This document shows, one piece after another, positions 1 through 64,000 of a DNA stretch of 64,000 nucleotides. Made by a program: the position numbers and the translations under genes. This DNA comes from Candidatus Krumholzibacteriia bacterium (GTDB lineage: Bacteria; Krumholzibacteriota; Krumholzibacteriia; LZORAL124-64-63): positions 4,847 through 68,846 of the forward strand of contig CALOFL010000004.1 of the NCBI GenBank assembly GCA_942492615.1, given 5' to 3'. Positions within the stretch are counted from its first letter, which is position 1, and each line of letters opens with the position of its first letter. Below the pieces are notes generated by a model. The model ran no database searches, was not told the origin of the DNA, and worked only from the letters and a program-made list of their open reading frames with translations.

Positions 1-567
1 TAGCAGGAGATGGAACTTGCTACGTTACCCAGGCTTTTTCGTGGAAAATAGCGAAGTACGATACCGAGGGTCGTTCGCTATTCCAAGAGGAGGTTTATGA
101 TCTTGGAGACAATTGGAATAAGCGTATGCAGTTGCGCGCGGTGTCCAGTTCCTCAGACCAACTGTTCCTAGTTTCTGTGGGGCCATCAGGGTCAGGTGGG
201 TCGGTTGAAGATAAGGCGATATCAGGTACTCTCCAATTGGTTCAGGGTGATCTCGTAAGAGTCCTGATGCGGACCGGTGTGCGGATTTCGATCCGGCCAC
301 AATTGATTTTGAATTTAGAAACATTCGAACTCTGGTCCGCGGTTGGGACATTAATTGGTCTGGTGAATTTGTGTGTGTGGCCCCCGATCGTGATTACTCC
401 TTTTAATAGGCAAGCCGGGAAGTACGGAAATGGAAACTGTCAGCTAGAAGGAATGGGGGGCTTTAAATCCTACGGGCGTCAGAGGCGAGTATTTCGACAA
501 TGAGAAACCCCAGCCTGCAGATCCCCAAGCCATTGTTTCCGTCCGTTGGCTAGGTGAGGACCGCCTG

Positions 568-900
568 ATGGTCCAATTTGAGGATCAATATGGCCGAAAA
601 GCGGCAAACTCAGCAGGGACTTTCGAGATTTTCCTAAGAGATGGAACTAGTTTGGGCGGATTTGAGATCCAGTGCCCGTACGACCCGAATCACGATAAGG
701 TTTTCATAAGGGAATCAACGATCGTGGTTATTCAAGGTGGAGAGGTGATCGCAAGGGCTTTTGTTAGGCAGCTATCCGATAATGATGTCAAGAATGACGA
801 TGAGTTTTCCACCCCTCCTCCCGAAGAAATACGGGTACGGTGCTACAACTTTAATTTTTTGGGTATGCAGCATTCGTTATCCAAGAGCAGTTTCAGATAA
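568..900 (+). CDS. hypothetical protein in low-GC region (no recognisable domain)
   Basis: 110-aa ORF in the low-GC left edge; no motif recognised; weak call. Confidence 0.2.
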   Translation: MVQFEDQYGRKAANSAGTFEIFLRDGTSLGGFEIQCPYDPNHDKVFIRESTIVVIQGGEVIARAFVRQLSDNDVKNDDEFSTPPPEEIRVRCYNFNFLGMQHSLSKSSFR

Positions 901-1012
901 CTGGTGTGATTTTGTGGTGGTTATTAAGGAATTTCTTGAATCCCTCCGTCTAAAAGGCATTGAAGCCCGGCAGTAGGCCAGTTGGATTGTTTGTTTAGAA
1001 GGACGAAGTCAA

Positions 1013-1285
1013 ATGAAGAAGTATGGAATGATCGTTCTTGCTGTTGTAACACTAATATTTACAGTTGCCCCACCCTCCGTTGCTCCGGCTGCTCCAGCTC
1101 CAGGTAGTTGTTTGGCAGCAATTACTTCACATTACAATGCCCAGCGGGATTGGAATGACTGCATGGACTATTGGGCGGGAAATGAATGGGTTCACGCTCA
1201 TGACATGTGCAGTACCTTGGAAACTGCCATGGATGCTGCACTTACTGCAATGATTTCGGCTTGTGACTTGGCGTTCACCCAGTAG
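1013..1285 (+). CDS. small secreted four-cysteine protein, paralog 1 (90 aa)
   Basis: RBS GAAGGA upstream of ATG; N-terminal signal peptide (MKKYGMIVLAVVTLIFTVAPPSVAPAAPAP); mature ~60 aa with 4 Cys at spacings 16/14/17; paralogous to ORF 1910..2221; followed by a strong intrinsic terminator. Confidence 0.55.
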   Translation: MKKYGMIVLAVVTLIFTVAPPSVAPAAPAPGSCLAAITSHYNAQRDWNDCMDYWAGNEWVHAHDMCSTLETAMDAALTAMISACDLAFTQ

Positions 1286-1294
1286 GGATTTTTG

Positions 1295-1327
1295 GGCCGC
1301 CGGATCCTACCGGCGGCCGTCGTTTTC
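1295..1327 (+). terminator. rho-independent terminator (GGCCGCCGG-ATCCTA-CCGGCGGCC + T-run)
   Basis: perfect 9-bp GC stem, 6-nt loop, followed by GTCGTTTT; directly after stop of 1013..1285. Confidence 0.5.
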
Positions 1328-1351
1328 CCATCCAACTATTCCTGACAATCC

Positions 1352-1570
1352 CTAATCGAATGCCGCAGTCACAATCTCCCGCCGCATCTTCGCGATGTTC
1401 TCGATCGGGATCTTCTTCGGACATACCGCCTCACACTCGCCATGGTTCGAGCAGTTGCTAAACCCGTCGTCGCCGTTCCGGGCGACCATCCGCAGGGCCC
1501 GCCGCGTCCGCTCGGGCCCGCCCTGAGGGAGGTAAACGAACTGGCCGACCTTCGCGCTCAGGAACAGCGA
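1352..1570 (-). pseudogene. diverged remnant of succinate dehydrogenase Fe-S subunit (sdhB) 3' end, ~72 codons
   Basis: C-terminal part of ORF 1352..1798 (…[72 protein letters not shown]) aligns at ~70% identity (52/72 by eye) to the C-terminus of intact SdhB at 4674..5432; the remnant is high-GC whereas its flanks are low-GC; the upstream part of the ORF has no Sdh similarity. Confidence 0.55.
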
Positions 1571-1850
1571 ACCCGATGGGTTTGGGTAAGTGAGAAAAGA
1601 TGGGGAGATGGTTACCAGCTCCAAATTCAGGCAACTGCACGATAATAATGGCAAAGAATACGCGAATTTTCTGCACCTCCAAGCTATGAAGTTAGAATTC
1701 GCTGCCGCAATTTGGGCGGCATTGGAAGTTTCGAACTGGAACGGGTAGTGGGTTTGAGTGATAGGATGATTGTTTATGAACCCATCTATTAACTTCAATC
1801 AATTTCGTAAATATTTGGAAAATTCCGACAACACAGATGTTGGCTATATT

Positions 1851-1878
1851 CGTTTAGCCGTGTTCGTTTAGCCGTGTC
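1851..1878. repeat. 14-bp tandem direct repeat (CGTTTAGCCGTGTT / CGTTTAGCCGTGTC)
   Basis: two adjacent near-identical 14-mers ~30 bp upstream of the start of the paralog-2 gene; possible regulator binding site or slippage duplication. Confidence 0.5.
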
Positions 1879-1909
1879 CATTGGGCACTAATCGCGTGGA
1901 GGATATGCT

Positions 1910-2221
1910 GTGAAAAAGCTAGGAATTGTCATTTGCACTGTTGCGCTTGTGGTTGTAGCAGTAGTTTCGCCGTCCGAAGCGCCTGCTGCTCCAGGAGGAG
2001 ACTTAGGTATTAACGGATGTGTAATTGCTGTCTCACAGTATTATGCTGCGTATAGTACATGGAGTAGTTGCATGGCCCAATGGGTTGGTAACGTTCCAGG
2101 GGGGCTTACGGGCCTAACGGCCGAAGATATGTGTTTTGATTTTAGTGAAGCCGCAGATGCAGCTCAAAATTATGCGAGCGGGGTCTGCGGTTGGTATGTT
2201 GATTTCGATCAAATGAACTAG
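1910..2221 (+). CDS. small secreted four-cysteine protein, paralog 2 (103 aa)
   Basis: GTG start 5 nt after GGAGGA; signal peptide MKKLGIVICTVALVVVAVVSPSEAPAAP; 4 Cys with spacings 16/19/17; shared motifs with paralog 1 (W..CM..W.GN, DMC, DAA); followed by an intrinsic terminator. Confidence 0.55.
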   Translation: MKKLGIVICTVALVVVAVVSPSEAPAAPGGDLGINGCVIAVSQYYAAYSTWSSCMAQWVGNVPGGLTGLTAEDMCFDFSEAADAAQNYASGVCGWYVDFDQMN

Positions 2222-2238
2222 TTTTTGGATATACGATA

Positions 2239-2275
2239 CGGCCGCCGGATCCCTCCGGCGGCCGTCCTCATTTCT
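2239..2275 (+). terminator. rho-independent terminator (CGGCCGCCGGA-TCCC-TCCGGCGGCCG + T-rich tail)
   Basis: 11-bp GC stem, 4-nt loop, followed by TCCTCATTTCT; the same stem core as the terminator after paralog 1. Confidence 0.5.
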
Positions 2276-2284
2276 AATCAACTA

Positions 2285-2360
2285 TTGCGAACTGGCACCT
2301 ACTTGAACGCCGCCCGCACGAAATCCCGCCGCTTGCGCGCTAAGTCCTCGACCAAGCTCT
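2285..2360 (-). pseudogene. second, shorter remnant of sdhB 3' end (~20 codons)
   Basis: minus-strand translation …ESLVEDLARKRRDFVRAAFK matches the SdhB C-terminus …[21 protein letters not shown]; DNA core TTGAACGCCGCCCGCACGAAATCCCGCCGCTTGCGCGC vs TTGAACGCCGCCCTGACGAACTCCCGCCGCATGCGCGC in intact sdhB. Confidence 0.35.
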
Positions 2361-2417
2361 CCAGGGACACACCGCCCCGCAACCGCCGCGGTCCGCGTCG
2401 ACATCGATGACTCCAGT

Positions 2418-4589
2418 TCACCGCACCGCCCGACTGACCTCGCGCCCCTCCGGATCCCATCGCACTTCCACACCCCGGGGCCGGCCACCCGACATCTCGC
2501 GGTACAGGCTCGGTTCGCCCCCGGGATGCCATTCCGTCCAGATGCCATCGGACACGGGCTGGCCGCGACTGTCGAGGCGAACCTGCACGATCGTGCTGAT
2601 GGCTCCGGAGGGGTGTTTTTCCACGGTGAATTTGGGTGTTTCAAAAGACGCCGCCGCACCACCCAGCTGGCCGCCGACCCGCGCCAGGAGCTCCTTGGTT
2701 TCCGGATGCCCCGGATCGATGGCGCGGGCTTCGAGCAGGTGGGAATAGGCGGCCGGGCCGTGCCCGCGTGACGCCAGGATCCCGCCCAGGATCCGGTGCG
2801 GTGCGTCGCGCTGTTCTCCCTGCCAGTAGACCGCCGCGAACAGCAGGTGGGCGCAGGCGAGTTCCACCTCCGGCGGTTGCCGGTCCAGGGCCCGCAGGCC
2901 GATCCGCCAGTGCGTGTCGGGCATGCCGGGATTGGCATTCAGGGCCAACCGGAAGTAGCGCTTCTCCTGCTCCAGATCACCGGTGGTCGCATACCAGGTG
3001 GCCAGGATGTTGGCCGCGGTCTTGACCGTCAGCGGATCCTCGTGGGGAAACTCCAGGGCCTGCCGGGCGGGACGAACGGCGTCCTCGGTCTTGCCGGACC
3101 ACGCCAGGACGGCCGCCAGGTTGGCCAGGGACCGCGCGCGCTTGGCGGGATCCAGCCGCTGCTCGATATTCTCGCCGGCCGTCCGCAATTGGTCCGGGGT
3201 CAGGCGGGCTGCGGGCAGCCCCGCGGTCGAAAGGACCGTCTGGGCCAGCTCCAGGGCGAGCAGACCATTGGCGCGGATCGTCGGGTGGACGTGATCGAGA
3301 AAAAATTCCTCGCCGGCGATCGCCGAGCCGAGTTCCTCCCGCGCCTTGTCGGCGATGAGCCGCTCGAAATCCACCACCGGCAGGTTCCGGTCCTGGGCGA
3401 CCGTCTCGATGCCGTTCATCATGACCGGTTGGATCCGCAGCGGACAGACATCCTCTTCGAGGGCCCGGTAGAAAGCCGTCCTGGCTTCCTCCTGGCGGCC
3501 CAGTAGCAGCAGGACCCGACCCCGGCGGTAATGGTGGTCCGCGTTGCGCGGATCCAGCGCCAGGGCGCGGTCCAGGTGCGCCAGCGCCGGCTCCAACTGT
3601 CCGGCTGCCAGGGCATCGGCGGCGGATGCGGCAGCGGCCGCGGACCGCGTCAGATCCTCCGCGGACAAGCCGTCGGTCGGCTGGCTCTTGAAGGGTGAAC
3701 AATCCTTGATGTTGACGGCCGGCTTCACGAGGACCATGGCTGCATCACTGCCGGCGGCCAGCCGGGCCATCCGGTCCAGGCTGATCACGAAATGTTCGCG
3801 GATCTGTGCGGCCAGCTTGTCGTCCCGCTGGTACGCTTCGGGCCCGAAATGCTCCAGCAGGGTATCGGCCTCCTCGGCGAGTTCGGCCTTGTCCGCCGGC
3901 GAACCGGGGGAGGTGATTCCCAGACCGTCGAGCAGGGAGTTCATCAGGGCCCAGGTCCGGGTGCGGGCCAGGAGGCCGGATACGGCCCTGACGAAGGCCG
4001 GTGTCGATTTCAGCGTGCGATAGGTGCGCTCTTCGAGAAACTCGTTCTGTCCGGAATAGACGATGAACAGATCGGGCTCGTAGCGGACGAGCTCTTCCAT
4101 CAGGTGGGCCACCCGGTAGCTCGCGTAGCTGACGGCGCCGACGTTGATGACCTCCCAGTCGGTCCCGGGGGCGGCCAGGGGCAGCAGTTCCCTGAGCCAG
4201 CCGGAGAACGAGCTGTTGTCGTCGAACGGCCGCCCGTAGGTGGTGGAACCCCCGAGGCAGAATATCCGATAGGTATTCGGTCCCTTGCGTGCGGGGAAAC
4301 GCTGGGGATTGAACAGCCGCTTGTTGGGGGCGGTCTCCAGGAACTTCGCGCCGGACGGTGCGGTGGTTTCGACAAAGAGGGGGACATTGCCGGCGAACCC
4401 CACGAAGGGATCGTCCTCGACGAGTACGGGCTCGACGCCTGCGGCCAGAAGGACAAGTTCGAGGAGGCCGAAGAACATCCCGACCATCAGGGCGCTCAGC
4501 AGGATCTTCTTCCACACGGGATGGTCGGGGGCGGGTGCATTCCCGTCCGCGGGCGCGCTGGTGTCAAAAAGAAGGCTCATTCGAAACAC
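2418..4589 (-). CDS. membrane-anchored protein with SGNH/GDSL-like hydrolase region and C-terminal TPR-like repeats (723 aa)
   Basis: N-terminal TM helix (LLSALMVGMFFGLLELVLLAAGV); region reminiscent of SGNH-fold (IVYSGQNEF…); several TPR-like helical repeats (ALALDPRNADHHYRRGRVLLLLGRQEEA…); host-like GC. Confidence 0.5.
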   Translation of the reverse strand: MFRMSLLFDTSAPADGNAPAPDHPVWKKILLSALMVGMFFGLLELVLLAAGVEPVLVEDDPFVGFAGNVPLFVETTAPSGAKFLETAPNKRLFNPQRFPARKGPNTYRIFCLGGSTTYGRPFDDNSSFSGWLRELLPLAAPGTDWEVINVGAVSYASYRVAHLMEELVRYEPDLFIVYSGQNEFLEERTYRTLKSTPAFVRAVSGLLARTRTWALMNSLLDGLGITSPGSPADKAELAEEADTLLEHFGPEAYQRDDKLAAQIREHFVISLDRMARLAAGSDAAMVLVKPAVNIKDCSPFKSQPTDGLSAEDLTRSAAAAASAADALAAGQLEPALAHLDRALALDPRNADHHYRRGRVLLLLGRQEEARTAFYRALEEDVCPLRIQPVMMNGIETVAQDRNLPVVDFERLIADKAREELGSAIAGEEFFLDHVHPTIRANGLLALELAQTVLSTAGLPAARLTPDQLRTAGENIEQRLDPAKRARSLANLAAVLAWSGKTEDAVRPARQALEFPHEDPLTVKTAANILATWYATTGDLEQEKRYFRLALNANPGMPDTHWRIGLRALDRQPPEVELACAHLLFAAVYWQGEQRDAPHRILGGILASRGHGPAAYSHLLEARAIDPGHPETKELLARVGGQLGGAAASFETPKFTVEKHPSGAISTIVQVRLDSRGQPVSDGIWTEWHPGGEPSLYREMSGGRPRGVEVRWDPEGREVSRAVR

Positions 4590-4611
4590 CTGTCCCAGTG
4601 CCGGTGTCCAA

Positions 4612-4652
4612 GGAAAAGGCGGCAGACTGGAAGGCCAATCCGCCGCTTTTCC
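4612..4652 (-). terminator. candidate intrinsic terminator downstream of sdhB
   Basis: imperfect GC hairpin (GGAAAAGCGGCGG…CTGCCGCCTTTTCC on minus strand) followed by a T-rich run, between the sdhB stop and the start of the 723-aa gene. Confidence 0.35.
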
Positions 4653-4673
4653 GTGGCCGTTGATAGGGTCATG

Positions 4674-5432
4674 CTACCCCTTGAACGCCGCCCTGACGAA
4701 CTCCCGCCGCATGCGCGCGATGTTCTCGATGGAGATCTCCTTGGGGCAGACCGCCTCGCATTCGCCGTGGTTCGAGCAGTCGCCGAAACCCTCGTCGTCC
4801 ATCTGCCCCACCATCAGCAGGGCCCGCCGCGTGCGCTCGGGCTCGCCCTGGGGCAGCCAGCTGAACTGGCTGATCTTGGCGCTGACAAACAGCGAGGCCG
4901 AAGCGTTGGGGCAGGCGGCCACGCAGGCGCCGCAGCCGATGCAGGCGGCCGCGTCCATGGCCTTGTCGGCGGCGTGCTTGGGGATCAGCTGATCGTTGCC
5001 GTCGGGCGCCGAACCCACGTTCATGGAGACGAAGCCGCCCTTGTTCTGGATCCGGTCGAAGGCCGAACGGTCGACCACCAGGTCCTGCAGGACGGGGAAG
5101 GGGCCGGCGCGGAACGGCTCGACGGTGATGGTGTCGCCGTCGTTGAAACTGCGCATGCGCACCTCGCAGGTGGTGCAGGCGGCATGCGTGCCGTGGGCGA
5201 CGCCGTTGATGACCAGGCCGCAGGTGCCGCAGATGCCCTCGCGGCAGTCGTTGTCGAACTCGACCGCCTTTTCGCCCTTCTTGACGAGGTCCTCGTTCAG
5301 GACATCGAGCATCTCGAGGAAGGACATCAGGGGCAGCACGTTCTCGACCGTGTAGTCGACGAAACGTCCCTTGTCCTGGCCGCGGTCCTGCCGCCATATC
5401 TTCAGATGAATCGTCATTGTCTTGTCGCTCAT
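4674..5432 (-). CDS. sdhB: succinate dehydrogenase / fumarate reductase iron-sulfur subunit
   Basis: 2Fe-2S and 4Fe-4S Cys clusters ([10 protein letters not shown]; [12 protein letters not shown]; [12 protein letters not shown]); operon position after sdhA. Confidence 0.9.
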
Positions 5433-5447
5433 GGGACCGTCCTTCCT

Positions 5448-7307
<1,860 letters not shown>

Positions 7308-7376
7308 GTGGCGGTCCCACTTGTCGGCCAGCGGGCCGCCGGAATCCTGGGATCGAGTTTGCTGTGGGTCGACATG

Positions 7377-8079
7377 CTAGTGACCTCCCGGCATGGCGTT
7401 CGGATCGCCGAAGAGGAACAGGTAGACGGGCAGGACGATGAAGCCGATCGCCAGCAGCACGGCGAACACCAGGGCGACGCGGACCAGCACCGGCAGGTAC
7501 CTGTCGTTGGCCAGGCCCAGGGACTGGAAGGCGCTCCAGGAGCCGTGCCGCAGGTGCAGGCCCAGCAGGATCATCGCCACCACGGTGAAGATGGTGAAGG
7601 CCGGCCCCTTGAAGACGGTCGCGACGGTCTTGTAGAGGTTCTTCACGCCGTGCTGGTCGACATCGTGGTTGCCGAACTTGAACAGGTAGATGTGGCCGAT
7701 GACGAATACCAGGATGATCGCGCCGGAGTAGATCATCGTACGCGAGGCCAATGTCTTGCGGCTCTTGCCGCCGGCGTTGGCGTTGTACTTGTAGCCCTGC
7801 TGGCGGGCTTTGCGCTTGTCGGTCCAGGCCACGGTGATGGCGGAGATCATGTGGAAAAGGAAGATGATCGAGCAGGCCGACCTCGAAGGCGTAGATGAGC
7901 CAGCCGTGGGCGGCGTTTTCGAGGAAGTGGGCGTACTCGTTGAAGGCGCCGGGGCCGATGAAGATGGTCAGATTACCGAGGAGATGGACGATGACGAATC
8001 CGATGAGAGCGATGCCAGTCAGCCCGGTGATCACCTTCTTTCCGATCGACGACCAGGCGGCCGAACCGATAGAACTCAT
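7377..8079 (-). CDS. sdhC: succinate dehydrogenase cytochrome b subunit, apparently frameshifted
   Basis: membrane N-terminus (MSSIGSAAWSSIGKKVITGLTGIALIGFVIVHLLGNL…, start 8079) in one frame; hydrophobic C-terminal 157 aa (7850..7377) in another; the frame switch lies near 7855-7880 with no stop-free single frame. Confidence 0.6.
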
Positions 8080-8373
8080 GAATTCGCACTCCTGGATTCG
8101 GGTCCGCAGAAGCCTGGGTTGACAGGGCCGATTAGAACATAAGTCGGAGGCCCGGACAGCACAATTTTTGATTTAACAGGTATGGGGGAAAATCATTGGT
8201 GGGTTCGTTTTGCGCCACGGTCAGGGCGCGGGGGGTTGATGCCCGCGGCGATTTGTTCTATAATGATCGGGAAGGCAGTTGGCCCCGTGCGACGCCTTCG
8301 CCCCCCTGAACGATCGCTTGCGTTTCCAGGCGAATATGCAGCCGTTTACTTCTGGTCGTGTCAGGAGAATGCC

Positions 8374-9015
8374 ATGTCCCTATCCTCCTTCAATCCCCTG
8401 GTGAATCGTCGAATCGCGGGCCCCCTGGTCCTTGTTCCCCTGCTGTTCATGCTGGGCGGGTGTTCCCTGTTCGGCATCGCCACCAAGGGCAACCTGAAGG
8501 AATTCTCCGAAGAGCAGGCCGCCCGGGACGAGGCGCAGCAGGCCCAGCTGCAGCAGATGGGCGAGCAGCTGCGCACCGTCGAAAGTGGGCTGCAGGCCAG
8601 CCTGGCGGCGCTGGCGGACGAGAACCGGCTGCGGGACGAGGAGCAGGCCGCGCTGAAAGCCAACATGCAGGCGGCCCAGATCCAGGTCCAGGCCGTGCTC
8701 GCGGACCTGGAATCCCTGGTGGGCGTGGTCGAAGTGGCCCGCGCCGACAGCCGCAGCGCCATCAAGATGCAGCAGGACGAGATCTACGCCGAACGGGAGC
8801 GCCTCCAGCAGCGCGTGGTCGCGCTGGATGCCCTGATCCGCAGCTGGCAGGACGACCAGCCCGGGGCCGTGTCGCAGCAGACGGACCCGGTCATCCTGCG
8901 GTCGCTGGTGCCCGAGCAGCCCGAGCAGACGCTCCGGTCGCCGCGGCGCAACGACGCCACCGACGCTTCCAGCGCCGGCGAGGACGAGACCTCCGTCTGG
9001 AGCCGGAACCGCTAG
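8374..9015 (+). CDS. coiled-coil lipoprotein (hypothetical)
   Basis: internal ATG at 8374 gives a signal peptide plus lipobox (LFMLGGCS); long Q/A/E-rich coiled-coil; the upstream part of ORF 8182 has no plausible start context. Confidence 0.45.
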   Translation: MSLSSFNPLVNRRIAGPLVLVPLLFMLGGCSLFGIATKGNLKEFSEEQAARDEAQQAQLQQMGEQLRTVESGLQASLAALADENRLRDEEQAALKANMQAAQIQVQAVLADLESLVGVVEVARADSRSAIKMQQDEIYAERERLQQRVVALDALIRSWQDDQPGAVSQQTDPVILRSLVPEQPEQTLRSPRRNDATDASSAGEDETSVWSRNR

Positions 9016-9033
9016 GCACCGGCGTCGCATCGG

Positions 9034-9075
9034 AAAAGAAGAGGCCGCGTCCTGCCGGACGCGGCCTTTCTCGTC
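9034..9075. terminator. bidirectional intrinsic terminator between convergent genes
   Basis: AGGCCGCGTCC-TGCC-GGACGCGGCCT hairpin flanked by A-run and T-run. Confidence 0.4.
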
Positions 9076-9091
9076 AAATGGTTGCGGCGCT

Positions 9092-9874
9092 CTACAGAGG
9101 CTGTCCGCACCCGACCAATTCAGTGCCCTCGGCCGCATAGTTGGGGCCGGTGAAGGTCCAGGCGGCGTTGCCCTGGCCGTCGTAGGTGGCGTCCATCCGG
9201 TAGGGGGCCAGGTCGACGAAGGCCGTGCCGCTGGGGCAGCCTTCGGGCTGGATCATCAGGTCCATGCCCCAGGCCATGTGGAATGCGGCCCGTTCGCTCT
9301 GGCTGCCGTTGGACTGGTAGGCCGAGACGTTGGCGTCACCGGTTCCGTCCACGTCGTAGCCGCCGTCCTGGCGGTAGGCGACGAGCATGGTCGTGGCCAT
9401 GTCGAACTCGATGTTGGCCACGACGCCGTCCTCGGCCATGTTCATGGTCATGCCGCTGCCGGCGCGGTATTCCATCTCGGTGGCGCCCACGGACGAGGTC
9501 AGCGGACCTTCGGCGTTGCGGAACTGGATCCAGACCGAAGCCCGGATCTCGCCGGTGGTCGTCGGCGGGTCACCTTCCGAGAGGTCGAGGGTCACATCGT
9601 AGACCCAGGCCATCTGCTGGGGATCCCACTCGGGCTGTTCGCCGGCCTTGGCGAACGTCCCCTGCGTGAAGTCTCCGTCGGAGACGTAGGGGATGTCCGC
9701 GGCCATGGAGTTGATCATATCCAGGGCCTGAACGGCGAATTCTTCGGCCGTTGCCGAATCGACGCTGTTGGTGGTCGTCGGGCTGGCGGGATCATCGCTG
9801 CCGCAGCCGACCAGAGCGAACAGACTGGTGAGCAGCAGGCTCATCAGGACAAATTTGCTGGCATTCCGCATGGT
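9092..9874 (-). other. lipoprotein-like module with its own RBS, ATG, signal peptide and lipobox, in frame with the upstream RND
   Basis: GGAG 8 nt upstream of ATG at 9874; MRNASKFVLMSLLLTSLFALVGCGS lipobox; could be an independent 261-aa gene whose upstream stop was lost. Confidence 0.4.
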
Positions 9875-12800
9875 ATGGGACTCCTCGCTTTGGCCGTCAT
9901 GGCCCACGGACCGGGCGGATTCGTGCCGGAATGCACGCAAGGGCCGGACAATCACTGCCGGACCCTGGTAAGCAAGAAACAGACCTGGCTGAGGAACCGC
10001 TAAGTGGAGCGGGGAGCCTTCCGTCTGTGGCGACAGGACCTCTGTTGACCCGGCCTTGGCAGCGCCGCGCCGGCGGAGCCAGCGGCCCAAGCGGGCCAGG
10101 CCCCAGCCCCAGCGCGTGAACATCCAGTACAGAGCCGGCAGCGCACTGAGGATCAGCACGGTGCTGCTGCCCAGACCGCCGATGGAACTGAGCGCCAGGT
10201 TCTCCCAGATGTCCTTGCCGGCGGTGGCGTCCTTCTTGTAGAGCAGCGGCAGCAGACCGGCGATCGTCGTGCCGCTGGTCAGCAGGATCGAACGCATCTG
10301 GATGCGGGTGCCGTCGATGATCGCCCGGCTGAGAACCTTCTGGCGTATCGCGACCGGCAGGCGCCACAGGTCGAACCCGCCCAGGCGGCGCTTGACGGGG
10401 ATCTGGCCGTCCTGGTCGCCCACGGGGAAGTCGCCCTCCTCGACAATTTCCCGCACCTGGAGCCGGAACCGGTTGATCAGCAGGATGGCGTTGTTGACCA
10501 CGATGCCGAACATCAGGATCAGGCCGATCTTGGCCGACGAGTCGAACTCGCTGCCGGTGGCCCAGAAGATGCCGCCGACCCCGGACAGCGCCATGGGGAT
10601 GGACAGCAGCACGAGCAGGGGCAGGAAAAAGCTTTCGAACATGGCCGCCAGCGCCATGAAGATGAACGCCAGGGTCAGCCACAACGTCTGCTTGAGCTCC
10701 TCTTCCTCCTCTTCGGTGATCTGCTGGCCGCTCATGTCCTCGGCCGTGTAGCCGTACGGCAGCTGGATGCCGGCCATGACGTCCTCGATGTACTGTCGAC
10801 GCATGCGGTCGGTGCCGATGTACTCCCAGTTGATCATCTGGCTGTAGCGCTGATCGTGGCGGTTGATGGAGCTGATCTCCGGCCGGCTCTCGATGCTGAT
10901 CAGCCGCCCGAGCTGCACCTTCTGCCCGCGGGCCGTGGTCATGGTCCGGCCGAGCACCTGGTCGTATTCGATGGACTCGGAGTCGTCGAAGGTCAGCATC
11001 AGCCGCTGGTCTTCGCCTTCGACCACCATGTGCCAGGGGTTTTCGACCCCCAGCAGGCGCCGGATGTGGCCCATGACCTCCATCATGCTCAGGCGGTGCG
11101 ACGCCAGGGCATCGCGGTCCAGGATGATGACGGTCTCATCGGTGGCGTTGCGGCTGAAGCGGTCGCCGCTGGTCAGCCGGGGGTTGCGCACCCGGCGGTT
11201 CCTTTCCAGCCGTTCCAGCGCCCCGTCGGTGATCGCCTTGAGTTCCTTGCTGTTGTAGCCGGTGATGCGGATGGTGGAGTTGCTCATGCCGCCGCCGCGG
11301 CCGCCCTTCATGTAGGGGTCGCCGAAGCCGTTGATCCAGATGAACATGCCGCCGAGCTCCTCGGCCAGCACGATGAACTTGTTGCGGAACATCTCCGGGT
11401 ACGCCGTCTGGAGCAGCTCGTCGTCGAATTCGAGGTTGATCCAGGCGCGATTCTGGTAGGCGCCGCTGCGCATGTGGGCGCCTTCGGGCAGGGGCAGCAC
11501 CTCGGTCTCGAACAGCTTGATGGTCTCGCTCGAGAGCTTGACGTCGGTGCCGACGGGGCGCTCGCAGTAGACGACGATCTGTTCCCTGGACTGCGGCCGC
11601 CAGAAACCGCCCGTGCGGACCTTGTCCTTGAAGACGAAGAAGGTGCCGACGAACAGGCCGACGGTGATCAGAACCGGCAGGTACCAGAAACGCAGGTGCC
11701 CGCGGGTCAGCTGCTGCACGTAGCTGACGAAGATGCCCACGGCCAGCAGCAGGCCGCCGAGGACGCCGATCCAGGGCAGGATCTCCTGGGCGGTGAAGCG
11801 TCCTTTCCAGACCCAGGCCCCGATGAAGGCGATGATCGCCAGCAGCACCACGCCCAGCCCCCAGCGCCAGACCATGGCGAATCCCTGCAGGCCGAACTCG
11901 TCGTCGGCGGCGCGGGTGGTCCGCATCTCCTTTTCGGCCGGACCCTTGAGGGCGACGGGGATCCAGGCGAAGGCGACGAAGATCGAAGCCAGCATGGCGA
12001 TACCGACGCTCACGGCCAGGGGCACGTAGAACAGGCTCAGCCGGTCGGTCATGAAGATGAACGACAGGAACGCCACGACCGTGGTCAGGGTGGTGGCCAT
12101 GATCGGGAAAGCGACCTCGCGGGTGCCCCTGATCAGGGCGCGGCGCGAGTCGCCGCCGTGATTGCCGGACAGCCGGCGGTGGATCGCGTCGAGGACCAGG
12201 ATGCTGTTGTCCAGCAGCATGCCGAAGCAGACGGTCAGCCCGCTGATGGTGATGAAGTTGACCGACACCCCGAAGAAGTAGAACAGCGACAGGCAGATGA
12301 CGATGGCCAGCAGGATGGAGAAGATCACGATGCCCGTCAGCCGGACCTGCTTCAGGGCGATCGCCAGCATGATGAACAGCAGCCCCAGGATCACCAGGGA
12401 ACGGATCACCAGTTCCTCCAGCTTGTCTTCTAGTTCTTCGCCCTCGTCCTGGTCGACCTCGAACGTGACGGCGAAGGGGGCTTCGGCCTGGATCCGGGGC
12501 AGCTCCTCGCGCAGGCGGCGGCTGACGACGATGGAATTCTGCCCGCTGCGTTTGGTGATGTTCAGGGTGATCACGTTCTGGCCGTTGATGCGGCTGAAGT
12601 AGGAGATGTCCTCGAAGTCCTCCTGGATGACGGCGACGTGGCCCAGGGTGATCGGCTGCCCGCCGAGATTGCTGAGCACCGTCTCCTCGAGCATGCGCAG
12701 GGAGACGGAGTCCTGCACGCTGACGGTCAGCTCGCGTCCGCTGCGGCGCACGGCCCCGGCCGGGATGATGTCGTCCAGGGCGTTGATCCGGTTGGCGATC

Positions 12801-13405
12801 CCGTCGGCGGTCAGGCCGTAGCGCTCGATCAGTTCGAGGTCGAGCAGGACCTTGACCAGGGGGCGGGCACCGCCGCGCAGCTCGGCGTCCGCCACGCCGG
12901 GAATGGCCAGAAAGCGCGGCAGCAGCCAGGTCTCGGCCCGGTCGCGCAGGGCGTTCATCGACAGCGGGGAGATCAGGCTGACGGCGAAAAAGTCCTCCGC
13001 GCTGAGCTCTTCGGGAACGTAGGGCCGGATGAACGGCTGGCCCGCCTGGCTGGGCAGGGTGCGCCGGACCGAGCCCAGGCGCTCGGACAGTTCCAGCCTG
13101 GCGAACTCCATGTCGGTGCCGCGCTTGTATTTCACCGTCACGCTGCTCTGTCCGTGGCGCGACTGGGAATCAAGATCCTCGACGCCGTGGCAGCCGGCGA
13201 CCGCTTCCTCGATCGGCAGGGTGATCGAACGCTGGATCGCGCTCGGACTGGCGCCGTTCCAGCTGGTGACGATCGACAGCTCGGGCAGGTCGGTTTCGGG
13301 CATGGCCTCGATGTTCAAGCGCGGCAGGGCGTAGATACCCGTCACGATCAGCGCGGCGAATAGCATCCAGGTGGCGACGGGATGGTCGACGGCAAATTTG
13401 ATCAC
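9092..13405 (-). CDS. RND efflux transporter (HAE family) reading through in frame into a C-terminal lipoprotein-like module
   Basis: GTG start with GGAGG RBS at 13405; RND hallmarks (MIKFAVDHPVATWMLFAALIVTGIYALPRL…, 12 TM organisation); the ORF is 1437 aa because no stop separates it from the downstream module. Confidence 0.8.
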   Translation of the reverse strand: MIKFAVDHPVATWMLFAALIVTGIYALPRLNIEAMPETDLPELSIVTSWNGASPSAIQRSITLPIEEAVAGCHGVEDLDSQSRHGQSSVTVKYKRGTDMEFARLELSERLGSVRRTLPSQAGQPFIRPYVPEELSAEDFFAVSLISPLSMNALRDRAETWLLPRFLAIPGVADAELRGGARPLVKVLLDLELIERYGLTADGIANRINALDDIIPAGAVRRSGRELTVSVQDSVSLRMLEETVLSNLGGQPITLGHVAVIQEDFEDISYFSRINGQNVITLNITKRSGQNSIVVSRRLREELPRIQAEAPFAVTFEVDQDEGEELEDKLEELVIRSLVILGLLFIMLAIALKQVRLTGIVIFSILLAIVICLSLFYFFGVSVNFITISGLTVCFGMLLDNSILVLDAIHRRLSGNHGGDSRRALIRGTREVAFPIMATTLTTVVAFLSFIFMTDRLSLFYVPLAVSVGIAMLASIFVAFAWIPVALKGPAEKEMRTTRAADDEFGLQGFAMVWRWGLGVVLLAIIAFIGAWVWKGRFTAQEILPWIGVLGGLLLAVGIFVSYVQQLTRGHLRFWYLPVLITVGLFVGTFFVFKDKVRTGGFWRPQSREQIVVYCERPVGTDVKLSSETIKLFETEVLPLPEGAHMRSGAYQNRAWINLEFDDELLQTAYPEMFRNKFIVLAEELGGMFIWINGFGDPYMKGGRGGGMSNSTIRITGYNSKELKAITDGALERLERNRRVRNPRLTSGDRFSRNATDETVIILDRDALASHRLSMMEVMGHIRRLLGVENPWHMVVEGEDQRLMLTFDDSESIEYDQVLGRTMTTARGQKVQLGRLISIESRPEISSINRHDQRYSQMINWEYIGTDRMRRQYIEDVMAGIQLPYGYTAEDMSGQQITEEEEEELKQTLWLTLAFIFMALAAMFESFFLPLLVLLSIPMALSGVGGIFWATGSEFDSSAKIGLILMFGIVVNNAILLINRFRLQVREIVEEGDFPVGDQDGQIPVKRRLGGFDLWRLPVAIRQKVLSRAIIDGTRIQMRSILLTSGTTIAGLLPLLYKKDATAGKDIWENLALSSIGGLGSSTVLILSALPALYWMFTRWGWGLARLGRWLRRRGAAKAGSTEVLSPQTEGSPLHLAVPQPGLFLAYQGPAVIVRPLRAFRHESARSVGHDGQSEESHTMRNASKFVLMSLLLTSLFALVGCGSDDPASPTTTNSVDSATAEEFAVQALDMINSMAADIPYVSDGDFTQGTFAKAGEQPEWDPQQMAWVYDVTLDLSEGDPPTTTGEIRASVWIQFRNAEGPLTSSVGATEMEYRAGSGMTMNMAEDGVVANIEFDMATTMLVAYRQDGGYDVDGTGDANVSAYQSNGSQSERAAFHMAWGMDLMIQPEGCPSGTAFVDLAPYRMDATYDGQGNAAWTFTGPNYAAEGTELVGCGQPL

Positions 13406-13418
13406 GAAGGGCGCCTCC

Positions 13419-16400
13419 TCAATAGGCCTTGTCGGTCTTCCGGTGGAGCATCTCGTAGACCACCGGGGTCAGGAACAGGGTAAGAAAAGTCGCGATGCTC
13501 AGCCCGCCGATGATGGCGATGGCCAGCGGCCGCTGCATCTGTTCGCCGGTGCCCAGTCCCAGGCCCATCGGCACCATGGCCAGCACGGTGGTGACCGTGG
13601 TCATCACGATCGGTCGGAAACGCAGCGCGCTGGCTTCCATGATGGCCTCGCGTCCGCTCATGCCGTCGGACCGCAGGCGCCGGATCGTGGCCACCTTGAC
13701 GATGGCGTCGTTCACGGAGATACCCAGCAAGGCGATCATACCGATCAGGGAGATGATGTTGATGCTCTGCCCGGTGATGAACAGGGTGGCCACCGCGCCC
13801 ATGATGCCGACCGGCAGCACGGCCGAGATGATCAACGGATCGAGAAAACTCTCGAACTGGGCGGCCAGGATCATGTAGACCAGCAGGCCCGACAGCAGCA
13901 GCGCCCAGCCGAGATCGCGGAAGCTGCTGTTGATCTCCTCCTGTTCGCCGCCGGTGATGAAGGCCAGGCCTTCGGGCGTCTCGAGGTTGGCTATCAGGTC
14001 GCGCACGTCGTCCCAGACGTCGGCGACGCCGCGGCCGTTGATGTCGCCGCTGATGGAGATCTGGCGGCGCTGGTCGCGGCGCACGATCTCGCGTACGGGC
14101 GTGCCGGAGGTCTGGATGATGAACGAGCCCAGCGGCACCGTCTTGTCCTCGCCGAGGGCGACGGGGGAGGCCAGGACCTTGGCCAGGTCGTAACGCTGCG
14201 TCCGCGGCAGGCGCACGGCGATGTCGATCCGCTGCTCGATTTCGTTGTAGGTCGTGGCCACCGTTCCCTGGATGCGGTTGCGCAGCTCGCGGGCCAGGGC
14301 GTCGGGCTCCAGCCCGTAACGCAGCGCCTTCTCCCGGTCGATGGTGATTTCCACCGTCGGGTTGCCCATCACCCGGTCCATGCCCACGTCCGCCAGGCCC
14401 GGGATCGCCCGCAGCTTCGGCAGGATCGAGTCGGCCATGGCGAAGGCCTCGCTGGGCTTCTCGGCCACGATGCCGAGGGTGAAGGCGGCTTCGCCGCTGG
14501 CGAGGATTTCGCGCAGACCCACGCCTTCCTCGCTGAAGGTGAAGATGGCCCCCTGCCTGTCGGCCAATCGTTCCTGGAGCCGCGCCTTCACCTTGTCCAT
14601 GTCGCTGCGGCCGTGGCGGCTGGGCTTGAGCATCACCCGCGTGCGGGCCGTGTTGGCGGCGCTGTATTCCTTGAGGCTGGCCAGGGTCTTCTCGGTGACG
14701 CCGACCTGGCTGTAGACCGTGGCCACCTCGGGCATCGTCACCAGGTAGCCGGCCAGATCGCCGGCCGCTTCGTAGGTGGATTCCAGGGGCGTGCCGGCCG
14801 GCAGTTCCATCGCCAGCGTGAAATCGCCGCGCGAGCGGTCGGGCATGAACGACAACCGCATCTCCTTGCCCAGAAGGACCGTCGCAACCAGGGCGATCAG
14901 CACGGCGGTCAGGAAGTAGACCTTGTGGTCCATGACCCGGCCGAGCACACCGTGGTAGTGGTTCATGACGGCCTGGAAAGCGTTCTCGAACGGCCGGAAG
15001 ATCAAGCTGGGCCTGTCCTTGGGCGTCTTGAGGATGTGGGCCGACAGCATCGGCTGCAGGAGCAGGGCGGCGAAGATCGACACCATCAGACTGATGGTCA
15101 CGGTCAGGGCCTGGTCGCGGAAGAACTCGCCGGCGATACCCGGCACATAGATGACCGGGAAGAAGACCGCGACGGTCGTCAGGGTCGCCGCGATCACGGG
15201 TGAGGCCACCTCGGACGCCCCGTCGGCGCAGATCTCCGCGATGGGCTGGCCGCTGCCCTTCTTCATCTTCAGGTGGCGGTTGATGTTCTCCAGGACCACG
15301 ATCGAGTTGTCCACGAGCATACCGGCGGCCAGCGACAGGCCGCCCAGCGACATCAGGTTCAGCCCGACGTCGGCGAAGTAGAGAAAGGCGAACGTGGTCA
15401 TGATCGAGACGGGGATGGCCAGACCGACGACCACGGGGCTGCGCCAGTTCATCAGGAACAGGAACAGCACCAGGAAAGCCAGGCCGGCGCCGTACTTCAG
15501 GGAGTCCTCGAGGCCCTTGAAGCTCTCCTCGACGAAATCGGCGTCCTTGTAGATGAACGAGTAGTCGAAGTCGACATACTGTTCGCCGAGAATGCCGAGA
15601 ACCTTGTCGACCTCCGCCGTGGTCGCGATGGTGTTCTCGCCCACCTCCTTGTACAGGTGCAGGGAAACCACCTCTTCGTCGCCGTTCAGGGTAAAGCCCT
15701 CGGGCTCCTTGATGGTGTCGACGACCTGCGCGACGTCATTGATCGTGATGCCCGGCCCGGCGGCGGGGATCTCGGTCTTGCGGATCTCATCGAGGTTTTC
15801 GTATTCGCCGAGGATGCGCAGCGGCAGGTGGAGGGGGCCCTTGCGGATGCGTCCGCCGGGAAAACTGATGTTGGCGACCCGCAGGGCGGTGCTCAGGTCC
15901 TCCATGGTCAGGCCGTAGAGCCGCAGGCGGTTGAAGTCGGGCTGGACGAGGATTTCCCGTTCGGCCCCGCCGATGACTTCGGCCTGGCTGACGCCGTTGA
16001 TCTGCTCGAGCGCCGGCTTGACGACCTCACGGGCGAACTCCGTCATCCGCGCCATCGGATCGTCGCCGTGCAGCACCAGGATCGCGATGGGCCGCGCGCT
16101 CGGATCCCAGCGCAGGATCAGCGGCCGGTCGGCCTCCTCGGGGAAGTCGTCCCGGTAGGCGACCCGGTCGATGGCTTCGCGCAGGTGCAGGTTGGCGAAG
16201 TCCATCTCCGTGCCCCACTCGTACTGGACGGTGATGGTCGACACGCCTTCGCGGGTCTTGGAGATCACGCGCCGCACGCCCGCCAGGCCGGTGATGACCT
16301 CTTCGAGAGGCTGCGTCACCAGGCGGGTCAGGTCGTCGGCCGGGGTGTCGCTGTAGTTCGTGATGACCGTCAGGTTCGGGTAGTTGATCGAGGGCAGCAG

Positions 16401-16502
16401 GTCGACCGGGAGTCGTTGTCGGGCCTGGAACCCGATGAGGACCAGGCCGGCAAACAGCATCAGGATCGCGACGGGGCGTCGGACGGCATTCTGGATGATC
16501 AT
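13419..16502 (-). CDS. RND efflux transporter (HAE/AcrB-like), first of a tandem pair
   Basis: start MIIQNAVRRPVAILM at 16502 overlapping the MFP stop (ATGA); typical RND periplasmic and TM domains; 1027 aa. Confidence 0.85.
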   Translation of the reverse strand: MIIQNAVRRPVAILMLFAGLVLIGFQARQRLPVDLLPSINYPNLTVITNYSDTPADDLTRLVTQPLEEVITGLAGVRRVISKTREGVSTITVQYEWGTEMDFANLHLREAIDRVAYRDDFPEEADRPLILRWDPSARPIAILVLHGDDPMARMTEFAREVVKPALEQINGVSQAEVIGGAEREILVQPDFNRLRLYGLTMEDLSTALRVANISFPGGRIRKGPLHLPLRILGEYENLDEIRKTEIPAAGPGITINDVAQVVDTIKEPEGFTLNGDEEVVSLHLYKEVGENTIATTAEVDKVLGILGEQYVDFDYSFIYKDADFVEESFKGLEDSLKYGAGLAFLVLFLFLMNWRSPVVVGLAIPVSIMTTFAFLYFADVGLNLMSLGGLSLAAGMLVDNSIVVLENINRHLKMKKGSGQPIAEICADGASEVASPVIAATLTTVAVFFPVIYVPGIAGEFFRDQALTVTISLMVSIFAALLLQPMLSAHILKTPKDRPSLIFRPFENAFQAVMNHYHGVLGRVMDHKVYFLTAVLIALVATVLLGKEMRLSFMPDRSRGDFTLAMELPAGTPLESTYEAAGDLAGYLVTMPEVATVYSQVGVTEKTLASLKEYSAANTARTRVMLKPSRHGRSDMDKVKARLQERLADRQGAIFTFSEEGVGLREILASGEAAFTLGIVAEKPSEAFAMADSILPKLRAIPGLADVGMDRVMGNPTVEITIDREKALRYGLEPDALARELRNRIQGTVATTYNEIEQRIDIAVRLPRTQRYDLAKVLASPVALGEDKTVPLGSFIIQTSGTPVREIVRRDQRRQISISGDINGRGVADVWDDVRDLIANLETPEGLAFITGGEQEEINSSFRDLGWALLLSGLLVYMILAAQFESFLDPLIISAVLPVGIMGAVATLFITGQSINIISLIGMIALLGISVNDAIVKVATIRRLRSDGMSGREAIMEASALRFRPIVMTTVTTVLAMVPMGLGLGTGEQMQRPLAIAIIGGLSIATFLTLFLTPVVYEMLHRKTDKAY

Positions 16503-17827
16503 TGGGCCGCGACCTCGCCGAAGGTGGCGAAGTCCCACTTGTCACGCGGCGGGATGGTCTTGCGGACCTTGATCTTGGCCTCGTGCGCCAGGGTCAGGTG
16601 GTCGCTGACGACCACCTGGTCGCCGGCGGCCAGGGAGCCGCCGCTGTGGACCTTGAGGATCTCCACCCAGTCCTCGTTGGCCAGGCCGATGTCCACGTAG
16701 AGCCAGCGCGCCCGGTCGTCCTCCTTCTTGAACACCAGGGGGCGGTTGTCGCGGATCAGCAGGGCTTCCTTGGGCGCCAGCAGCTTGTCGGCAAACACGA
16801 TGCCGGCGATCTCGGCCCGCACGAACATGCCGGGGCGGAAGCGGCCTTCGGGGTTGCTGAAGCGGATCAGCAGCTCGCAGGTGCGCGAGGCCTCGTCCAG
16901 CGAGGCGCTGATGACGTCGACGGCGGCCTCGAGCGTGTCGCCGGTCGCCGGCACCGCCAGGAGCACCGGACGCCCGGGGGCCAGATGACCGAGATCGGCC
17001 TCGAGCACATTGACGACCGCCTCGAGGTTGTCGTTGTTGACGATGGTGCAGAACGAGTTGCCGACGGTGACGATTTCACCGGTGACCATGGCCAGACTCT
17101 GCACGATACCGGCGAAGGGCGCGCGGATCTCGGTGTACTCCAGGTTGAGCTTGGCCCGCTCCTCGGCCATGCGGGCCTCGGCCAGGCCGGTGCGCTGCTG
17201 GAAGACCGCCTCGCGGAAGGCGCCGTCCTGCAAGGCGTCCATCTCCAGCTCGAGCAGGCGGCCCTGGAACTCGTCGCGTGAGAGCGACCCCTTCTTCAGC
17301 ATCTTTTCCAGTTCGCCGCGCTGCGTCGTGAAATCCTTGATCGCCTCGTGGTTCACACTGAAGGTGTCGGTTTCGGCGGCCATCTGGCTGAGCGCTTGCA
17401 GATGGCGGTAGCGGCTCTCCTCGAGCGCGATCTCGTATTCGCGGGGGTCGATGCGCGCCAGCAGCTGATTCCGGCGGACACGGTCGCCGTCACGCACCAG
17501 GACCTCCAGGAGCTCACCGCCGGACTTGGTCTTGATCACCACCGTCTGCGGTGTGCGGATGGCGCCGTCGGCATAGACGGGCAGCACCAGGTTGCCCTGG
17601 CGAATGGCGCCCACGTTGACCCGGATGGACTTCTCCTTGGTCTTGGTTTCCGCGCTGGTGTCGGCCTCGGCGCTGACGCTGTCGCCGGCTGCGGTCGAAT
17701 CCGCCGCGGCACCGTCACCGTCGCCGCCGAAGCAGCCGCCGAGCGATGCTGTCAGCAGGCAGGTCAGCAGCAGGAGAAAGGGAATCGACAGACGTCCACG
17801 AGCGAGCGCAACCAGCCGGTAATGCAT
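16499..17827 (-). CDS. RND efflux membrane fusion protein (periplasmic adaptor), lipoprotein
   Basis: signal peptide plus lipobox (LTASLGGCF); HlyD/MFP-like coiled-coil and beta-barrel regions; directly upstream of the two RND genes. Confidence 0.8.
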   Translation of the reverse strand: MHYRLVALARGRLSIPFLLLLTCLLTASLGGCFGGDGDGAAADSTAAGDSVSAEADTSAETKTKEKSIRVNVGAIRQGNLVLPVYADGAIRTPQTVVIKTKSGGELLEVLVRDGDRVRRNQLLARIDPREYEIALEESRYRHLQALSQMAAETDTFSVNHEAIKDFTTQRGELEKMLKKGSLSRDEFQGRLLELEMDALQDGAFREAVFQQRTGLAEARMAEERAKLNLEYTEIRAPFAGIVQSLAMVTGEIVTVGNSFCTIVNNDNLEAVVNVLEADLGHLAPGRPVLLAVPATGDTLEAAVDVISASLDEASRTCELLIRFSNPEGRFRPGMFVRAEIAGIVFADKLLAPKEALLIRDNRPLVFKKEDDRARWLYVDIGLANEDWVEILKVHSGGSLAAGDQVVVSDHLTLAHEAKIKVRKTIPPRDKWDFATFGEVAAQ

Positions 17828-17994
17828 TTCGGACCTTCCGGGTCAGGGGTCGGATTGTGCCGGGACAATCCCGGATCAGTTAAAAAAAATATGCCCTTGC
17901 CAGTATAAAGCCTGCGGGCGCCAGCGTCACATGGATTGATGGGGGCCTCGACCACTACGAAAAAACGCCGTTGCGGTTGCAAATCTCCGGTGCC

Positions 17995-19248
17995 TCATTC
18001 GAGGCTCAGGCGGTAGCAGATGACCTCCAGGGGCCGGATCGGTGCCTCTTCCGTGTCGGCGTCCGGATCGTCGGCGCCCTGACCCCGGAAAGCGAACATG
18101 GCTGCGGCGTGTTCGCGCACCAGGACGGCGAGGCCGTCGCCGGGCAGGAACAGGGCGTCCTGGAGTCCCCGGCCTTCGCAGGCGATGGCGACCTGATGGG
18201 TGAAATTGCCCGCCGGGTCGAAGACGTCCCAGGTCGAATGGACACCGGCGGGCTGCTCGCGGACGCCCCGGCTGGGCAGGACCCAGATGCGGCCGTCGCC
18301 GTCGATCTGCACCTCCAGGATGTCTTTTTCGGTGGGCGCCATGTCCAGTCCGATGTTGCGGCGACTGCGGCGCCGCGACGGCATCAACATTTCCTGGGCG
18401 CGGGCCATCTCGGCGGCGGTCCTCTCCCAGGAGCGGTAGGGGCGGGTGATGACCCGCTCGACGCCCCCGTCCGGGGCGTGGACCTCGAGGCGGTAGGTGT
18501 TCCGCAGCGGGGCGATCACCACGCGCCCGTCGGGGCCGAGCGCCCAGCCGCCCCGATGGGGGAAGAATTCTTCCGCTTCGGAAATCTCGGCGCTCCTGAA
18601 CTCGCGGACGGTGGTCGCGCCGAGAAAAACCTCCCCGACCGAGCCGTCGTCGCCGTAGCTGGCGATGAAGTGGTCGGCGGTCCGGGAATTGTCGCCACGG
18701 GTCATCCGCATGCCACTGAGGACAAGACGGTTGCCGACCGCCGCGGCGCCGCGCAGGGCCAGGAAGCCGCCGTCGGTGGGATCGTCGCCACCGGGTCTGA
18801 TCTCACCGGCGGTCACGCCGTCGGGATCCAGCATGACGATGCGGCCGGGGAATCCCTGGACCAGTCCCAGGTTGCCGTTGGGCAGAAACAGAAAAGCGGA
18901 AGCGAAACGCACCTCGCCGGGGCCGTCGCCCCTCCTGCCCAGTGATTTCAGGTATGCACCGTCGGCGTCGAAGACCTGCACCTCGACGAGCTGGACGTCC
19001 AGCAGGTAGACGTTGCCCTGGTCGTCCACCTCGACCTGGTCGATCACGCCCAACAGGTTCTCCTCGTCATCTTCGCCGCCGATGCGCCACAGCTCCTCGA
19101 GGTGTGCCGTCAGCACGCCGGCGCTGGGCACCTCGCCGTTGGCGACGACCGGGACCTCGTCGCCGCAAGCGGTCGCCGCCACCAGGAGAAAGGCGGCCAG
19201 AAGAACCGCGACGCGGGGGACGCTGGGCAGCATGGCGGCAGCAGACAA
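17995..19248 (-). CDS. secreted/lipoprotein beta-propeller-like protein, paralog A
   Basis: signal peptide with Cys (LLVAATACGDE); motif LEELWRIGGEDDEENLLGVIDQVEVDDQGNVYLLD shared with paralog B. Confidence 0.5.
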   Translation of the reverse strand: MSAAAMLPSVPRVAVLLAAFLLVAATACGDEVPVVANGEVPSAGVLTAHLEELWRIGGEDDEENLLGVIDQVEVDDQGNVYLLDVQLVEVQVFDADGAYLKSLGRRGDGPGEVRFASAFLFLPNGNLGLVQGFPGRIVMLDPDGVTAGEIRPGGDDPTDGGFLALRGAAAVGNRLVLSGMRMTRGDNSRTADHFIASYGDDGSVGEVFLGATTVREFRSAEISEAEEFFPHRGGWALGPDGRVVIAPLRNTYRLEVHAPDGGVERVITRPYRSWERTAAEMARAQEMLMPSRRRSRRNIGLDMAPTEKDILEVQIDGDGRIWVLPSRGVREQPAGVHSTWDVFDPAGNFTHQVAIACEGRGLQDALFLPGDGLAVLVREHAAAMFAFRGQGADDPDADTEEAPIRPLEVICYRLSLE

Positions 19249-19326
19249 GATGGACCTCGGTTCGTGGGAGGGAAAACCAGCCCGCAGTCACGCGATGTCC
19301 CGCGGGCTGTTCGTCGGTACTGCGGA

Positions 19327-20691
19327 TCACTTGATCCGGTATGCGATCACTTCCATGGGAGCGGCTTCCTCTTCATCGGTGCCGGCCCCGCCGAACTGGG
19401 CGAGGGCGGAATCCCAGAATCCGGTGATCATGAAGACCATGTCGTCGCCCCCGAAGAACAGGAAATCCTCCTGGGGGTTGCCGTCACAGACGATCTGCAC
19501 CTGCTTCTCGAAATGACCATCCGGGCTGAAGACATCGTAGTAGGTGAACATGCCCTCCGGGGCGGTCCACATGGCCCGGCTGTTCAGGACCCAGATGCTG
19601 CCGTCGCCGGCGACGCGGATGAACGCGATGTCGGGTTCGGTCTCCTCCCAGCTGATGGGAGCGCCGGGCGCCTGCGTGCGCTGGATGGTCTCCATGATGC
19701 GTTGCCAGATGCCGGCCAGACGCTCGTCACGCTGAAAGGACTCGTACTGGCGGCTGATGACCCGCTCGAGATCCCCGGCGGGCGTGAACACGCTGATCTC
19801 GTAGCCGTTGCGGGGGATGGCGACGACCACGCCGCCGTCCGGCGTGATGTCGAACCGCCGGTCGGCGCCGTCGATCAGGGTCTTTTCGTCCAGGCGCAGT
19901 TCGGCCAGCTTGACGGTCACCAGGTTCGTCGCGTAGGTCTTGGCGCGCAGGCCGTCCGCGCCGAGACTGCTGAGGAAGGTTTCGCGGGTGACGATCCCGT
20001 TGGCCTGGTCGACGTGCTGCTCGGTGCCGCCGGCGACGACGTTGCCGCCCGCCTGGCGCAGGCCGCGCATGATGTAGAACGCGCCCTTGGTCGGGTCGCC
20101 CAGGTTCCAGATGCCGGCGTCGGTATTGTCCAGGTTCAGCTTGATGATGCGGCCGGGAAACGCCTGCAGCACCCCGATGGTGCCGTCGGGCATGAAGGCC
20201 ATGTCGGTGGGGCCGCGAAACTCGCCCGGACCGTCACCTTCGCGGCCGATGGTGTTGATCAGTTCGCCGGCGGGGGAGTAGACCTTGATCTCCGACAGCT
20301 GCCCGTCCAGGAGATAGATGTTCTGGTCGTCGTCGATGAGAACCTTGTTGATGATGCCGAAGATCGACTCCTCGTCGTCCTCGCCGCCGACCCGCCACAC
20401 TTCTTCCAGTTCGAGCACCGCGGTGCCGCCGGCCGGTTCGGCGCCGTTCTTGACGTGAAGGACACCGTCAACCGTCGTTTCTTCGCCGGCGGCGGCCGGC
20501 GCAGCGGCGCTGACGATAAAAACCGCGGCCAGCAGAAAGATGGCAGCGGGGATGGTTCGGCCGAATCTTGATGCAATCATGGCGCCTCCTCGGCGGAAAT
20601 CAGGAGTTCTGGGGGACAGGGACGGTACCCCCGCCCGGGGGAGAATATTCCGCGGCGGGGCGATTGGCCACCGTGGATTAGCCAAATCCAC
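19327..20691 (-). CDS. secreted beta-propeller-like protein, paralog B
   Basis: signal peptide; LELEEVWRVGGEDDEESIFGIINKVLIDDDQNIYLLD motif; collinear similarity to 17995..19248 throughout. Confidence 0.5.
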   Translation of the reverse strand: MDLANPRWPIAPPRNILPRAGVPSLSPRTPDFRRGGAMIASRFGRTIPAAIFLLAAVFIVSAAAPAAAGEETTVDGVLHVKNGAEPAGGTAVLELEEVWRVGGEDDEESIFGIINKVLIDDDQNIYLLDGQLSEIKVYSPAGELINTIGREGDGPGEFRGPTDMAFMPDGTIGVLQAFPGRIIKLNLDNTDAGIWNLGDPTKGAFYIMRGLRQAGGNVVAGGTEQHVDQANGIVTRETFLSSLGADGLRAKTYATNLVTVKLAELRLDEKTLIDGADRRFDITPDGGVVVAIPRNGYEISVFTPAGDLERVISRQYESFQRDERLAGIWQRIMETIQRTQAPGAPISWEETEPDIAFIRVAGDGSIWVLNSRAMWTAPEGMFTYYDVFSPDGHFEKQVQIVCDGNPQEDFLFFGGDDMVFMITGFWDSALAQFGGAGTDEEEAAPMEVIAYRIK

Positions 20692-20712
20692 CTTTCGGTC
20701 CGGGAAGCCGGG

Positions 20713-22923
20713 TCAGCGCAGGGCTTCGGCCCACAGCAGGGTCCGGTCGGCAGCCTGGGTCAGGTTGAGACCGCCGCGGACCTGCTCGAACCCGGCAACG
20801 TCGTATCCCAGCTCCCGGGCGATTTCCAGAAAACGCGCAGCCTGTCCGGCCAGGCCGGTTTCCTGAACGAAGTCGATCCAGGTGACGGGCACCGCCGAGG
20901 GCTCCGGGCCCAGCTGGCGGCGCAGGAAATCGTCACCGGCCTGGGGCCAGGGTTCGAAGTTCCGGCCGGCGAACACGAGCACGGCCTGCAGGGCTTCCTG
21001 CCGCGACCGGGTCAGCTGCACGGCCGTGGCGCCGCAGTCATCGATACCCACGGCGCTGGCCGGTCCGGTGTCGAAGTATGCGCGCGCCCAGTCCAGCGCG
21101 ACTTCGGCCTCGGTCAGCAGCGCCGCGTTTCGGTCCGGGTCCGTGATGTCCAGGTGCGGGATCAGGTAGATGGGGAACCCGCGGTCGGCATCCGCCTTGA
21201 GGGTCGGACGCTGACCGCCATGCTCGTAGTTCTGCCCGATGCGATGGGCGAAGCCGCTGGCCTGGCCCGCGGCGCTGCTGAGGACGACCACCGGGTTGAG
21301 GACCGCGGCGATCTTCCAGCCCGACGGCAGGTAGGCGCTGCACCGGCGGTCCCGGCCGTCGGGACCGGGATAGACCAGCAGGAACGAACCCTTGTCCGGC
21401 AGGATGGTGCCCAGCTCGATGTCGCTTTCGAGCAGCAGGCGGATGTCGTTCAAGGTCGTGGCAATGGCCCCCGGGTTGCGCCGGATCCGGTGCCGGGCGA
21501 CCGCCTCCTCGATGGACGTCAAATAGTAGGTCGCCGTGGGCCGGTCCTTGGGGGCCAGGCGGGAGATGGACTCGCGGATCTCGTCGTCCCAGCCGGGGGT
21601 CAGCTGCAGGATCGAGGTGCTCCACACGGCGGTGCGCCCGGCAGGGAACTTCATCGTCGCCTTCATCAGGTAGGCGCCGGCGTCCAGCGAGGTGAAATCG
21701 ACCTCACGCGTGATCACGTTCGGGCCGCTGACCAGGTCCACCTTGCCGGCAATCCTCCCGGTCGGCAGGACGGAGTTGCCCTGGCCGTCCACGAAGTCGA
21801 TCGACAGGATCCCGGTACCGGCCTGCTCGGTGATGGCCGTCAGTTCCACGGCGAGCGGCCGGTCCCGGCTGATGGAATCCTCGACCCGTCCCAGGAAGGT
21901 TTCGCCCGCCACCGACGACGTCCGGAAGCGGGCCGGCACGAACCGTCGGGTCAAGGCCCGGGGGCGCTGCAGATCGGGAGCTTCCAGCAGCGCTGCCCGC
22001 CGGTAGCCGTCTTCCCGTGAAAGGGTCAGCGCGGCGTTGATGCCCAGGGTGGTGTCGACCAGCGGGTGAAACGGCATGATCGTCGGCCAGGGGATCACCG
22101 CCGTGAGCTGGAGCACGCCCGCGTCGCTCACGCGGATCTTGGGGTCGAGTTCGAGAACACGCTGCCAGCGGTCCTGTGCGGACAGAAAGACGCCGCCGAC
22201 GCCCGCGGCATTCTCGGCGCCGAAGGCGAACATGAAATGGTTGCTGCTCTCGAACGCGGAGGTGCCGTCCGGGACCATCAACGTCACGACCAGACCGCCG
22301 CCGCCGTTCCAGGGAGCCAGCGGGTCGGCGGTGATCAGGCTGGACCACGGTTCGGTCGCGGCAAGTTCGAGATTGAGGCCCAGATCGTCCCACCGCAGAC
22401 GCAGTTCGACCGGGCCGGCCTCGTGGCCGGCCGCGTCGCCGTGCAGGATCAGGGGGTCCGTCCAGGCGCCGTGTTCCAGGGTCACGGCCAGGTTTTCGCT
22501 GCGGGCGGCAAGAGCGGCGATCTCTGCGGTGTGGTAGGCGCGGATCTGTTCCCTGATTCCTCCCTGAAGGTCGGGGTCGTCCTGGGCGTAGCTGAAATCA
22601 CTGAAGCCGGCGGCAACGGCCCGGCCATAGGCCGCGACGGCGGTGGCGGAATTCCCGGCCAGGTTCTCGAGGCAGGCCAGGTTGTAGAGCATGGTGGGGT
22701 TGCCGGGGAAATCCTCATTGAAGAGGCGGCACAGGGGCAGAGCCTCGGCAGTACGGCCCTGCCGCATGAGCGACAGGATCTCGTCGGCACGCAACTCGCC
22801 GGAGGCCGACTGGGCGGTGGCGGTCCCACCGATCACCAGCGCCAGCAGCAGGGTTGCCACACCGGTCAGGAACCGCCCGCTGCCGGTACGCCTGGTTGAC
22901 TCGATAACCTGAACGCTGACCAT
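20713..22923 (-). CDS. secreted protein with C-terminal esterase/alpha-beta-hydrolase-like region (737 aa)
   Basis: start MVSVQVIES… at 22923 with signal peptide (LLLALVIGGTATAQS); the longer 1123-aa ORF was rejected because it overlaps the PhzF gene on the opposite strand. Confidence 0.45.
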   Translation of the reverse strand: MVSVQVIESTRRTGSGRFLTGVATLLLALVIGGTATAQSASGELRADEILSLMRQGRTAEALPLCRLFNEDFPGNPTMLYNLACLENLAGNSATAVAAYGRAVAAGFSDFSYAQDDPDLQGGIREQIRAYHTAEIAALAARSENLAVTLEHGAWTDPLILHGDAAGHEAGPVELRLRWDDLGLNLELAATEPWSSLITADPLAPWNGGGGLVVTLMVPDGTSAFESSNHFMFAFGAENAAGVGGVFLSAQDRWQRVLELDPKIRVSDAGVLQLTAVIPWPTIMPFHPLVDTTLGINAALTLSREDGYRRAALLEAPDLQRPRALTRRFVPARFRTSSVAGETFLGRVEDSISRDRPLAVELTAITEQAGTGILSIDFVDGQGNSVLPTGRIAGKVDLVSGPNVITREVDFTSLDAGAYLMKATMKFPAGRTAVWSTSILQLTPGWDDEIRESISRLAPKDRPTATYYLTSIEEAVARHRIRRNPGAIATTLNDIRLLLESDIELGTILPDKGSFLLVYPGPDGRDRRCSAYLPSGWKIAAVLNPVVVLSSAAGQASGFAHRIGQNYEHGGQRPTLKADADRGFPIYLIPHLDITDPDRNAALLTEAEVALDWARAYFDTGPASAVGIDDCGATAVQLTRSRQEALQAVLVFAGRNFEPWPQAGDDFLRRQLGPEPSAVPVTWIDFVQETGLAGQAARFLEIARELGYDVAGFEQVRGGLNLTQAADRTLLWAEALR

Positions 22924-23142
22924 GTCTTCCTTTCGGGAATGCCGTCCTGAAGGCGCTGATACGCTCGTGGTCAAAAAAAGTGCCCGGAACCCTCCGTCGC
23001 AAGACGGTTGTCGGCCGTCCGCAATATAAGTAATATTTAGGAGTATCGTCCTTCGTATCTGCGACCGGCAGCCGGGCCTTCCGCCCGGAGGCATCCCCGG
23101 TTCGGCATCGCCCCGGCGACGCCATAGCGAAATGAGGACGCC

Positions 23143-24075
23143 ATGGCCATCATACCCTTCCATATCGTCGACGCCTTCGCCGACCATCCGTTCACGGGCA
23201 ATCCCGCGGCGATCATCCCGAACGCCGGCACCCTGACCGAAACGGAAATGCTGCAAATCACCGACGAACTGTCCATGGAGGCCGGTTTCGTGCTGCCGCC
23301 GACCATGTCGGGAGCGGATGTCCGGCTGCGGTTCTTCACCAAGCGGCGCGAGGCCATCCTCAGCGGGCATGTGGTCATCGCCGCGTTCGCCTCGATGGCC
23401 GATCGCGGTTTCTACCGCCCACATCCCGAAGGTTTGACGGTCCAGCTGGAGACCGGCGCGGGCGTGCTGCCGGTCGTCCTGACCGCGGCGGCCGAGGGCC
23501 GGACGGAAGTCACCCTGCAGCTGCCGGGGCCCCGCTTCGGCGAGCCCATTCCGGCCGGGGAAGTCGCGGCGGCCCTCGATTTGCCGGCCGAGTACCTCAG
23601 TATCGGTGACCACGGTCCCCAACGGGTGTCCTGCGGGTTCGATCAGATCATCGTACCGGTCAATGACCGCACCGCGATGCGCGGGGTGTTCCGGGAAATG
23701 GATGCCATCGGCGAACTGACCGATCGGCGCGGCGTCGGCGGGCTGACGTTGCTGTGCCCCGATACCTATGGCCACGCAGCGCACTTCCACTGCCGGTTCT
23801 TCCATCCGCGGGTCGGCGCGGACGAAGATATCGCCAGCGGCACCTCTCTGGGCGCCGCGGCGGCCTACGCGGTGGACCGGCAGCTGGTTCCCATCTCCGA
23901 CCTGGTCACCGTGGTGACCGAGCAGGGCCATTCCCTGGGCCGGCCCACGCTGGCGGAAATCGGCGTGGCCGCTCCCGGCGGTCGGATCGACAGCGTGCAG
24001 CTGACCGGGACCGGCGCCGTGGTCATGCGGGGATCCTTCCACTTCAACCGGCAGGTCGTGATGGCCGCCCATTGA
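23143..24075 (+). CDS. PhzF-family (phenazine biosynthesis-like / diaminopimelate epimerase-fold) isomerase
   Basis: MAIIPFHIVDAFADHPFTGNPAAI… N-terminus typical of the PhzF family; ~310 aa. Confidence 0.8.
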   Translation: MAIIPFHIVDAFADHPFTGNPAAIIPNAGTLTETEMLQITDELSMEAGFVLPPTMSGADVRLRFFTKRREAILSGHVVIAAFASMADRGFYRPHPEGLTVQLETGAGVLPVVLTAAAEGRTEVTLQLPGPRFGEPIPAGEVAAALDLPAEYLSIGDHGPQRVSCGFDQIIVPVNDRTAMRGVFREMDAIGELTDRRGVGGLTLLCPDTYGHAAHFHCRFFHPRVGADEDIASGTSLGAAAAYAVDRQLVPISDLVTVVTEQGHSLGRPTLAEIGVAAPGGRIDSVQLTGTGAVVMRGSFHFNRQVVMAAH

Positions 24076-24164
24076 TCCGGCCATGGTCGACGCCGTATCT
24101 TTCCCGTGTCCCCGGGCCTGTCCAGCCGGCCCGCCACCGACCCCTGTGAAAGTGATGCTCCTCG

Positions 24165-25505
24165 ATGAACGGTTCTTCAGTTGTGGCCGCCCGGCTTTCG
24201 CTCCTGTTTTATTTGACCATCACCGTCGTCACCGGATGCAGCGACAACAGCCCCGAACTGGACCGGTACCAGGCCCAGGTCAGGGTGAGCGACGAACGGT
24301 CCGGCCAGCCGGTCCCGGGGGTGAAGGTTGCGGTCATGTCCAGGGCGCAGAACATCCCCGTGGCGCTGGCCGTTGCGGATGCGGGCGGGCTCTGTCGCTT
24401 CCCGAACCTGGCCTACGGGGATTACCGGTTGCTGGCCTTCGGCGGCAACACGCACGTGGTGCACAACCTGCCGCAGGCCTGGCGCTGGTTCGGGAAGGCG
24501 GGCGGGCAGTCGTCCGGGACTCTGACATCGCCGCTGGCCCCGCAAGCCACGCCGCCGGCCCCCTTGCCTCCGGAGATCCTGATGCGCGCCATCGTCGGCG
24601 AGCCGCTGCCGCGGATCGCCGGCACCGTCGTCGATGCCGTGACCGGCGAGCCCCTCGCTGCGGTTTTTCTCGGCCTGTCGCCCTACCTGGAGGGGTACCA
24701 GGGTGACAGCGGGCCCGAGGACGACGTCACCGATAGCCAGGGCCGATTCACGGTGAACCGGATCCCGTTCGCCCGCGATCCCTTCACCGGCAACCTGCTG
24801 CAGATCACCCCGCTGCGGGTGACGCGGCACGGGTACCGCCCGCTGGTCTGGACCTACCGGCCGCCGAACGGCTCGGACAACCTGGATATCACGGGCGTGA
24901 CCATCAGACTGGAGCCGCTCGGGGCTGATGCGACCGGAACAATCCGCGGGAGGCTGCTTCTGCTGGGCGAACCGGGCGTGGGCGTGCAGGTCGGGCTGGG
25001 GGTGGCCGGGAATCCGGCCGACGCCAAGGCGGGGCCGGGTATGACGGGCTGGACCGCGGTCACCGATACGTCGGGAATCTTCACCTTCACCGGACTGCCG
25101 GCCGGGACCTTCCTGCTGCACCCGGGGTATCTGCTGCACGACGGCTTCTTCTACCCCAACCAGCCCGGCAACACGCCGCGCCTGGTGGAGCCGGGACAGA
25201 CGACCGACGTGGGCGACCTGATCCTGTTCCGGGAGATCACGCCCTACCATCCGGCCGGCGGCATCCGCCTTGCCGAAGCCCCCCGGGAACTCTCCTGGTC
25301 GGCGGTGCCGGATGCGACCACCTACCGCGCGGCACTCGACGGCTTCGGCCTGGCGCCGGTCGGCGAGTCTCGCTTGACGCTGCCGGACTCCCTGGACATC
25401 GGCCCGGGACTGCATTCCTGGGTGGTCAGCGCCTACGACGCGGACGATCAACCGCTGGGCACCGTCCAGACCGAGGCGCTGTTCCGGATCATGGACTTGG
25501 ACTAG
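24165..25505 (+). CDS. lipoprotein with repeated Ig-like/carboxypeptidase-regulatory-like beta-sandwich domains
   Basis: signal peptide plus lipobox (TVVTGCSD); repeated PGVKVAV…GDYRL-type beta-sandwich motifs. Confidence 0.45.
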   Translation: MNGSSVVAARLSLLFYLTITVVTGCSDNSPELDRYQAQVRVSDERSGQPVPGVKVAVMSRAQNIPVALAVADAGGLCRFPNLAYGDYRLLAFGGNTHVVHNLPQAWRWFGKAGGQSSGTLTSPLAPQATPPAPLPPEILMRAIVGEPLPRIAGTVVDAVTGEPLAAVFLGLSPYLEGYQGDSGPEDDVTDSQGRFTVNRIPFARDPFTGNLLQITPLRVTRHGYRPLVWTYRPPNGSDNLDITGVTIRLEPLGADATGTIRGRLLLLGEPGVGVQVGLGVAGNPADAKAGPGMTGWTAVTDTSGIFTFTGLPAGTFLLHPGYLLHDGFFYPNQPGNTPRLVEPGQTTDVGDLILFREITPYHPAGGIRLAEAPRELSWSAVPDATTYRAALDGFGLAPVGESRLTLPDSLDIGPGLHSWVVSAYDADDQPLGTVQTEALFRIMDLD

Positions 25506-26720
25506 GTCAGGACCAGATCCCGGGTGTCGCGGGCGATCATCAGTTCCTCGTTGGTTGGGATGATCATGATCCTCACGCGCGAACTCATCTTGCTGATGAT
25601 GGCTTCGTCGTGGCGGGTGGCGTTCTTGAAGGGGTCGAGCACCGCGCCGATGGCCTCCAGACCCCGGCAGGCCCACTCGCGGACCAGGGACGCGTGCTCG
25701 CCGACGCCGGCGGTGAAGATGATGGCGTCGACCCGGCCCAGGGCCACGGCGTAGGAGCCGATGTACTTGCGGATGTGGTAGGCGTAGACCTCGAGGGCCA
25801 GGCGCGCCCGGTCGTTGCCGTTGGCGTACTCGCGCTCGACGTCGCGCAGGTCGCTGCTGATCCCGCTGATCCCCAGCATCCCGCTTTCCTTGTTCAGCAT
25901 CTGCTCGACCTGGGCGAGGGTCAGGTCCAGCCGCCGGGACAGGTAGCCCACGATGGCCGGATCGATGTCGCCGCTGCGCGTGCCCATCATCAGGCCCTCG
26001 AGCGGCGTCAGTCCCATGCTGGTGTCGATGGACTTGCCGCCCCGGACCGCGGCCACCGAGGCGCCGTTGCCCAGGTGGCAGGTGATGAGGTTCAGGTCGG
26101 CGGTGTCCCGTTCGAGCATCTGGGCCGCCCGCGCGGTGACGAAGCGGTGGCTGGTGCCGTGGAAACCGTAGCGGCGGATCTGATAGTCCCGGTAGAGTTC
26201 GTAGGGGATCGGGTAGATGTAGGCGCGGTCGGGCATGGTCTGGTGGAAGGCGGTGTCGAACACGCCGACCATGGGCACGTGGGGCATCACCTTGCGGGCG
26301 GCCTCGATGCCGGTGATGTTGGCCGGGTTGTGCAGCGGCGCCAGGGGCACGCACTCCTTCAGCGCATCGATCACGTCCTCGGTCGATGAGCACCGAACCG
26401 GAATATTTTTCGCCGGCGTGCACCACGCGGTGGCCGACGGCGCGACCTCGTCCATCGAGGACGATCACGCCGTGCGTCGGGGTCGGTCAGGGCCGCCAGC
26501 ACCAGCTCGATGGCGGCGGCGTGATCGGGAATGGGCAGCTCGTCGACCAGGTCGGCGGCCGCCGGGCGGGCATAGGTGTGGACGCCGTCTCCAGGCCGAT
26601 CCGTTCGACCAGCCCCTTGGCCAGCAGGCGCTCGTCGGTCATGTCCAGCAGCTGGTACTTCAGCGAGCTGCTGCCGCAGTTGATCACCAGGACGTTCTGT
26701 GCCTGTTGCCCGCTGTCCAT
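25502..26720 (-). CDS. ackA: acetate kinase, disrupted by at least three frameshifts
   Basis: N-terminus [15 protein letters not shown] (start 26720); middle [17 protein letters not shown]; C-terminal 317 aa intact ([28 protein letters not shown]…); successive pieces lie in different frames between ~26395 and 26600. Confidence 0.7.
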
Positions 26721-26728
26721 CGCCCTGT

Positions 26729-27722
26729 TTATCCTTCACTCTGCAGGGCGGTGATGGCCACGACGTTGACGATGTCGTCGACGCTGCAGCCGCGGGAAAG
26801 GTCGTTGACGCCCTTGGCCATGCCCTGCATGACCGGTCCGATGGCCTCGGCTCCGGCCAGGCGCTGTACCAGCTTGTAGCCGATGTTGCCGGCGTCCAGG
26901 TCGGGAAAGATGAGCACGTTGGCCCGGCCGGCCACCGGGCTGGCGGGGGCCTTGCTCGCGCCGATCTCCGGCACGATCGCCGCGTCCAGTTGCAGCGGGC
27001 CGTCGACCACCAGTCCCGGTTCGCGTTCCTTCACCAGCGCGGTGGCCGCGACGACCTTGTCGACGTCGGGTCCCGCGCCGCTGCCCAGGGTGCTGAAGCT
27101 GAGCATGGCCACCCGGGGTTCGAAACCGCACAGCGCCCTGGCCGTGGCCGCCGTGGCGACGGCGATATCCGCCAGCTGCGCGGCGTCGGGCTGGGGGTTG
27201 ACGGCGCAGTCGCCGAACACGAGCATGCCGTCGGTCCCCGCGGTCCAGGCAGGTTTGACCATCACGAAGCAGCTGGAAACCAGGCCGGCGCCCGGGGCCG
27301 TGCCCACGATCTGGAAGCCCGCACGCAGCACGTTGCCGGTGGAGTTGACCGCGCCGGCGACCATGCCGTCGGCCATGCCCTCTTGACCAGCATGGCGCCG
27401 AAGAACAGGGGATCGTCCATCGCGGCGGCGGCCTCGTCCTCGGTCATGCCCTTGTGCTCGCGCAGTCGTGGTAGGCCCGCACGAAGTCCGGCCGGTAGGT
27501 CGACCGCGCCGGGTCGATCACGGTGAGGCCCGCGGCCGTCCCACCGTCGGCGGCCATACGCTCGGCAATGGCCTCGGCATTTCCCAGGAGGATGACCCGG
27601 GTCAGCTTCCGGTCACGCAGGATGGCGGCCGCCGCCAGGGTCCGGGACTCTTCCGCTTCCGGCAGGACGATGGTGCGCTCGAGCGGGGCGGCCTTGGCGT
27701 ACAGGCTGTTGACGAAATCCAT
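26729..27722 (-). CDS. pta: phosphate acetyltransferase (short form), disrupted by two frameshifts
   Basis: N-terminal piece 27722..27444, middle piece ([21 protein letters not shown]) in another frame, C-terminal 215 aa (…[20 protein letters not shown]) 27376..26729. Confidence 0.6.
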
Positions 27723-27901
27723 GGCAGGGCACTCCTGGAACCCGGATGAACGACGGTTCAGTCACCTGGGACAAAGGTACTTCCAGGAGGCGGATAGTCA
27801 ACGGCGAACCCGACGGAATCAGGGTCTGGCGGCCGCTGGGGGCTCAAAAAAGACCCCGCCCTGGATGGGGCGGGGCCGAAACGGAAAAAAAGGCCGGCCG
27901 G

Positions 27902-28363
27902 CTACTCCAGCTCCGTCAACTGCCGGAGGTTGGACTGCCCGTCCTCGTGCATGGTTTTGATCAGGTCCGCCAGCGTGAAGCTGGTCCAGAATTCCTTCAT
28001 CCGGGCGCTCAGCAGGGTCCAGATCGAGCGCGTCAGGCAGCCGTCGGATCTTTCGCAGACCTCGGGCTCGAGCACGCAGTCGACCAGGGTGGTGTGCGAA
28101 TCCAGCGCGGTGATGATCTCCCAGAGGTTGATGTCCTCCGGCGGGCGGGTCAGGGAGTAACCGCCGCGAACACCCTTGCGGCTGGAGATCAGGTCGGCCT
28201 TGCGTAGGGTGCCGACCACCTGCTCGAGGTATTTGCCACTGATTTCCTGGGTTTCGCTGATGGCGCTGATGGGCACCGGATCTCCGTTGTAGCCGTCGGC
28301 GATCTGGAGGATGGCCCTCAAGCCGTATCGTACCTTGGTGTTGACCTTCATGTCCGTTGGCAC
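27902..28363 (-). CDS. Rrf2-family transcriptional regulator (IscR/NsrR-like)
   Basis: N-terminal wHTH (TKVRYGLRAILQIADGYNGDPVPISAISETQEISGKYLEQVV) and three clustered Cys (CVLEPEVCERSDGC) typical of Fe-S-binding Rrf2 proteins. Confidence 0.8.
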   Translation of the reverse strand: MPTDMKVNTKVRYGLRAILQIADGYNGDPVPISAISETQEISGKYLEQVVGTLRKADLISSRKGVRGGYSLTRPPEDINLWEIITALDSHTTLVDCVLEPEVCERSDGCLTRSIWTLLSARMKEFWTSFTLADLIKTMHEDGQSNLRQLTELE

Positions 28364-28694
28364 CTCCGGGTGGTCGCAGCTGGGCGGGCTCTTCGGTATG
28401 CACTAGGATATTTCGTCGCCATCGGCGAACTACAGGCAGTGGAGGACCCCGTATTACGATCAGTTCTTATGTAACACCCGGGCGCGACCAACTGCGAGGT
28501 GCAATATCAATCAAACGAAAGGTCCTGGCGCTTACAGGTCTTTTAGCTAAATGTGTAAAAGGCAATGTATTGGATTGGCCCGCTTCCGAAAACCCCGGAG
28601 TTGTGGACATCCCGTGCGGGGGTCCTATCCTGTGCGAAGTATTTCCATTTTCTATCTGCTTGGGCTACACTATTTATTGGAACGGGGACCTGCC

Positions 28695-29729
28695 ATGCAT
28701 GCCGAAGATCGCCGCGCCTTCATTCGTTCGCTGCCCCTGGCGGACATCCACCGTCATTTCGACGGCTCCATCCGGCCGGAAACGCTGTGGGAGCTGTCGG
28801 AAAAGTACTACAGCGCCGTGCCGGGGCTGGACTTCGAGCAGTTCCGCCACTACCTGCAGTGGGACGACAGCCTGGACAACACCCTGCTCGACTACCTCGA
28901 CAAGTTCCACGTCCCGCTGCAGTACACCCAGTTCTACGACAACATCCGGCGCATCGCCTACGAGCTGGCCGAGGACGCCTGGAACGACGGCGTGCGGCTG
29001 CTGGAGCTGCGCATGAATCCCCTGATCCACCGCCGGGCCAGATTGACGACCCGCCAGGTCATCGCCGCGACACGGAAGGGCTTTTCCACCTTCGGGGCCG
29101 AACATCCGGAATTCAAGACCGGGATCATCGTCATCGCCATGAGAAACCACGGCGGCAACATGGCCCGCATCCTGTTGCGGGAGGTCATCGGCGAGAAGGA
29201 GGAATTCCACGACGGCATCGGGGTGATCGGTTTCGACATCGCCGGCCACGAGGCGCCCTATCCGCCGCTGCTGTTCAAGGATGCCTACGATCTGGCCACC
29301 CAGATGGGCCTGAAGAAGACCGCCCACGCGGGGGAGAGCGAAGGGCCGGAACGCATCTGGGAGGCGCTGGACAACCTGGGGCCCGACCGCATCGGGCACG
29401 GCACCAGCGCCGGGCAGGATCCCGAGCTCATCCGACGCCTGGCCGCCGACGGCATCTACCTGGAGGTCTGTCTGTCCTCCAACCTCCAGACCGGCGCCGT
29501 CGCCAGTCTGGCCGACCATCCGTTGCCCCGTTTCCTCGATGCGGGCGTCAAGGTGGCCCTCTGCACCGACAATCCGACCGTCAGCAGCACCAGCCTGACC
29601 CGGGAATACGAACTGGCCATGGAGACGTTCGGATTGACGGAAAACGACGTGGTCGATCTGGCGCGGATGTCCTGCCAGGGCACGTTCCTGGCCGCGGGGT
29701 GCCACTGTCAGTCCCGGCCGACCGACTGA
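28695..29729 (+). CDS. add: adenosine deaminase-family metallohydrolase
   Basis: motifs HRHFDGS, GFDIAGHE, HAGE, RIGHG, SSNLQT, CTDN; start moved to the internal ATG at 28695, before which the ORF has no sensible N-terminus. Confidence 0.7.
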   Translation: MHAEDRRAFIRSLPLADIHRHFDGSIRPETLWELSEKYYSAVPGLDFEQFRHYLQWDDSLDNTLLDYLDKFHVPLQYTQFYDNIRRIAYELAEDAWNDGVRLLELRMNPLIHRRARLTTRQVIAATRKGFSTFGAEHPEFKTGIIVIAMRNHGGNMARILLREVIGEKEEFHDGIGVIGFDIAGHEAPYPPLLFKDAYDLATQMGLKKTAHAGESEGPERIWEALDNLGPDRIGHGTSAGQDPELIRRLAADGIYLEVCLSSNLQTGAVASLADHPLPRFLDAGVKVALCTDNPTVSSTSLTREYELAMETFGLTENDVVDLARMSCQGTFLAAGCHCQSRPTD

Positions 29730-29830
29730 CCAGTCGCGAAACGGGCCTTGCCACCCCCGGGGCGGCGGGTTAATTGCGGCCGACTGCCTCATCTTGGATC
29801 ACCATGAACGACCTAAGGATCAGGAGCGAC

Positions 29831-30997
29831 ATGAAGCGGAAGATCAGCGTATCGCCATCCTGACCGGCGGCGGTGACGTGCCCGGCCTGAATTCGGCCAT
29901 GAAACAGGTCGTCTAGCCGGGCCCACAAGGCTGGGCATCGAGGTCGTGGGCTTCCGGCGGGGCTGGGGTGGGCTGGCCAACTACCGCCCCGACGGCGACG
30001 ACGCCTGGAACAGGCAATGGGTCACGAAGCTCGACTGGGAGCATGTGCGGACCATCGATCGGACCGGGGGGACCTTTCTCCACACGTCGCGGACCAACCC
30101 CGCCAAGGTTCGTGAAAAGGACATGCCGGACCATCTGCGCGTGCCGGGCCAGACCTATCCCGCCGACATCACCGATACGATCGTCGCCAACCACGAAGCC
30201 CTGGAAATCGACTCCTTGATTCCCATCGGCGGCGACGACACGCTCAGCTACGCCGCCCGCCTGAACGAGGCCGGCTACCCCCAGGTCGCCATCCCCAAGA
30301 CCATGGACAACGACGTCTACGGCACCGACTACTGCATCGGGTTCGGGACGGCCATCACCCGGTCGGTCCAGGCCATCAACGATCTGCGCACGCCGATCGG
30401 CAGCCACGAGCGTATCGGCCTGATCGAGCTGTTCGGGCGCAACAGCGGCGAGACCTCCCTGATCGCCAGCTACCTGGCCAGCGTCGACCGCGCGGTCATC
30501 TCCGAAGTGCCCTTCGACGTCGAGAAACTGGCCGAGATGGTCGTGAAGGACTACGACAACAATCCCAGCCACTACTCGGTGATGACCATCAGTGAAGGTG
30601 CCATCCCCATCGGCGGCGAGGTCATGCAGACCGGTGAAGAAGACGCCTACGGCCACAAGAAGCTCGGCGGAGTGGGCCTGTGGACGGCGGAGAAAATCAA
30701 GAAGCTGACCGGAAAAGACGTTACATATCAGCAGCTGGGCTATATGATGCGCTGCGGTGCCCCGGATGCCCTGGACCGCATGGTGGCCATGAATTTCGGC
30801 AACCTGGCCATGGACATGCTGCTTGACGGCGCCAGCGGGTTGATGACCGCGCTGCAGGACGGCAAGTACACGACCGTCGCGCTTGAATTCGGTCATCGAG
30901 GGCGTCAAGCGGGTGGATGTGGACCGGTTCTACGACGTGGACGAGTACCGTCCCCACATTCGGCGGGTCGAAAACCTACCCATGTTCCTCAGGTAAG
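29831..30997 (+). CDS. pfk: 6-phosphofructokinase (PFK-A family), disrupted by frameshifts at both ends
   Basis: N-terminal [22 protein letters not shown] is out of frame with MKRK and with the body ([14 protein letters not shown]…GGDDT…MGR… region); C-terminal [22 protein letters not shown]… in another frame after ~30890. Confidence 0.7.
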
Positions 30998-31029
30998 CGG
31001 AAGTCGAGCAATCTTCGCCCATGAATTGC

Positions 31030-32740
31030 GCATGAATCGCCAAAGGATCATTCGTCTGCTGCTCTCGGTAGCGGTTTTTGCCGCCGCCGCGTTCCTTTTG
31101 CGCGGGTACACGACCGACGACACGTTCATCCATCTCCGTTACGCCCAGAACCTGATCGACCTCGGTGAATTCTCCTTCAATCCCGGGCACGACACCTACG
31201 GCGCCACCAGCCCCCTGTGGGTGTTCGGCCTCGTCCTGCTGCTCAAGCTGGGCATCGAGCCGCTGGCCGCGGCCTGGTTCCTGGGGTGCGTCTCGGGCCT
31301 CGCCGTCATCCTGATCGTCGATGCGATCGTGGAGCGCCTGTCCCTGCCGGGTGGCTGGCAGATGGCTTTCATGCTCGTCCTGGTCAGCGACGTCTGGTTC
31401 CTGCGCTGGACGTTTTCGGGGATGGAAACGCCGCTGGCCACCGCCCTGCTGACCTTTCTTCTGTGGCCCCTGGTCTCGCGTCGGCACCGGGTCTGGGCCC
31501 AACCGCGGTCCGCTGTGGCACGCGGTACCTGGCCTGGGGGGTGCCTGGCGGGCTGGCGGGTCTGGTGCGTCCGGAGCTCCTGGTGGTCGTGCCCCTGGCC
31601 CTGCCGTGGCTCCTGTGGTTCGAATATTTCCGGGCCGGATCGATCGGTGGGGCACCCGCCCGTTTCCTGGCCCGGCCGCACGCGCCGCTCGCGGCGGCGA
31701 CCGGCGGCTGGGCGGTGGTGGTCCTGCCGTGGCTCATCTTCGCCTGGGTCCGCTTCGGCCGGCTGGTGCCCGAGACCGTCAGCGCGAAGACCGGGGGGCT
31801 GTCGTTCGACCCCACGCTGATCTTTCCGAATCTGTTCCGCTCGGTCAGCATGCTGGCGGTGACCCAGGGGCCGCTGTGGGTCGGCCTGATCCTGATCGCG
31901 GTCCTCGTGCTGCGGCGGCACCAGGACCCGGATGCGCCGGCGGCGGCCTGGTACGCCGAGGATCACGGACACCCGGGGATATCCCACCAGCAGGGCACCG
32001 GCCCCTGGTCCGTCTGGGGCCCCATGGCCCTGGTCGGCGTCGTGGCCACCTGGAGCGCCGTCCTGCTCGGCGGCTTCGCCGTGAAACAGGTCTGGGTCAT
32101 CTCCAGATACGTCAGCCCCCTGGCCCCGGCGCTGCTGCTGGCCATGAGTGTCATCACCGAGTGGCTGCTGCGCGGGGCCGCGGTGACCCGCCCCATGTTG
32201 CGCAGTGGTCGGGGCATCATCATGGCGGCGGTGATCGCAACCGTCCTGATGAACTGGTGGGTCTTCAGCCAGCAGTTGTTGCCCCACGCTCGGAATTTTC
32301 CCGTGGGTCTCGATGAATGCTATCTGGAAATGGGTGCGTGGTTGAAGGAGAACACCCCGGAAGATGCGGTGGTCGCGGCCCTGGACATCGGCGCCCTGGG
32401 CTACGCGAGCCAGCGGCCCGTCCTGGACCTGATGGGTCTGGTCAGCCCCGAGATCCTCAAGCTGGGCCGGGAGATGGGGTTCCGGGAAATGGTCGAAAGC
32501 GGTGCTTGGCTCGAGGCGGGGTCCACCGCCGCGGGGCAGCGGCCGCAACCTTCGTATTTCGTCGACCGCAGCGAGGGCCTTCCCCGCTGGGCGGACAAGA
32601 CGGTCAACGGCGTCCGTTTCGAGGTCCTGGATTCCTGCATCATCGCAGGCGTGGGCTTGAACGAGCCGCAGCCCTGGACGGTGACCCTCTACCGCCTGAC
32701 CTCGACCGCCAGCGGGGTCAATTCCTCCACCGGCGGGTAG
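31030..32740 (+). CDS. polytopic integral membrane protein (possible glycosyltransferase-39-like fold), one frameshift near 31480
   Basis: many TM segments ([37 protein letters not shown], …) continuing into ORF 31217..32740 in another frame. Confidence 0.4.
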
Positions 32741-34008
32741 TTCTCCGCCGTCAGCCTCTTGAGAACCAGCAGACTGACGTCGTCGTCGAAGGGCAGCCCG
32801 CCGCCGTACTTCCGGACCGCAGCGACGATCTTCTCCGCGATTTCCGCCGCCGGCCGGTCCATGTACTTCAAGGTCGTGGCCACCAGTCCCTCCAGCCCGA
32901 ACTCCTTGACCTTCGCCTCGTGCTCGTGGCTGTCCGGATGATGCCGTTCGGTCACGCCGTCGGTGTAGATCACCAGCACCTCGCCGGGCTTGACGGTGAC
33001 GTAACCGCGGCGGTAGACGGCGTCGGGCAGGGGACCGAGCACGGGACCGCTGGACTTCAGTTCGAAGACCTCATTGTCCGGAGTCAGCAGCAAGGGCAGG
33101 CAGTGGCCGCCGTTGACGTAGACGAGGTTGCCGGACTGCTCGATCTCCCCGTAGAACAGCGAGATGAAGCGGCTGGCCAGACCGCTGTTGTTGATGACGC
33201 GGTTCAGGCGGCTGACCGTGGCGGTGATCTTCTCGCCGTTGGCCTGCCCCATCCGCATGCCGATCACGACGTCGCGCGCCTGCAGGGCCGCCGGCAGGCC
33301 GTGGCCGCTGGCGTCGGCGACCATCAGGCCGATCACGCCGTCTTCCACGTGCTGGACGTCGTAGACGTCGCCGCCCACCTCCTCGGCCGGATGGCTGACG
33401 GCCGCGATGTCGAAGCCCTCGAGGGCCGGCAGCGGGCTGGGCAGCAACGACTGCTGGATGACGCGGGCCTGGCGCATCTGGCTGGCCAGGATCTGCTCGC
33501 GCAGCTTCATGCCCACGGCTGCCCGGATGGTCTCCAGCAGAACGCGCAAGTCCTCTTCGCTGCCGTGGTGCTTGATGCCGAGGCTGAGGATGTAGCTCGG
33601 GTCCCGGCCGATGAGGATGGCCGCCGAGTCGAGCGTGCTGAACTGGGCTTCGACCTCGGGATCCCAGCCGGGCGTTTCCGGCGAGACGACCCACAGCCGC
33701 CGGCGCTCGATGTCCTTGACCACCTGGTAGGACTTGCTGACGGTCTTGCCGGCGATGGCCGGGCCGAGTTCACCGATGCTTTCGATCAGCCGGTAGAGCT
33801 TCTTCTCTTCGCGGTACAGGCGGCCGCTGTCGATGCCGAACGAGGACGCCTCCGGACTCTCGACCAGGAGATGCAGGATCTCCAGCAGCATCTTCTCGTC
33901 GCCGGCGGAGTGGTCGATCCTCTCCAGCAGGCTTTCCACCGTGCGGTATAGATGTTTGTGCAAGGGGCCCTCCCGGGCGTTTCGGGTACTCCGTTCGCTT
34001 GGCGGCAA
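32689..34008 (-). CDS. PP2C-family serine phosphatase (SpoIIE/RsbU-like) with N-terminal sensor (GAF-like) region
   Basis: catalytic motifs GGDVYDV, LMVADASGHG, YTDGVTE, the C-terminal D-rich motif FDDDVSLLVLKR. Confidence 0.7.
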   Translation of the reverse strand: MPPSERSTRNAREGPLHKHLYRTVESLLERIDHSAGDEKMLLEILHLLVESPEASSFGIDSGRLYREEKKLYRLIESIGELGPAIAGKTVSKSYQVVKDIERRRLWVVSPETPGWDPEVEAQFSTLDSAAILIGRDPSYILSLGIKHHGSEEDLRVLLETIRAAVGMKLREQILASQMRQARVIQQSLLPSPLPALEGFDIAAVSHPAEEVGGDVYDVQHVEDGVIGLMVADASGHGLPAALQARDVVIGMRMGQANGEKITATVSRLNRVINNSGLASRFISLFYGEIEQSGNLVYVNGGHCLPLLLTPDNEVFELKSSGPVLGPLPDAVYRRGYVTVKPGEVLVIYTDGVTERHHPDSHEHEAKVKEFGLEGLVATTLKYMDRPAAEIAEKIVAAVRKYGGGLPFDDDVSLLVLKRLTAENYPPVEELTPLAVEVRR

Positions 34009-34060
34009 GGTATCACATCACGGCCGTACGGGCCAATGTCGGGCGTTAGTATTTAATTAA

Positions 34061-35084
<1,024 letters not shown>

Positions 35085-35978
35085 GTGAGCACCCTGCTCA
35101 CTCCGGAAATCGTCGGCCGCCTCGGCCGGCTGGACCTGGTGGCCCGCCTGGTGGTCGAAGGTTTCCTGACGGGTCTCCACAAGAGCCCTTACCACGGTTT
35201 CAGCGCCGAGTTCGCGGAGTACCGGCAGTACATTCCCGGCGAACCGGTCGCCAACATGGACTGGCGGGTGTACGCCAAGACCGATCGCCACTACCTCAAG
35301 GTCTTCACCGAGGAGACGAACCTCCGGGCCACCCTGCTGGTGGACTGCTCGGCGAGCATGGATTTCAGCGGACATCCCGACCGGCCCTCCAAGAAGAAGT
35401 ACGCCAGCTACCTGGCCGCGGCCCTCAGTTACCTGCTGCTGAAGCAGAACGACGCCGTCGGACTGGTGACCTTCGACGAGACGCCCCTGGCCCGGGTGCC
35501 GGCCCGGTCCATGCGGAAGCAGCTGTTCCAGGTGCTGAAGGTGCTGGACGATCTGCCGGCCGGAAGCGGCACGAATCTGGGCGAGGTGCTGCACCGGGTG
35601 GCCGAACGGGTACAGCGACGGGGCCTGATCCTGCTGCTGAGCGACCTGATGGATGATCCGGCGGCCATCATGTCCGGGCTCAAGCATTTCCGTCACCAGG
35701 GGCATGAGGTCGTGGTCTTCCAGATTCTGGACCCGCGTGAGACCGATCTGGATTTCGACGGCGAGGTGGAGTTCGAATCCCTCGAGGAACCGGGCCGCCG
35801 GATCCGTCTCGAACCGGCCCACATGCGGGACGGCTACATCGAGCGTTTCGAGGCGTGGCGGCATGAACTGCGCCGTGAATGCCGGCGGCAGCTGGTCGAT
35901 CTGGTGGAGATCACCACCGACAGCCCCTTCGAGAAAGGCCTGGGCGCCTACCTCAGAAAGCGGCGGCGGTTGTACTGA
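35085..35978 (+). CDS. DUF58-family protein (MoxR partner), start uncertain
   Basis: [51 protein letters not shown]…DWRVYAKTD typical of DUF58; there is no in-frame stop between the MoxR C-terminus and this region, so the GTG at 35085 was chosen provisionally. Confidence 0.5.
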
Positions 35979-38107
35979 TGCCCTTGTCCTTCATGAATCC
36001 CGCTCTCCTGTTCGGAGCCGCCGCGGCCGCGCTGCCGGTGATCATCCATTTCCTCAGCCGGCGCAAGGTCAATCGGCGGCCGTTCAGCGACCTGCGTTTC
36101 CTCGACGAGGTCCGCTCGCGGCAGGCCCGGAGCCTCGGGCTGCGGCGCTGGCTGCTGTTGCTCCTGCGCGTCTTGGCCATCCTGCTGGTGGCCCTGGCCG
36201 CATCGGGGCCGCGGTGGGGCGGTGTCGGCGCCGGCAGCGGAACCCGCTCGGTGCTGTTCGTGATCGACACCAGCGCCAGCATGGACACCCAGACCGACCA
36301 GGGCACGCGGCTGGGGGACGGCCTTGCCGCCTGCGCCGACATGATCGGCGCCCTGCCTGAAGAGGCGGCGGTCCAGATCCTGACCGTCGGCAGCCGCGTG
36401 ACGACCCTGTTCGGCGACTGGCTGCCCGCGGGCGCCGGTGCGGTAGCGGGGCTCGAGGTGGTCGCGATCACCGACGGCGCCTTCGATCTTGCCGCCGGCC
36501 TCAGGGAAGCCGCTCGCCTGGTCGCCCGCGCGCCCGGCTCCCCGGTCGAGGTCATTCTCATCAGCGATTTGCAGGACGCCGGGCCCGACGCGGCCGCCGG
36601 TGAGGCGCTGCAGGAGGCGGTCGGCCGGCTGACGGACGCGGGCGCCACCCGCTTCCTGGTGTTGAAAGTCGGACCCGCGGCCGAGGGCGGCGGCATCGTC
36701 GGTATCGATCTGCCCTCCCGGGTGCTGCGACCGGGCGAGAGCATCACCGTGGCGGCCCGCGTCACGGCCCAGTATCCGGAGCAGGTGTTCTCCCTCGAAC
36801 TGGACGGCCGTGCCGTCGCCGAAGCGGTCAGCAGCAAGCGACCCGGCGAGCTCGAAGTGGTGGAGTTCCCCCTGACGGTGCCGGCGACCGGACTGCATCT
36901 GGGCAGCATCCGCAAGGAAAGCGATCCATTTCCCGGGGACGACAGCCGCCCCTTTGTCCTGGCCGTCCCCACCGGTGTCGATGTCCTGGTCGTTCACGGC
37001 CGGGACCGTCCCGTCGATTCCCGCGCCGGTCGCGGCGGTTGGCGCTACTTCTCCGAAGCGCTGGCCCCGGGCGGGGAAACGGGGGCTTTTCGGGTCCGGA
37101 GCTTGGACGTAGCCGATCTGACCACCGGCGCGATCGACGCCAGTGACGTTGTGGTGTTCATCGACCCGGACCCCCTGGGCCGTCGGCTCACCGAGGCGCT
37201 GACCGTCTGGCTGGCCGAAGGCGGGGCCGCCCTGTTCCTGGTCGGCGAACCCACTGCTGCCGGCTACCTGGATGCTTCCCTGCTGCCGGCGCTGGGCCTA
37301 CCGGTCGGCGCCGAGTTCCAGAGCGTGACGGCTCCCGGACAGCGACCGCGCGTGATCGACGCCGCCCATCCGATCTTCCAGGGCCTCGAGCGCGAAGCGG
37401 TCGGCACCTTCGAGGACATCATGTGGCGTCGGTGGATCCGGCTCGCCGAAGGCGATGCGCGGGCCCTGCTGGTGCTGACGGGGGAAGACCCCCTGCTGAT
37501 CGAGGGCTCCCTGGGCGAGGGGCGGTTTGCCGTTCTGCCTTTCGATCTCGAACCGGCGGCCAGCGATCTGGCCGCCAGTCCCATGGCCCTGCCTTTCTTC
37601 CAGCGCCTGGTGGCCTGGCTCGCCGGCGCCGGCGAGAGTTCGGGCGCCCTCAACACGACTGTCGGCAGCGAGGCCAGGGTGCGGCCGCGCTTGGCGGCGC
37701 CCGGCGCCGGTCTGGACCGGATGGAAAACCTCCAGGTCATCGACACCGGTGGCCTGGTCACCGGCACCCCGGCCCTCGGCTGGCGGGCGGGACGTCCGCA
37801 GCTCTCGGCCGGCGTGGTCGACCGGGCCGGGTTTATTACCTTCCTGTCCGACGGCGATACGCTGGGGATCGTCGCGGCCGGCATTCCCGCGGCGGAATCG
37901 GCGTTGGAGCTGCTGGACGTCCCGGCCTGGCAGGCTTTCATGGCCGCCCTGGGCCTGGCGACGGCCGGAGACCTGACCGGCGCGGATCCCGAGCAGATCA
38001 TGATCGCCCTGGGCGGCCGGAATCTGGCGCCGTGGTTTCTGCTGGCGGCCATGCTCCTGCTCGCGGTCGAATTGGGCGTCGGGCGGGGCGTCGCCGCGCG
38101 GGCCTGA
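35978..38107 (+). CDS. BatA-like protein: N-terminal double-TM anchor plus vWA domain, long C-terminal extension
   Basis: ATG overlaps the DUF58 stop (TGATG); N-terminal LLFGAAAAALPVIIHFLSRRK motif; DxSxS MIDAS (FVIDTSASMD). Confidence 0.6.
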   Translation: MPLSFMNPALLFGAAAAALPVIIHFLSRRKVNRRPFSDLRFLDEVRSRQARSLGLRRWLLLLLRVLAILLVALAASGPRWGGVGAGSGTRSVLFVIDTSASMDTQTDQGTRLGDGLAACADMIGALPEEAAVQILTVGSRVTTLFGDWLPAGAGAVAGLEVVAITDGAFDLAAGLREAARLVARAPGSPVEVILISDLQDAGPDAAAGEALQEAVGRLTDAGATRFLVLKVGPAAEGGGIVGIDLPSRVLRPGESITVAARVTAQYPEQVFSLELDGRAVAEAVSSKRPGELEVVEFPLTVPATGLHLGSIRKESDPFPGDDSRPFVLAVPTGVDVLVVHGRDRPVDSRAGRGGWRYFSEALAPGGETGAFRVRSLDVADLTTGAIDASDVVVFIDPDPLGRRLTEALTVWLAEGGAALFLVGEPTAAGYLDASLLPALGLPVGAEFQSVTAPGQRPRVIDAAHPIFQGLEREAVGTFEDIMWRRWIRLAEGDARALLVLTGEDPLLIEGSLGEGRFAVLPFDLEPAASDLAASPMALPFFQRLVAWLAGAGESSGALNTTVGSEARVRPRLAAPGAGLDRMENLQVIDTGGLVTGTPALGWRAGRPQLSAGVVDRAGFITFLSDGDTLGIVAAGIPAAESALELLDVPAWQAFMAALGLATAGDLTGADPEQIMIALGGRNLAPWFLLAAMLLLAVELGVGRGVAARA

Positions 38108-38162
38108 TACGCCGTCGCGGTGGAACCCGGCCGTTCCCTGCCGGTCGCATCGTTGCGATATC

Positions 38163-38200
38163 TTGAAAAACCACAATTTTGCTCTAACTTTAGGGACATC
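38163..38200 (+). promoter_or_regulatory. candidate sigma70-like promoter upstream of nifU
   Basis: TTGAAA …17 nt… A/T-rich -10-like element in an AT-rich intergenic stretch ~80 nt before the nifU ATG; weak. Confidence 0.2.
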
Positions 38201-38274
38201 CGCTGTTCAAGCACGGATCGCCCCACCATTGGCAGGGGTGGGCATCCCTTCGCGAGGCCAAGGAGCCGTCCGCC

Positions 38275-39180
38275 ATGTGGAACTATTCGGAAAAGGTTTT
38301 CGACCATTTCATGAACCCGCGCAACGTCGGCGAGGTCGAGAATCCCGACGGCGTGGGCGAAGTGGGCTCGATGGCCTGCGGCGACGCCCTGCGGCTGTCG
38401 TTCAGGCTCGATGACCAGGGTCGTATCGCCGACGCCAGGTTCCAGACCTTCGGCTGCGGCAGCGCCATCGCCTCGAGCAGCGTGCTGACAGAAATGGTCA
38501 AGGGCAAGACGCTCGAAGAAGCGGCGCGGATCACGAACGAGGATATCGCCGCCGAGCTCGACGGTCTGCCGCGCGAGAAGATGCACTGCTCGGTCATGGG
38601 CCGGGAGGCGCTCGAAGCAGCGATGATCGACCACTACCAGCGTCTGGGCCGGGGCGTGCCCTGCCATCTGCTGCACCAGTCCACCCTGCTGTGCCACTGC
38701 TTCCAGGTGACCAAGGATACGGTCAAGGAGGCCATCGAAGCCCACCGGCTGCGCGAGGTCGAAGACGTCACCCACTACACCAAGGCCGGCGGCGGTTGCG
38801 GCGACTGCCACCACGACATCAGCGATATGATTCGCGATTTCTGGGATCGCGTGGAACGCGGCGAGGCCGAGCCGGCGGCGACCGCCGGCGGCCTGATCCA
38901 GCTGGCTGAGATCGCCCCGCCGCGTCCTGTCGAGCACCGGCCCGAAGACGCGCCGATCGTGGCCCGGATCCAGGAGCAGCTGGACAACGAGATCGCCCTG
39001 GCCCTGCGCAACGACGGTGGCGACATCGAGTTCGTGCGCTACCGGGAGGGTAAGGTCTATGTCCGCCTGACGGGGAACTGCGCCGCCTGCCTGGCCTCCG
39101 ACGCCACGATCAAGGGCACCGTCGAATCGCATCTCCGGGAGTTCGTCGGCGAAGATCTTGAAGTGATCGAGGTGGATTGA
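38275..39180 (+). CDS. nifU: full-length three-domain NifU (IscU-like scaffold + BFD-like 2Fe-2S + C-terminal Nfu domain)
   Basis: N-terminal scaffold Cys (GSMACGD, FGCGSAIASSS, HCS); central CxxC…CGDCH; C-terminal GNCAACLAS. Confidence 0.85.
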   Translation: MWNYSEKVFDHFMNPRNVGEVENPDGVGEVGSMACGDALRLSFRLDDQGRIADARFQTFGCGSAIASSSVLTEMVKGKTLEEAARITNEDIAAELDGLPREKMHCSVMGREALEAAMIDHYQRLGRGVPCHLLHQSTLLCHCFQVTKDTVKEAIEAHRLREVEDVTHYTKAGGGCGDCHHDISDMIRDFWDRVERGEAEPAATAGGLIQLAEIAPPRPVEHRPEDAPIVARIQEQLDNEIALALRNDGGDIEFVRYREGKVYVRLTGNCAACLASDATIKGTVESHLREFVGEDLEVIEVD

Positions 39181-40409
39181 CCATGGCGGACAACCAGCGC
39201 TTCAACCTCATGGAAGGTCTGCCGCCCCGGCCGGACCGCGACATCTACTTCGACAACAACGCCACGACTCCGGTGGCGCCGGAGGTCGTCGCGGCGATGG
39301 TGCCGCTGTTGACCGACCACTTCGGCAACCCCTCGAGCATGCATTCGTTCGGCGCCCGCGCCGGCGAAGAGGTGGCCCGGGCCCGCGACAAGGTCCAGGC
39401 GATGCTCGGCGCCGCCCAGACCAGCGAGATCGTCTTTACCAGCGGCGGTTCCGAGAGCGACAACCTGGCCATCGTGGGCACGCTGCACGCCTACCCGGAA
39501 AAACGGCACCTGATCACCAGCGCCGTGGAACACCCGGCCGTGCTGGGTCTGTGCCGGGACCTGGAGAAGCGGCACGGCTACGAGGTCACCTACCTGAAGG
39601 TCGACCAGTACGGGCGGCTGGACCTGGATGAGTTGCGGGATTCCCTGCGCGACGACACGGCGATCGTGTCGGTGATGATGGCCAATAACGAGACCGGCGT
39701 CATCTTCGACACCGAGCAGATCGGACAGATCGTCAAGGCGCACGGGTCGGTCTTCCACGTCGACGGTGTCCAGGCGGCGGGGAAGCTGCCCCTGGACCTG
39801 CAGAACGCGTCCGTCGACCTGTTCTCGATATCCGGGCACAAGCTGCACGCCTCCAAGGGCGTCGGAGCGCTGTACGTGCGCAAGGGGACCAAGCTCCGAC
39901 CGCTGATCGTCGGCGGCCACCAGGAACGGGGCCGCCGCGCCGGGACCGAGAACGTGGCCGCGGTCGCGGGGCTGGGCGTGGCCTGCGAACTGGCCGCGGC
40001 CCACGTCGAGCAGGAGAACACCGACGTGCGCGGCCTGCGGGACCGCCTGGAGGAGGGTCTGCTGGCGGCCATCCCCGATACCCAGGCCAACGGTGATCCC
40101 GGCAGCCGCCTGCCGAACACCACCAACATCAGCTTCAAGTACATCGAAGGCGAAGGCATCCTGCTGCTGCTCGACCGGGTGGGCGTCGCCGCCAGCAGCG
40201 GGTCGGCCTGCACGAGCGGGAGCCTCGAACCTTCTCATGTCTTGCGGGCCATGGGCCTGCCGTTTACCCTGACGCACGGGTCCATCCGTTTTTCGTTGTC
40301 CCGCTACAACACGCGGGAACAGGTGGACTACGTGGTCAAGGCCCTGCCGCCGATCATCGAGAGGCTGCGGATGATCACTCCCTTCAACGAACAGCGCGCC
40401 ACGTTCTGA
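39177..40409 (+). CDS. nifS: cysteine desulfurase, NifS/IscS group
   Basis: IYFDNNATTP; PLP-lysine motif SGHKLHASKGVGALYV; active-site loop SSGSACTSG; overlaps the nifU stop. Confidence 0.9.
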   Translation: MTMADNQRFNLMEGLPPRPDRDIYFDNNATTPVAPEVVAAMVPLLTDHFGNPSSMHSFGARAGEEVARARDKVQAMLGAAQTSEIVFTSGGSESDNLAIVGTLHAYPEKRHLITSAVEHPAVLGLCRDLEKRHGYEVTYLKVDQYGRLDLDELRDSLRDDTAIVSVMMANNETGVIFDTEQIGQIVKAHGSVFHVDGVQAAGKLPLDLQNASVDLFSISGHKLHASKGVGALYVRKGTKLRPLIVGGHQERGRRAGTENVAAVAGLGVACELAAAHVEQENTDVRGLRDRLEEGLLAAIPDTQANGDPGSRLPNTTNISFKYIEGEGILLLLDRVGVAASSGSACTSGSLEPSHVLRAMGLPFTLTHGSIRFSLSRYNTREQVDYVVKALPPIIERLRMITPFNEQRATF

Positions 40410-40453
40410 TCTGGCCGCCGACGCCTGTCCGGCGGCCGCTAGCAAGGTCCGGT

Positions 40454-43400
40454 ATGGAAACGCAAGACGAAGCGTGCGCTCAGCCCGCAGGGTTGTTGCA
40501 CGCCTCACTGGTCGACCATGTGGCCGGCGAGGGCCTGTTCCAGGCCGTGGCAGAGGTGGAGTCCGCCCTGCGCGAGGCCCGTGACGGGCCTTTTCTCGTA
40601 GCGGGTCTGCACGGCGGCAGCCGTGCGCTCATGCTGGCGGGCTGGCTGACCGCCAATGGGCGCACCGGCCTGGTGGTGACGCCGGACCGGGAATCGGCCG
40701 ATCGCATGGCCGACGATCTGGAGACCTGGCTGGGGCCCGAACGCGTGGTCCATCTGCCCCAGCAGGAAGTGATGGCCTTCGACCACAATTCGCCCGAACC
40801 GGGCATGGTCGGCGAGTTCATCCAGGGCCTGGAAAGGCTCCAGGACGGGGGCTCCTTCCTGGTCGTCACTTCGGCCTACGGCCTGCGTCAGCGGGTCATC
40901 GCTCCGGGAACCCTCGAACGGGGTCTCACCCGCCTGAAAACCGGTCAGCGGATCGAGATGGACGATCTCTGCCTGCGGCTGTCGGCGTGCGGCTACCGGC
41001 CGGCAGGTATGGTGGCCCAGGTCGGGGACTATGCACGCCGCGGGGGGCTCCTGGACGTGTTCACCCCCGGCGACGAACCGCTGCGCATCGAGTTTTTCGA
41101 CGACGAGATCGTGTCGATCCGCAAATTCAACGTGGAAACCCAGCGTACCACCGAGCGCGGGCTGGAGGCGTTGCTCCTGCCGGTCAGCCACCTGCTGCTC
41201 GACGACGACGCGATCCTGACCTGCCTGGGACGGGTGGAGAAGGAACTGGCGGCCGCCGGCGTTCCGGCGGACGGCGACCTGCTCGAGGATCTGCAGGCCC
41301 GCCTGGAGGACCGCCTGGCCGACAACGGGCTGGAGTCCTATCTGCCCTGGCTCGGGGCGAGCGCCACCGTGGCGGACTATCTGCCCGACGGCACGACGGT
41401 CTTCTGGACGGATCCCGTGCGCCTGAAGGACCAGTCGGAACTCCTGGATTCGGAATTGCCCCGGCTGCGCGGGAACCGCCTGGAGCGGGACCTGGTTTTG
41501 CCGGGGATCGCGGAGCTGGTCGAACCGGCGGCGCGTCTGGCCTATCCCCGGCTGAGCCATGTTTTCCTGACCGGATCGTGGATCAAGGGCGATCCCGAAG
41601 GCCGCTGGCTGGGCCTCGAACCGGCGGCCTCAATCGAGTTCCAGACCACGGGGCAGAAGCTGCGCGGCGGAGACATCGCCGGTCTGCGGGACGAGTTGAG
41701 GAAATGGGAACAGGGAGGCGGCACCGCGCTTCTGTTGTGCGACAACAAGGGGCAGGCCGACCGTCTGGCCGACCTGCTCGACGAAGACGCGGCGGATCCG
41801 GTACCGACGCGCCCCCGGGTGGGTACGTTGGCCGGCGGATTCGTCTGGCCGGCTGCGGGACTGCTGTGCCTGACGGACCACGAGTTCTTCGAACGGTACC
41901 GGCGGCCGACCCGGACCCGCCACCGCAGCAGCGGTCTGGTCAAGGAGCGGGCCTCGCTGCAGCCCGGCGAATACGTGGTGCACCTCGAATACGGCATCGG
42001 TCACTACAAGGGTCTGCGCGTCATCACCGTCGAGGGCGTCGACCGGGAATGCCTGCTGGTCGAATACGCCGACGAAGGCAAGGTCTACGTGCCGGTCGAG
42101 AACATCGACCAGGTGGAACGTTACAGCAGCGATCAGGGCGCCAACCCGGCCCTGGCCCGCTTGGGCTCCGGCAGCTGGCTCAAGGTCAAAGGGAAGGCGC
42201 GCAAGGCCATCCAGGCCATGGCCGCCGAGCTGCTGGAACTCTACGCCACCCGCAAGGCCCGGCCGGGATACGCGTTCCCTGCCGATGTGCCCATGCAGAA
42301 GGCCCTCGAAGATTCATTCCTGTACGACGAGACCCCCGACCAGCTGACCGCGATCACCGATACGAAACGCGACATGGAGCATCCCGAGCCCATGGACCGC
42401 CTGATCTGCGGTGACGTGGGCTTCGGCAAGACGGAGGTTGCCATCCGGGCGGCCTTCAAGGCGGTGACGGCCGGGAAACAGGTGGCCGTGCTGTGCCCGA
42501 CCACCCTGCTGACCCAGCAGCACGGCGAAACGTTCGGCGAACGTTTTCGCGATTTCCCCGTGCGCGTGGAGACCCTCAGCCGGTTCCGCAATCCCGCCGA
42601 ACAGAAGGCGATCCTGGCCCGGTGCGCCGCGGGCGGCGTCGACGTTCTGGTCGGCACCCACCGGCTGCTCTCGCGCGACGTCCGGTTCAAGGACCTGGGT
42701 CTGCTGGTGGTCGATGAGGAACAGCGATTCGGCGTGCGGCACAAGGAGCGGATCAAGGAACTCAAGCGCCAGGTGGACGTGATGACCCTGAGCGCCACGC
42801 CGATCCCGCGGACCCTCTATCTGGCCCTGATGGGGGCCCGGGACATGTCGCTGATCAACACTCCGCCGCGCGACCGCCAGCCCATCCACACCGAACTGAG
42901 CACGTTCAACAGCCAGACCCTGGTCGAGGCCATCCTGCGCGAACTGCATCGGGGCGGACAGGTCTTCTTCGTGCACAACCGGGTCCAGACCATCGAGGGG
43001 ACCGCCCAGCTCATCCGCAAGCTGCTGCCCAACGTGAGGGTGGCCTGGGCGCACGGCCAGATGAAAGAGGAGAAGCTGGAGACGATCATGACCGAGTTCC
43101 TGAACCAGGAATTCGATGTCCTGGTTGCCACGGCGATCATCGAGTCCGGCCTGGACATGCCGCGGGTCAACACCATCATCATCGATCGGGCCGACCGCTT
43201 CGGTCTGGCGCAGCTCTACCAGCTGCGTGGACGCGTGGGCCGCAGCAATCACCGGGCGTTCGCCTACCTCATGACTCCGCCCGGCGAGAAGCTGACCCCG
43301 GAGGCGCGCCGGCGGTTGGCGGCCCTGGAAGAATTCCAGGCCCTCGGGTCGGGCTACCACATCGCCATGCGGGATCTGGAGATCCGGGGGGCCGGCAATC

Positions 43401-43960
43401 TCCTGGGGGACCGCCAGCACGGGCACATGGAGGCGATCGGTTTCGATCTCTATTGCCGCCTGCTCGAGGAAACCGTGGCGGAACTCCAGGGCGGCGGCGG
43501 TGTTGCACCTCTGGACGTGAAAACTGAGTTTCGGCTATCGTCTTATTTACCAGACGATTATGTCGGCGACCCGCAGCAGAAGCTGGATCTCTACCGGCGC
43601 GTGGCCCGCATCCGCCGCGTGCGCGGCTGTGATCTCCTGGCCGAGGAATTCAAGGACCGGTACGGTCCGCTGCCCGGGCCGGTCAAGAATCTGCTGGCCA
43701 TCCAGAGCCTGCGGATCCGTGCCGGCGCCCAGGGAATCGAGGAGATCAAGGGCGGGCGCCTGGGCCTGGAATTCTTTTTCGCTGGCGGACAGGAACCGCC
43801 GCCAACTATAATTCAGGGCTTGATGGAATCAGGTCCCAAGGGTCTTCAATTCAAGGCCGTCGATCAATTTATCATGAAAGTACCCGCGTCCAGAGAGGAT
43901 CATCTGGTCGTGGCGTCAGTCATGCTCGACCGTTTGGCCGAGCTGCGTGACAAGGAGTGA
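40454..43960 (+). CDS. mfd: transcription-repair coupling factor
   Basis: 1168 aa; UvrB-homology N-terminus, RNAP-interacting domain, SF2 helicase motifs (GDVGFGKTEVA, DEEQRFG, QLRGRVGR). Confidence 0.9.
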   Translation: METQDEACAQPAGLLHASLVDHVAGEGLFQAVAEVESALREARDGPFLVAGLHGGSRALMLAGWLTANGRTGLVVTPDRESADRMADDLETWLGPERVVHLPQQEVMAFDHNSPEPGMVGEFIQGLERLQDGGSFLVVTSAYGLRQRVIAPGTLERGLTRLKTGQRIEMDDLCLRLSACGYRPAGMVAQVGDYARRGGLLDVFTPGDEPLRIEFFDDEIVSIRKFNVETQRTTERGLEALLLPVSHLLLDDDAILTCLGRVEKELAAAGVPADGDLLEDLQARLEDRLADNGLESYLPWLGASATVADYLPDGTTVFWTDPVRLKDQSELLDSELPRLRGNRLERDLVLPGIAELVEPAARLAYPRLSHVFLTGSWIKGDPEGRWLGLEPAASIEFQTTGQKLRGGDIAGLRDELRKWEQGGGTALLLCDNKGQADRLADLLDEDAADPVPTRPRVGTLAGGFVWPAAGLLCLTDHEFFERYRRPTRTRHRSSGLVKERASLQPGEYVVHLEYGIGHYKGLRVITVEGVDRECLLVEYADEGKVYVPVENIDQVERYSSDQGANPALARLGSGSWLKVKGKARKAIQAMAAELLELYATRKARPGYAFPADVPMQKALEDSFLYDETPDQLTAITDTKRDMEHPEPMDRLICGDVGFGKTEVAIRAAFKAVTAGKQVAVLCPTTLLTQQHGETFGERFRDFPVRVETLSRFRNPAEQKAILARCAAGGVDVLVGTHRLLSRDVRFKDLGLLVVDEEQRFGVRHKERIKELKRQVDVMTLSATPIPRTLYLALMGARDMSLINTPPRDRQPIHTELSTFNSQTLVEAILRELHRGGQVFFVHNRVQTIEGTAQLIRKLLPNVRVAWAHGQMKEEKLETIMTEFLNQEFDVLVATAIIESGLDMPRVNTIIIDRADRFGLAQLYQLRGRVGRSNHRAFAYLMTPPGEKLTPEARRRLAALEEFQALGSGYHIAMRDLEIRGAGNLLGDRQHGHMEAIGFDLYCRLLEETVAELQGGGGVAPLDVKTEFRLSSYLPDDYVGDPQQKLDLYRRVARIRRVRGCDLLAEEFKDRYGPLPGPVKNLLAIQSLRIRAGAQGIEEIKGGRLGLEFFFAGGQEPPPTIIQGLMESGPKGLQFKAVDQFIMKVPASREDHLVVASVMLDRLAELRDKE

Positions 43961-45806
43961 GCATGTCCCCGATCAATCCCCTGACAGTTGCCGGTTTTTC
44001 CCCGCGGAAATCCGCCTCGCGGCTGCCGATCCTTCTGCCCGTCGTCCTCATCCTGTTGACCGCCCTGGCCGGATGCGGCAGTGGCGACGACGACAAGAGC
44101 GAGATCGTGCTGGCGACCGTCGGCGCGAATGAAATCAAGGCCGACTACTACGAAACCGACTGGTGAAGCTGACCGAGGCCGAACTTCCCCGCGCGGACGA
44201 CGGGACGCCGCTGGACATGGCCGCCCGCGAAGGCAAGCGTGAGTTCCTGGACACGCTGATCAAGAAGGAGATCATGGTCCAGACCGCCGCGAACATGGGG
44301 TACCTCAACGATCCGGCCATCAGCCAGGCGAAAGAATCGCTGCTGGCCTACGAAGGTGGTCTGGAGATGTGGAACCGGGTCGTCCAGGAACCCGCCAATA
44401 CGATCACCGAAGAGGAACTGCAGACCTTCTACGCCAAGATGGGCTCGTCCCGGCGCTGCTTCTACGTGATCACGAACTTCATCGAGGACGCCGAAGAGGC
44501 CCGCCAGGCAGCGCTGGACGGCATGGACTGGGAGGAAGTGGTGCTGAAGTTCCACGACGGCCAGGTCCCGCCCGACGGATCGTTCGAAATCACCGTTCCC
44601 TTCGGCCGGTACAAACCCGACTACGAAGACGGCGTCTTCAACACCGAAATCGGGGGCATCACCCCGCCGCTCAAGACCGTTTACGGATACTGGGTGCTGA
44701 AAGTCATCGAGGAAAAGCCGGGCAAGAAGCCGCCCCTGGAGGAGGCCAAGGCCCAGATCCTGGACGTCACGCGCTCACGCAAGACTTCCTACCGGCGCGA
44801 CGAGTATGCCGCCCAGATCCGCGACAAGTTCCAGTTCACCTTGAACGAAACCGCCCTCTACAAGGCCTACGAAGGGCTGCCGGCCGACGAGTCCCTCTTT
44901 CTGGAGGGTACGCAGACCCCGGTGCCCAAGGAGGATCTGCAGCCGCTGAATATCGCGCCTGAGGATCTGGACATTCCCTTCTACAGCTTCATGGGTCCGG
45001 ACGGTCTCGAAGAGTCCACCCTGGGTGACTACAAGGCCATCTTCGACCGGATGAGTGTGTTCCAGCGGCCCAAGCGTTCCGAGTTGATGGGCGGCATGGG
45101 CGCCAAGATCACCGCCGAGCTCGACCGGACCATCTTCTTCCTCGAAGCCAAGGAAATGGGCATCCTGGATGAACCGGTCGTGAAGGACAAGGTGGATATC
45201 AAGATCGAGGAGATGATGCTCAACAAGCTGTATTCGGATGCCGTGGTCTTCGACAAGTCGATCACGCCGCCGCAGCTCGACGAGTACTGGGCCGCTCACG
45301 CCAGTGAGTACAACCACCCCGAAACCCGCAGCGGCCGGCTGGCGATTTGCCTCAACGAAGAGCAGGCCGAAAAGGCCCGGGCCGCCGCGTTGGCCGGAAC
45401 GTCCTGGAACGACATCCTGCTGCAGTACGGCTCGGACAAGGAAAACAAGGCCCGCGCGGGCAAGCTCGACAAGGTCGCCAAGTCCGTCGATCCGGCGGTC
45501 ACGCAGCCGATGTTCAGCCTCGAAATCGGGCAGGTCAGTGAACCTTTCGCGATGAGGGACGGCAAGTTCGGCATCGTCATGCTCGAGGAAGTCAACGCGA
45601 GCCGGCCCGCCGAACTGTCCGAGGTCCGGGAACGGATCGGCAACACCATCAGGTCGCAGCGCAAGGAAGCGGCGTTCGAGGCCCTGCTGGACAAGTGGAG
45701 CGAAGGCCTGGAAATCGTCCGCTTCGAGGAGAATCTCGACAAGGTGGCGTCCTGGCAGGAACTGACGGCCGTCGAGGTGCCCGAGAATCTCGTGCCCCGC
45801 AACTAG
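43957..45806 (+). CDS. lipoprotein peptidyl-prolyl isomerase (PrsA/SurA-like, parvulin), one frameshift near 44150
   Basis: lipobox LTALAGCGS; N-terminal 69 aa end at TGA but continue in the +1 frame (…YYET|RLVKLTEAELP…); parvulin-like segments (GYWVLKV, GKFGIVMLE). Confidence 0.55.
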
Positions 45807-45819
45807 GAAAGAAACGGAG

Positions 45820-47193
45820 ATGCTCCTGATGACCACGCACCGGCATGATCCCGGATTCCGGCCCCACCCGGTGGGGCCGCAGCGGCGCGTGCACCTGCTG
45901 GGAGCGGCCGGCCTGGCGCTGCTCATCCTGATCGCCGGCGCGGCATTCGGCCAGGGGGGCGGCCCCCGCCTGGTGGACCGGATCGTGGCGATCGTCGACG
46001 AGGAGGCGATCCTGCAGAGCGATCTGGATCGCGAGGTAGAACTCTACCGTCTCGAGAAAGAGTACGCCGGTGACACCACGGATGCCGATCCGGCCGCGGT
46101 CAGGCGGGAGATGCTCGAGCGTCTGGTCGAGAGCAAGCTGATCATTGCCGCGGCCAAGCAGAACGATCTGACGGTCGACGAGGAAGCGATCGAAGAAAGC
46201 GTCAAGGCCAAGATCGACCAGTTCGTGGAGCATTTCGGATCGATGGAAAAGCTCCAGGAGGAACTCAACCGCAGCGGCATGACCCTGGGCGACTACAAGG
46301 CCCGGATGTCGAACCAGTTGCGCGACCAGCAGTACCTGCGCCTGGTGGTGGGCAAGTTCATCCGTCCGGACATCGAGGTCCTGGAAAACGAGGTGCGCGA
46401 CTACTACCTGGCGAACCTGGACGATATGCCGTCGGAGCCGGACAGCCTGACGATTTCGAATATCCTGGTGCCGGTGCGGCCGTCGGACGATGTGCGGCGG
46501 CGAGTGCAGGCGGAAGTCGCGCAGATCCGGAAGGAGCTGGCCGGCGGCCGGGCCTTCGACGAGGTGGCTCGCGAGTTCTCCAAGGGACCCAACGCGCAGC
46601 GCGGGGGCATCGTGGGGGTCGTCGCACCCGGTGATCTGTTCGACCAGGTGCTGGACCGGGCGGTCTTCGCCCTGTCCGTGGCCCAGATCAGCGATCCGGT
46701 CGTCAGCTCCCGCGGGGTGCATCTGATCCGGCTGGACGCCATCCAGGACGACGGCCGGCGGGCGATCAGCCAGATCTTCCTGCCGATCGAGGTGACCGAA
46801 GACGACGTGACGGCTGCCCGCAATGAGATCGAACGCGCCCGGGCCCGTGTCCTTTCGGGCGAGCCCTTCGCCCGGGTGGCCGAGGACATGAGCGGCGACA
46901 CGGCCTCGGCCCGCAACGGCGGCCTGCTCGGGACGTTCCGTCTCGAGGACCTGTCGACCCAGTTCCAGGAAGCGTTGAAGGACAGCCAGGTCGGTGCCGT
47001 CACCGAGCCGGTGTTGACGCCGGCGGGCTGGTACATCTTCCGGGTCGAGGAGCGCACCACCGGCCACATGTACACCTACGACGAACTCAAGGACCAGCTC
47101 AGGCAGATGGTCGAAGCGAAGAAGATCGAAGAAGCCCTGGCCGATTACGTCAAGGGTTTGCGGTCGGAGTTCTTCATCGACGAGAAGAGCTGA
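45820..47193 (+). CDS. SurA-family periplasmic chaperone / peptidyl-prolyl isomerase
   Basis: signal peptide; SurA N-domain (RIVAIVDEEAILQSDLDREVE); two parvulin domains (RGVHLIRLD, PAGWYIFRVEER). Confidence 0.65.
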   Translation: MLLMTTHRHDPGFRPHPVGPQRRVHLLGAAGLALLILIAGAAFGQGGGPRLVDRIVAIVDEEAILQSDLDREVELYRLEKEYAGDTTDADPAAVRREMLERLVESKLIIAAAKQNDLTVDEEAIEESVKAKIDQFVEHFGSMEKLQEELNRSGMTLGDYKARMSNQLRDQQYLRLVVGKFIRPDIEVLENEVRDYYLANLDDMPSEPDSLTISNILVPVRPSDDVRRRVQAEVAQIRKELAGGRAFDEVAREFSKGPNAQRGGIVGVVAPGDLFDQVLDRAVFALSVAQISDPVVSSRGVHLIRLDAIQDDGRRAISQIFLPIEVTEDDVTAARNEIERARARVLSGEPFARVAEDMSGDTASARNGGLLGTFRLEDLSTQFQEALKDSQVGAVTEPVLTPAGWYIFRVEERTTGHMYTYDELKDQLRQMVEAKKIEEALADYVKGLRSEFFIDEKS

Positions 47194-47228
47194 CCCTTCG
47201 GCATCGTTCCCTGAACCAGCGCAACTCC

Positions 47229-47262
47229 GAAGCCGCGGCAGCAGTCCGCGGCTTCGCTTTTT
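47229..47262 (+). terminator. rho-independent terminator after the SurA-family gene
   Basis: GAAGCCGCGG-CAGCAGT-CCGCGGCTTC followed by GCTTTTT. Confidence 0.5.
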
Positions 47263-47459
47263 CGAGCCGCCCGCGGCTGCGGGTCCGCCGCCGCTGCGCA
47301 GGCGGCGCGGCTCCTTCCGGAATTGTCTCCGACCGGCACAGATCGTGCAATTGCACCGCGTGAAGGTGCCCGAATTCCGTACAGGAGGGGCCCTGCGGGC
47401 TGGCCCGAACCGGTGCCGGCCGGCACGCGACGACTCTAAGTGGCGGTTCCACAGCGATT

Positions 47460-48298
47460 TTGGAGGCGGCTTTGAAGACAGACAACCCGCTGGACACGAA
47501 TTACGACGATGGTCCCCTGGAGACCAGGGGGGTGATCGGTTTCTACCACGTGGACCTGCAGTACAAGGACCAGAAGGCGCTCAGCAATGTCAGTTTCACG
47601 GTCGCCAACGGCGAGTTCCTCTGCCTGACCGGGCCCAGCGGCGCCGGCAAGAGCAGCATCCTGCGCCTGATCGCCATGGACGCCTTCCCCACCAAGGGCG
47701 AGGTCATGGTGCGCGGCATGATGTCGTCCAGGATGAGCCGCCGCAAGGTTCCCGTCCTGCGCCGCGAAATCGGTTTCGTGTTCCAGGATTTCCGTTTGCT
47801 TGACGACCGCAGCGTCGAGGACAACGTCGCGTTCGCCCAGCTGGTTGTGGGCGTTCCGCGCGGGCAGATCGTCAAGAACATCATGCGGGTCCTGACCCAG
47901 GTCGGTTTGTACGACAAGCGCCACCGCATGCCCCGCCAGCTCAGCGGCGGCGAGCAGCAGCGGGTGGCCATCGCCCGGGCCATGGTCAACAGTCCCAAGA
48001 TCCTGCTGGCCGACGAACCGACCGGCAATCTCGATCCGGTGACCGCCCAGGAGATCATCGACCTGCTGTTCCGCATCAACGACGGCGGGCACCTGCGTGG
48101 TGTTCAGCACCCACGATCACCAGATCGTCAAGTCCTTCGGCCAACGGGTCATCGTGATCAACGAACGGCCGGATCGTCTCGGACGACAAACGCCGCGCGC
48201 CCGTGGACCGCACCGCCAGCCTGGCCGACAAGATGTACCGCGCCGGCGATCCCCGACCGCGCCGGACCGCGTCCAGCAGGAGGCCAGTCCATGCTTAA
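47460..48298 (+). CDS. ftsE: cell-division ABC ATPase FtsE, with two frameshifts near its 3' end
   Basis: Walker [13 protein letters not shown] signature [14 protein letters not shown], Walker [13 protein letters not shown]; the tail [23 protein letters not shown] is in another frame (~48095) and a further single-nt shift lies at ~48169; the stop overlaps the ftsX start. Confidence 0.75.
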
Positions 48299-49180
48299 CC
48301 GCGCCCAGACCGCCTACCTGATCCGGGAGTCCTTCGCGGGCTTCCACCGGCGCAAGCTGACCACCGGTGTCACCATTCTGATCATGGGCTCGTCCCTGCT
48401 GGTCCTGGCGGTGCTGACCCTGGCCACCCTGAACCTGGGCCACCTGCTGGATAGCGCCCGCAGCGGCATCGATATGCGGGTCTTCCTGCGCCGACGGACT
48501 CGATTCCGAGCAGATGGCCGCCCTGCAGCCCCGCCTGGTGGTCATTCCCGGCGTCCAGGAGGTGGACCTGGATCTCGCCGGAGATGGCCTGGCACGAGTT
48601 CCGGGCCAGCCTGGGCGAGGACGCGGGCATCCTGGAACTGCTGGACGCCGAATCCGCTGCCGGCCTCCTACCACCTGACCCTGACGCCGGAGGCCCGCAA
48701 CCTGAAGGCGGTGCGGGCCATCCACGGCCGAGATCGCCGCCTGGGACGAAGTCGCCGAGATCCTGTTCAACCAGGAGCTGGATCGATGCCCTGGAGCAAT
48801 GGACCTTCCGTTTCCAGATGGCCAGCCTGGTCGTCGGCCTGATCGTTTTCGTCGCCGCGGTTTTCGTGATCTCCAACACCGTCAAGCTGACCATGGCCGC
48901 CAGCGCGCGGGTCATCCAGATCCAGAAACTGGTGGGGGCCACCAACGCCTTCATCCGCACGCCGTATCTGGCCGAGGGCATGATCCAGGGCCTCCTGGCC
49001 GGGGCGCTGGCCATGGGCCTGCTGGCCCTGGCCGGCTGGTTCCTCGGTGACCGCCTGGGCGGCGTGATTTTTTTTCGCTCCGGGCAGATCGCCGGCTTCA
49101 TCGTCTTCTGTGTGCTGCTGGGCCTGGTCGGCAGCTGGTCGGCCATGCGCAAGTACCTGACCATGCAAAGCGAGATGTGA
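48292..49180 (+). CDS. ftsX: cell-division permease FtsX, fragmented by several frameshifts
   Basis: N-terminus [41 protein letters not shown]; C-terminal TM bundle (…FVISNTVKLTMAASARVIQIQKLVGAT…) in ORF 48584..49180; the middle pieces lie in other frames. Confidence 0.6.
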
Positions 49181-50381
49181 TGAAACGCGTCGCCATCCGA
49201 TGTTCCTGGCCCTGCTGGCCTGGTGCTGCTCCTGCTGGTCGGCGTGGGCCGGCCGGTTCGCGGCCAGGACGACGACCTGCTGCCGAAGAGCGATCCGCGA
49301 GAACACCGGCGAACTGGAACGTCTGCGCGGAGAGATCAAGAGCCATCGCGAGCGCATGGGCAGCCTGGACAGCGAAGAGGCCGAAGTGCGGCGGAGCCAC
49401 GAGGACATCCAGAAGGAAATCGAGCTGACCCACCAGCTGCTGGGCGAGATGGTCCAGCGGGAACTGATCCTCAGCCAGCAGAGCGAGCTGCTGGAGAAGG
49501 AACTGGCGGTCAGCATCAAGCACTACCAGGCCCGGCGTGAGGCACTGGCCCGCGGGCTGCGGAACGATGTACCTCAAACAGCAACGCACCGATCTGGAAA
49601 TGGTCCTGACGGCCGACAGCTTCACCGAGCTGGTGAGCCGGGCCAAGGTGGGCCGGATGCTCGCCCGCCTCGAGGCCGGCCTGCTCGAGGACGTGCGTTC
49701 CCAGGGCGCCGCCATCCACAAGGAACAGCGCATGCTGAACGCGGCTCTAGCCGAAATCTGGGAAACCAGGGAGGAAAAGACGCGCGAGAACGACCGCCTG
49801 GAAATGCTCATGGCCGAACAGATGGGAGCGCTGCGGGATCTCGAAACCGAGCGCAAGGAGATCAAGAGCAAGCTGGTCCAGCTGGGGCTCAACGAACAGA
49901 AACTGGCCTATATCCTCTCGGATCTCGAACAGCAGCGGGTCGAGCGGGACGCCCGGCAGGAGGCCGGTTCGGCCCCGATCGCGGGCTTGGCCGGACAGAT
50001 GGAATGGCCCGTCCGGGGCGAGCTGCTGCGCGGATTCGGCCGTTCGGTCCATCCCCGCTTCAAGACCGTCACCTTGAACAACGGCTACAATATCGCCGCC
50101 CCGGTGGGCAGCCCGGTGGCCGCGGTCGCCGACGGCACGGTGGAATTCAGCGATGATTTGCCCGGTTTCGGCCAATGCGTTATCCTTGACCACGGAGCGG
50201 GTTACTATACGCTCTACGCCTATCTCGAGCGGGTCTTCGTGGCCAAGGGTGAAGAGATCGCCCGCGGCCAGGTTGTCGCCGAGGTCGGCCGTCCTTCCGG
50301 GGAGACGACCCCCAACTGTATTTCGAGGTGCGGCAGGGCCGCACACCCCTGGATCCCGCCGACTGGCTCCGGTCCCGCTGA
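49180..50381 (+). CDS. envC: EnvC-like murein hydrolase activator (coiled coil + LytM/M23 domain), frameshifted
   Basis: ATG overlaps the ftsX stop; coiled-coil (ELERLRGEIKSHRERMGSLD…); M23 core (GYNIAAPVGSPVAAVADGTVEFS…GFGQCVILDHGAGYYTLYAYL); frame changes near 49200-49300, ~49565 and ~50320. Confidence 0.55.
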
Positions 50382-50446
50382 GCGGCCGCGGACGGCCCGC
50401 GGAATCCGGCGGTGGCGTCCCGCTTCAGCAACGGACAGGGAGCTTC

Positions 50447-51655
50447 AACTTGGGCAGGCACGCTTTCCTCGGCCGTCCGGCCGTCCTCGAAAAGCTGCAA
50501 CTGGCCGCCCGCGCCGGCAGGCTGGGACAACCGTTCCTGCTGGTGGGCCCGGAGGGCTCGGGCAAGGAGAACACCGCGCTCGAATTCGCCCGCCTCTTGA
50601 ACTGCGCCGATCCCGCGGCGTGCCGACCCGACCACCTCTGCGAAAGCTGCGTCAAGGCGCTGAGTTTCCAGCATCCGGATATCCGCTGGATCGGACCGGC
50701 GCCCGCTTCGATGACCGAGGACGGCGTGCGTGCCCTGCTCGAGCACAAGATTGCCCAGCCGTTCTATCAGGACCCCGCCGCGGCGACCGCCCGGGTCCGT
50801 ATCGGGGATCCGGAGAACCCCGAACCGATGACCATCCGCTGGCTGATCCATTTCCTGCGCCGGCGCGCGTTTCAGGGCACCTACAAGGTGGCGGTGATCG
50901 CCGACGCCCACCGCCTGAACACCGCGGCGGCCAACGCCTTTCTCAAGACCCTCGAGGAACCGCCGCCGGCCACGGTCATCTTCCTGCTGACGACCGGCAC
51001 CGAAGGCATGCTGCCGACCATCCTGTCGCGCTGCCGGAAGATGCGCTTCGAGCCCTGGTCCGAGGACGAACTCACCGGTCTGCTGATGGAAATCGGCGGC
51101 GCCGACGAACAGGAGGCCCGCCAGACAGCCCGGGCCGCCGACGGGAACGCGCGGCGGGGGCTGGCCCTCCTGTCCGCAGAGGCCGGGGCCGTCATGGCTT
51201 GGGCCGGCCGGCTCCACGGTTGGATCCATGACCGCGACCGCGCCCGGGCCGGCATTGCCGCCGACGAGCTCCATGCCGGCAGGATGTCCCATGCCTGCCT
51301 GCCCGCCGGCGCCTCCGCCAAGGCTTTCGACGCCAAGGAACCGGCGCTGCGCCGGGATCGCGCCATCCAGCTATGCGAATTGCTCAACCTGCTCTACAGT
51401 GACACGGTCAACTGCCGGGAACAGGGTGAGGCCTGGCGGCCCCGCCTGCTGGGTTTCGCCGACCAGGTCCAGGCGGCCGCCGGCCGCCGGCGAACCGAAA
51501 CCCTGCTGACGGACATGGCGGCCATCGACACGTCCCGCAGGGAAATCGACAGCAACATCAACATCGGCCTGGCCATGGCCGTGTTGTTCGAAGGACTGAT
51601 AGATCATGCCGAAATCGACCAGGCCACCGGGATATCCCGGACGGAGTCAGCCTGA
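50447..51655 (+). CDS. holB: DNA polymerase III delta-prime subunit
   Basis: AAA+ clamp-loader motifs (GPEGSGKENTALEFARLLNC; zinc module CxxC…CxxC; SRC motif LSRCRKMRF); start codon uncertain (TTG/CTG region ~50447). Confidence 0.7.
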   Translation, partial: NLGRHAFLGRPAVLEKLQLAARAGRLGQPFLLVGPEGSGKENTALEFARLLNCADPAACRPDHLCESCVKALSFQHPDIRWIGPAPASMTEDGVRALLEHKIAQPFYQDPAAATARVRIGDPENPEPMTIRWLIHFLRRRAFQGTYKVAVIADAHRLNTAAANAFLKTLEEPPPATVIFLLTTGTEGMLPTILSRCRKMRFEPWSEDELTGLLMEIGGADEQEARQTARAADGNARRGLALLSAEAGAVMAWAGRLHGWIHDRDRARAGIAADELHAGRMSHACLPAGASAKAFDAKEPALRRDRAIQLCELLNLLYSDTVNCREQGEAWRPRLLGFADQVQAAAGRRRTETLLTDMAAIDTSRREIDSNINIGLAMAVLFEGLIDHAEIDQATGISRTESA

Positions 51656-52598
51656 CGCCGTGCCGCAATCGTCCCCGGGGCCGCCGGCAGCGCGGGCCCA
51701 GGACGCCGAACTGGCCCTGGTCCAGTTCAAGGGCCACCGCAAAGGCTATTACCACAACCGCCGGCAGCTCCCGCTGGCCCCGGGTCAGTACTGCCTCGTC
51801 GAGGCCGATCGGGGCTGCGACATGGGTCGGATCACCTACGTGGGACCCGGCAAGCCGGAGTGGTGGAACCTGGCCGCCCACCAGGGCGTGCTGCAGGCCG
51901 CCGGCCCCGACGATCTCAAACGCCTCCACGAGAACCGCGGCGACGAGTGGGAATTCTGGGACATCTGCCAGGAGAAGATCCAGGCCCGCCGCCTGAAGAT
52001 GAATCTGGTGACCGTCGAACGCCAGTTCGACCACAAGAAGATCACCTTCTATTTCACCGCCGATAAACGCGTCGATTTTCGCGAGCTGGTGCGGGACCTG
52101 GCGGCGATCTTCCGCACGCGGATCGAGCTGCGGCAGATCGGCGTCCGGGACGAGGCCCGGCTCAAGGGCGGGCTCGGGGTCTGCGGCCGGGAATTCTGCT
52201 GTTCGAGTTTCCTGCACGAGTTCGTTCCGGTGACTCTCAAGATGGCCAAGGTCCAGCAGCTGCCGCTGAACCCGGGCAAGCTGTCCGGACCCTGCGGTCG
52301 GCTGCGGTGCTGTTTGACCTACGAGAACGAGACCTACCGCGACGCACGGCGGCGCCTGCCGCATGTCGGCACGCGGGTGGAAACGCCCGGCGGCGCCGGC
52401 ACCGTGCGTCGGGTCGATCTTCTGGCCGACCTGGTGGGGGTGTCCCATCCCGGGCATGAAGGCCTGCGCGACTGGGCGGCTGCCGATCTGTCCTGGCCGG
52501 CTGCGGGCGATCTTCCCGGTCCCGGCTCCGCCGCCGATCACCGCGGCTGCAACGGCAACGGGGGCGGCTGCGGCCGTCGGGGCGGAGGCACGCATTGA
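51606..52598 (+). CDS. PSP1 C-terminal domain protein (YaaT/RicT homolog)
   Basis: PSP1 core (FKGHRKGYYHNRRQLPLAPGQYCLVEADRGCDMGRI…CGRLRCCLTYE); immediately downstream of holB, as yaaT is in Bacillus. Confidence 0.7.
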   Translation: MPKSTRPPGYPGRSQPDAVPQSSPGPPAARAQDAELALVQFKGHRKGYYHNRRQLPLAPGQYCLVEADRGCDMGRITYVGPGKPEWWNLAAHQGVLQAAGPDDLKRLHENRGDEWEFWDICQEKIQARRLKMNLVTVERQFDHKKITFYFTADKRVDFRELVRDLAAIFRTRIELRQIGVRDEARLKGGLGVCGREFCCSSFLHEFVPVTLKMAKVQQLPLNPGKLSGPCGRLRCCLTYENETYRDARRRLPHVGTRVETPGGAGTVRRVDLLADLVGVSHPGHEGLRDWAAADLSWPAAGDLPGPGSAADHRGCNGNGGGCGRRGGGTH

Positions 52599-53398
52599 TC
52601 GACAGCCACGTCCATCTGAACCGTGAAGAATTCGCCGGGGAACAATCCGGTGTCCTGCAGCGGGCCCGCACCGCAGGTGTCTCCATGTTCCTGAACGTGG
52701 GTTACGACCTGCAGACGAGCCGGGAGTCCATCGCCCTGGCCGAGGCCGAACCGGACATCCTGGCGACGGTGGGCATCCATCCGCACGACGCCGCCCAGCT
52801 CGCCGACGCCCAGGGCCACATCACCGCGGCGGGACGTGACCTCCTGGCCGAGCTGGAGGAGCTGGCTGCTCACCCCAAGGTGGTGGCTGTCGGGGAAATC
52901 GGACTGGACTACTATCGCGACCTTTCCCCGCGACCCGCCCAGCACGCCGCGCTGGAAGCCCAGCTCGATCTGGCCGATCGCCTGGCCCTGCCGGTGGTCT
53001 TTCACGTCCGTGACGCCTGGGCCGACACCCTCGAGCGGATCGACGCCTACGGCCCGCCGGCCCGGGGCGGCGTCCTGCACTCCTTCAGCGGCGACGAAGC
53101 TGCCGTCGAATGGGCGCGCCAGCGGGGTTTTCTGCTGGGCATCGGCGGTCCGGTGACCTATAAAGACAGCAGGCTGCCCGCCCTGGTGGCCCAGGCGGGC
53201 CTCGGGATGCTCCTGCTGGAGACCGACGCGCCGTGGCTGCCACCGGTGCCGTACCGTGGGAAACGGAACGAACCCGGCTATTTGCCCCATACGCTGGCCC
53301 GGGTGGCCTCGGAATTGCAAATCGATCCCGAGGAGATCGACCGGGCTACCTCCGCCACGTTCCGGCGGTTTTTCGATGTGCCCGCAACCGGCGCGTGA
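52595..53398 (+). CDS. tatD: TatD-family metal-dependent hydrolase/DNase
   Basis: MIDSHVHLN…GIHPHDA…GEIGLDYY…VVFHVRDA…GVLHSFSG motifs. Confidence 0.85.
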   Translation: MIDSHVHLNREEFAGEQSGVLQRARTAGVSMFLNVGYDLQTSRESIALAEAEPDILATVGIHPHDAAQLADAQGHITAAGRDLLAELEELAAHPKVVAVGEIGLDYYRDLSPRPAQHAALEAQLDLADRLALPVVFHVRDAWADTLERIDAYGPPARGGVLHSFSGDEAAVEWARQRGFLLGIGGPVTYKDSRLPALVAQAGLGMLLLETDAPWLPPVPYRGKRNEPGYLPHTLARVASELQIDPEEIDRATSATFRRFFDVPATGA

Positions 53399-53418
53399 GA
53401 TCAGACCACCGACCCCGG

Positions 53419-54270
53419 ATGCCAGGAGTTGATTTGACCTGCAGCCAACAGGCTCTTCTGCGCAAATACGGTATCCGTCCGGTCAAGCGGCGGGGTCAGA
53501 ATTTTCTGGTCGATACCAACCTGGCGCGGTCCATCGCCCAGGACGTGCTGAAGCTCGGCCGCGAGGTTCTGGAGCTCGGCGCCGGAGCGGGAGCGCTGAC
53601 CACGCATCTGCTGGACGGAGCCGACAGGGTTGTCTGCGTGGAGGTCGACCGCAAGCTGTGCGCGCTGCTGACGACGGAATTCGGGGAGCACCCGGCATTC
53701 GAACTGATCGAGGGCGATCTGGCCCGGCTGGACTGGGGCGGGGTTCTGGCCCGCACCGGCGATCAGCCGGTGGTGGCCGGCAACCTGCCCTACGTCCTGA
53801 CGAGCAAGGTGCTCTTTGCGCTGGCGGAATACCGCCGGCAGGTCGGCGGCGCGGTGTTCATGGTCCAGAAGGAAGTGGCCGAGCGGATGGCCGCCCGGCC
53901 GGGCGGCAAGGACTACGGGATCCTGGCGGTGGTCCTCGGGTCGGTGTTCGAGATCGCCGTCGTGCGTTCGGTACCGGCGACGGTGTTCTGGCCGCGTCCT
54001 GAGGTGGCGTCGGCGATCGTCCGCCTGCTGCCGGGGCCGGCCTGGGAGGACGAGGAATTCCAGTGGTTCGTCCGTACCGTGAAACTCATGTTCGGGCAGA
54101 GGCGAAAGAAATTGCGCACCCAGCTCAAAACACATTTCAATCTGGATGCCGCCCGCGTCGAGGCCATCACCGCCTCAGCCGAAGTGGATCCCGACAACCG
54201 GCCCGAGCAGATCGACCGGGACGGCTTTCGGCGCCTGGCGGCCGTGCTGTCGGTGGAGGCGGCCCCGTGA
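53419..54270 (+). CDS. rsmA: 16S rRNA (adenine1518/1519-N6)-dimethyltransferase
   Basis: GQNFLVD, SAM motif LELGAGAGALT, NLPYVLTS; start at the internal ATG, the upstream ORF extension is not credible. Confidence 0.8.
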   Translation: MPGVDLTCSQQALLRKYGIRPVKRRGQNFLVDTNLARSIAQDVLKLGREVLELGAGAGALTTHLLDGADRVVCVEVDRKLCALLTTEFGEHPAFELIEGDLARLDWGGVLARTGDQPVVAGNLPYVLTSKVLFALAEYRRQVGGAVFMVQKEVAERMAARPGGKDYGILAVVLGSVFEIAVVRSVPATVFWPRPEVASAIVRLLPGPAWEDEEFQWFVRTVKLMFGQRRKKLRTQLKTHFNLDAARVEAITASAEVDPDNRPEQIDRDGFRRLAAVLSVEAAP

Positions 54271-56363
54271 GGCGCGGCTCCCGCAGGTACGGCTTGAAGC
54301 CAGCGATCGCCCTGCTTCTGGGGTGCTGGCTGGCCTGGGGACCCGGGCGGGTGCTGGCGCAGTCCGGGGACGGCGCGGCGGCCGCCGATTCCCTCGCCGC
54401 GGCGGCCGACACGTCCACCACGACGATGAGCGCCATGGAGAAGGCCCTGGCCGAGGCCACCACGGGCTCGGCCGACGCACAGGCCACGACGCAGGTCGCC
54501 GCGGACGCAGGACCGTTTTTCGTCAGTCTCAAGAACGCGCCCAAGGCCGGGGCCAAGGCCAACGTCCGGCAGTTCACCTATTACGGCGAGCTGGTGACCG
54601 ACCTCAAGTTCCGCCGGAACTCGAGCGTGAAGAACAATCTGGGCTGGTCCTGGGAGGACTACCGCAAGCAGGACAAGACGGTCGAGCGCTGGGACAACGT
54701 GTTCTCCTATCAGCTCGGCCAGATGCTGCCGTTGACGACCAAGCTCGACGCCACCTGGAACTGGAGCGAGGACAAGACCACCAACACAGCGGGCGTCGCC
54801 AACGTGTCTGCCCGCGACCAGAAACGGATCCAGTTCAGCGGTTTCAAGAGCAACTTCGCGACCGGGTCCCTGGTGAACATCGCCCGTTTTTCGGCGGGCG
54901 TCACCGACCTGCGCAGCGTGAACCTGAACCAGAACAACGATGTCCTCGAGGGCCTGCTCGACGCCAACTGGCAGAGCAGCCTGGAGATCACCGAAGGGGT
55001 GGCCATTGCCGGCCGGGTCTACGGACAGGTCGGCCAGGGGGAGCGGTCGTTGAGCGGCGCGGACAGTCCGTCGTCCGCCCAGGGCGATACCGTGGGCTTC
55101 GGCGTGTACTACGACCGCTCCACGGCAAACGGCCGGGTCTCGATAGCCCGCAGCAATTTCCGCAAGAAGTACCTGGACTTCAAGAAGAACACCAACGGCC
55201 TGATCGACACCGTCGGCATCGACGAGGCGAACAAGGTCGTACAGGAGCTCGAAACCAAGGACGCCCTGGGCGTGGAACTGGTGAACAACTTCCGGGTGGG
55301 ACGGCTGGGCTTCAACACGCGGCTGACCCGCGACACCGAGGACCAGGACTACGCGGCCAGCGGCATCGGGCTGAGGGAACGCTACCAGGACATGATGGAC
55401 CTGGGCTTGACCTTCGCCGTCGGCCGCGACTCCTTCTCGGTGAACTACAACTACGTCTGGCGCTGGGACGATCAGCAGTTCAAGGGGGCCACCAGCCCGC
55501 GCGGACGCCAGTACACGAAGGACCGCGACTACGATTTCAACTACACCCGCCGCTTCTTCAAGAAGACCGATCTGAGTCTCCGCTACCACCAGGGTCTCGT
55601 GCAGGACATCGCCCAGAACCAGCACAACGAGAACGACAAGGACCGCCTCCAGACGGATTTCAGCGCCAAGCTGGAACGCAACTGGGTCGGGAAATTCAGG
55701 GCCAACATGGTCTACTCGTTCGGCCGGATAAACGACCTGTCGATCCGGTCGACCCGGTCGTCCAACAACAACGAGCGCGACTCCTACGAGATTTCCCCCG
55801 GCTACGGCTGGGACCTGGCGCCCTGGCTGAGCCTGGACCAGAGCTACCGGGTCTACATCCAGTACACGGACTACGACTATTCGGATCTCGTATCCGCAAC
55901 CCGCAAGGACAACTACAACAAGCGCGGCAACCTGGCCACGCGGGTGAACATCCGGCCGACCAGCCGCTTGGAACTGAAGGTCCGGCACGACTACAACAAG
56001 CGGTTTTCCGCCACCAAGCTCGGGGTCAGCAGTACGGGAGACCCCTTCTACAACCGTGACGAGAACCAGACCATCTCCAAGATCGATCTCGGCTTCCGGT
56101 TCGAGGCCGTTCCCGGCGTGACCCTGGAGGGCGCGACCTACCGGACCCGCGACAAGCGGGTCACTTTCGGGCAGACCGAACAGGAGAACATCAATTTTTC
56201 GGGGGAGATGTGGGTCGGGACGGTGGTACGACAGAAATGGGGCAAACAGAATCCGGTGGAACTTTATGCCATGGTGCGGAAGTATAATGCTTTCGGGCCC
56301 AGCGTGACGGAAACCAGCGCGGACTACTGGGAAGCCGACGCGTGGCTGAAATGGGAGTTTTGA
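54267..56363 (+). CDS. large outer-membrane beta-barrel-like protein (hypothetical)
   Basis: GTG overlaps the rsmA stop; signal peptide (LKPAIALLLGCWLAWGPGRVLAQ); long region of alternating amphipathic beta-strand-like segments ending …AWLKWEF (aromatic C-terminal residue typical of OMPs). Confidence 0.45.
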   Translation: MRRGSRRYGLKPAIALLLGCWLAWGPGRVLAQSGDGAAAADSLAAAADTSTTTMSAMEKALAEATTGSADAQATTQVAADAGPFFVSLKNAPKAGAKANVRQFTYYGELVTDLKFRRNSSVKNNLGWSWEDYRKQDKTVERWDNVFSYQLGQMLPLTTKLDATWNWSEDKTTNTAGVANVSARDQKRIQFSGFKSNFATGSLVNIARFSAGVTDLRSVNLNQNNDVLEGLLDANWQSSLEITEGVAIAGRVYGQVGQGERSLSGADSPSSAQGDTVGFGVYYDRSTANGRVSIARSNFRKKYLDFKKNTNGLIDTVGIDEANKVVQELETKDALGVELVNNFRVGRLGFNTRLTRDTEDQDYAASGIGLRERYQDMMDLGLTFAVGRDSFSVNYNYVWRWDDQQFKGATSPRGRQYTKDRDYDFNYTRRFFKKTDLSLRYHQGLVQDIAQNQHNENDKDRLQTDFSAKLERNWVGKFRANMVYSFGRINDLSIRSTRSSNNNERDSYEISPGYGWDLAPWLSLDQSYRVYIQYTDYDYSDLVSATRKDNYNKRGNLATRVNIRPTSRLELKVRHDYNKRFSATKLGVSSTGDPFYNRDENQTISKIDLGFRFEAVPGVTLEGATYRTRDKRVTFGQTEQENINFSGEMWVGTVVRQKWGKQNPVELYAMVRKYNAFGPSVTETSADYWEADAWLKWEF

Positions 56364-56980
56364 TGAACACGTCACCTGCGCGTCTGCTGTTGAGCGCGAT
56401 CCTGTCGACGCTGGTCGTCCTGTTGTCGGGGTGCCTGTTTTCGCCGCGTGAACCGGAACCGCCCGGGTCGGGTGAGCAGATCACCTACCTGCCACGAAGC
56501 AGCCCGGCCAACGTCTGGGCCAACATCGAAACCTCCCTGGAGGCGGCCAATGCGCAGGGCTGGGAGGACAACACCAGCCAGGTTGAGTTCCAGTACGTGC
56601 CCGACGACGGGACCCGGAGCGCCTTTCCGGGCATCGCCTGGGATCTGTGGCGGCGTCCCGAGGAAGTGAATTTCATCAACAATTTCTACAACAACGGGGT
56701 GACCATAACAGCGCAAATGAGGAACGACGAGTTCACCATTCCCGAGAATTCCGGCACCGAAGTCATATGGGAAGACGTCATTTACGATCTTTCGGTCACG
56801 AACAACGCCGACAGTTCGACCACCCGCTACCGGGCCAGTGCGGACATAACTTTTAGACTTGAGGGCAATTTTTGGTATATTTACCTCTGGCGGGACCTAC
56901 AGGGCGAAAGCCCACCGGAAGGCGGGGGCCAGTTATCCACCATGGGGGTGTTGCGCGGAACATTTGGTAGCACTAGATAG
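56363..56980 (+). CDS. lipoprotein, first of a tandem paralogous pair
   Basis: TGATG overlap with the OMP stop; lipobox LLSGCLFSP; paralogous to 57085..57699. Confidence 0.5.
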   Translation: MNTSPARLLLSAILSTLVVLLSGCLFSPREPEPPGSGEQITYLPRSSPANVWANIETSLEAANAQGWEDNTSQVEFQYVPDDGTRSAFPGIAWDLWRRPEEVNFINNFYNNGVTITAQMRNDEFTIPENSGTEVIWEDVIYDLSVTNNADSSTTRYRASADITFRLEGNFWYIYLWRDLQGESPPEGGGQLSTMGVLRGTFGSTR

Positions 56981-57084
56981 CTCGATATGTTAAAATAGGG
57001 GATCATTCTCCCTCAATAAAAAGCGGGCTTCTCGTAACACCACCCCTGAAAGCCGGGGAAGCCCAGGCCTGCTGGAGGACAACG

Positions 57085-57699
57085 ATGAAATTCAAGAACC
57101 TGCTTCTGGCGGGGGCACTGGCCCTTCTGCTCGCGCCTGCCGGATGTATCTTTTCGCCCGATGACGGAGGTGGGGACGGCCCGCCGCCGCCGCCGCCGCC
57201 GGAGCTGCCGTTTCCGGGCACCGCGAACCAGCTGATGAAGAACTTCCAGACGGTCTACGAGACCCTGGATTACGACGATTATCGGGAGATGCTGCACCCG
57301 GATTTCCTGACCTACCTGAAACCCGAGACCACCAGTGAATTCCCGACGGTGGGCACCACGCTGGATTTCGAAGAAGAAGAGCGCATCCACCGGCGGATGT
57401 TCTCCGGCGATGCGGTGACCGATCCGGAGGGCAACCTCGTGCCCGGCATTCTGGCGATCTCGTTCAGTTTGTTCCAGCAGGAGGACACCTGGGCCGTCTC
57501 GCCGCCGAACGACATCATTCCCAACGCCGAATGGTCGTTGTACTCGGTGGAGTTCCTGTTCGACCGCGGGCAGGAATTCTCGACGCTGCGCGTCGACGGA
57601 CAGATCAAGTTCTACGTGACCAGCCGCGACTCGTTCCACGAGGGTGCTGATCGCAAGTACTACCAGTTGATCGGGCAGGTCGATCTCACGACCCAGTAG
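57085..57699 (+). CDS. lipoprotein, second of a tandem paralogous pair (poly-Pro linker)
   Basis: lipobox APAGCIFSP; GGGDGPPPPPPPELPFPG linker; conserved segments shared with 56363..56980. Confidence 0.5.
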   Translation: MKFKNLLLAGALALLLAPAGCIFSPDDGGGDGPPPPPPPELPFPGTANQLMKNFQTVYETLDYDDYREMLHPDFLTYLKPETTSEFPTVGTTLDFEEEERIHRRMFSGDAVTDPEGNLVPGILAISFSLFQQEDTWAVSPPNDIIPNAEWSLYSVEFLFDRGQEFSTLRVDGQIKFYVTSRDSFHEGADRKYYQLIGQVDLTTQ

Positions 57700-57727
57700 A
57701 CTCCTGGCCGACTGGTGACGACCGACT

Positions 57728-57756
57728 GCGGGGAGCTTCACGGCTCCCCGCGTTTT
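57728..57756 (+). terminator. rho-independent terminator after the lipoprotein pair
   Basis: GCGGGGAGC-TTCACG-GCTCCCCGC followed by GTTTTCG. Confidence 0.5.
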
Positions 57757-57815
57757 CGTGGTTGTCCGTTCTGGCCATGGGCCGGCAAAACCGCTAGTAT
57801 GGCCGCAAGAACCCA

Positions 57816-59369
57816 TTGAACCTCCGGGCACGGATGCGCGGAGTCCACCCGCCGCTGGAGATCGCAGCCTTGAATCCCTTTTTCGGTTCCCGCAAGAAAT
57901 CCTCTCGAGGCAGGACGTCCGCCGGAAAATCCGGCGGCAAGCGCGTCCGCCGCAAAAGGACCCAGTCACGTCGGCTGTCGTGGATCCTGGGTGTCGCCTG
58001 CGTGGTGGTGGTCCTGGGGATCGGTCTGCTCAAGTGGTCCCGCTCGGGCTCGGGCCAGGCCGCCTTGTTGACCCTCGGTTCGGACAAGATGTTTGCTGAG
58101 GTCCAGGCTGCGGTCGACGACGCCCTGACCGGCGTGCTGCCCGGATTCGCCGCGGGCCCCGTCACGGCCGCTGCCGCCGAGGCCGGTGCCCGGGCCAGCG
58201 ACTTCGACTGGGCCGCACCTAGCCTTGGGCCGCAAGCGGCGGTGCGCTGCCGTCTGGTCGCCGTCACCGGTGGCGAGACCTTCTGGGAGTGGCAGCAGAA
58301 GATCGCCACGGCCGTCGAAGCGATCGGCGCCCGGGTGCTGTGGGGGGAACGGCTCTATCCGGACCGGCCGGCGGCTGATCAGCTGAAACCGAACGAGGAT
58401 CGCGACCTGCTGCGCCTGGATCTGGGGGTCACCGGCCGGCCGACCCACACGCTGCTCCTGCACCGCAGCGACACCCGTCCGGATATTCTCTGGGGCGAAG
58501 GAAAAGGGACCAGCGCCTGGTCCCAGCTGGCCCGGGAGGATGCGCCCACGGTGGCCATCCTGATCGACGACTGGGGTTTCGGGCGAACCGAAGCGTGCGG
58601 CTGGCTGCTCGATCTGGATGCTCCCTTCACCCTGGCCGTTCTGCCGGGCCTGGCCTATTCGCGCCATTTCGCCTTGAAGGGCACCGACCTGGTGCTGCCG
58701 CCGGGGCAGGAGCAGGGCAGCCGGGTCGGTGGCGCCGGTCCGGACCGCGGCCGCAAGGCCCGGCTCGCCGCCGGCTGTTTCGTGGACGTTCGCCTGGGCC
58801 GCTCCCGGGCCGACATCCCGTCACAGCGGCGTGAAATCATGCTGCACCTGCCCATGGAACCGCAGGGATATCCCGAAACCGACCCGGGACCCCGGGCGAT
58901 CATGGTGGGGATGGATGATGTGGCCATCGCCGCACGTCTGGACGAGGCTCTGGCGCCCCTGCACGCGGTTACCGGGATCAACAACCACATGGGCAGCGCC
59001 GCGACCAGCGATCCGGCCACCATGAAAGCCTTGATGGCGGTGCTCCGGCAGCGCGACCTGTTCTTCATCGACAGCCTGACCTCGTCCAGTTCGGTGGCTC
59101 ACGCCGAAGCGGTCAAGGCCGGTCTGCCCAGCGCGCGCAACCGGATTTTCCTGGACTACGACAACGAGAACCACGCCACCATCAAGGCCAATCTGGAGGT
59201 CCTGGTCCGCACGGCCAGGACGTCGGGCTTCGCCCTGGGTATCGGCCACCCGCACCGGGCGACGGCGGAGGTCCTGGCGCGGGAGATCCCCCGGCTGCAA
59301 AAAGAAGGCGTGCGTTTCGTGACGGTGTCGGAGTTCCTGGCGTTGCAGGCAAATCGCGAGGGGAAGTGA
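57816..59369 (+). CDS. divergent polysaccharide deacetylase family protein (YibQ/DUF610-like) with N-terminal basic region and a TM anchor
   Basis: TM (WILGVACVVVVLGIGLL); PTVAILIDDWGF…LAVLPG…HLPMEP…INNHMGS…FFIDSLTS motifs of the divergent polysaccharide deacetylase family. Confidence 0.6.
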   Translation: MNLRARMRGVHPPLEIAALNPFFGSRKKSSRGRTSAGKSGGKRVRRKRTQSRRLSWILGVACVVVVLGIGLLKWSRSGSGQAALLTLGSDKMFAEVQAAVDDALTGVLPGFAAGPVTAAAAEAGARASDFDWAAPSLGPQAAVRCRLVAVTGGETFWEWQQKIATAVEAIGARVLWGERLYPDRPAADQLKPNEDRDLLRLDLGVTGRPTHTLLLHRSDTRPDILWGEGKGTSAWSQLAREDAPTVAILIDDWGFGRTEACGWLLDLDAPFTLAVLPGLAYSRHFALKGTDLVLPPGQEQGSRVGGAGPDRGRKARLAAGCFVDVRLGRSRADIPSQRREIMLHLPMEPQGYPETDPGPRAIMVGMDDVAIAARLDEALAPLHAVTGINNHMGSAATSDPATMKALMAVLRQRDLFFIDSLTSSSSVAHAEAVKAGLPSARNRIFLDYDNENHATIKANLEVLVRTARTSGFALGIGHPHRATAEVLAREIPRLQKEGVRFVTVSEFLALQANREGK

Positions 59370-60460
59370 CCGGCATCATGTCCAGCAAGGTCTATTTCCA
59401 TTCCCTGGAACAGCGGGTCGAGAACGATCTGACGCCGCTTGACCTGGGCGAGGGTCTGCGCCGCCTGGCCGCCAACCTGAAGATCACCGGCGCCGCCGGG
59501 GGCCCGTGGGGGATGAAGGTCCAGCTCGGACCGGCCGGCCTGCCGGCGTCCATCATGCCGGCCTGGGCCCAGGCCGTGGCCGGGCAGCTGCCCGGCGGGG
59601 CCTTCTGTTTCGACACGTTGTCGATCACGACCCGAGGCCTGGAAGAACCCGCGTCGCACCTGGAAATCGCGGGCAAGAAGGGGTTTGGCGGCGACGGGAC
59701 AGCGATACCGTTCCGGGTCGCCGACGCTCCGGATCAGGGACCGTCCGAGTCCCGGGAGCTCCCGGGAGGCGAGGGACATTCCGCCTACGGCCTGGCCGGA
59801 GGCCTGCGGGCGGCCGCCGGCCTGGCGGTCCTGACGCCGCTGCGTCCCCACCCGCACCTGGGATTTGCGGGCGCCCTGGCCACCGCGGGCCTGGGACTGG
59901 CCGACCGGGCCACGAAGATCAGGCTCCACCGGGACATCCGGCCCAAGGTCGATACGCCGCTGTGCGCGGGCTGCGGCTCCTGCCTGGATGTCTGCCTGTT
60001 CGACGCCATCGTTTTCGAAGCCGGCCGGGCGGCCATCGACCATACCCGGTGCACCGGCTGTGGCGAATGCATGAACGTCTGCTTCATGGCCGGCATCAGC
60101 GACGCAGAAGGCGCCGGGATCCCGAATTTCCAGCGAGGGGTGGCGGCGGCCGCCGCCGCCGGAATTTCCGCCTTTGCCGGGGTCGGTCGGCCGGGACCGG
60201 TATTCTTCAATTTCCTGCTCCGGCTGGGGCGGCAGGCCGCCGGACCGCAGAATCGCAAGACCGTGCGGGTAGGGGATATCGGGGTTTTGGCCTCCCGGGA
60301 TCCGGTCGCCCTGGACCGGGCCGCCTGGGATCTGGTCTGCGACCGCCAGGGGGGGGATCTGTCGCTGTGGAGCGGATTCAAGCAGGAGCCCGGGATCCTG
60401 CTCGCCGAGGCCGAAAGGCTGGGCCTCGGAAGCAGTTCCCATGATCTGATCGAGGTCTGA
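59366..60460 (+). CDS. DUF362-domain protein with embedded 4Fe-4S ferredoxin-type dicluster
   Basis: MSSKVYF N-terminus typical of DUF362; CAGCGSCLDVC and CTGCGECMNVC motifs. Confidence 0.55.
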   Translation: MTGIMSSKVYFHSLEQRVENDLTPLDLGEGLRRLAANLKITGAAGGPWGMKVQLGPAGLPASIMPAWAQAVAGQLPGGAFCFDTLSITTRGLEEPASHLEIAGKKGFGGDGTAIPFRVADAPDQGPSESRELPGGEGHSAYGLAGGLRAAAGLAVLTPLRPHPHLGFAGALATAGLGLADRATKIRLHRDIRPKVDTPLCAGCGSCLDVCLFDAIVFEAGRAAIDHTRCTGCGECMNVCFMAGISDAEGAGIPNFQRGVAAAAAAGISAFAGVGRPGPVFFNFLLRLGRQAAGPQNRKTVRVGDIGVLASRDPVALDRAAWDLVCDRQGGDLSLWSGFKQEPGILLAEAERLGLGSSSHDLIEV

Positions 60461-60660
60461 ATCCCATCGTATTTCTGGAAAAACGGCTCCGATTGTGTTA
60501 CTATGGCCCCCGCAATTTGTGGCTGGGCTGAAATTTCCAAGTACTCCTGCAGTACCTACTTTACGCGCCTTGATGTGCTGTCAGCCCCGTTGGTATCTTC
60601 GTCAGGGCGTGCATTTTTTTGTCGAGTTCATCGTGGTGTATGACCATGGGGAGTTGAACC

Positions 60661-62406
60661 ATGAATCGTTCCCTGCAGATCAGGGCGGGGCTGACCGTCG
60701 TCATCCTCCTGCTGTCGATCTACGGCTTGCTGCCGACCTTCAAGGCCCTGTCCATCCCGGCCGCCGAACGCGAAGCGGCCCAGGACAACCCCGAAAGGCT
60801 GGCCGAGATCGCCGAGATCGACGCCAAGGCCATTCGCCGTGGCCTTGACCTCAAGGGGGGCATGTACCTGGTCCTCGAGGTCGACCAGGAAGGCATGAAT
60901 GCCAGCGAGGCCGAAGACGCGCTGTTGCGGGTCAAGGAGATCCTCTACAACCGCATCGACAAGTTCGGTGTTTCCGAGCCCGAGATCACGACGTTCGGTT
61001 CGAGCCGGATCGTGGTGAAGCTGCCGGGTCTCCAGGATCCCGAGCGCGCCAAGACCCTGCTGGGCAAAACAGCCAAGCTCGAGTTCCGCATGGTCCGACC
61101 GCAGGACGAGATCCCCGGGGTCCTCGAGAAGGTCGATGAACTGTTCGTGAGCGATTCGCCGGCCGCGGCCGCTGACGCCGCTGCGGTCGACGATCTGCCG
61201 GCAGTCGAGACCGCCACGCCGGAAGAAACCGCAACCGCCCTGGCCGACAGCGCCGCCGCCGACACCGCGGCGTCTCCCTTCGGCGACCTGGGCGACCTGC
61301 CCGGCGGGGAAGATTCCCTCGCCGCGGCCGACGAGGCCTATCTCAAGGAGCATCCCTTCACCGGGCTGCTGGTCATCCAGCAGGGCCTGCTCCCCAGCAC
61401 ACCGCTGTTCGTCCTCGACCGTGACGCCGAGCGCCTGCAGGCGCTGCTGGACGATCCGCGGATCGGCCGCAAGCTGCGCACCGTCGAGTTCCAGATGGAG
61501 ATGGATCCCATCGATTTCGGCCAAGGCCAGATGCTGCGCCCGGTCTACCTGGTGGACACCAAGCCCATCCTTTCGGGTGACCAGCTGACCGACGCCCTGT
61601 CGGCCAACAACCCCGACCGGCCGGGCTTCTGGCAGGTCAACTTCACGCTGAACGGCCGCGGCGCCCGGACGTTCGCCAAGGTGACCGGCGAGAACGTCGG
61701 CCGTTACCTGGCGATTTCGCTGGACGGCCGTATCTCCTCGGCCCCGGTGATCCAGGGCAAGATCCCCAGCGGGTCGGGCTCGATCAGCGGCAACTTCACC
61801 AACAACGAAGCCAATGATCTGGCCCTGCTGCTGCGCGCCGGCGCCCTGCCGACGGACGTCTACATCGCCGAGGAACGCACCGTCGGTCCGAGCCTGGGCA
61901 GCGACTCGATCCGCATGGGGGTCAGCGCGGCCCTCTACGGATCGATCCTGGTCATCATCTTCATGCTGCTCTACTACCGTCTGAGCGGTGTGGTGACCGT
62001 GCTGGCGCTGGTCAGCAACATCATCATCCTCATGGCGATCCTGGCGCAGTTCGACCTGGTGCTCACGCTGCCGGGCATCGCGGGCATCATCCTGACGGTC
62101 GGTATGGCGGTTGACGCCAACGTGCTGATCAACGAGCGCATCCGCGAGGAGCTGCGCAAGGAAAAGACCATCCGCGCTTCGGTCCAGTCCGGCTACGCGA
62201 ACGCGACCCGCACGATCGTGGACGCGAACGTGACCACCCTGATCGCCGGCGTCATCCTCCTGTGGTTCGGTACCGGCCCCATCAAGGGCTTCGCCGTGAC
62301 CTTGAGCATCGGTATCCTGACCAGCATGTTCACGGCGCTGGTGATGACCCGCGTGCTGATGGAGTTCTCGACGCGGAACCAGGGCAAGAAGAAGATGAGC
62401 ATCTAG
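60661..62406 (+). CDS. secD: protein translocase subunit SecD
   Basis: N-terminal TM, large periplasmic domain, C-terminal 5-TM bundle with conserved SecD motifs (LGLDLKGG, GFAVTLSIGILTSMFTA). Confidence 0.9.
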   Translation: MNRSLQIRAGLTVVILLLSIYGLLPTFKALSIPAAEREAAQDNPERLAEIAEIDAKAIRRGLDLKGGMYLVLEVDQEGMNASEAEDALLRVKEILYNRIDKFGVSEPEITTFGSSRIVVKLPGLQDPERAKTLLGKTAKLEFRMVRPQDEIPGVLEKVDELFVSDSPAAAADAAAVDDLPAVETATPEETATALADSAAADTAASPFGDLGDLPGGEDSLAAADEAYLKEHPFTGLLVIQQGLLPSTPLFVLDRDAERLQALLDDPRIGRKLRTVEFQMEMDPIDFGQGQMLRPVYLVDTKPILSGDQLTDALSANNPDRPGFWQVNFTLNGRGARTFAKVTGENVGRYLAISLDGRISSAPVIQGKIPSGSGSISGNFTNNEANDLALLLRAGALPTDVYIAEERTVGPSLGSDSIRMGVSAALYGSILVIIFMLLYYRLSGVVTVLALVSNIIILMAILAQFDLVLTLPGIAGIILTVGMAVDANVLINERIREELRKEKTIRASVQSGYANATRTIVDANVTTLIAGVILLWFGTGPIKGFAVTLSIGILTSMFTALVMTRVLMEFSTRNQGKKKMSI

Positions 62407-62491
62407 TCCGCGCGAGCGGAACACAGGTTCTTTGGCCCTGACCGCAGGGCGCACATCCGGGCCGGTTGCCCGGGAAAGGTCGGACAGGACG

Positions 62492-63418
62492 ATGGAGTTC
62501 TTCAAGAATCCCAATATCAACTTCGTCGGCGCCATGAAGGTGGCCTTTGCCATCTCGGTGGTCCTGGTGGTCGCCAGCGCCATCACGCTGATTGCGCACG
62601 GCGGACCGCGGCTGAGCATCGACTTCACCGGTGGCTCGGTCCTGCAGGTGAGGGTCGACCCGGTGCCCGAGGTCGCGGCCCTGCGGTCCACGCTCGAAGG
62701 CATGGGCTACGAAGGCGTGCAGGTGACGGAATTCGGGTCCCAGGACGAGTTCCTGATCACCTTCCCGAATCGCGACGTCTCCGTCGAGACCATGGATGCC
62801 GCCCAGATCCTTCTCAATGATCTCCGGGAAGGGCTGGACGGCTCGGACATCGAATTGCGGCGTGAGGAGAGTGTCGGGCCGAAGATCGGCGGCGAGCTGC
62901 GCACCGCGGCGATGAACTCGGTCGTCGCGGCGCTGGCCCTGATCGTGCTCTACATCACCATCCGGTTCGTCTTCCGCTACGGCATCGCGGCGATCTTCGC
63001 CCTCGTCCACGACGTGACGTTGACCCTGGGCGTGTTCTCGCTGATGAACTTCGAGATCAGCCTGCAGATCATCGCGGCGTTCCTGACGATCATCGGTTAC
63101 TCCCTGAACGACACGATCGTGGTGTTCGACCGCATCCGAGAGAACATGAAGCTACGTCGCAAGGAAAGCTACCGCCAGGTCATCAACCGCTCGATCAACG
63201 AGTGCCTGAGCCGCACGGTACTGACTTCGCTGACGACGTTCTTCGTGTCCGCGACCCTGTACGTGCTCGGCGGCCCCGTCATCCACGACTTCGCGTTCGC
63301 CCTGTGCTTCGGCGTGGTGGTCGGCACCTACAGTTCGATGTTCATTGCCAGCCCGATCCTGGTGTGGTGGTACGAACGTCGGATCGGTGACAAGAAGCGG
63401 ATGGCGTTGGATATGTAG
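62492..63418 (+). CDS. secF: protein translocase subunit SecF
   Basis: MEFFKNPNINFVGAMKVAFAISVVL… ; SecF TM bundle (IIGYSLNDTIVVFDRIREN); directly after secD. Confidence 0.85.
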   Translation: MEFFKNPNINFVGAMKVAFAISVVLVVASAITLIAHGGPRLSIDFTGGSVLQVRVDPVPEVAALRSTLEGMGYEGVQVTEFGSQDEFLITFPNRDVSVETMDAAQILLNDLREGLDGSDIELRREESVGPKIGGELRTAAMNSVVAALALIVLYITIRFVFRYGIAAIFALVHDVTLTLGVFSLMNFEISLQIIAAFLTIIGYSLNDTIVVFDRIRENMKLRRKESYRQVINRSINECLSRTVLTSLTTFFVSATLYVLGGPVIHDFAFALCFGVVVGTYSSMFIASPILVWWYERRIGDKKRMALDM

Positions 63419-63506
63419 TCCCGATTTCGGGGCCGACCGGGATGTCCTCGCCGCGAAGACGCGGCTGCGGATTACCCGGGTCGGCCACCGGAAATCGTAG
63501 CTGGAC

Positions 63507-63547
63507 GAAAGAAGCCCCCCGGACACGCTGTCCGGGGGGCTTCTTCG
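63507..63547. terminator. bidirectional intrinsic terminator between secF and a convergent cytochrome gene
   Basis: GAAAGAAGCCCCCCGGACA-GCG-TGTCCGGGGGGCTTCTT perfect 17-bp stem. Confidence 0.5.
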
Positions 63548-63585
63548 TACGGGAACAAGGGGCGGGTCCCGGCGAACCAGTGGGC

Positions 63586-64000
63586 TCACGGGGCGCTGAA
63601 ATCGAAATCGTAACGCTGACCCTTGGGGTGACACTTGCGGCACAGCGCGCCCTGCAGGGAGCCCGGATAGGGGTTGGGGATCGGGAACGACCCCGAGACG
63701 AGGCCGTCGTCATCCAGCAGGCCGATTCTCATGTCCCACCGGGTGGCCGCCGGCGCCGACGACGCGTGGGCGCGGTGGCAGCTGAGGCACATGATCCGGC
63801 TGCCGGCCGACGGACCGGCGGTCGAAGAGACGGTCATCCCCGCCTGCTCGAACGGAACGTCCTTCAGGTAGGCGGTCGCCTGGGTGCCGCCGAAGGGGTC
63901 GCCGGTCCCGTTGTAGCGGTTGTAGATGGTGATCTGGGCGCTGCTGAGGGTCTCGTCGCCCGGATGGGCGAAGCTGGCTGTGGAACTTTCGTCGTGGTAC
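63586..64000 (-). CDS. c-type cytochrome, C-terminal part (gene continues past the window end)
   Basis: two CxxCH haem-binding motifs (CLSCHRAH, CRKCHPKG) in the 63586..63837 frame; the ORF is open to the window edge. Confidence 0.45.
   Translation of the reverse strand, partial: YHDESSTASFAHPGDETLSSAQITIYNRYNGTGDPFGGTQATAYLKDVPFEQAGMTVSSTAGPSAGSRIMCLSCHRAHASSAPAATRWDMRIGLLDDDGLVSGSFPIPNPYPGSLQGALCRKCHPKGQRYDFDFSAP

Follow-up and report, generated by a model that had tools for sequence, protein, structure and literature searches.

[quoted passage not shown] 2017, PMC5361080, in which Jackson et al. 2009 and de Vries & Wackernagel 2002 are cited). In such arrays, displaced 3′ ends of a gene are strung out behind the intact gene in the same direction, each accompanied by the partner gene that once lay downstream of it. 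The stubs are of different ages and origins, their junctions are illegitimate, and no recombinase has to be invoked. A metabolic gene is concerned in the case of prophage e14 (and phage 21), which, as recounted in PMC13626634 with reference to Hill et al. 1989, sits at the 3′ end of icd in E. coli K-12 and leaves the pseudogene icdC. According to this account, e14 adjoins icd directly, carries its own integrase, and excises precisely, and the att core is common to the icd 3′ end and icdC. A further point of comparison is offered by compositionally deviant genomic islets at synteny break points beside conserved core genes, which are recombination hotspots, and in which AT-rich ORFan DNA begins exactly where synteny ends. 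To our knowledge, most described deviant islets lack internal tandem units that contain pieces of the neighboring core gene.

The locus described here lies at the left end of a 64,000-nt stretch of DNA from a Candidatus Krumholzibacteriia bacterium (the whole stretch is called the window, and all coordinates refer to it). It has in common with the rhs, CDI, and T6SS arrays every feature listed above, but differs in that the gene involved is a housekeeping respiratory gene, sdhB, instead of a polymorphic toxin gene, that the partner genes encode convergent small secreted proteins instead of co-directional immunity functions, that the intact gene is separated from the array by an ancestral gene for a TPR protein, and that there is no sign of the array being selected. 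Like e14/icd as portrayed in the above account, it presents a metabolic protein gene with its duplicated 3′ end as a pseudogene beyond foreign DNA, whereas direct adjacency, an integrase, precise excision, and an att core are not seen here. As in the deviant islets, AT-rich ORFan DNA starts at the very point where synteny stops. The sdhB stubs look like scars of past recombination beside the sdh operon, not like a new kind of mobile element.

The islet and its conserved neighborhood

The left 2.4 kb of the window is the visible edge of an islet of AT-rich ORFan DNA, which follows directly on the conserved block sdhC-sdhA-sdhB-GDSL/TPR. The low-GC left end noted in the original prediction is genuine: the GC content is 0.43–0.52 over positions 1–2280 and 0.43–0.59 in 300-nt windows across 1–2250, compared with 0.662 ± 0.039 elsewhere in the window, where the minimum is 0.503, and with 0.64 for pooled host intergenic DNA. 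The tetranucleotide distance between islet and host is 14 sd above that of the host windows themselves, and the islet is compositionally foreign-looking. The predicted continuation past coordinate 1 also holds. The frame of the leftmost gene, P0121 (1..503, + strand), is open from the window edge and represents the 3′ two-thirds of an ORFan within the islet; the full-length protein of 281 aa adds 115 residues beyond the window, placing the start of the gene ~345 nt to the left and extending the islet by at least that much. This full-length protein, from the same NCBI contig, is the sole match to P0121 among 5.8 billion proteins. P0121 has no Pfam or PHROG family, and its AF2 model (pLDDT 31) is unusable. 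The proteins of the islet are all ORFans, having no relative among ~15 billion predicted proteins, and blastn against phages and plasmids gave no match, nor did viral contigs. A search for RNA families over positions 1–5000 returned only a sub-threshold chance match, and there are no tRNA genes in the 64-kb window.

The intact sdhB (4674..5432, − strand, 252 aa) is the last gene of the sdhCAB operon, which also comprises sdhA (5448–7307) and sdhC (~7377–8079), and is followed by its own terminator (4619..4646, − strand). At least one probable indel error or real frameshift is present in sdhC. Between sdhB and the islet, a gene of host-like GC encodes a 720-aa GDSL/SGNH-TPR protein with Pfam matches (2418..4580, − strand) and lies outside the islet. 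The original prediction has to be corrected in two respects: the islet is located downstream (3′) of the sdh operon rather than upstream, and the TPR gene stands between the stubs and the intact sdhB.

Synteny upstream of sdhC holds with all relatives. In more distant relatives, it stops right after sdhB. The more distant TPR homologues are not found beside sdh. In L081, from the same species (97.5% nt identity) and recovered from JGI metagenome Ga0316201, TPR follows sdhB and is 98.8% identical, although this sequence confirms the window only down to position 3835. In L161 and L162, a TPR orthologue (68% aa identity) adjoins sdhB (86% aa identity). Since the two genes are adjacent in L081, L161, and L162, the TPR gene is the ancestral neighbor of sdhB. 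Synteny with L161 extends through TPR and ends there: in L161, as in L162, a spacer of 18 nt leads from sdhCAB-TPR to a convergent kinase gene (a kinase/TPR gene at 12179–14734 of L161), without islet or stub. The empty site of L161, 18 nt after the TPR stop, is therefore located after TPR and not in sdhB, where integration had been predicted. A candidate history in which the TPR gene is a recent insert that created the second stub was rejected, given that the TPR-sdhB pair is common to L161, a divergence (dS 0.85) exceeding the decay of that stub. Among 163 sdhB loci, no recurrent element occurs at this site, and no other genome or metagenome contig searched has small genes or orf568 (see below) adjoining sdhB.

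Repeat units, small genes, and stubs

Within the islet, two diverged copies of one ~945-bp unit are arranged head to tail with spacings of 945–947 nt. The ancestral unit consists, in order, of the 3′ part of orf568, a small gene for a secreted protein with four Cys, a GC-rich hairpin terminator, and a convergent sdhB 3′ end, and this ancestral segment formerly lay directly downstream of an sdhB gene. The left-hand element of unit 1 is orf568 itself (568..900, + strand), an intact ORFan of 110 aa in the list of open reading frames, with no family match in Pfam or PHROGs; in unit 2, its place is taken by a pseudo-copy of the 3′ part (1590..1726, + strand; tblastn E = 4.6e-4), frameshifted and with internal stops, which covers residues ~54–99. 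The two units meet at 1586..1587, where sdhB codon ~175 is joined to orf568-like codon ~54. The partners are non-homologous, and the junction is of the illegitimate or duplication type, not an att site. At the right-hand islet boundary (2396..2417), the second stub meets the ~20-nt 3′ flank of the TPR gene. The two module copies of the original prediction are homologous, with paralogous genes and near-identical hairpins, but the unit is larger than had been stated and includes the decayed orf568 piece at 1590–1726.

The small genes, small1 (1013..1285, + strand, 90 aa) and small2 (1910..2221, + strand, 103 aa, with a GTG start and GGAGGA 7 nt upstream), are paralogous ORFans that share 34% identity (E = 5e-14). 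Each carries a predicted signal peptide and four conserved Cys residues. Their identity by codon position (0.53/0.62/0.32) is as expected for coding DNA, the third positions being saturated (0.32). For the mature part of small1, AF2 gives a helical hairpin (pLDDT ~90), to which Foldseek against the PDB returns generic helical hairpins only, with E > 1. Homologues were found neither by word-index search nor by HMMER profile search of 1.84 billion representatives, and the proteins belong to no Pfam or PHROGs family. Both genes appear to have been missed in the source annotation.

Each small gene is followed by a hairpin. Hairpin 1 (1295..1321, + strand) reads GGCCGCCGG-ATCCTA-CCGGCGGCC, then GTCGTTTT; hairpin 2 (2240..2266, + strand) has the same stem, and the difference is confined to loop bases, so that 25 of the 27 positions are identical. 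The hairpin sequence has two matches in the whole 64 kb, with none expected. Their folding energies are −28 and −32 kcal/mol, and both were called as + strand terminators of the rho-independent type after the small genes; hairpin 1 has a moderate U tract (UUUU) behind it and hairpin 2 a weak one, and neither has any on the minus strand. The paired small secreted Cys-rich genes with shared-stem terminators are accordingly confirmed as originally described. The small1 and small2 products are probably real, expressed secreted proteins whose genes are ended by the hairpins, and their function need not be tied to sdhB.

Both sdhB pieces are non-functional stubs on the minus strand. Their presence had been predicted correctly, with coordinates (1352..1570 and 2285..2360) that are now corrected to 1355–1586 and 2299–2395. 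The first stub, frag1 (1355..1586, − strand; stop at 1352–1354), corresponds to codons ~175–251 and has no internal stop or frameshift; over residues 175–250, it is 78% identical to the resident sdhB at the nucleotide level and 72% at the amino acid level. Its GC (0.64) and GC3 (0.83) are host-like within AT-rich DNA. The differences from the resident gene fall on codon positions as 12/11/30, a third-position excess (p = 0.0015), and dN/dS is 0.24 with dS 0.71, compared with dS 0.85 between the resident gene and that of L161. This pattern suggests that the divergence accrued partly in a working gene of another lineage, and it bears out the original view that the stubs are not fresh local duplicates. 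The second stub, frag2 (2299..2395, − strand), covers codons ~217–251 with ~78% identity over 98 nt and a 1-nt deletion. Its Cys ligands are lost, the differences are spread evenly over the codon positions (7/8/7), and dS is ~0.2, against 0.85 for the resident gene and L161. The flat profile, together with the lost ligands and the deletion, points to pure decay from a resident-like sequence.

The breakpoints in sdhB differ between the stubs (codon ~175 in frag1, ~217 in frag2), and no string shared by sdhB and both stubs is longer than 9 nt. When the resident gene, frag1, and frag2 are compared three ways, the tree is star-like and the resident lies close to its node (17/15/3). Two residues initially considered as markers of stub origin (E in IENIA and R in FVRAAF) were discarded as too widespread among relatives. 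An interpretation of frag2 as templated filler DNA was likewise rejected, since in both copies the stub belongs to a homologous unit together with the hairpin and the small gene.

A comparable arrangement occurs at the locus L055 in a KSB1 MAG (JAJDAG010000097.1), where sdhB is followed by a vapBC-like pair, a ~105-nt sdhB stub, and then a native-looking terminator. As here, the gene concerned is sdhB, the stub is oriented in the same way, and the stop of the inserted gene lies within ~20 nt of it. It differs from the present locus in being a recent event, the stub being ~98% identical to the 3′ end of that genome's own sdhB, and in having a single stub and toxin-antitoxin cargo. L055 is an independent recent analogue.

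Origin of the repeat units

With moderate confidence, we regard the stubs as footprints of successive recombination events, each with a homologous and an illegitimate side, that took place between relatives differing downstream of sdhB. The arrangement is one of co-oriented sdhB 3′ fragments downstream of the intact gene, each with a homologous hairpin and small gene behind it, with TPR intervening, and a signal of a once-functional allele is present in frag1 (p = 0.0015, dN/dS 0.24) and absent in frag2, which exhibits neutral decay only. At least two successive events would be required, each with one illegitimate breakpoint in the 3′ part of sdhB, that at codon ~175 presumably being the earlier and that at codon ~217 the later; homology, either within the strongly conserved sdh genes or in the flank on the opposite side, probably anchored the other end of each. 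The exchanges may have taken place between related genomes or strains with different DNA after sdhB (the islet in one, the TPR gene in the other), and each event would have pushed out the earlier sdhB 3′ end together with its terminator and small gene, leaving a stub. The logic would be that of homology-facilitated illegitimate recombination or "C-terminal displacement", here at a housekeeping gene bordering a variable region. [quoted passage not shown] In addition, no donor with the order small gene-hairpin-sdhB was found, the small proteins, orf568-like DNA, and P0121 being without relatives in the collections searched.

A purely local origin, which we consider unlikely, would have the islet once adjoining sdhB, a tandem duplication from orf568 codon ~54 to sdhB codon ~175, divergence in place, and a later local rearrangement that moved the array behind TPR. 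The head-to-tail repeats, the single novel junction, and the constant spacing are well accounted for in this way, and the left copy has full orf568 with truncated sdhB and the right copy truncated orf568, exactly as predicted; the star-like tree with a slowly evolving resident at its node fits as well. However, frag1 would then have been a pseudogene from the start, which is at odds with its third-position excess (p = 0.0015) and dN/dS of 0.24. Moreover, frag1 retains 78% identity to sdhB in a unit whose small gene is saturated at third positions, a contrast that speaks against a long period of divergence in place following local duplication, and the TPR-sdhB adjacency is older than the decay of frag2 (dS 0.85 vs ~0.2), so that an extra, unexplained rearrangement is needed. 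It is quite unlikely that a second sdh operon, acquired or paralogous, lay after TPR with the islet behind it and was deleted down to the 3′ stub frag2, frag1 reflecting an earlier event of the same kind. Redundant copies can be deleted without any special mechanism, and the stubs are high-GC, sdhB-like, and of the same clade, but no sdhA or sdhC remnants were found, landing 20 nt past the neighboring gene of the resident operon would be a coincidence, and the tandem junction at 1586–1587 is not explained by the model itself.

The original prediction, serial site-specific integration into the sdhB 3′ end by elements that each bring a replacement 3′ end, with the recombinase beyond coordinate 1, is not supported and is now very unlikely. 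The islet does not touch the intact sdhB, as the ancestral TPR gene lies between them and the empty site of L161 is after TPR; the units meet at a tandem junction (1586–1587), the breakpoints differ (codons ~175 and ~217), and no att-like direct repeats were found, the stubs being 78% identical with no shared identical core beyond strings of 9 nt. The "element" between the stubs would amount to 0.7 kb with a small gene and a truncated pseudogene, and none recurs at this site in the 163 sdhB loci. The prediction was right that no integrase is visible: none is encoded in the 2.4 kb of islet, in the neighboring syntenic DNA, or in the part of P0121 (115 residues) that extends beyond the window. 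Such integration would nevertheless be in keeping with the foreign composition of the islet and its continuation to the left, with stubs oriented as sdhB, with the perfectly conserved hairpin stems, with the signature of purifying selection on frag1, as expected of an element-borne replacement end, and with the precedent of e14, icd, and icdC as given in PMC13626634. A variant, which we rate as highly improbable, holds that Krumholzibacteriota-like bacteria harbor an undescribed small-element family that targets the sdhB 3′ end with a selected replacement end, that the units are remnants of it, and that the recombinase lies in the unseen left part of the islet; it would explain the signature of purifying selection on frag1 and the perfectly conserved hairpin stem, which could then be a recombination site and not only a terminator. 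Least credible of all is an assembly chimera, in which the AT-rich end of another organism was joined by the assembler. The source is a metagenome-type assembly, sdhC contains the probable indel error or frameshift mentioned above, and independent data (L081) reach only down to position 3835, but the sequences that meet at ~2396 and at 1586–1587 are unrelated and lack the shared k-mer that assemblers need, frag2 is a truncated, decayed pseudogene and not part of another organism's gene, two internally homologous units are not expected of a mis-join, and L055 has a similar structure in an unrelated assembly.

Implications for core-gene flanks

The overall importance of the finding is modest. 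It gives warning that not every duplicated 3′ end of a gene is an att site, and small1 and small2 are candidate lineage-specific secreted factors. The substitution pattern separates a once-foreign working allele, recognized by its third-position excess, from a decayed native end with a flat profile, and short co-oriented stubs of a conserved core gene can preserve a record of how its flank was replaced at a synteny break point, here in an uncultured phylum of which little is known.

Composition and gene content of the islet

The left end of the window, positions 1–2280, has a GC content of 0.43–0.52 except for a block at ~1350–1590, in a host whose GC is high (mean 0.662, sd 0.039 in 300-nt windows) and whose other 61.6 kb contain only 300-nt windows of at least 0.503. 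Pooled host intergenic DNA has a GC of 0.64, and the tetranucleotide profile of the islet lies 14 sd away from the host distribution; thus, the low-GC island of the original prediction is a real anomaly, distinct from host intergenic DNA. Further GC dips (0.50–0.58) occur in the window only at 28300–28600, 56360–57080, and 60460–60660, all of them short, intergenic in size, and much weaker than the islet. The window opens within the reading frame of P0121, a 281-aa ORFan whose start lies ~345 nt left of coordinate 1, so the islet is at least ~2.7 kb long. P0121 residues 116–281 are encoded at 1–503; residues 65–130, partly left of the window, resemble NHL or beta-propeller-type repeats by eye and have a weak tblastn match (33% over 69 aa, E about 3e-4) in three other sdhB-bearing loci (L020, L120, and L038), where the matched gene sits about 5.3 kb upstream of sdhB. 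P0121 has no Pfam match, and AF2 gives no usable model of it.

Residues ~54–99 of orf568, an intact 110-aa ORFan (568–900, plus strand), recur at 1590–1726, frameshifted and with internal stop codons, and the spacing between repeats is 945–947 nt. The islet thus holds two head-to-tail copies of a unit composed of the orf568 3′ part, a small gene, a hairpin, and an sdhB 3′ end. The predicted module of small gene, hairpin, and convergent sdhB piece is indeed present twice, but the unit is larger, as it includes the orf568 part. At the junction 1586|1587, sdhB codon ~175 is joined to orf568 codon ~54.

The small genes, small1 (1013–1285) and small2 (1910–2221, GTG start), are paralogous (34% identity, E = 5e-14), share a signal peptide of the form MKK-hydrophobic-APAAP as well as four cysteines that align, and both have a purine-rich ribosome-binding motif. 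Their nucleotide identity per codon position (0.53/0.62/0.32) is that of coding DNA whose third positions are saturated, and AF2, given an alignment of only two sequences, confidently models the mature protein as a helical hairpin. Both are therefore accepted as genes. Each is followed by a hairpin (1295–1321 and 2240–2266; −28 and −32 kcal/mol) with identical stems and differences in loop bases alone, a pattern with these two matches in the window and no others (0 expected). The two small Cys-rich secreted genes and their shared-stem hairpins are therefore borne out. Neither a word index of 5.8 billion proteins nor 1.84 billion cluster representatives, searched in full with HMMER profiles, yielded a relative of the small proteins, and there was no match in Pfam or PHROGs or by fold. 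Both are missing from a 15-billion-protein collection that includes P0121 and P0001, neighbors on the same NCBI contig, and evidently went uncalled in the source annotation. The gene caller probably missed them, and may have called in their place an antisense ORF (1352–1798) that contains the first sdhB stub.

Divergence of the sdhB stubs

The stubs, convergent to the small genes, agree with the predicted remnants of ~70% amino acid identity: frag1 (1355–1586) is 78% (nt) and 72% (aa) identical, ungapped, to residues 175–250 of the resident SdhB (4674–5432, minus strand), and frag2 (2299–2395) about 78% over 98 nt, with a 1-nt deletion. A pseudogene since its split from the resident should have a flat codon-position profile; frag1 differs from the resident by 12/11/30 (p = 0.0015), with dS 0.71, dN 0.167, and a ratio of 0.24. 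It has decayed too, given about 14 replacements at sites invariant among functional orthologs. For frag2, which has lost the cluster-ligand cysteines, the differences are 7/8/7 (p = 0.96), the profile of neutral decay alone, starting from a sequence very near the ancestor of the resident. When all three copies are compared across the final 99 nt, private changes number 3 in the resident and 15 and 17 in the stubs. With a GC of 0.64 and a GC3 of 0.83 amid AT-rich DNA, frag1 originates from an sdhB of high GC within this clade rather than from an AT-rich donor. At the nucleotide level, nothing matches it better than the resident gene and the same-species contig L081 (77.7%), with L161 and L012 next (76%), so that the source lineage is either unsampled or masked by decay.

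Neighborhoods of sdhB in relatives

Because sdhC, sdhA, and sdhB read on the minus strand (about 8079–4674), the islet is on the downstream side of the operon and not, as had been stated, on its upstream side. The SdhB is nearest (82–85%) to MAGs labeled Krumholzibacteriia, Gemmatimonadales, and unclassified bacteria. The window sdhC is broken at 7855–7868 (minus strand) into two frames (N-terminal 75 aa and C-terminal ~160 aa) and is a single intact ORF of ~236 aa in L081 and the relative L161; the break reflects a 1-nt error of assembly or sequencing, or else a true frameshift in this cytochrome b subunit gene. The stubs and the intact sdhB are separated by a 720-aa GDSL/TPR gene (2418–4580, minus strand) of host-like GC, with its own upstream terminator (4619–4646). 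A sub-threshold Rfam match to M23 sRNA, antisense within this gene (3176–3234, plus strand; 24 bits vs gathering 41, E = 0.19), is probably due to chance.

L081, a JGI metagenome contig 97.5% identical to window 11434–3835, independently confirms the sdhB–TPR adjacency and terminates within the TPR gene. A relative at a greater distance, represented by L161 and L162 (TPR 68% aa, SdhB 86% aa, sdhB dS 0.85), also has the sdhCAB–TPR block, and no TPR homolog more distant still adjoins sdh. TPR is thus the ancestral neighbor of sdhB in this clade. In L161/L162, a convergent 851-aa kinase/TPR gene begins 18 nt past the TPR stop codon, with neither AT-rich DNA nor an sdhB remnant after TPR. The empty site therefore lies after TPR, not at sdhB, and the right boundary of the islet (~2396) falls about 20 nt past the TPR stop, which contradicts the predicted integration into sdhB in this genome.

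In L001, the closest genome relative, a lower-GC stretch of its own (12300–18900, 1.5 kb downstream of sdhB) carries two near-identical tandem genes for 399-aa beta-helix-like secreted proteins, an ISL3-family-like transposase ORF (15596–16843), and a 532-aa BNR/Ycf48-like repeat protein, indicating that the region downstream of sdhB is variable in this clade. The metagenome contig L118 has the sdhB 3′ end twice, inverted (945–1178 and 7853–8086) and identical in protein sequence, probably a palindromic assembly artifact.

Origin of the array

With middling confidence, recombination with one illegitimate breakpoint in the sdhB 3′ part is the most economical class of explanation. The facts require an ancestral order in which AT-rich DNA (orf568, small gene, hairpin) directly followed an sdhB, an event joining sdhB codon ~175 to orf568 codon ~54 and adding a second, already diverged unit, and a later event that truncated the sdhB of unit 2, functional until then, at codon ~217 and fused it to the 3′ flank of TPR. 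Related genomes or strains with different DNA after sdhB would have recombined, with one end anchored in conserved DNA and the other joined illegitimately within the sdhB 3′ part, every event displacing the former 3′ end plus its downstream DNA. Such recombination explains why frag1 diverged in the manner of a coding sequence, why the visible islet has no recombinase, why the breakpoints differ, and why the stubs are co-oriented. The same logic has been proposed for T6SS, rhs, and CDI orphan arrays via homology-facilitated illegitimate recombination (PMC5361080). A recent, independent case of the same kind of scar at the same gene is found in L055, an unrelated KSB1 MAG, where (10754–11596) sdhB is followed by a vapBC-like antitoxin/PIN pair (10833–11478, GC 0.32–0.40) and then by a ~105-nt stub that repeats the 3′ end of that sdhB at ~98% identity, lacks 12 nt internally, and is followed by a native-looking terminator. 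No further case turned up among 163 sdhB loci, pointing to an occasional scar and no dedicated integration site.

A tandem duplication of purely local origin would explain the geometry, yet it does not match the substitution patterns and is unlikely. Deletion of a redundant second sdh operon could have left such stubs, but it needs coincidences and is improbable. The originally predicted serial site-specific integration at sdhB is left only with the unseen left end of the islet, three of its four defining tests having come out negative at this locus, and is distinctly improbable. That the structure is an assembly chimera is very improbable given junctions without shared sequence and stubs that are pseudogenes cut short, even if the probable sdhC indel relative to L081 indicates an assembly that is not error-free.

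The structure works like a displacement array; it is no member of the polymorphic-toxin systems, and its resemblance to icd/icdC of prophage e14 (PMC13626634) is superficial only. The site-specific integrative element was rejected on its membership tests. The structure is classified as scars of recombination together with a genomic islet at a break in synteny, a known kind, in which the ORFan small secreted proteins, which nothing ties to sdhB in function, are the sole component that might hold new biology.

Follow-up and report, generated by a model that had tools for sequence, protein, structure and literature searches.

Two paralogous genes for small four-cysteine proteins, each followed by a displaced sdhB 3' fragment, in low-GC DNA of a Krumholzibacteriota-like bacterium

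Close to the left edge of a 64,000-nucleotide stretch of bacterial DNA (the window), two short open reading frames, P1 and P2, raise three questions: whether they are genes at all, where their products would act, and how they came to lie where they do. The original prediction had taken them for paralogous small secreted proteins in a horizontally acquired island, with a possible role as bacteriocins, toxins or pheromones. The features concerned are listed below in window coordinates.

3..503, + strand: 3' part (166 codons) of a 281-aa orphan ORF in the low-GC island, entering from beyond the left window edge
568..900, + strand: orf110, an orphan of 110 aa within the low-GC island, co-oriented with P1 and P2 (GC3 0.49)
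998..1003, + strand: Shine-Dalgarno-like GAAGGA, 9 nt 5' of the P1 ATG (read from the sequence)
1013..1285, + strand: P1, a 90-aa precursor with an ATG start, in which residues 1-26 are signal-like and the other 64 form the acidic four-Cys mature part
1295..1318, + strand: hairpin 1, GC-rich, with a 9-bp stem (-28.5 kcal/mol, z -4.1), followed by GTCGTTTTCC
1352..1586, - strand: rem1, a displaced sdhB 3' fragment (last 77 codons and stop; frame intact)
1849..1876, + strand: two perfect tandem copies of the 14-mer TTCGTTTAGCCGTG, 34 nt 5' of the P2 start (read from the sequence)
1898..1903, + strand: Shine-Dalgarno GGAGGA, 6 nt 5' of the P2 GTG (read from the sequence)
1910..2221, + strand: P2, a 103-aa precursor with a GTG start, in which residues 1-26 are signal-like and the other 77 form the acidic four-Cys mature part
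2238..2265, + strand: hairpin 2, GC-rich, with a 12-bp stem (-32.2 kcal/mol, z -6.1), 92-93% identical to hairpin 1
2299..2400, - strand: rem2, a second, shorter, frameshifted sdhB 3' fragment ending in RKRRDFVRAAFK and a stop (ORF 2299..2532)
4674..5432, - strand: the host's intact sdhB (252 aa), which has a distinct 3' UTR and hairpin of its own (4620-4650) and is used as the reference for the remnants

The host, with a GC content of ~66% and an SdhB that is 84% identical in amino acid sequence to SdhB of Ca. Krumholzibacteriia MAGs, appears Krumholzibacteriota-like. It encodes two AcrB-type RND pumps and an HlyD-type adaptor, and the presence of these tripartite RND/MFP pumps indicates a diderm envelope. 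P1 and P2 lie in low-GC DNA of foreign composition (GC3 of 0.43 and 0.38, respectively, vs 0.83-0.96 in host genes), which agrees with the island proposed originally. All four island ORFs are on one strand. The 281-aa ORF is 100% identical to an NCBI protein (P0002, 281 aa) that forms a singleton cluster, and it has no match in Pfam; orf110 is a singleton in a 15-billion-protein collection and has no family match. Within positions 1-2400 we found no integrase or recombinase, the island running on past the window edge, and no visible effector, with no cognate toxin, T6SS, CDI, colicin or Rhs gene. The earlier observation that no immunity gene or exporter is visible holds for that portion of the island which the window contains, where P1 and P2 are flanked by only orphan ORFs and sdhB fragments.

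Several lines of evidence bear on whether P1 and P2 are genes. The two proteins match each other by BLASTP (E=5e-14, 34% identity), and their mature regions align with a Smith-Waterman score of 92, which is 13 SD over that of shuffled sequences (25.5 +/- 5.0; 0 of 5000 shuffles scored as high); coordinates, BLASTP and shuffle test thus bear out the two paralogous ORFs first described. Identity between P1 and P2 at codon positions 1, 2 and 3 is 0.53, 0.62 and 0.32, the last being close to random, a pattern that shows selection on the protein, and 18 of the 33 residues identical between them are encoded by different codons. Both copies keep four Cys, the two Trp and the signal peptide, and both frames are intact, each with a hairpin and, as predicted, its own ribosome binding site. 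On this evidence, P1 and P2 are genuine paralogous protein-coding genes; no third paralog occurs within the 64 kb window. A faster evolution of the P genes was also considered and is unsupported (coding identity 53% vs 61% in the UTR and remnant flanks). The tandem 14-mer upstream of P2 could be a regulatory site.

Searches for relatives of P1 and P2 returned no match in Pfam or NCBIfam (no bacteriocin model at E <= 1) and nothing in PHROGs, PADLOC, PDB sequences or Rfam, consistent with the earlier remark that the proteins belong to no characterised family. The protein searches covered 5.8 billion protein clusters and 1.84 billion representatives; the word-indexed homolog searches gave no match at E <= 10, and the sole match of the exhaustive profile search of the 1.84 billion representatives, a 474-aa internally repetitive protein that lacks the Cys framework, was judged spurious. 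Translated pattern scans of genome, viral and metagenome contigs yielded no confirmed candidate, and both proteins are absent from the 15-billion-protein collection, which contains the neighbouring ORFs. By blastn the island DNA matches no plasmid or phage, nor do the island ORFs match viral contigs. Neither a P-like gene nor the 723-aa gene that lies between the P genes and sdhB in the window was present downstream of sdhB in any of 14 close sdhB loci; tblastn matches of P1 just downstream of sdhB in two loci (L009 and L010) spanned 8-9 residues in the opposite orientation and were rejected. The hairpin pattern recurs at 47 metagenome loci, with similarity confined to the 24-34 nt of the hairpin, and was therefore dismissed as an element signature in favour of a generic GC-rich hairpin; an apparent P2 match in another locus (L099) overlaps this hairpin inside unrelated genes. 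P1 and P2 are lineage-restricted genes missed by public annotation. The original prediction had held that a lack of homologs would suggest spurious ORFs; no homolog appeared in any search, yet the codon-position pattern shows the ORFs to be real.

The precursors were examined for features that would determine the location and fold of their products. In both, an initial MKK leads into a hydrophobic core of 12 residues (mean Kyte-Doolittle 3.05 in P1 and 3.27 in P2) and then a segment ending in APAAP, so that the signal-like N-terminus first described is present in each. In a heuristic check, both have the positive n-region, 10-15 residue h-region and small -3/-1 residues of Sec/SPase I substrates, with a conserved A-P-A/A-P; cleavage would probably take place at APA/AP, while the N-terminus could also act as an uncleaved membrane anchor. 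Lipoproteins were considered as well. The rule used for the bacterial lipobox is PROSITE PS51257, with [LVI][ASTVI][GAS]C expected immediately behind the hydrophobic core. P1 and P2 lack such a motif, having P-G-S (P1) and I-N-G (P2) before the first Cys (C1), 15-19 residues past the core; P2 in addition has Asp at -6 relative to C1. The four Cys align as C-x16-C, then 15 (P1) or 20 (P2) residues, then C-x17-C. The spacing within the pairs had been given correctly before, while the gap between C2 and C3 had been put at 14 or 19. P2 has a fifth Cys within its signal peptide, and its 5-residue insertion falls in the inter-helix loop. The motifs C-M-x-x-W and D-M-C are invariant in the two proteins, the latter extended to H-A-H-D-M-C in P1.

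AlphaFold2 models P1 as a two-helix hairpin (pLDDT 85; helices 5-31, 33-39 and 41-63), and P2 with the same helix order at low confidence (pLDDT 51). The midpoints of the outer and inner Cys pairs nearly coincide (32.5/32.0 in P1 and 39.0/38.5 in P2), and because the pairs are symmetric about the turn, the predicted topology implies a C1-C4 plus C2-C3 disulfide pattern. The mature proteins are strongly acidic, with pI 4.18/4.05, net charge -7/-8 and K+R = 1/0 for P1/P2. Foldseek gave no significant structural match (all E >= 1); the non-significant matches include complex I hairpin subunits, which we presume may be CHCH-type. Residues identical between P1 and P2 show no significant clustering on one helical face (p = 0.06-0.9), which lends no support to a conserved core with a variable binding surface.

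The arrangement of a small gene (P1 or P2), a GC-rich hairpin and a displaced sdhB 3' fragment occurs twice, and this repeated module, which ties each P gene to a hairpin and an sdhB end, is new here, the link to the sdhB fragments having been missed originally. The dedicated terminators first proposed are real hairpins that also form part of the duplicated module, which continues into the sdhB fragments; hairpin 1 is the likely terminator of P1 and starts the repeated module. Relative to the intact sdhB, rem1 retains 78% nucleotide and 72% amino acid identity (dN/dS 0.24; GC3 0.83) and forms a long branch with respect to all functional sdhB genes, while rem2 is 82% identical over 61 nt. A 723-aa GDSL/TPR gene separates the modules from the intact sdhB. 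The locus therefore contains an intact target gene together with displaced 3' fragments of it that abut low-GC DNA, which is the arrangement expected of 3'-end-targeting integrative elements, and we infer that the module records insertions or duplications that took place repeatedly next to the intact sdhB. An assembly chimera through sdhB repeats is unlikely, since the remnants are cut short and share no more than 78-82% identity with the intact gene. Integron cassettes were also considered, whose attC sites carry the core sites R'' (RYYYAAC) and R' (GTTRRRY) and a stem that is imperfect, having extrahelical bases. As read from the sequence, the hairpins are perfect GC stems of 9-12 bp that are not followed by GTTRRRY, and ATCCAAC is found only in module 1, so this origin was rejected.

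The explanation that we favour is as follows. A Sec-type signal would send the 7-8 kDa, very acidic P1 and P2 into the oxidising periplasm of the diderm host, where they would fold as antiparallel two-helix hairpins pinned by two disulfides, with C1-C4 at the open end of the hairpin and C2-C3 beside the turn. Their genes would be cargo of low-GC foreign DNA, present in two copies of an old module that would be left over from insertions or duplications recurring at the 3' end of sdhB, much like icd/icdC and e14. Periplasmic residence is deduced from the envelope and the signal, since a Sec-type signal alone in a diderm host would deliver the proteins to the periplasm and not outside the cell. 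We have high confidence in this account at the level of genes and structure. As to function, acidity and a secretion signal of no more than the Sec type argue against a classical cationic bacteriocin and suggest a binder in the periplasm or a cargo akin to immunity proteins. The likeliest role, which we propose tentatively and as speculation, is that of a stable protein that binds or neutralises a target in the periplasm, resembling an immunity protein or inhibitor and carried on a mobile element, and the explanation as a whole, with gene, structure and function taken together, has roughly an even chance of being right.

Other explanations draw on the same observations. If P1 and P2 were secreted bacteriocins or toxins, the disulfide-stabilised mature peptide would leave the cell and kill or inhibit competitors. 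Small size, a secretion signal and a cystine framework fit this idea, as do the presence of paralogs within horizontally acquired DNA and a Cys scaffold kept while other residues diverge, which is typical of toxin families. Known membrane-active bacteriocins are typically cationic, however, whereas P1 and P2 have at most one basic residue, and the diderm host shows no outer-membrane export system, ABC/C39 exporter, double-glycine leader or immunity gene for them, and none of the bacteriocin models matches. The bacteriocin, toxin or pheromone reading of the original prediction is unsupported: a membrane-active bacteriocin is less likely than a periplasmic binding or neutralising protein, and we regard the broader bacteriocin or toxin proposal as improbable. 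A pheromone or other extracellular signalling peptide, to which two small, exported proteins might also point, has hardly any probability, given that no sensor kinase, processing protease or exporter is adjacent, that a folded product of 64-77 aa is large for a bacterial pheromone, and that the diderm envelope would hold the proteins back. The position of the genes at the edge of foreign DNA, adjoining att-like sdhB remnants, and the common strand of the four island ORFs would also suit an envelope function of a mobile element or prophage, such as superinfection exclusion, a spanin-like or lysis accessory role, or a transfer-related periplasmic protein. The i-spanins are known to have helical periplasmic domains carrying Cys. 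We consider such an envelope function unlikely: none of the island ORFs has similarity to PHROGs, phages, plasmids or viral contigs, neither an integrase nor an o-spanin partner, holin or endolysin can be seen, and the mature length is far below that of known i-spanins.

Two further possibilities concern the Cys residues and the reality of the genes. In a periplasmic metal-binding (e.g. Cu(I)) or redox protein, the Cys-Met...Trp and Asp-Met-Cys groups near the turn would serve as ligands and no disulfide would form. Copper proteins of the periplasm, CusF among them, typically use Met, His, Cys and Trp as ligands, both motifs are invariant, P1 adds its H-A-H-D-M-C, and the proteins are acidic; on the other hand, the His residues of P1 are not conserved in P2, no metal-binding family shows similarity, no cop, cus or czc genes adjoin P1 or P2, and structural staples account more simply for the symmetric Cys positions, making this reading very unlikely. 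Spurious ORFs, or decaying relics that have lost their function, would explain the lack of any homolog, the omission of P1 and P2 from a public record in which neighbouring ORFs are annotated, and the location among pseudogene fragments. Against this stand the conservation of codon positions 1 and 2 next to a nearly random position 3, the synonymous codon replacements, and the retention of the Cys, Trp, signal peptide and intact frames, and we give the idea very little credence.

If our explanation is correct, real small exported proteins under selection escape gene finders where the DNA of uncultured phyla is foreign in composition; the envelope proteins of bacteria gain a helical hairpin stapled by cystines, with CX16-17C as its unusual spacing; and the 3' end of sdhB is a hotspot for insertion where displaced gene ends keep a record of past events, comparable to icd/e14. 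The value of the finding lies in a well-defined, testable orphan family, and no major open question is changed by it. A bolder version, which we think improbable, would make P1 and P2 the first bacterial periplasmic counterpart of the CHCH fold ("twin CX16-17C"), a fast-diverging, immunity-like cargo of cassettes that replace the sdhB 3' end and accumulate as each displaces the one before, with a single orphaned sdhB end left by every cassette.

Among known proteins, the twin Cx9C (CHCH) proteins of the mitochondrial intermembrane space offer a structural parallel. As is predicted for P1 and P2, they consist of two antiparallel helices with one CXnC pair each, their pairs are symmetric about the turn, with C1-C4 and C2-C3 stapling the hairpin, and they are small, soluble and fold in an oxidising compartment. 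The spacing is CX9C as against CX16C/CX17C in both P1 and P2, import depends on Mia40 instead of a bacterial Sec signal for export, and with no sequence similarity and structural matches at E >= 1 the resemblance is one of analogy, not membership. Plant alpha-hairpinins and scorpion kappa-toxins are helix-loop-helix peptides with C1-C4/C2-C3 disulfides and a conserved Cys scaffold amid variable residues. They share with the predicted P1 and P2 a helix-loop-helix pinned by two disulfides, but are eukaryotic, usually basic CX3C...CX3C peptides of 25-40 aa, whereas the bacterial P1 and P2 are acidic, have 64-77 aa and place ~17 residues between paired Cys. Sec-dependent class II bacteriocins such as enterocin P and lactococcin 972 likewise have a small Sec-signal precursor and a disulfide-containing mature product; they are cationic, come from monoderm producers and usually have an adjacent immunity gene, in contrast to P1 and P2 with their pI of ~4.1, diderm host, lack of an immunity gene or exporter and lack of a family match.

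Closer to the proposed function and history are two systems in which foreign DNA leaves gene ends behind. Arrays of orphan immunity genes acting in the periplasm were built up by successive displacement that left 3' regions orphaned (Kirchberger et al. 2017, PMC5361080). P1 and P2 have no homology to known immunity families in Pfam, NCBIfam or PADLOC, their displaced fragment comes from the housekeeping gene sdhB and not from an effector, and no gene for an effector, T6SS or Rhs protein is visible; since orphan immunity genes are known to lack effector linkage (PMC5361080), the missing linkage does not exclude an immunity function. Shared with the T6SS/Rhs/CDI immunity arrays are the small size of the proteins and their targeting, predicted for P1 and P2, to the periplasm, the line-up of divergent paralogs within DNA acquired horizontally, and a probable history of successive insertions that leave orphaned 3' gene fragments. 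In E. coli K-12, icd and the pseudogene icdC flank the e14 prophage (PMC13626634). The sdhB locus differs in having two remnants of only 78-82% identity to the intact gene and no visible integrase within the window's portion of the island, and because a host-like 723-aa gene lies between the modules and the intact sdhB, a simple e14-like model needs extra events. Both loci nevertheless combine an intact TCA-cycle gene with a homologous C-terminal fragment bordering foreign DNA.

Two small paralogous genes, P1 and P2, are found where the original prediction had located them, in a low-GC island of foreign DNA at the left edge of the window, which also contains displaced 3' fragments of sdhB (rem1 and rem2).

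Features at the left edge of the window.
3-503 (+): partial ORF, C-terminal 166 aa of an NCBI protein of 281 aa, continuing past the left edge
1013..1285 (+): P1, 90 aa, ATG start, GAAGGA 9 nt upstream
1352-1586 (-): rem1, the last 77 sdhB codons, frame intact
1910..2221 (+): P2, 103 aa, GTG start, GGAGGA 6 nt upstream
2299-2400 (-): rem2, shorter than rem1, frameshifted, 82% identical across its last 61 nt
2418-4589 (-): 723-aa GDSL/SGNH-TPR gene, between intact sdhB and rem2

The two proteins share 34% identity (BLASTP, E=5e-14), and without their signal-like N-termini their local alignment score is 92, compared to 25.5 +/- 5.0 for shuffles, none of which reached 92 (0 of 5000). Four Cys and two Trp align, as do the motifs C-M-x-x-W-x-G-N, D-M-C and D-A-A, and a DNA-level MAFFT alignment gives the same register independently of the protein comparison. 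The cysteine framework had been described correctly in its register and its C-x16-C and C-x17-C spacings, but the middle gap is 15 residues in P1 and 20 in P2, not 14 or 19; P2 has a fifth Cys within its signal peptide. No third paralog was found in the window. Codon positions 1, 2 and 3 are 0.53, 0.62 and 0.32 identical over the 90 codons aligned, and the two genes use different codons for 18 of their 33 identical residues, indicating long divergence under protein-level selection rather than a duplicated non-coding stretch. Based on these patterns P1 and P2 are, with high probability, real genes; that they are relics or spurious ORFs is very improbable. Both are missing from a 15-billion-protein collection in which two neighbouring ORFs (281 and 110 aa) from their 220,710-bp NCBI contig are present. 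Evidently they were never called as genes, and public annotation seems to have overlooked both, probably as a result of their atypical composition. The 14-mer TTCGTTTAGCCGTG occurs twice in perfect tandem at 1849-1876 (+), 34 nt ahead of the P2 start codon, and may serve as an operator or promoter element, while upstream of P1 there is only a loosely similar GTTTAG.

The window has a GC content of ~66%, and its SdhB is 84% identical to that of Candidatus Krumholzibacteriia MAGs. From position 1 to about 2280, GC is 43-51%, and GC3 is 0.43 for P1 and 0.38 for P2 versus 0.83-0.96 for host genes. All four ORFs of this island are on the plus strand and all four are orphans. The island runs past the left edge, and the 2.3 kb of it inside the window contain no integrase. 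Within the 15-billion-protein collection, the 281-aa protein forms a cluster of its own, and it has no Pfam match; by eye, the 3-503 ORF contains putative NHL-like 'G-x-V/C-Y-V/L-x-D/Q' repeats. In another frame within it, a 24-codon mini-ORF at 97-171 (+; MILETIGISVCSCARCPVPQTNCS, four Cys) behind a perfect AGGAGG is probably due to chance.

The most informative feature of the locus, overlooked by the original prediction, is that each small gene opens a repeated module, in which the stop codon is followed by a hairpin (92-93% identical between copies), a homologous spacer of ~40 nt containing CAACTATT, and an sdhB 3'-end fragment on the minus strand. The GC-rich hairpins, each with a short T-tract on the plus strand, are very stable (-28.5 and -32.2 kcal/mol, z scores -4.1 and -6.1, for P1 and P2 respectively). 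Each gene had been credited with a dedicated terminator; a stable hairpin does follow each, but since both lie inside the repeated gene-hairpin-sdhB' module, these terminators are part of a unit duplicated or inserted twice. Forty-seven metagenome matches to the hairpin are shared only over its 24-34 nt, and by itself it is generic. The 3' UTR and hairpin of intact sdhB (4674-5432, -) differ from those of the modules. Relative to this intact gene, rem1 has 78% nucleotide and 72% amino acid identity and a dN/dS of 0.24, with a GC3 of 0.83. While rem1 is closest to host sdhB (0.77), its branch is long compared with those of all functional sdhB genes: over the same region it shares 0.69-0.74 identity with relatives, versus 0.80-0.93 for the host gene. 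A 148-aa ORF at 1352-1798 (-) fuses ~70 residues of unassigned low-GC sequence in frame to the C-terminal 77 residues of SdhB, including the CxxxxxCxxxCP cluster motif, and could be a chimeric gene or merely a chance open frame. The 723-aa protein has an N-terminal TM segment, a split GDSL/SGNH hydrolase domain and TPR repeats; its gene has host-like GC, has a counterpart downstream of sdhB in none of 80 related loci, and may itself be an insertion.

An intact housekeeping gene with displaced, in-frame, constrained 3' copies beside foreign DNA is probably the trace of integrative elements that would target the sdhB 3' end, each carrying a replacement end. The displaced fragments resemble icdC at the e14 prophage, the textbook case of 3'-end targeting, in which insertion of e14 in icd left the icdC fragment (PMC13626634). 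In T6SS effector-immunity arrays and Rhs loci, successive insertions are documented to displace older 3' ends outward (PMC5361080). Alternatively, the unit could have been duplicated in tandem in situ. Divergence between the units approaches saturation everywhere but in the hairpin, with coding regions 53% identical and UTR plus remnant 61%, such that the data cannot separate serial insertion from in-situ duplication.

Both precursors begin with MKK; a hydrophobic core of 12 residues (mean Kyte-Doolittle above 3) comes next and then a conserved A-P-A|A-P, and by rule of thumb these N-termini fit a Sec/SPase I signal. Neither has a lipobox ahead of C1, which removes lipoproteins from consideration. 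The presumed mature proteins are very acidic: 64 aa, pI 4.18 and net charge -7 with one basic residue for P1, and 77 aa, pI 4.05 and net charge -8 with none for P2. AlphaFold2, given the two-sequence alignment, models P1 as a helical hairpin (mean pLDDT 85; helices 5-31, 33-39 and 41-63); for P2 the helices follow in the same order, though with low confidence (pLDDT 51), and the five additional residues of P2 are located in the loop. The C1/C4 and C2/C3 midpoints nearly coincide (32.5/32.0 in P1, 39.0/38.5 in P2), which in an antiparallel hairpin makes C1 face C4 and C2 face C3, so that the predicted hairpin would most naturally be stapled by two disulfides. Identical residues show no significant concentration on one helical face.

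The pair as originally reported is real and was well described; the function favoured for it, a bacteriocin, toxin or signalling family, is unsupported. The window encodes two AcrB-type RND pumps and an HlyD-type adaptor, indicating a diderm host. These are two consecutive AcrB-family genes (1437- and 1039-aa ORFs) and then a membrane-fusion protein at 9092-17827 (-); the first ORF matches AcrB in three stretches and may be over-extended. As they have a Sec-type signal and no exporter is visible, P1 and P2 would reside in the periplasm of such a cell, their hairpin locked by DsbA-type oxidation. Proteins that are small and rigid, very acidic, periplasmic, duplicated, strongly diverged and carried on acquired DNA fit a membrane-active bacteriocin less well than a binding or neutralising role, whether immunity-like or inhibiting incoming basic effectors or enzymes, and we tentatively favour a role of that sort. 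A genuine secreted toxin or bacteriocin is unlikely, and a function intrinsic to the element, exerted in the envelope, is equally so. The invariant C-M...W and D-M-C residues could form a metal or redox site, which we consider improbable, and a pheromone is the least credible of these readings; the remaining probability falls to something else.

P1 and P2 had no meaningful match in Pfam, NCBIfam, PHROGs, PADLOC or PDB sequences, nor did 5.8 billion clusters, searched twice by word index, contain any at E <= 10. When 1.84 billion representatives were searched exhaustively with a profile, the sole match was a repeat protein, judged spurious. Scanning GTDB genomes, IMG/VR and JGI metagenomes with translated patterns yielded no confirmed relative, though these DNA scans require near-exact peptide patterns that relatives at 35% identity would escape. 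From PDB and BFVD, Foldseek retrieved nothing but generic hairpins (all E >= 1). The defining features of bacteriocin families, known immunity families and integron cassettes were looked for and did not match. Since P1 and P2 are themselves uncalled, relatives elsewhere could likewise be concealed by missing gene calls.

Architecturally, the nearest known systems are the twin-Cx9C CHCH proteins and the cystine-stabilised alpha/alpha hairpins, which have in common with P1 and P2 the C1-C4/C2-C3 logic inferred here. They differ in spacing (CX16-17C in P1 and P2, versus CX9C in CHCH proteins or CX3C in alpha/alpha hairpins), as well as in kingdom and targeting, and as there is neither sequence similarity nor significant structural similarity to either group, the likeness is one of analogy only. 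P1 and P2 constitute a clearly testable orphan pair that holds no surprise for the field: a new sequence family of a known structural kind, from an uncultured phylum.

Follow-up and report, generated by a model that had tools for sequence, protein, structure and literature searches.

Displaced 3'-end copies of sdhB behind the intact gene in a Candidatus Krumholzibacteriia genome: possible scars of successive DNA additions

Downstream of the intact sdhB gene of a Candidatus Krumholzibacteriia bacterium lie two diverged copies of the 3' end of that gene, of different lengths, each of which opens a larger repeated module. The copies themselves are without function and are non-functional partial versions of the sdhB 3' end. 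Because they belong to these larger repeated modules, the structure is best read from its sequence as a locus-level rearrangement and not as two free pseudogenes. Our tentative explanation, which could well be right but which we hold to be short of probable, is that DNA was added twice in succession where the sdhB 3' end meets its terminator, and that the copies are the scars of these events. The locus was analyzed within a window of 64 kb, the whole stretch of DNA under study, to which all coordinates below refer unless a related locus is named.

Results

The resident sdhB gene (4674..5432, minus strand; ORF call) is intact, encodes 252 aa, and is the last gene of sdhCAB, which runs on the minus strand of the window. 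Its product is 100% identical to P0001 and 84-87% identical to the SdhB proteins of Candidatus Krumholzibacteriia MAGs. It is followed by a terminator hairpin at 4619..4646 (minus strand), recovered by the terminator scan with a fold of -32.9 kcal/mol and by comparison of downstream flanks. This hairpin is of the GCGGCGG...GCCGCC type found in the related loci L001 and L004, unlike the hairpins behind the two displaced copies, and the same comparison of flanks assigns the KG-stop ending of the resident gene to the L001/L004 type. Between sdhB and the nearer displaced copy lies a GC-rich gene of 723 aa (2418..4589, minus strand; ORF call and Pfam), the GC content of which is host-like and the product of which combines an N-terminal TM segment, a split GDSL/SGNH hydrolase domain, TPR repeats, and a repeat-like C-terminal tail; none of the 86 related loci has a homologue of it adjoining sdhB. 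Toward the left edge of the window, the GC content is about 48% over positions 1..2280 outside the island formed by the longer displaced copy, against 62-72% per kb elsewhere. Two more dips in GC were noted at 28001..29000 (0.60) and 56001..57000 (0.58), on a background of 0.62-0.72. ARAGORN returned no tRNA or tmRNA gene over the whole 64 kb, and the low-GC DNA at the left edge is thus not tied to a tRNA site within the window.

The longer displaced fragment, rem1, occupies 1352..1590 on the minus strand and retains 78 codons plus a stop (1352..1354), with no indel and no internal stop. In a blastn comparison, positions 1358..1586 align without gaps to sdhB 4683..4911, with 178/229 nt identical (78%, E 1e-49); the identity at the protein level is 72% over 76 residues, and the homology extends to about 1590 (YPNPSGSLF against CPNASASLF). 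An earlier note on this DNA had given this fragment about 72 codons at 1352..1570; the in-frame copy with its intact third Cys motif stands, and only its extent needed correction. The shorter fragment, rem2, lies at 2299..2395 on the minus strand and comprises about 31 codons with one frameshift and a stop at 2299..2301. Its positions 2302..2395 match sdhB 4680..4774 at 75/95 nt (79%, E 4e-18, blastn), with one 1-nt indel near 2362. For this copy, too, the earlier reading was right about its presence and wrong about its bounds: of the roughly 20 codons placed at 2285..2360, the portion 2285..2298 is spacer, and about 35 nt of frame-shifted homology (2361..2395) had been missed. Both alignments being significant, the central claim of two diverged partial copies of different lengths is upheld. 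The three sdhB 3' ends (resident, rem1, and rem2) are all co-oriented on the minus strand and are 66-79% identical to each other; no further SdhB-like stretch is found in the 64 kb. A weak tblastn match that extended rem2 into the end of the 723-aa ORF (2364..2468, 31% identity) was discarded as chance similarity to a repeat motif.

An ORF of 148 aa at 1352..1798 (minus strand) is present in the ORF calls, as had been stated, and joins rem1 to the antisense strand of a truncated paralogue of the ORF at 568..900 (ORF110, described below). It is probably no gene. Its N-terminal extension had been described as low in GC, which it is; its nature as the antisense of that truncated paralogue is new. 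The remnants might nevertheless be thought functional, either because the 148-aa ORF is expressed as a small Fe-S peptide or because the fragments act as silent cassettes that vary the SdhB C terminus by gene conversion. We find this scarcely credible, even though rem1 has an open frame and an intact third Cys motif and a 90-aa call of the ORF is held as a predicted protein in a public protein collection (P0121). We took a functional Fe-S product to require a 2Fe-2S domain, the motifs CxxCxxCxxxCP and CxxxxxCxxxCP, and a family score above threshold. The ORF, like rem1, has the third motif alone: the N-terminal 2Fe-2S domain is missing, as is all of the second Cys cluster, whose last cysteine position reads Y in rem1. 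In the SdhB structure, the three remaining cysteines cannot complete a 4Fe-4S or a 3Fe-4S cluster. All Pfam matches fall under the gathering score, the best being Fer4_8 at 22.7 against a cut-off of 27, and no promoter-like site was found for the ORF. With the 2Fe-2S domain and second cluster absent and the Pfam scores below threshold, it appears very unlikely that the peptide is functional, and a working version of the truncated ferredoxin-like peptide suggested earlier is not supported. The N-terminal extension that runs antisense to a gene fragment, the frameshift in rem2, and the stop carried by the remnant of a related locus (L090, below) weigh in the same direction, and we see no biological rationale for varying a cytoplasmic Fe-S subunit.

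Each remnant is the first part of a module that reads, in the orientation of sdhB, remnant, spacer, hairpin, and a convergent gene for a small secreted protein, and the two modules are homologous to each other throughout. The spacers measure 33-35 nt and have AATAGTTG...GAC in common. The module hairpin has a 9-bp stem (GGCCGCCGG-loop-CCGGCGGCC), is 93% identical between its copies, and occurs in only these two copies in the 64 kb: hairpin 1 at 1295..1318 (plus strand; terminator scan and fold), the terminator of sp1, and its homologue hairpin 2 at 2238..2265 (plus strand), the terminator of sp2. By comparison of downstream flanks, both are of the type that serves as the native sdhB terminator in L090. 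Searches with the module hairpin gave no more than two unrelated terminator-like matches in metagenomes and none in viral contigs. The genes sp1 (1013..1285, plus strand; 90 aa, ORF call) and sp2 (1910..2221, plus strand; 103 aa, convergent with its remnant) encode paralogous small secreted proteins with four cysteines each, which are 34% identical (E 5e-14). The two proteins share a conserved signal peptide, an APAAP linker, and the four cysteines, and constitute an orphan family in low-GC DNA; homologues were found neither in 5.8 billion proteins nor, by profile, in 1.84 billion cluster representatives.

The homology between the modules extends into a further gene. ORF110 is full-length at 568..900 (plus strand), and its truncated paralogue at 1597..1713 (plus strand) is cut at the rem1 junction, 1590/1591; from the correspondence between the two, the duplicated unit has its far boundary at about 727-733. 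Positions 1597..1713 and 733..851 are 61% identical over 118 nt, with a protein match of E 0.001 and a local alignment score of 23 against 10.2 +/- 1.2 (maximum 16) in 500 shuffles. Unit 2 therefore ends in a truncated ORF110 copy that abuts the 5' end of rem1 at 1590/1591, and unit 1 (about 727..1590) directly adjoins unit 2 (1591 onward); no unique DNA intervenes, and the homology of the units is colinear, with offsets of 862-947 nt. Such a layout invites explanation by local tandem duplication, whereby an illegitimate or unequal exchange between sister chromosomes doubled a 0.9-kb segment (sdhB 3' end, terminator, sp gene, and part of ORF110), the copies diverged in place, and the 723-aa gene arrived later through a second rearrangement. 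The head-to-tail units and a junction that joins the interior of sdhB to the middle of ORF110 are the classic signature of this process, and the near-identical copies in two other genomes (L092 and L061, below) show that copies can begin identical to the resident gene. However, the head-to-tail arrangement is seen only for the event that left rem1 and not for the one involving the 723-aa gene, which tandem duplication leaves unexplained. Moreover, the divergence of the sp genes (34% identical at the aa level) and of the ORF110 piece (61% at the nt level) exceeds what the decay of the remnant predicts. We consider this explanation unlikely, the ancestry of rem1 being a further difficulty for it.

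Over a block of 234 nt, rem1 is 77% identical to the resident gene and 82% identical to the alleles of loci L089 and L090. At informative sites, it agrees with L089 and not with the resident 23 times and with the resident and not with L089 10 times, and the corresponding counts for L090 versus the resident are 16 and 5. Even upstream of the rem2 boundary, rem1 is 75% identical to the resident as opposed to 82% to L089, which runs counter to a local tandem origin. An NJ tree of the 234 nt groups rem1 with L089 and the L090 remnant, and the resident with L001/L004, with bootstrap values of 53-73% at the key nodes. The last 58 nt of rem2, on the other hand, are 81% identical to the resident versus 60-74% to other alleles. 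The proposal in the earlier note that two separate events were involved is borne out by these different affinities, rem1 clustering with L089/L090-type alleles and the end of rem2 being nearest to the resident. So is its view that rem1 is no recent copy of the resident gene, and the origin in another lineage that it raised for phylogenetic placement agrees with the tree at moderate NJ support.

The comparison of rem1 with the resident gene at the nucleotide and protein levels (78% and 72%), which had likewise been proposed together with dN/dS, yields a dN/dS of 0.24; the value against L089 is 0.21, and pairs of functional alleles give 0.11-0.32. In the third Cys motif, rem1 differs from the resident by six synonymous and zero non-synonymous changes. 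These figures suggest that rem1 diverged mostly under purifying selection. Given the dN/dS, the lack of any indel or stop in 234 nt, and the synonymous-only changes in the Cys motif, rem1 is probably what remains of a once-functional allele that belonged to a different but related lineage and was cut off fairly recently, and not a long-decayed local copy. On a signal as short as 234 nt, and therefore with moderate and not decisive strength, rem1 and the resident gene do not appear to descend from the same sequence. A dN/dS of about 0.2 without indels is a misfit with the 20-25% of neutral decay that tandem duplication followed by divergence in place would entail.

Along sdhCAB itself, the closest relative switches when window positions 4600..7900 are compared with L090, L001, L004, and L018: L090 is nearest over most of sdhA, but over 5426..5650 and the final 100 nt of sdhB L001/L004 take its place. 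This switching suggests frequent allelic recombination among these lineages. When the last 100 nt of the resident gene were tested for a foreign origin, the informative sites stood at 5 versus 13, against 56 versus 36 in the remaining sdhB, a comparator-dependent result that is suggestive with L090/L001 and not with L018/L007.

Displaced sdhB ends recur in other genomes. The site is unoccupied, with a single sdhB 3' end, in 85 of the 86 related loci, and the gene content downstream of sdhB varies among the loci without a remnant. In the closest relative, L090 (ENA ERZ25039514 contig_89752; 87.7% nt identity over sdhCAB), the same hairpin stands behind the intact sdhB, and next comes a low-GC gene in convergent orientation with a T9SS sorting tail. 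A unique stretch of 1.7 kb (45-53% GC) separates these from the 487-nt, stop-bearing sdhB remnant, which has its own hairpin and another T9SS-tail gene behind it. The repeat measures 829 nt at 76.7% identity (487 nt of sdhB, the hairpin, and the 3' end of a T9SS-tail gene) and reaches 250 nt into the convergent gene. As it flanks 1.7 kb of unique DNA, it is no plain tandem duplication, which further disfavors that process as the general explanation. L090 contains no integrase or mobility gene, its whole low-GC region included. Three proteins with a T9SS sorting domain at the C terminus (FlgD_ig/Por_Secre_tail) are encoded in the low-GC (44-53%) DNA at 5758..11970 of this locus, one of them with an apparent metalloprotease-like HxxGHxxG motif; several frameshifts in the stretch suggest long-read errors.

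A second instance, L092 (ENA ERZ27250939 k141_1753933, 1..4818), has an extra sdhB 3' end of 203 nt that matches its sdhB at 99% identity and lies 3.3 kb from it. Here sdhB is present from about codon 13 through its stop, and sdhA is absent upstream; the opposite strand carries three genes of outer-membrane or phosphoesterase type between sdhB and the copy. The ends of the contig repeat each other, its first 110 nt being identical to its last 110, as in a 4.7-kb circle or tandem unit. L092 could represent a circular intermediate or an amplified unit. The third, L061 (KSB1 bacterium OFTM72, JAJDAG010000097.1, 6753..7600), is an independent and recent instance in another phylum: an antitoxin and PIN-domain toxin pair (6833..7478) separates the stop of sdhB from a 104-nt duplicate of its 3' end at 7492..7595, the last 63 nt of which, up to the stop codon, are identical to sdhB. 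Other short SdhB-like proteins were rejected as candidate remnants, P0141/L091 and P0132/L094 as contig-edge fragments and P0136/L093 as a frame-shifted full gene.

The recurrence also bears on whether the structure is an artefact, produced when a metagenome assembler fused variants from different strains across conserved sdhB sequence. The window does come from a metagenome-assembled genome, there are several related strains whose sdhB genes are 80-90% identical, and the 110-nt terminal repeat of L092 is suspicious. Against this, the junctions at 1590/1591 and 2396-2417 lie outside shared sequence and lead from the interior of sdhB into unrelated DNA, where no shared k-mer could have made them; the copies are only 66-79% identical to each other; and the layout is shared by four assemblies that were made in different projects and with different assemblers. 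An artefact is accordingly very improbable.

The use of one gene end in four genomes from two phyla raises site-specific integration of the type known for prophage e14 at icd as a serious contender, if still a somewhat unlikely one. Elements with an attP mimicking the sdhB 3' end, perhaps with its terminator, would have integrated twice in tandem, each supplying a new gene end and displacing the old one, and the integrase would have been lost or, as the window ends inside low-GC DNA, may lie to the left of it. The layout of an intact target with a co-oriented partial 3' copy downstream of the insert agrees with icd/icdC, the cargo is low in GC or consists of a toxin-antitoxin pair, as is typical of mobile DNA, relatives with empty sites exist, and the identical last 63 nt of L061 up to the stop resemble a core site. 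Yet in none of the four cases (the window, L090, L092, and L061) does the DNA separating the copies contain an integrase or other mobility gene, and a Pfam scan of the ORFs in 1..4600 returned GDSL/TPR domains only and no integrase. The repeats are not confined to an att site and run into the cargo, reaching the sp gene and ORF110 at the present locus and the T9SS tail in the case of L090. Exact matches of the remnants to the resident region are no longer than 14-16 nt in the window, as compared with maxima of 23 in L090, 63 in L061, and 114 in L092, with the qualification that old events may have lost a core. Finally, the low-GC positions 1..2300 have no match in phage and plasmid collections. 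The 5' boundaries of the remnants coincide pairwise, rem1 with L092 and rem2 with L061, which is not significant with five remnants, and no shared junction motif was seen at these boundaries.

Discussion

The reading that we tentatively prefer, two additive recombination events at the sdhB end, would proceed as follows. An incoming block from a related Krumholzibacteriia lineage, starting with its own copy of the sdhB 3' end, would pair with the resident sdhB through the homology of the 3' ends and would be added, not exchanged. The route could be either a Campbell-type single crossover of a circularised fragment or a homology-anchored unequal recombination between chromatids. In either case sdhB would be kept whole, with the earlier 3' end, its terminator, and the downstream genes displaced further downstream. 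The first event would have brought in about 0.9 kb, comprising at least 234 nt of the sdhB 3' end, the spacer, the hairpin, sp2, and part of ORF110, and would have left behind rem1 with its hairpin, sp1, and ORF110. In the second, the cargo would have been the 723-aa gene, which arrived together with a different terminator and no less than 95 nt of sdhB 3' end, and the trace left behind would be rem2. The direction of the events, the donor, and the recombination mechanism are what we infer from the structure.

Additive recombination would account at once for modules that are homologous as wholes, for a clade-typical terminator behind each copy, for the signature of selection in rem1, for remnants of variable length, and for the lack of recombinase genes. 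In particular, it is favored by a repeat that comprises whole modules, beyond a piece of the gene. There is also a documented precedent in transformation-triggered merodiploidy, which arises via alternative pairing of partly repeated donor DNA (PMC3784515). On the opposite side, a donor locus in which sdhB is followed by the 723-aa gene or by the sp genes was not found. Additive homologous integration requires circularisation or inter-sister pairing, and, to our knowledge, homologous integration that adds DNA instead of replacing it has rarely been documented in nature. The cargo beside the remnants has 45-50% GC in a genome of 66% GC, which suggests a source more distant than a close relative, and the integrase search at this locus covers the window, which ends inside low-GC DNA, to the left of which an integrase or more sdhB remnants may lie.

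A bolder idea, and a long shot at present, is that the sdhB 3' end and its terminator hairpin are the dedicated attachment site of an undescribed cassette-accretion system in Krumholzibacteriota and KSB1. Such a system, which would either lack an integrase or be mobilised in trans, would pile up compact groups of accessory genes (secreted proteins, T9SS substrates, and toxin-antitoxin pairs) behind an essential gene and leave a ladder of gene-end copies, somewhat like integrons or tycheposons at their respective sites.

Whatever the mechanism, the sdhB end emerges as a recurrent hotspot of insertion or recombination in Krumholzibacteriota, a poorly known phylum, and in KSB1. The remnants are dated scars, from which the order and the source of gene gains can be read. 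They also carry a warning for annotation, in that short ORFs labeled "SdhB-like" or "4Fe-4S" downstream of sdhB are scars and not genes. Should the recurrence have a specific mechanism behind it, the sdhB end would be a new attachment site for accessory DNA beside an essential gene; otherwise, the remnants are an ordinary by-product of genome plasticity.

As a class, the feature is an ordinary and known one, displaced gene-end pseudogenes at an insertion hotspot; sdhB is new as the site, and no description of it in this role was found in the searched literature. The closest known analogue in outcome would be icd/icdC at prophage e14, where a 163-bp displaced 3' fragment lies at the far end of the element (PMC6379469; bioRxiv 10.64898/2026.06.14.732165). 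At e14 and phage 21 of E. coli K-12, as at the sdhB locus, an essential TCA-cycle gene remains intact with the insert carrying the replacement 3' end, and the old 3' end stays as a co-oriented pseudogene, icdC, at the far side of the insert. However, e14 encodes an integrase and is able to excise, whereas the sdhB locus shows no recombinase. Also unlike the case of e14, the sdhB locus has two nested scars, its repeats extend into the terminator and neighboring genes, and its sdhB copies are 21-23% diverged with no long identical core.

A second parallel is the accretion of islands at the 3' ends of tRNA and tmRNA genes and at protein-coding genes such as dusA (PMC4482086), where a conserved gene end is likewise reused, partial copies of the target are left between successive inserts, and relatives have empty sites. 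These islands differ from the sdhB locus in having a dedicated integrase beside the target and repeats confined to the att site, and those at dusA differ further in using the 5' end of the gene (PMC4482086). The third parallel is transformation-triggered merodiploidy (Johnston et al. 2013, PMC3784515). The duplications documented there are unstable and extend over 100-900 kb between repeats derived from IS elements, whereas the units at sdhB measure 0.9-2.5 kb, are diverged, and are apparently fixed. Nevertheless, both involve a partial duplication that can arise through alternative pairing of the donor DNA without any need for a site-specific recombinase, and in both the essential gene is left intact beside an altered copy (PMC3784515).
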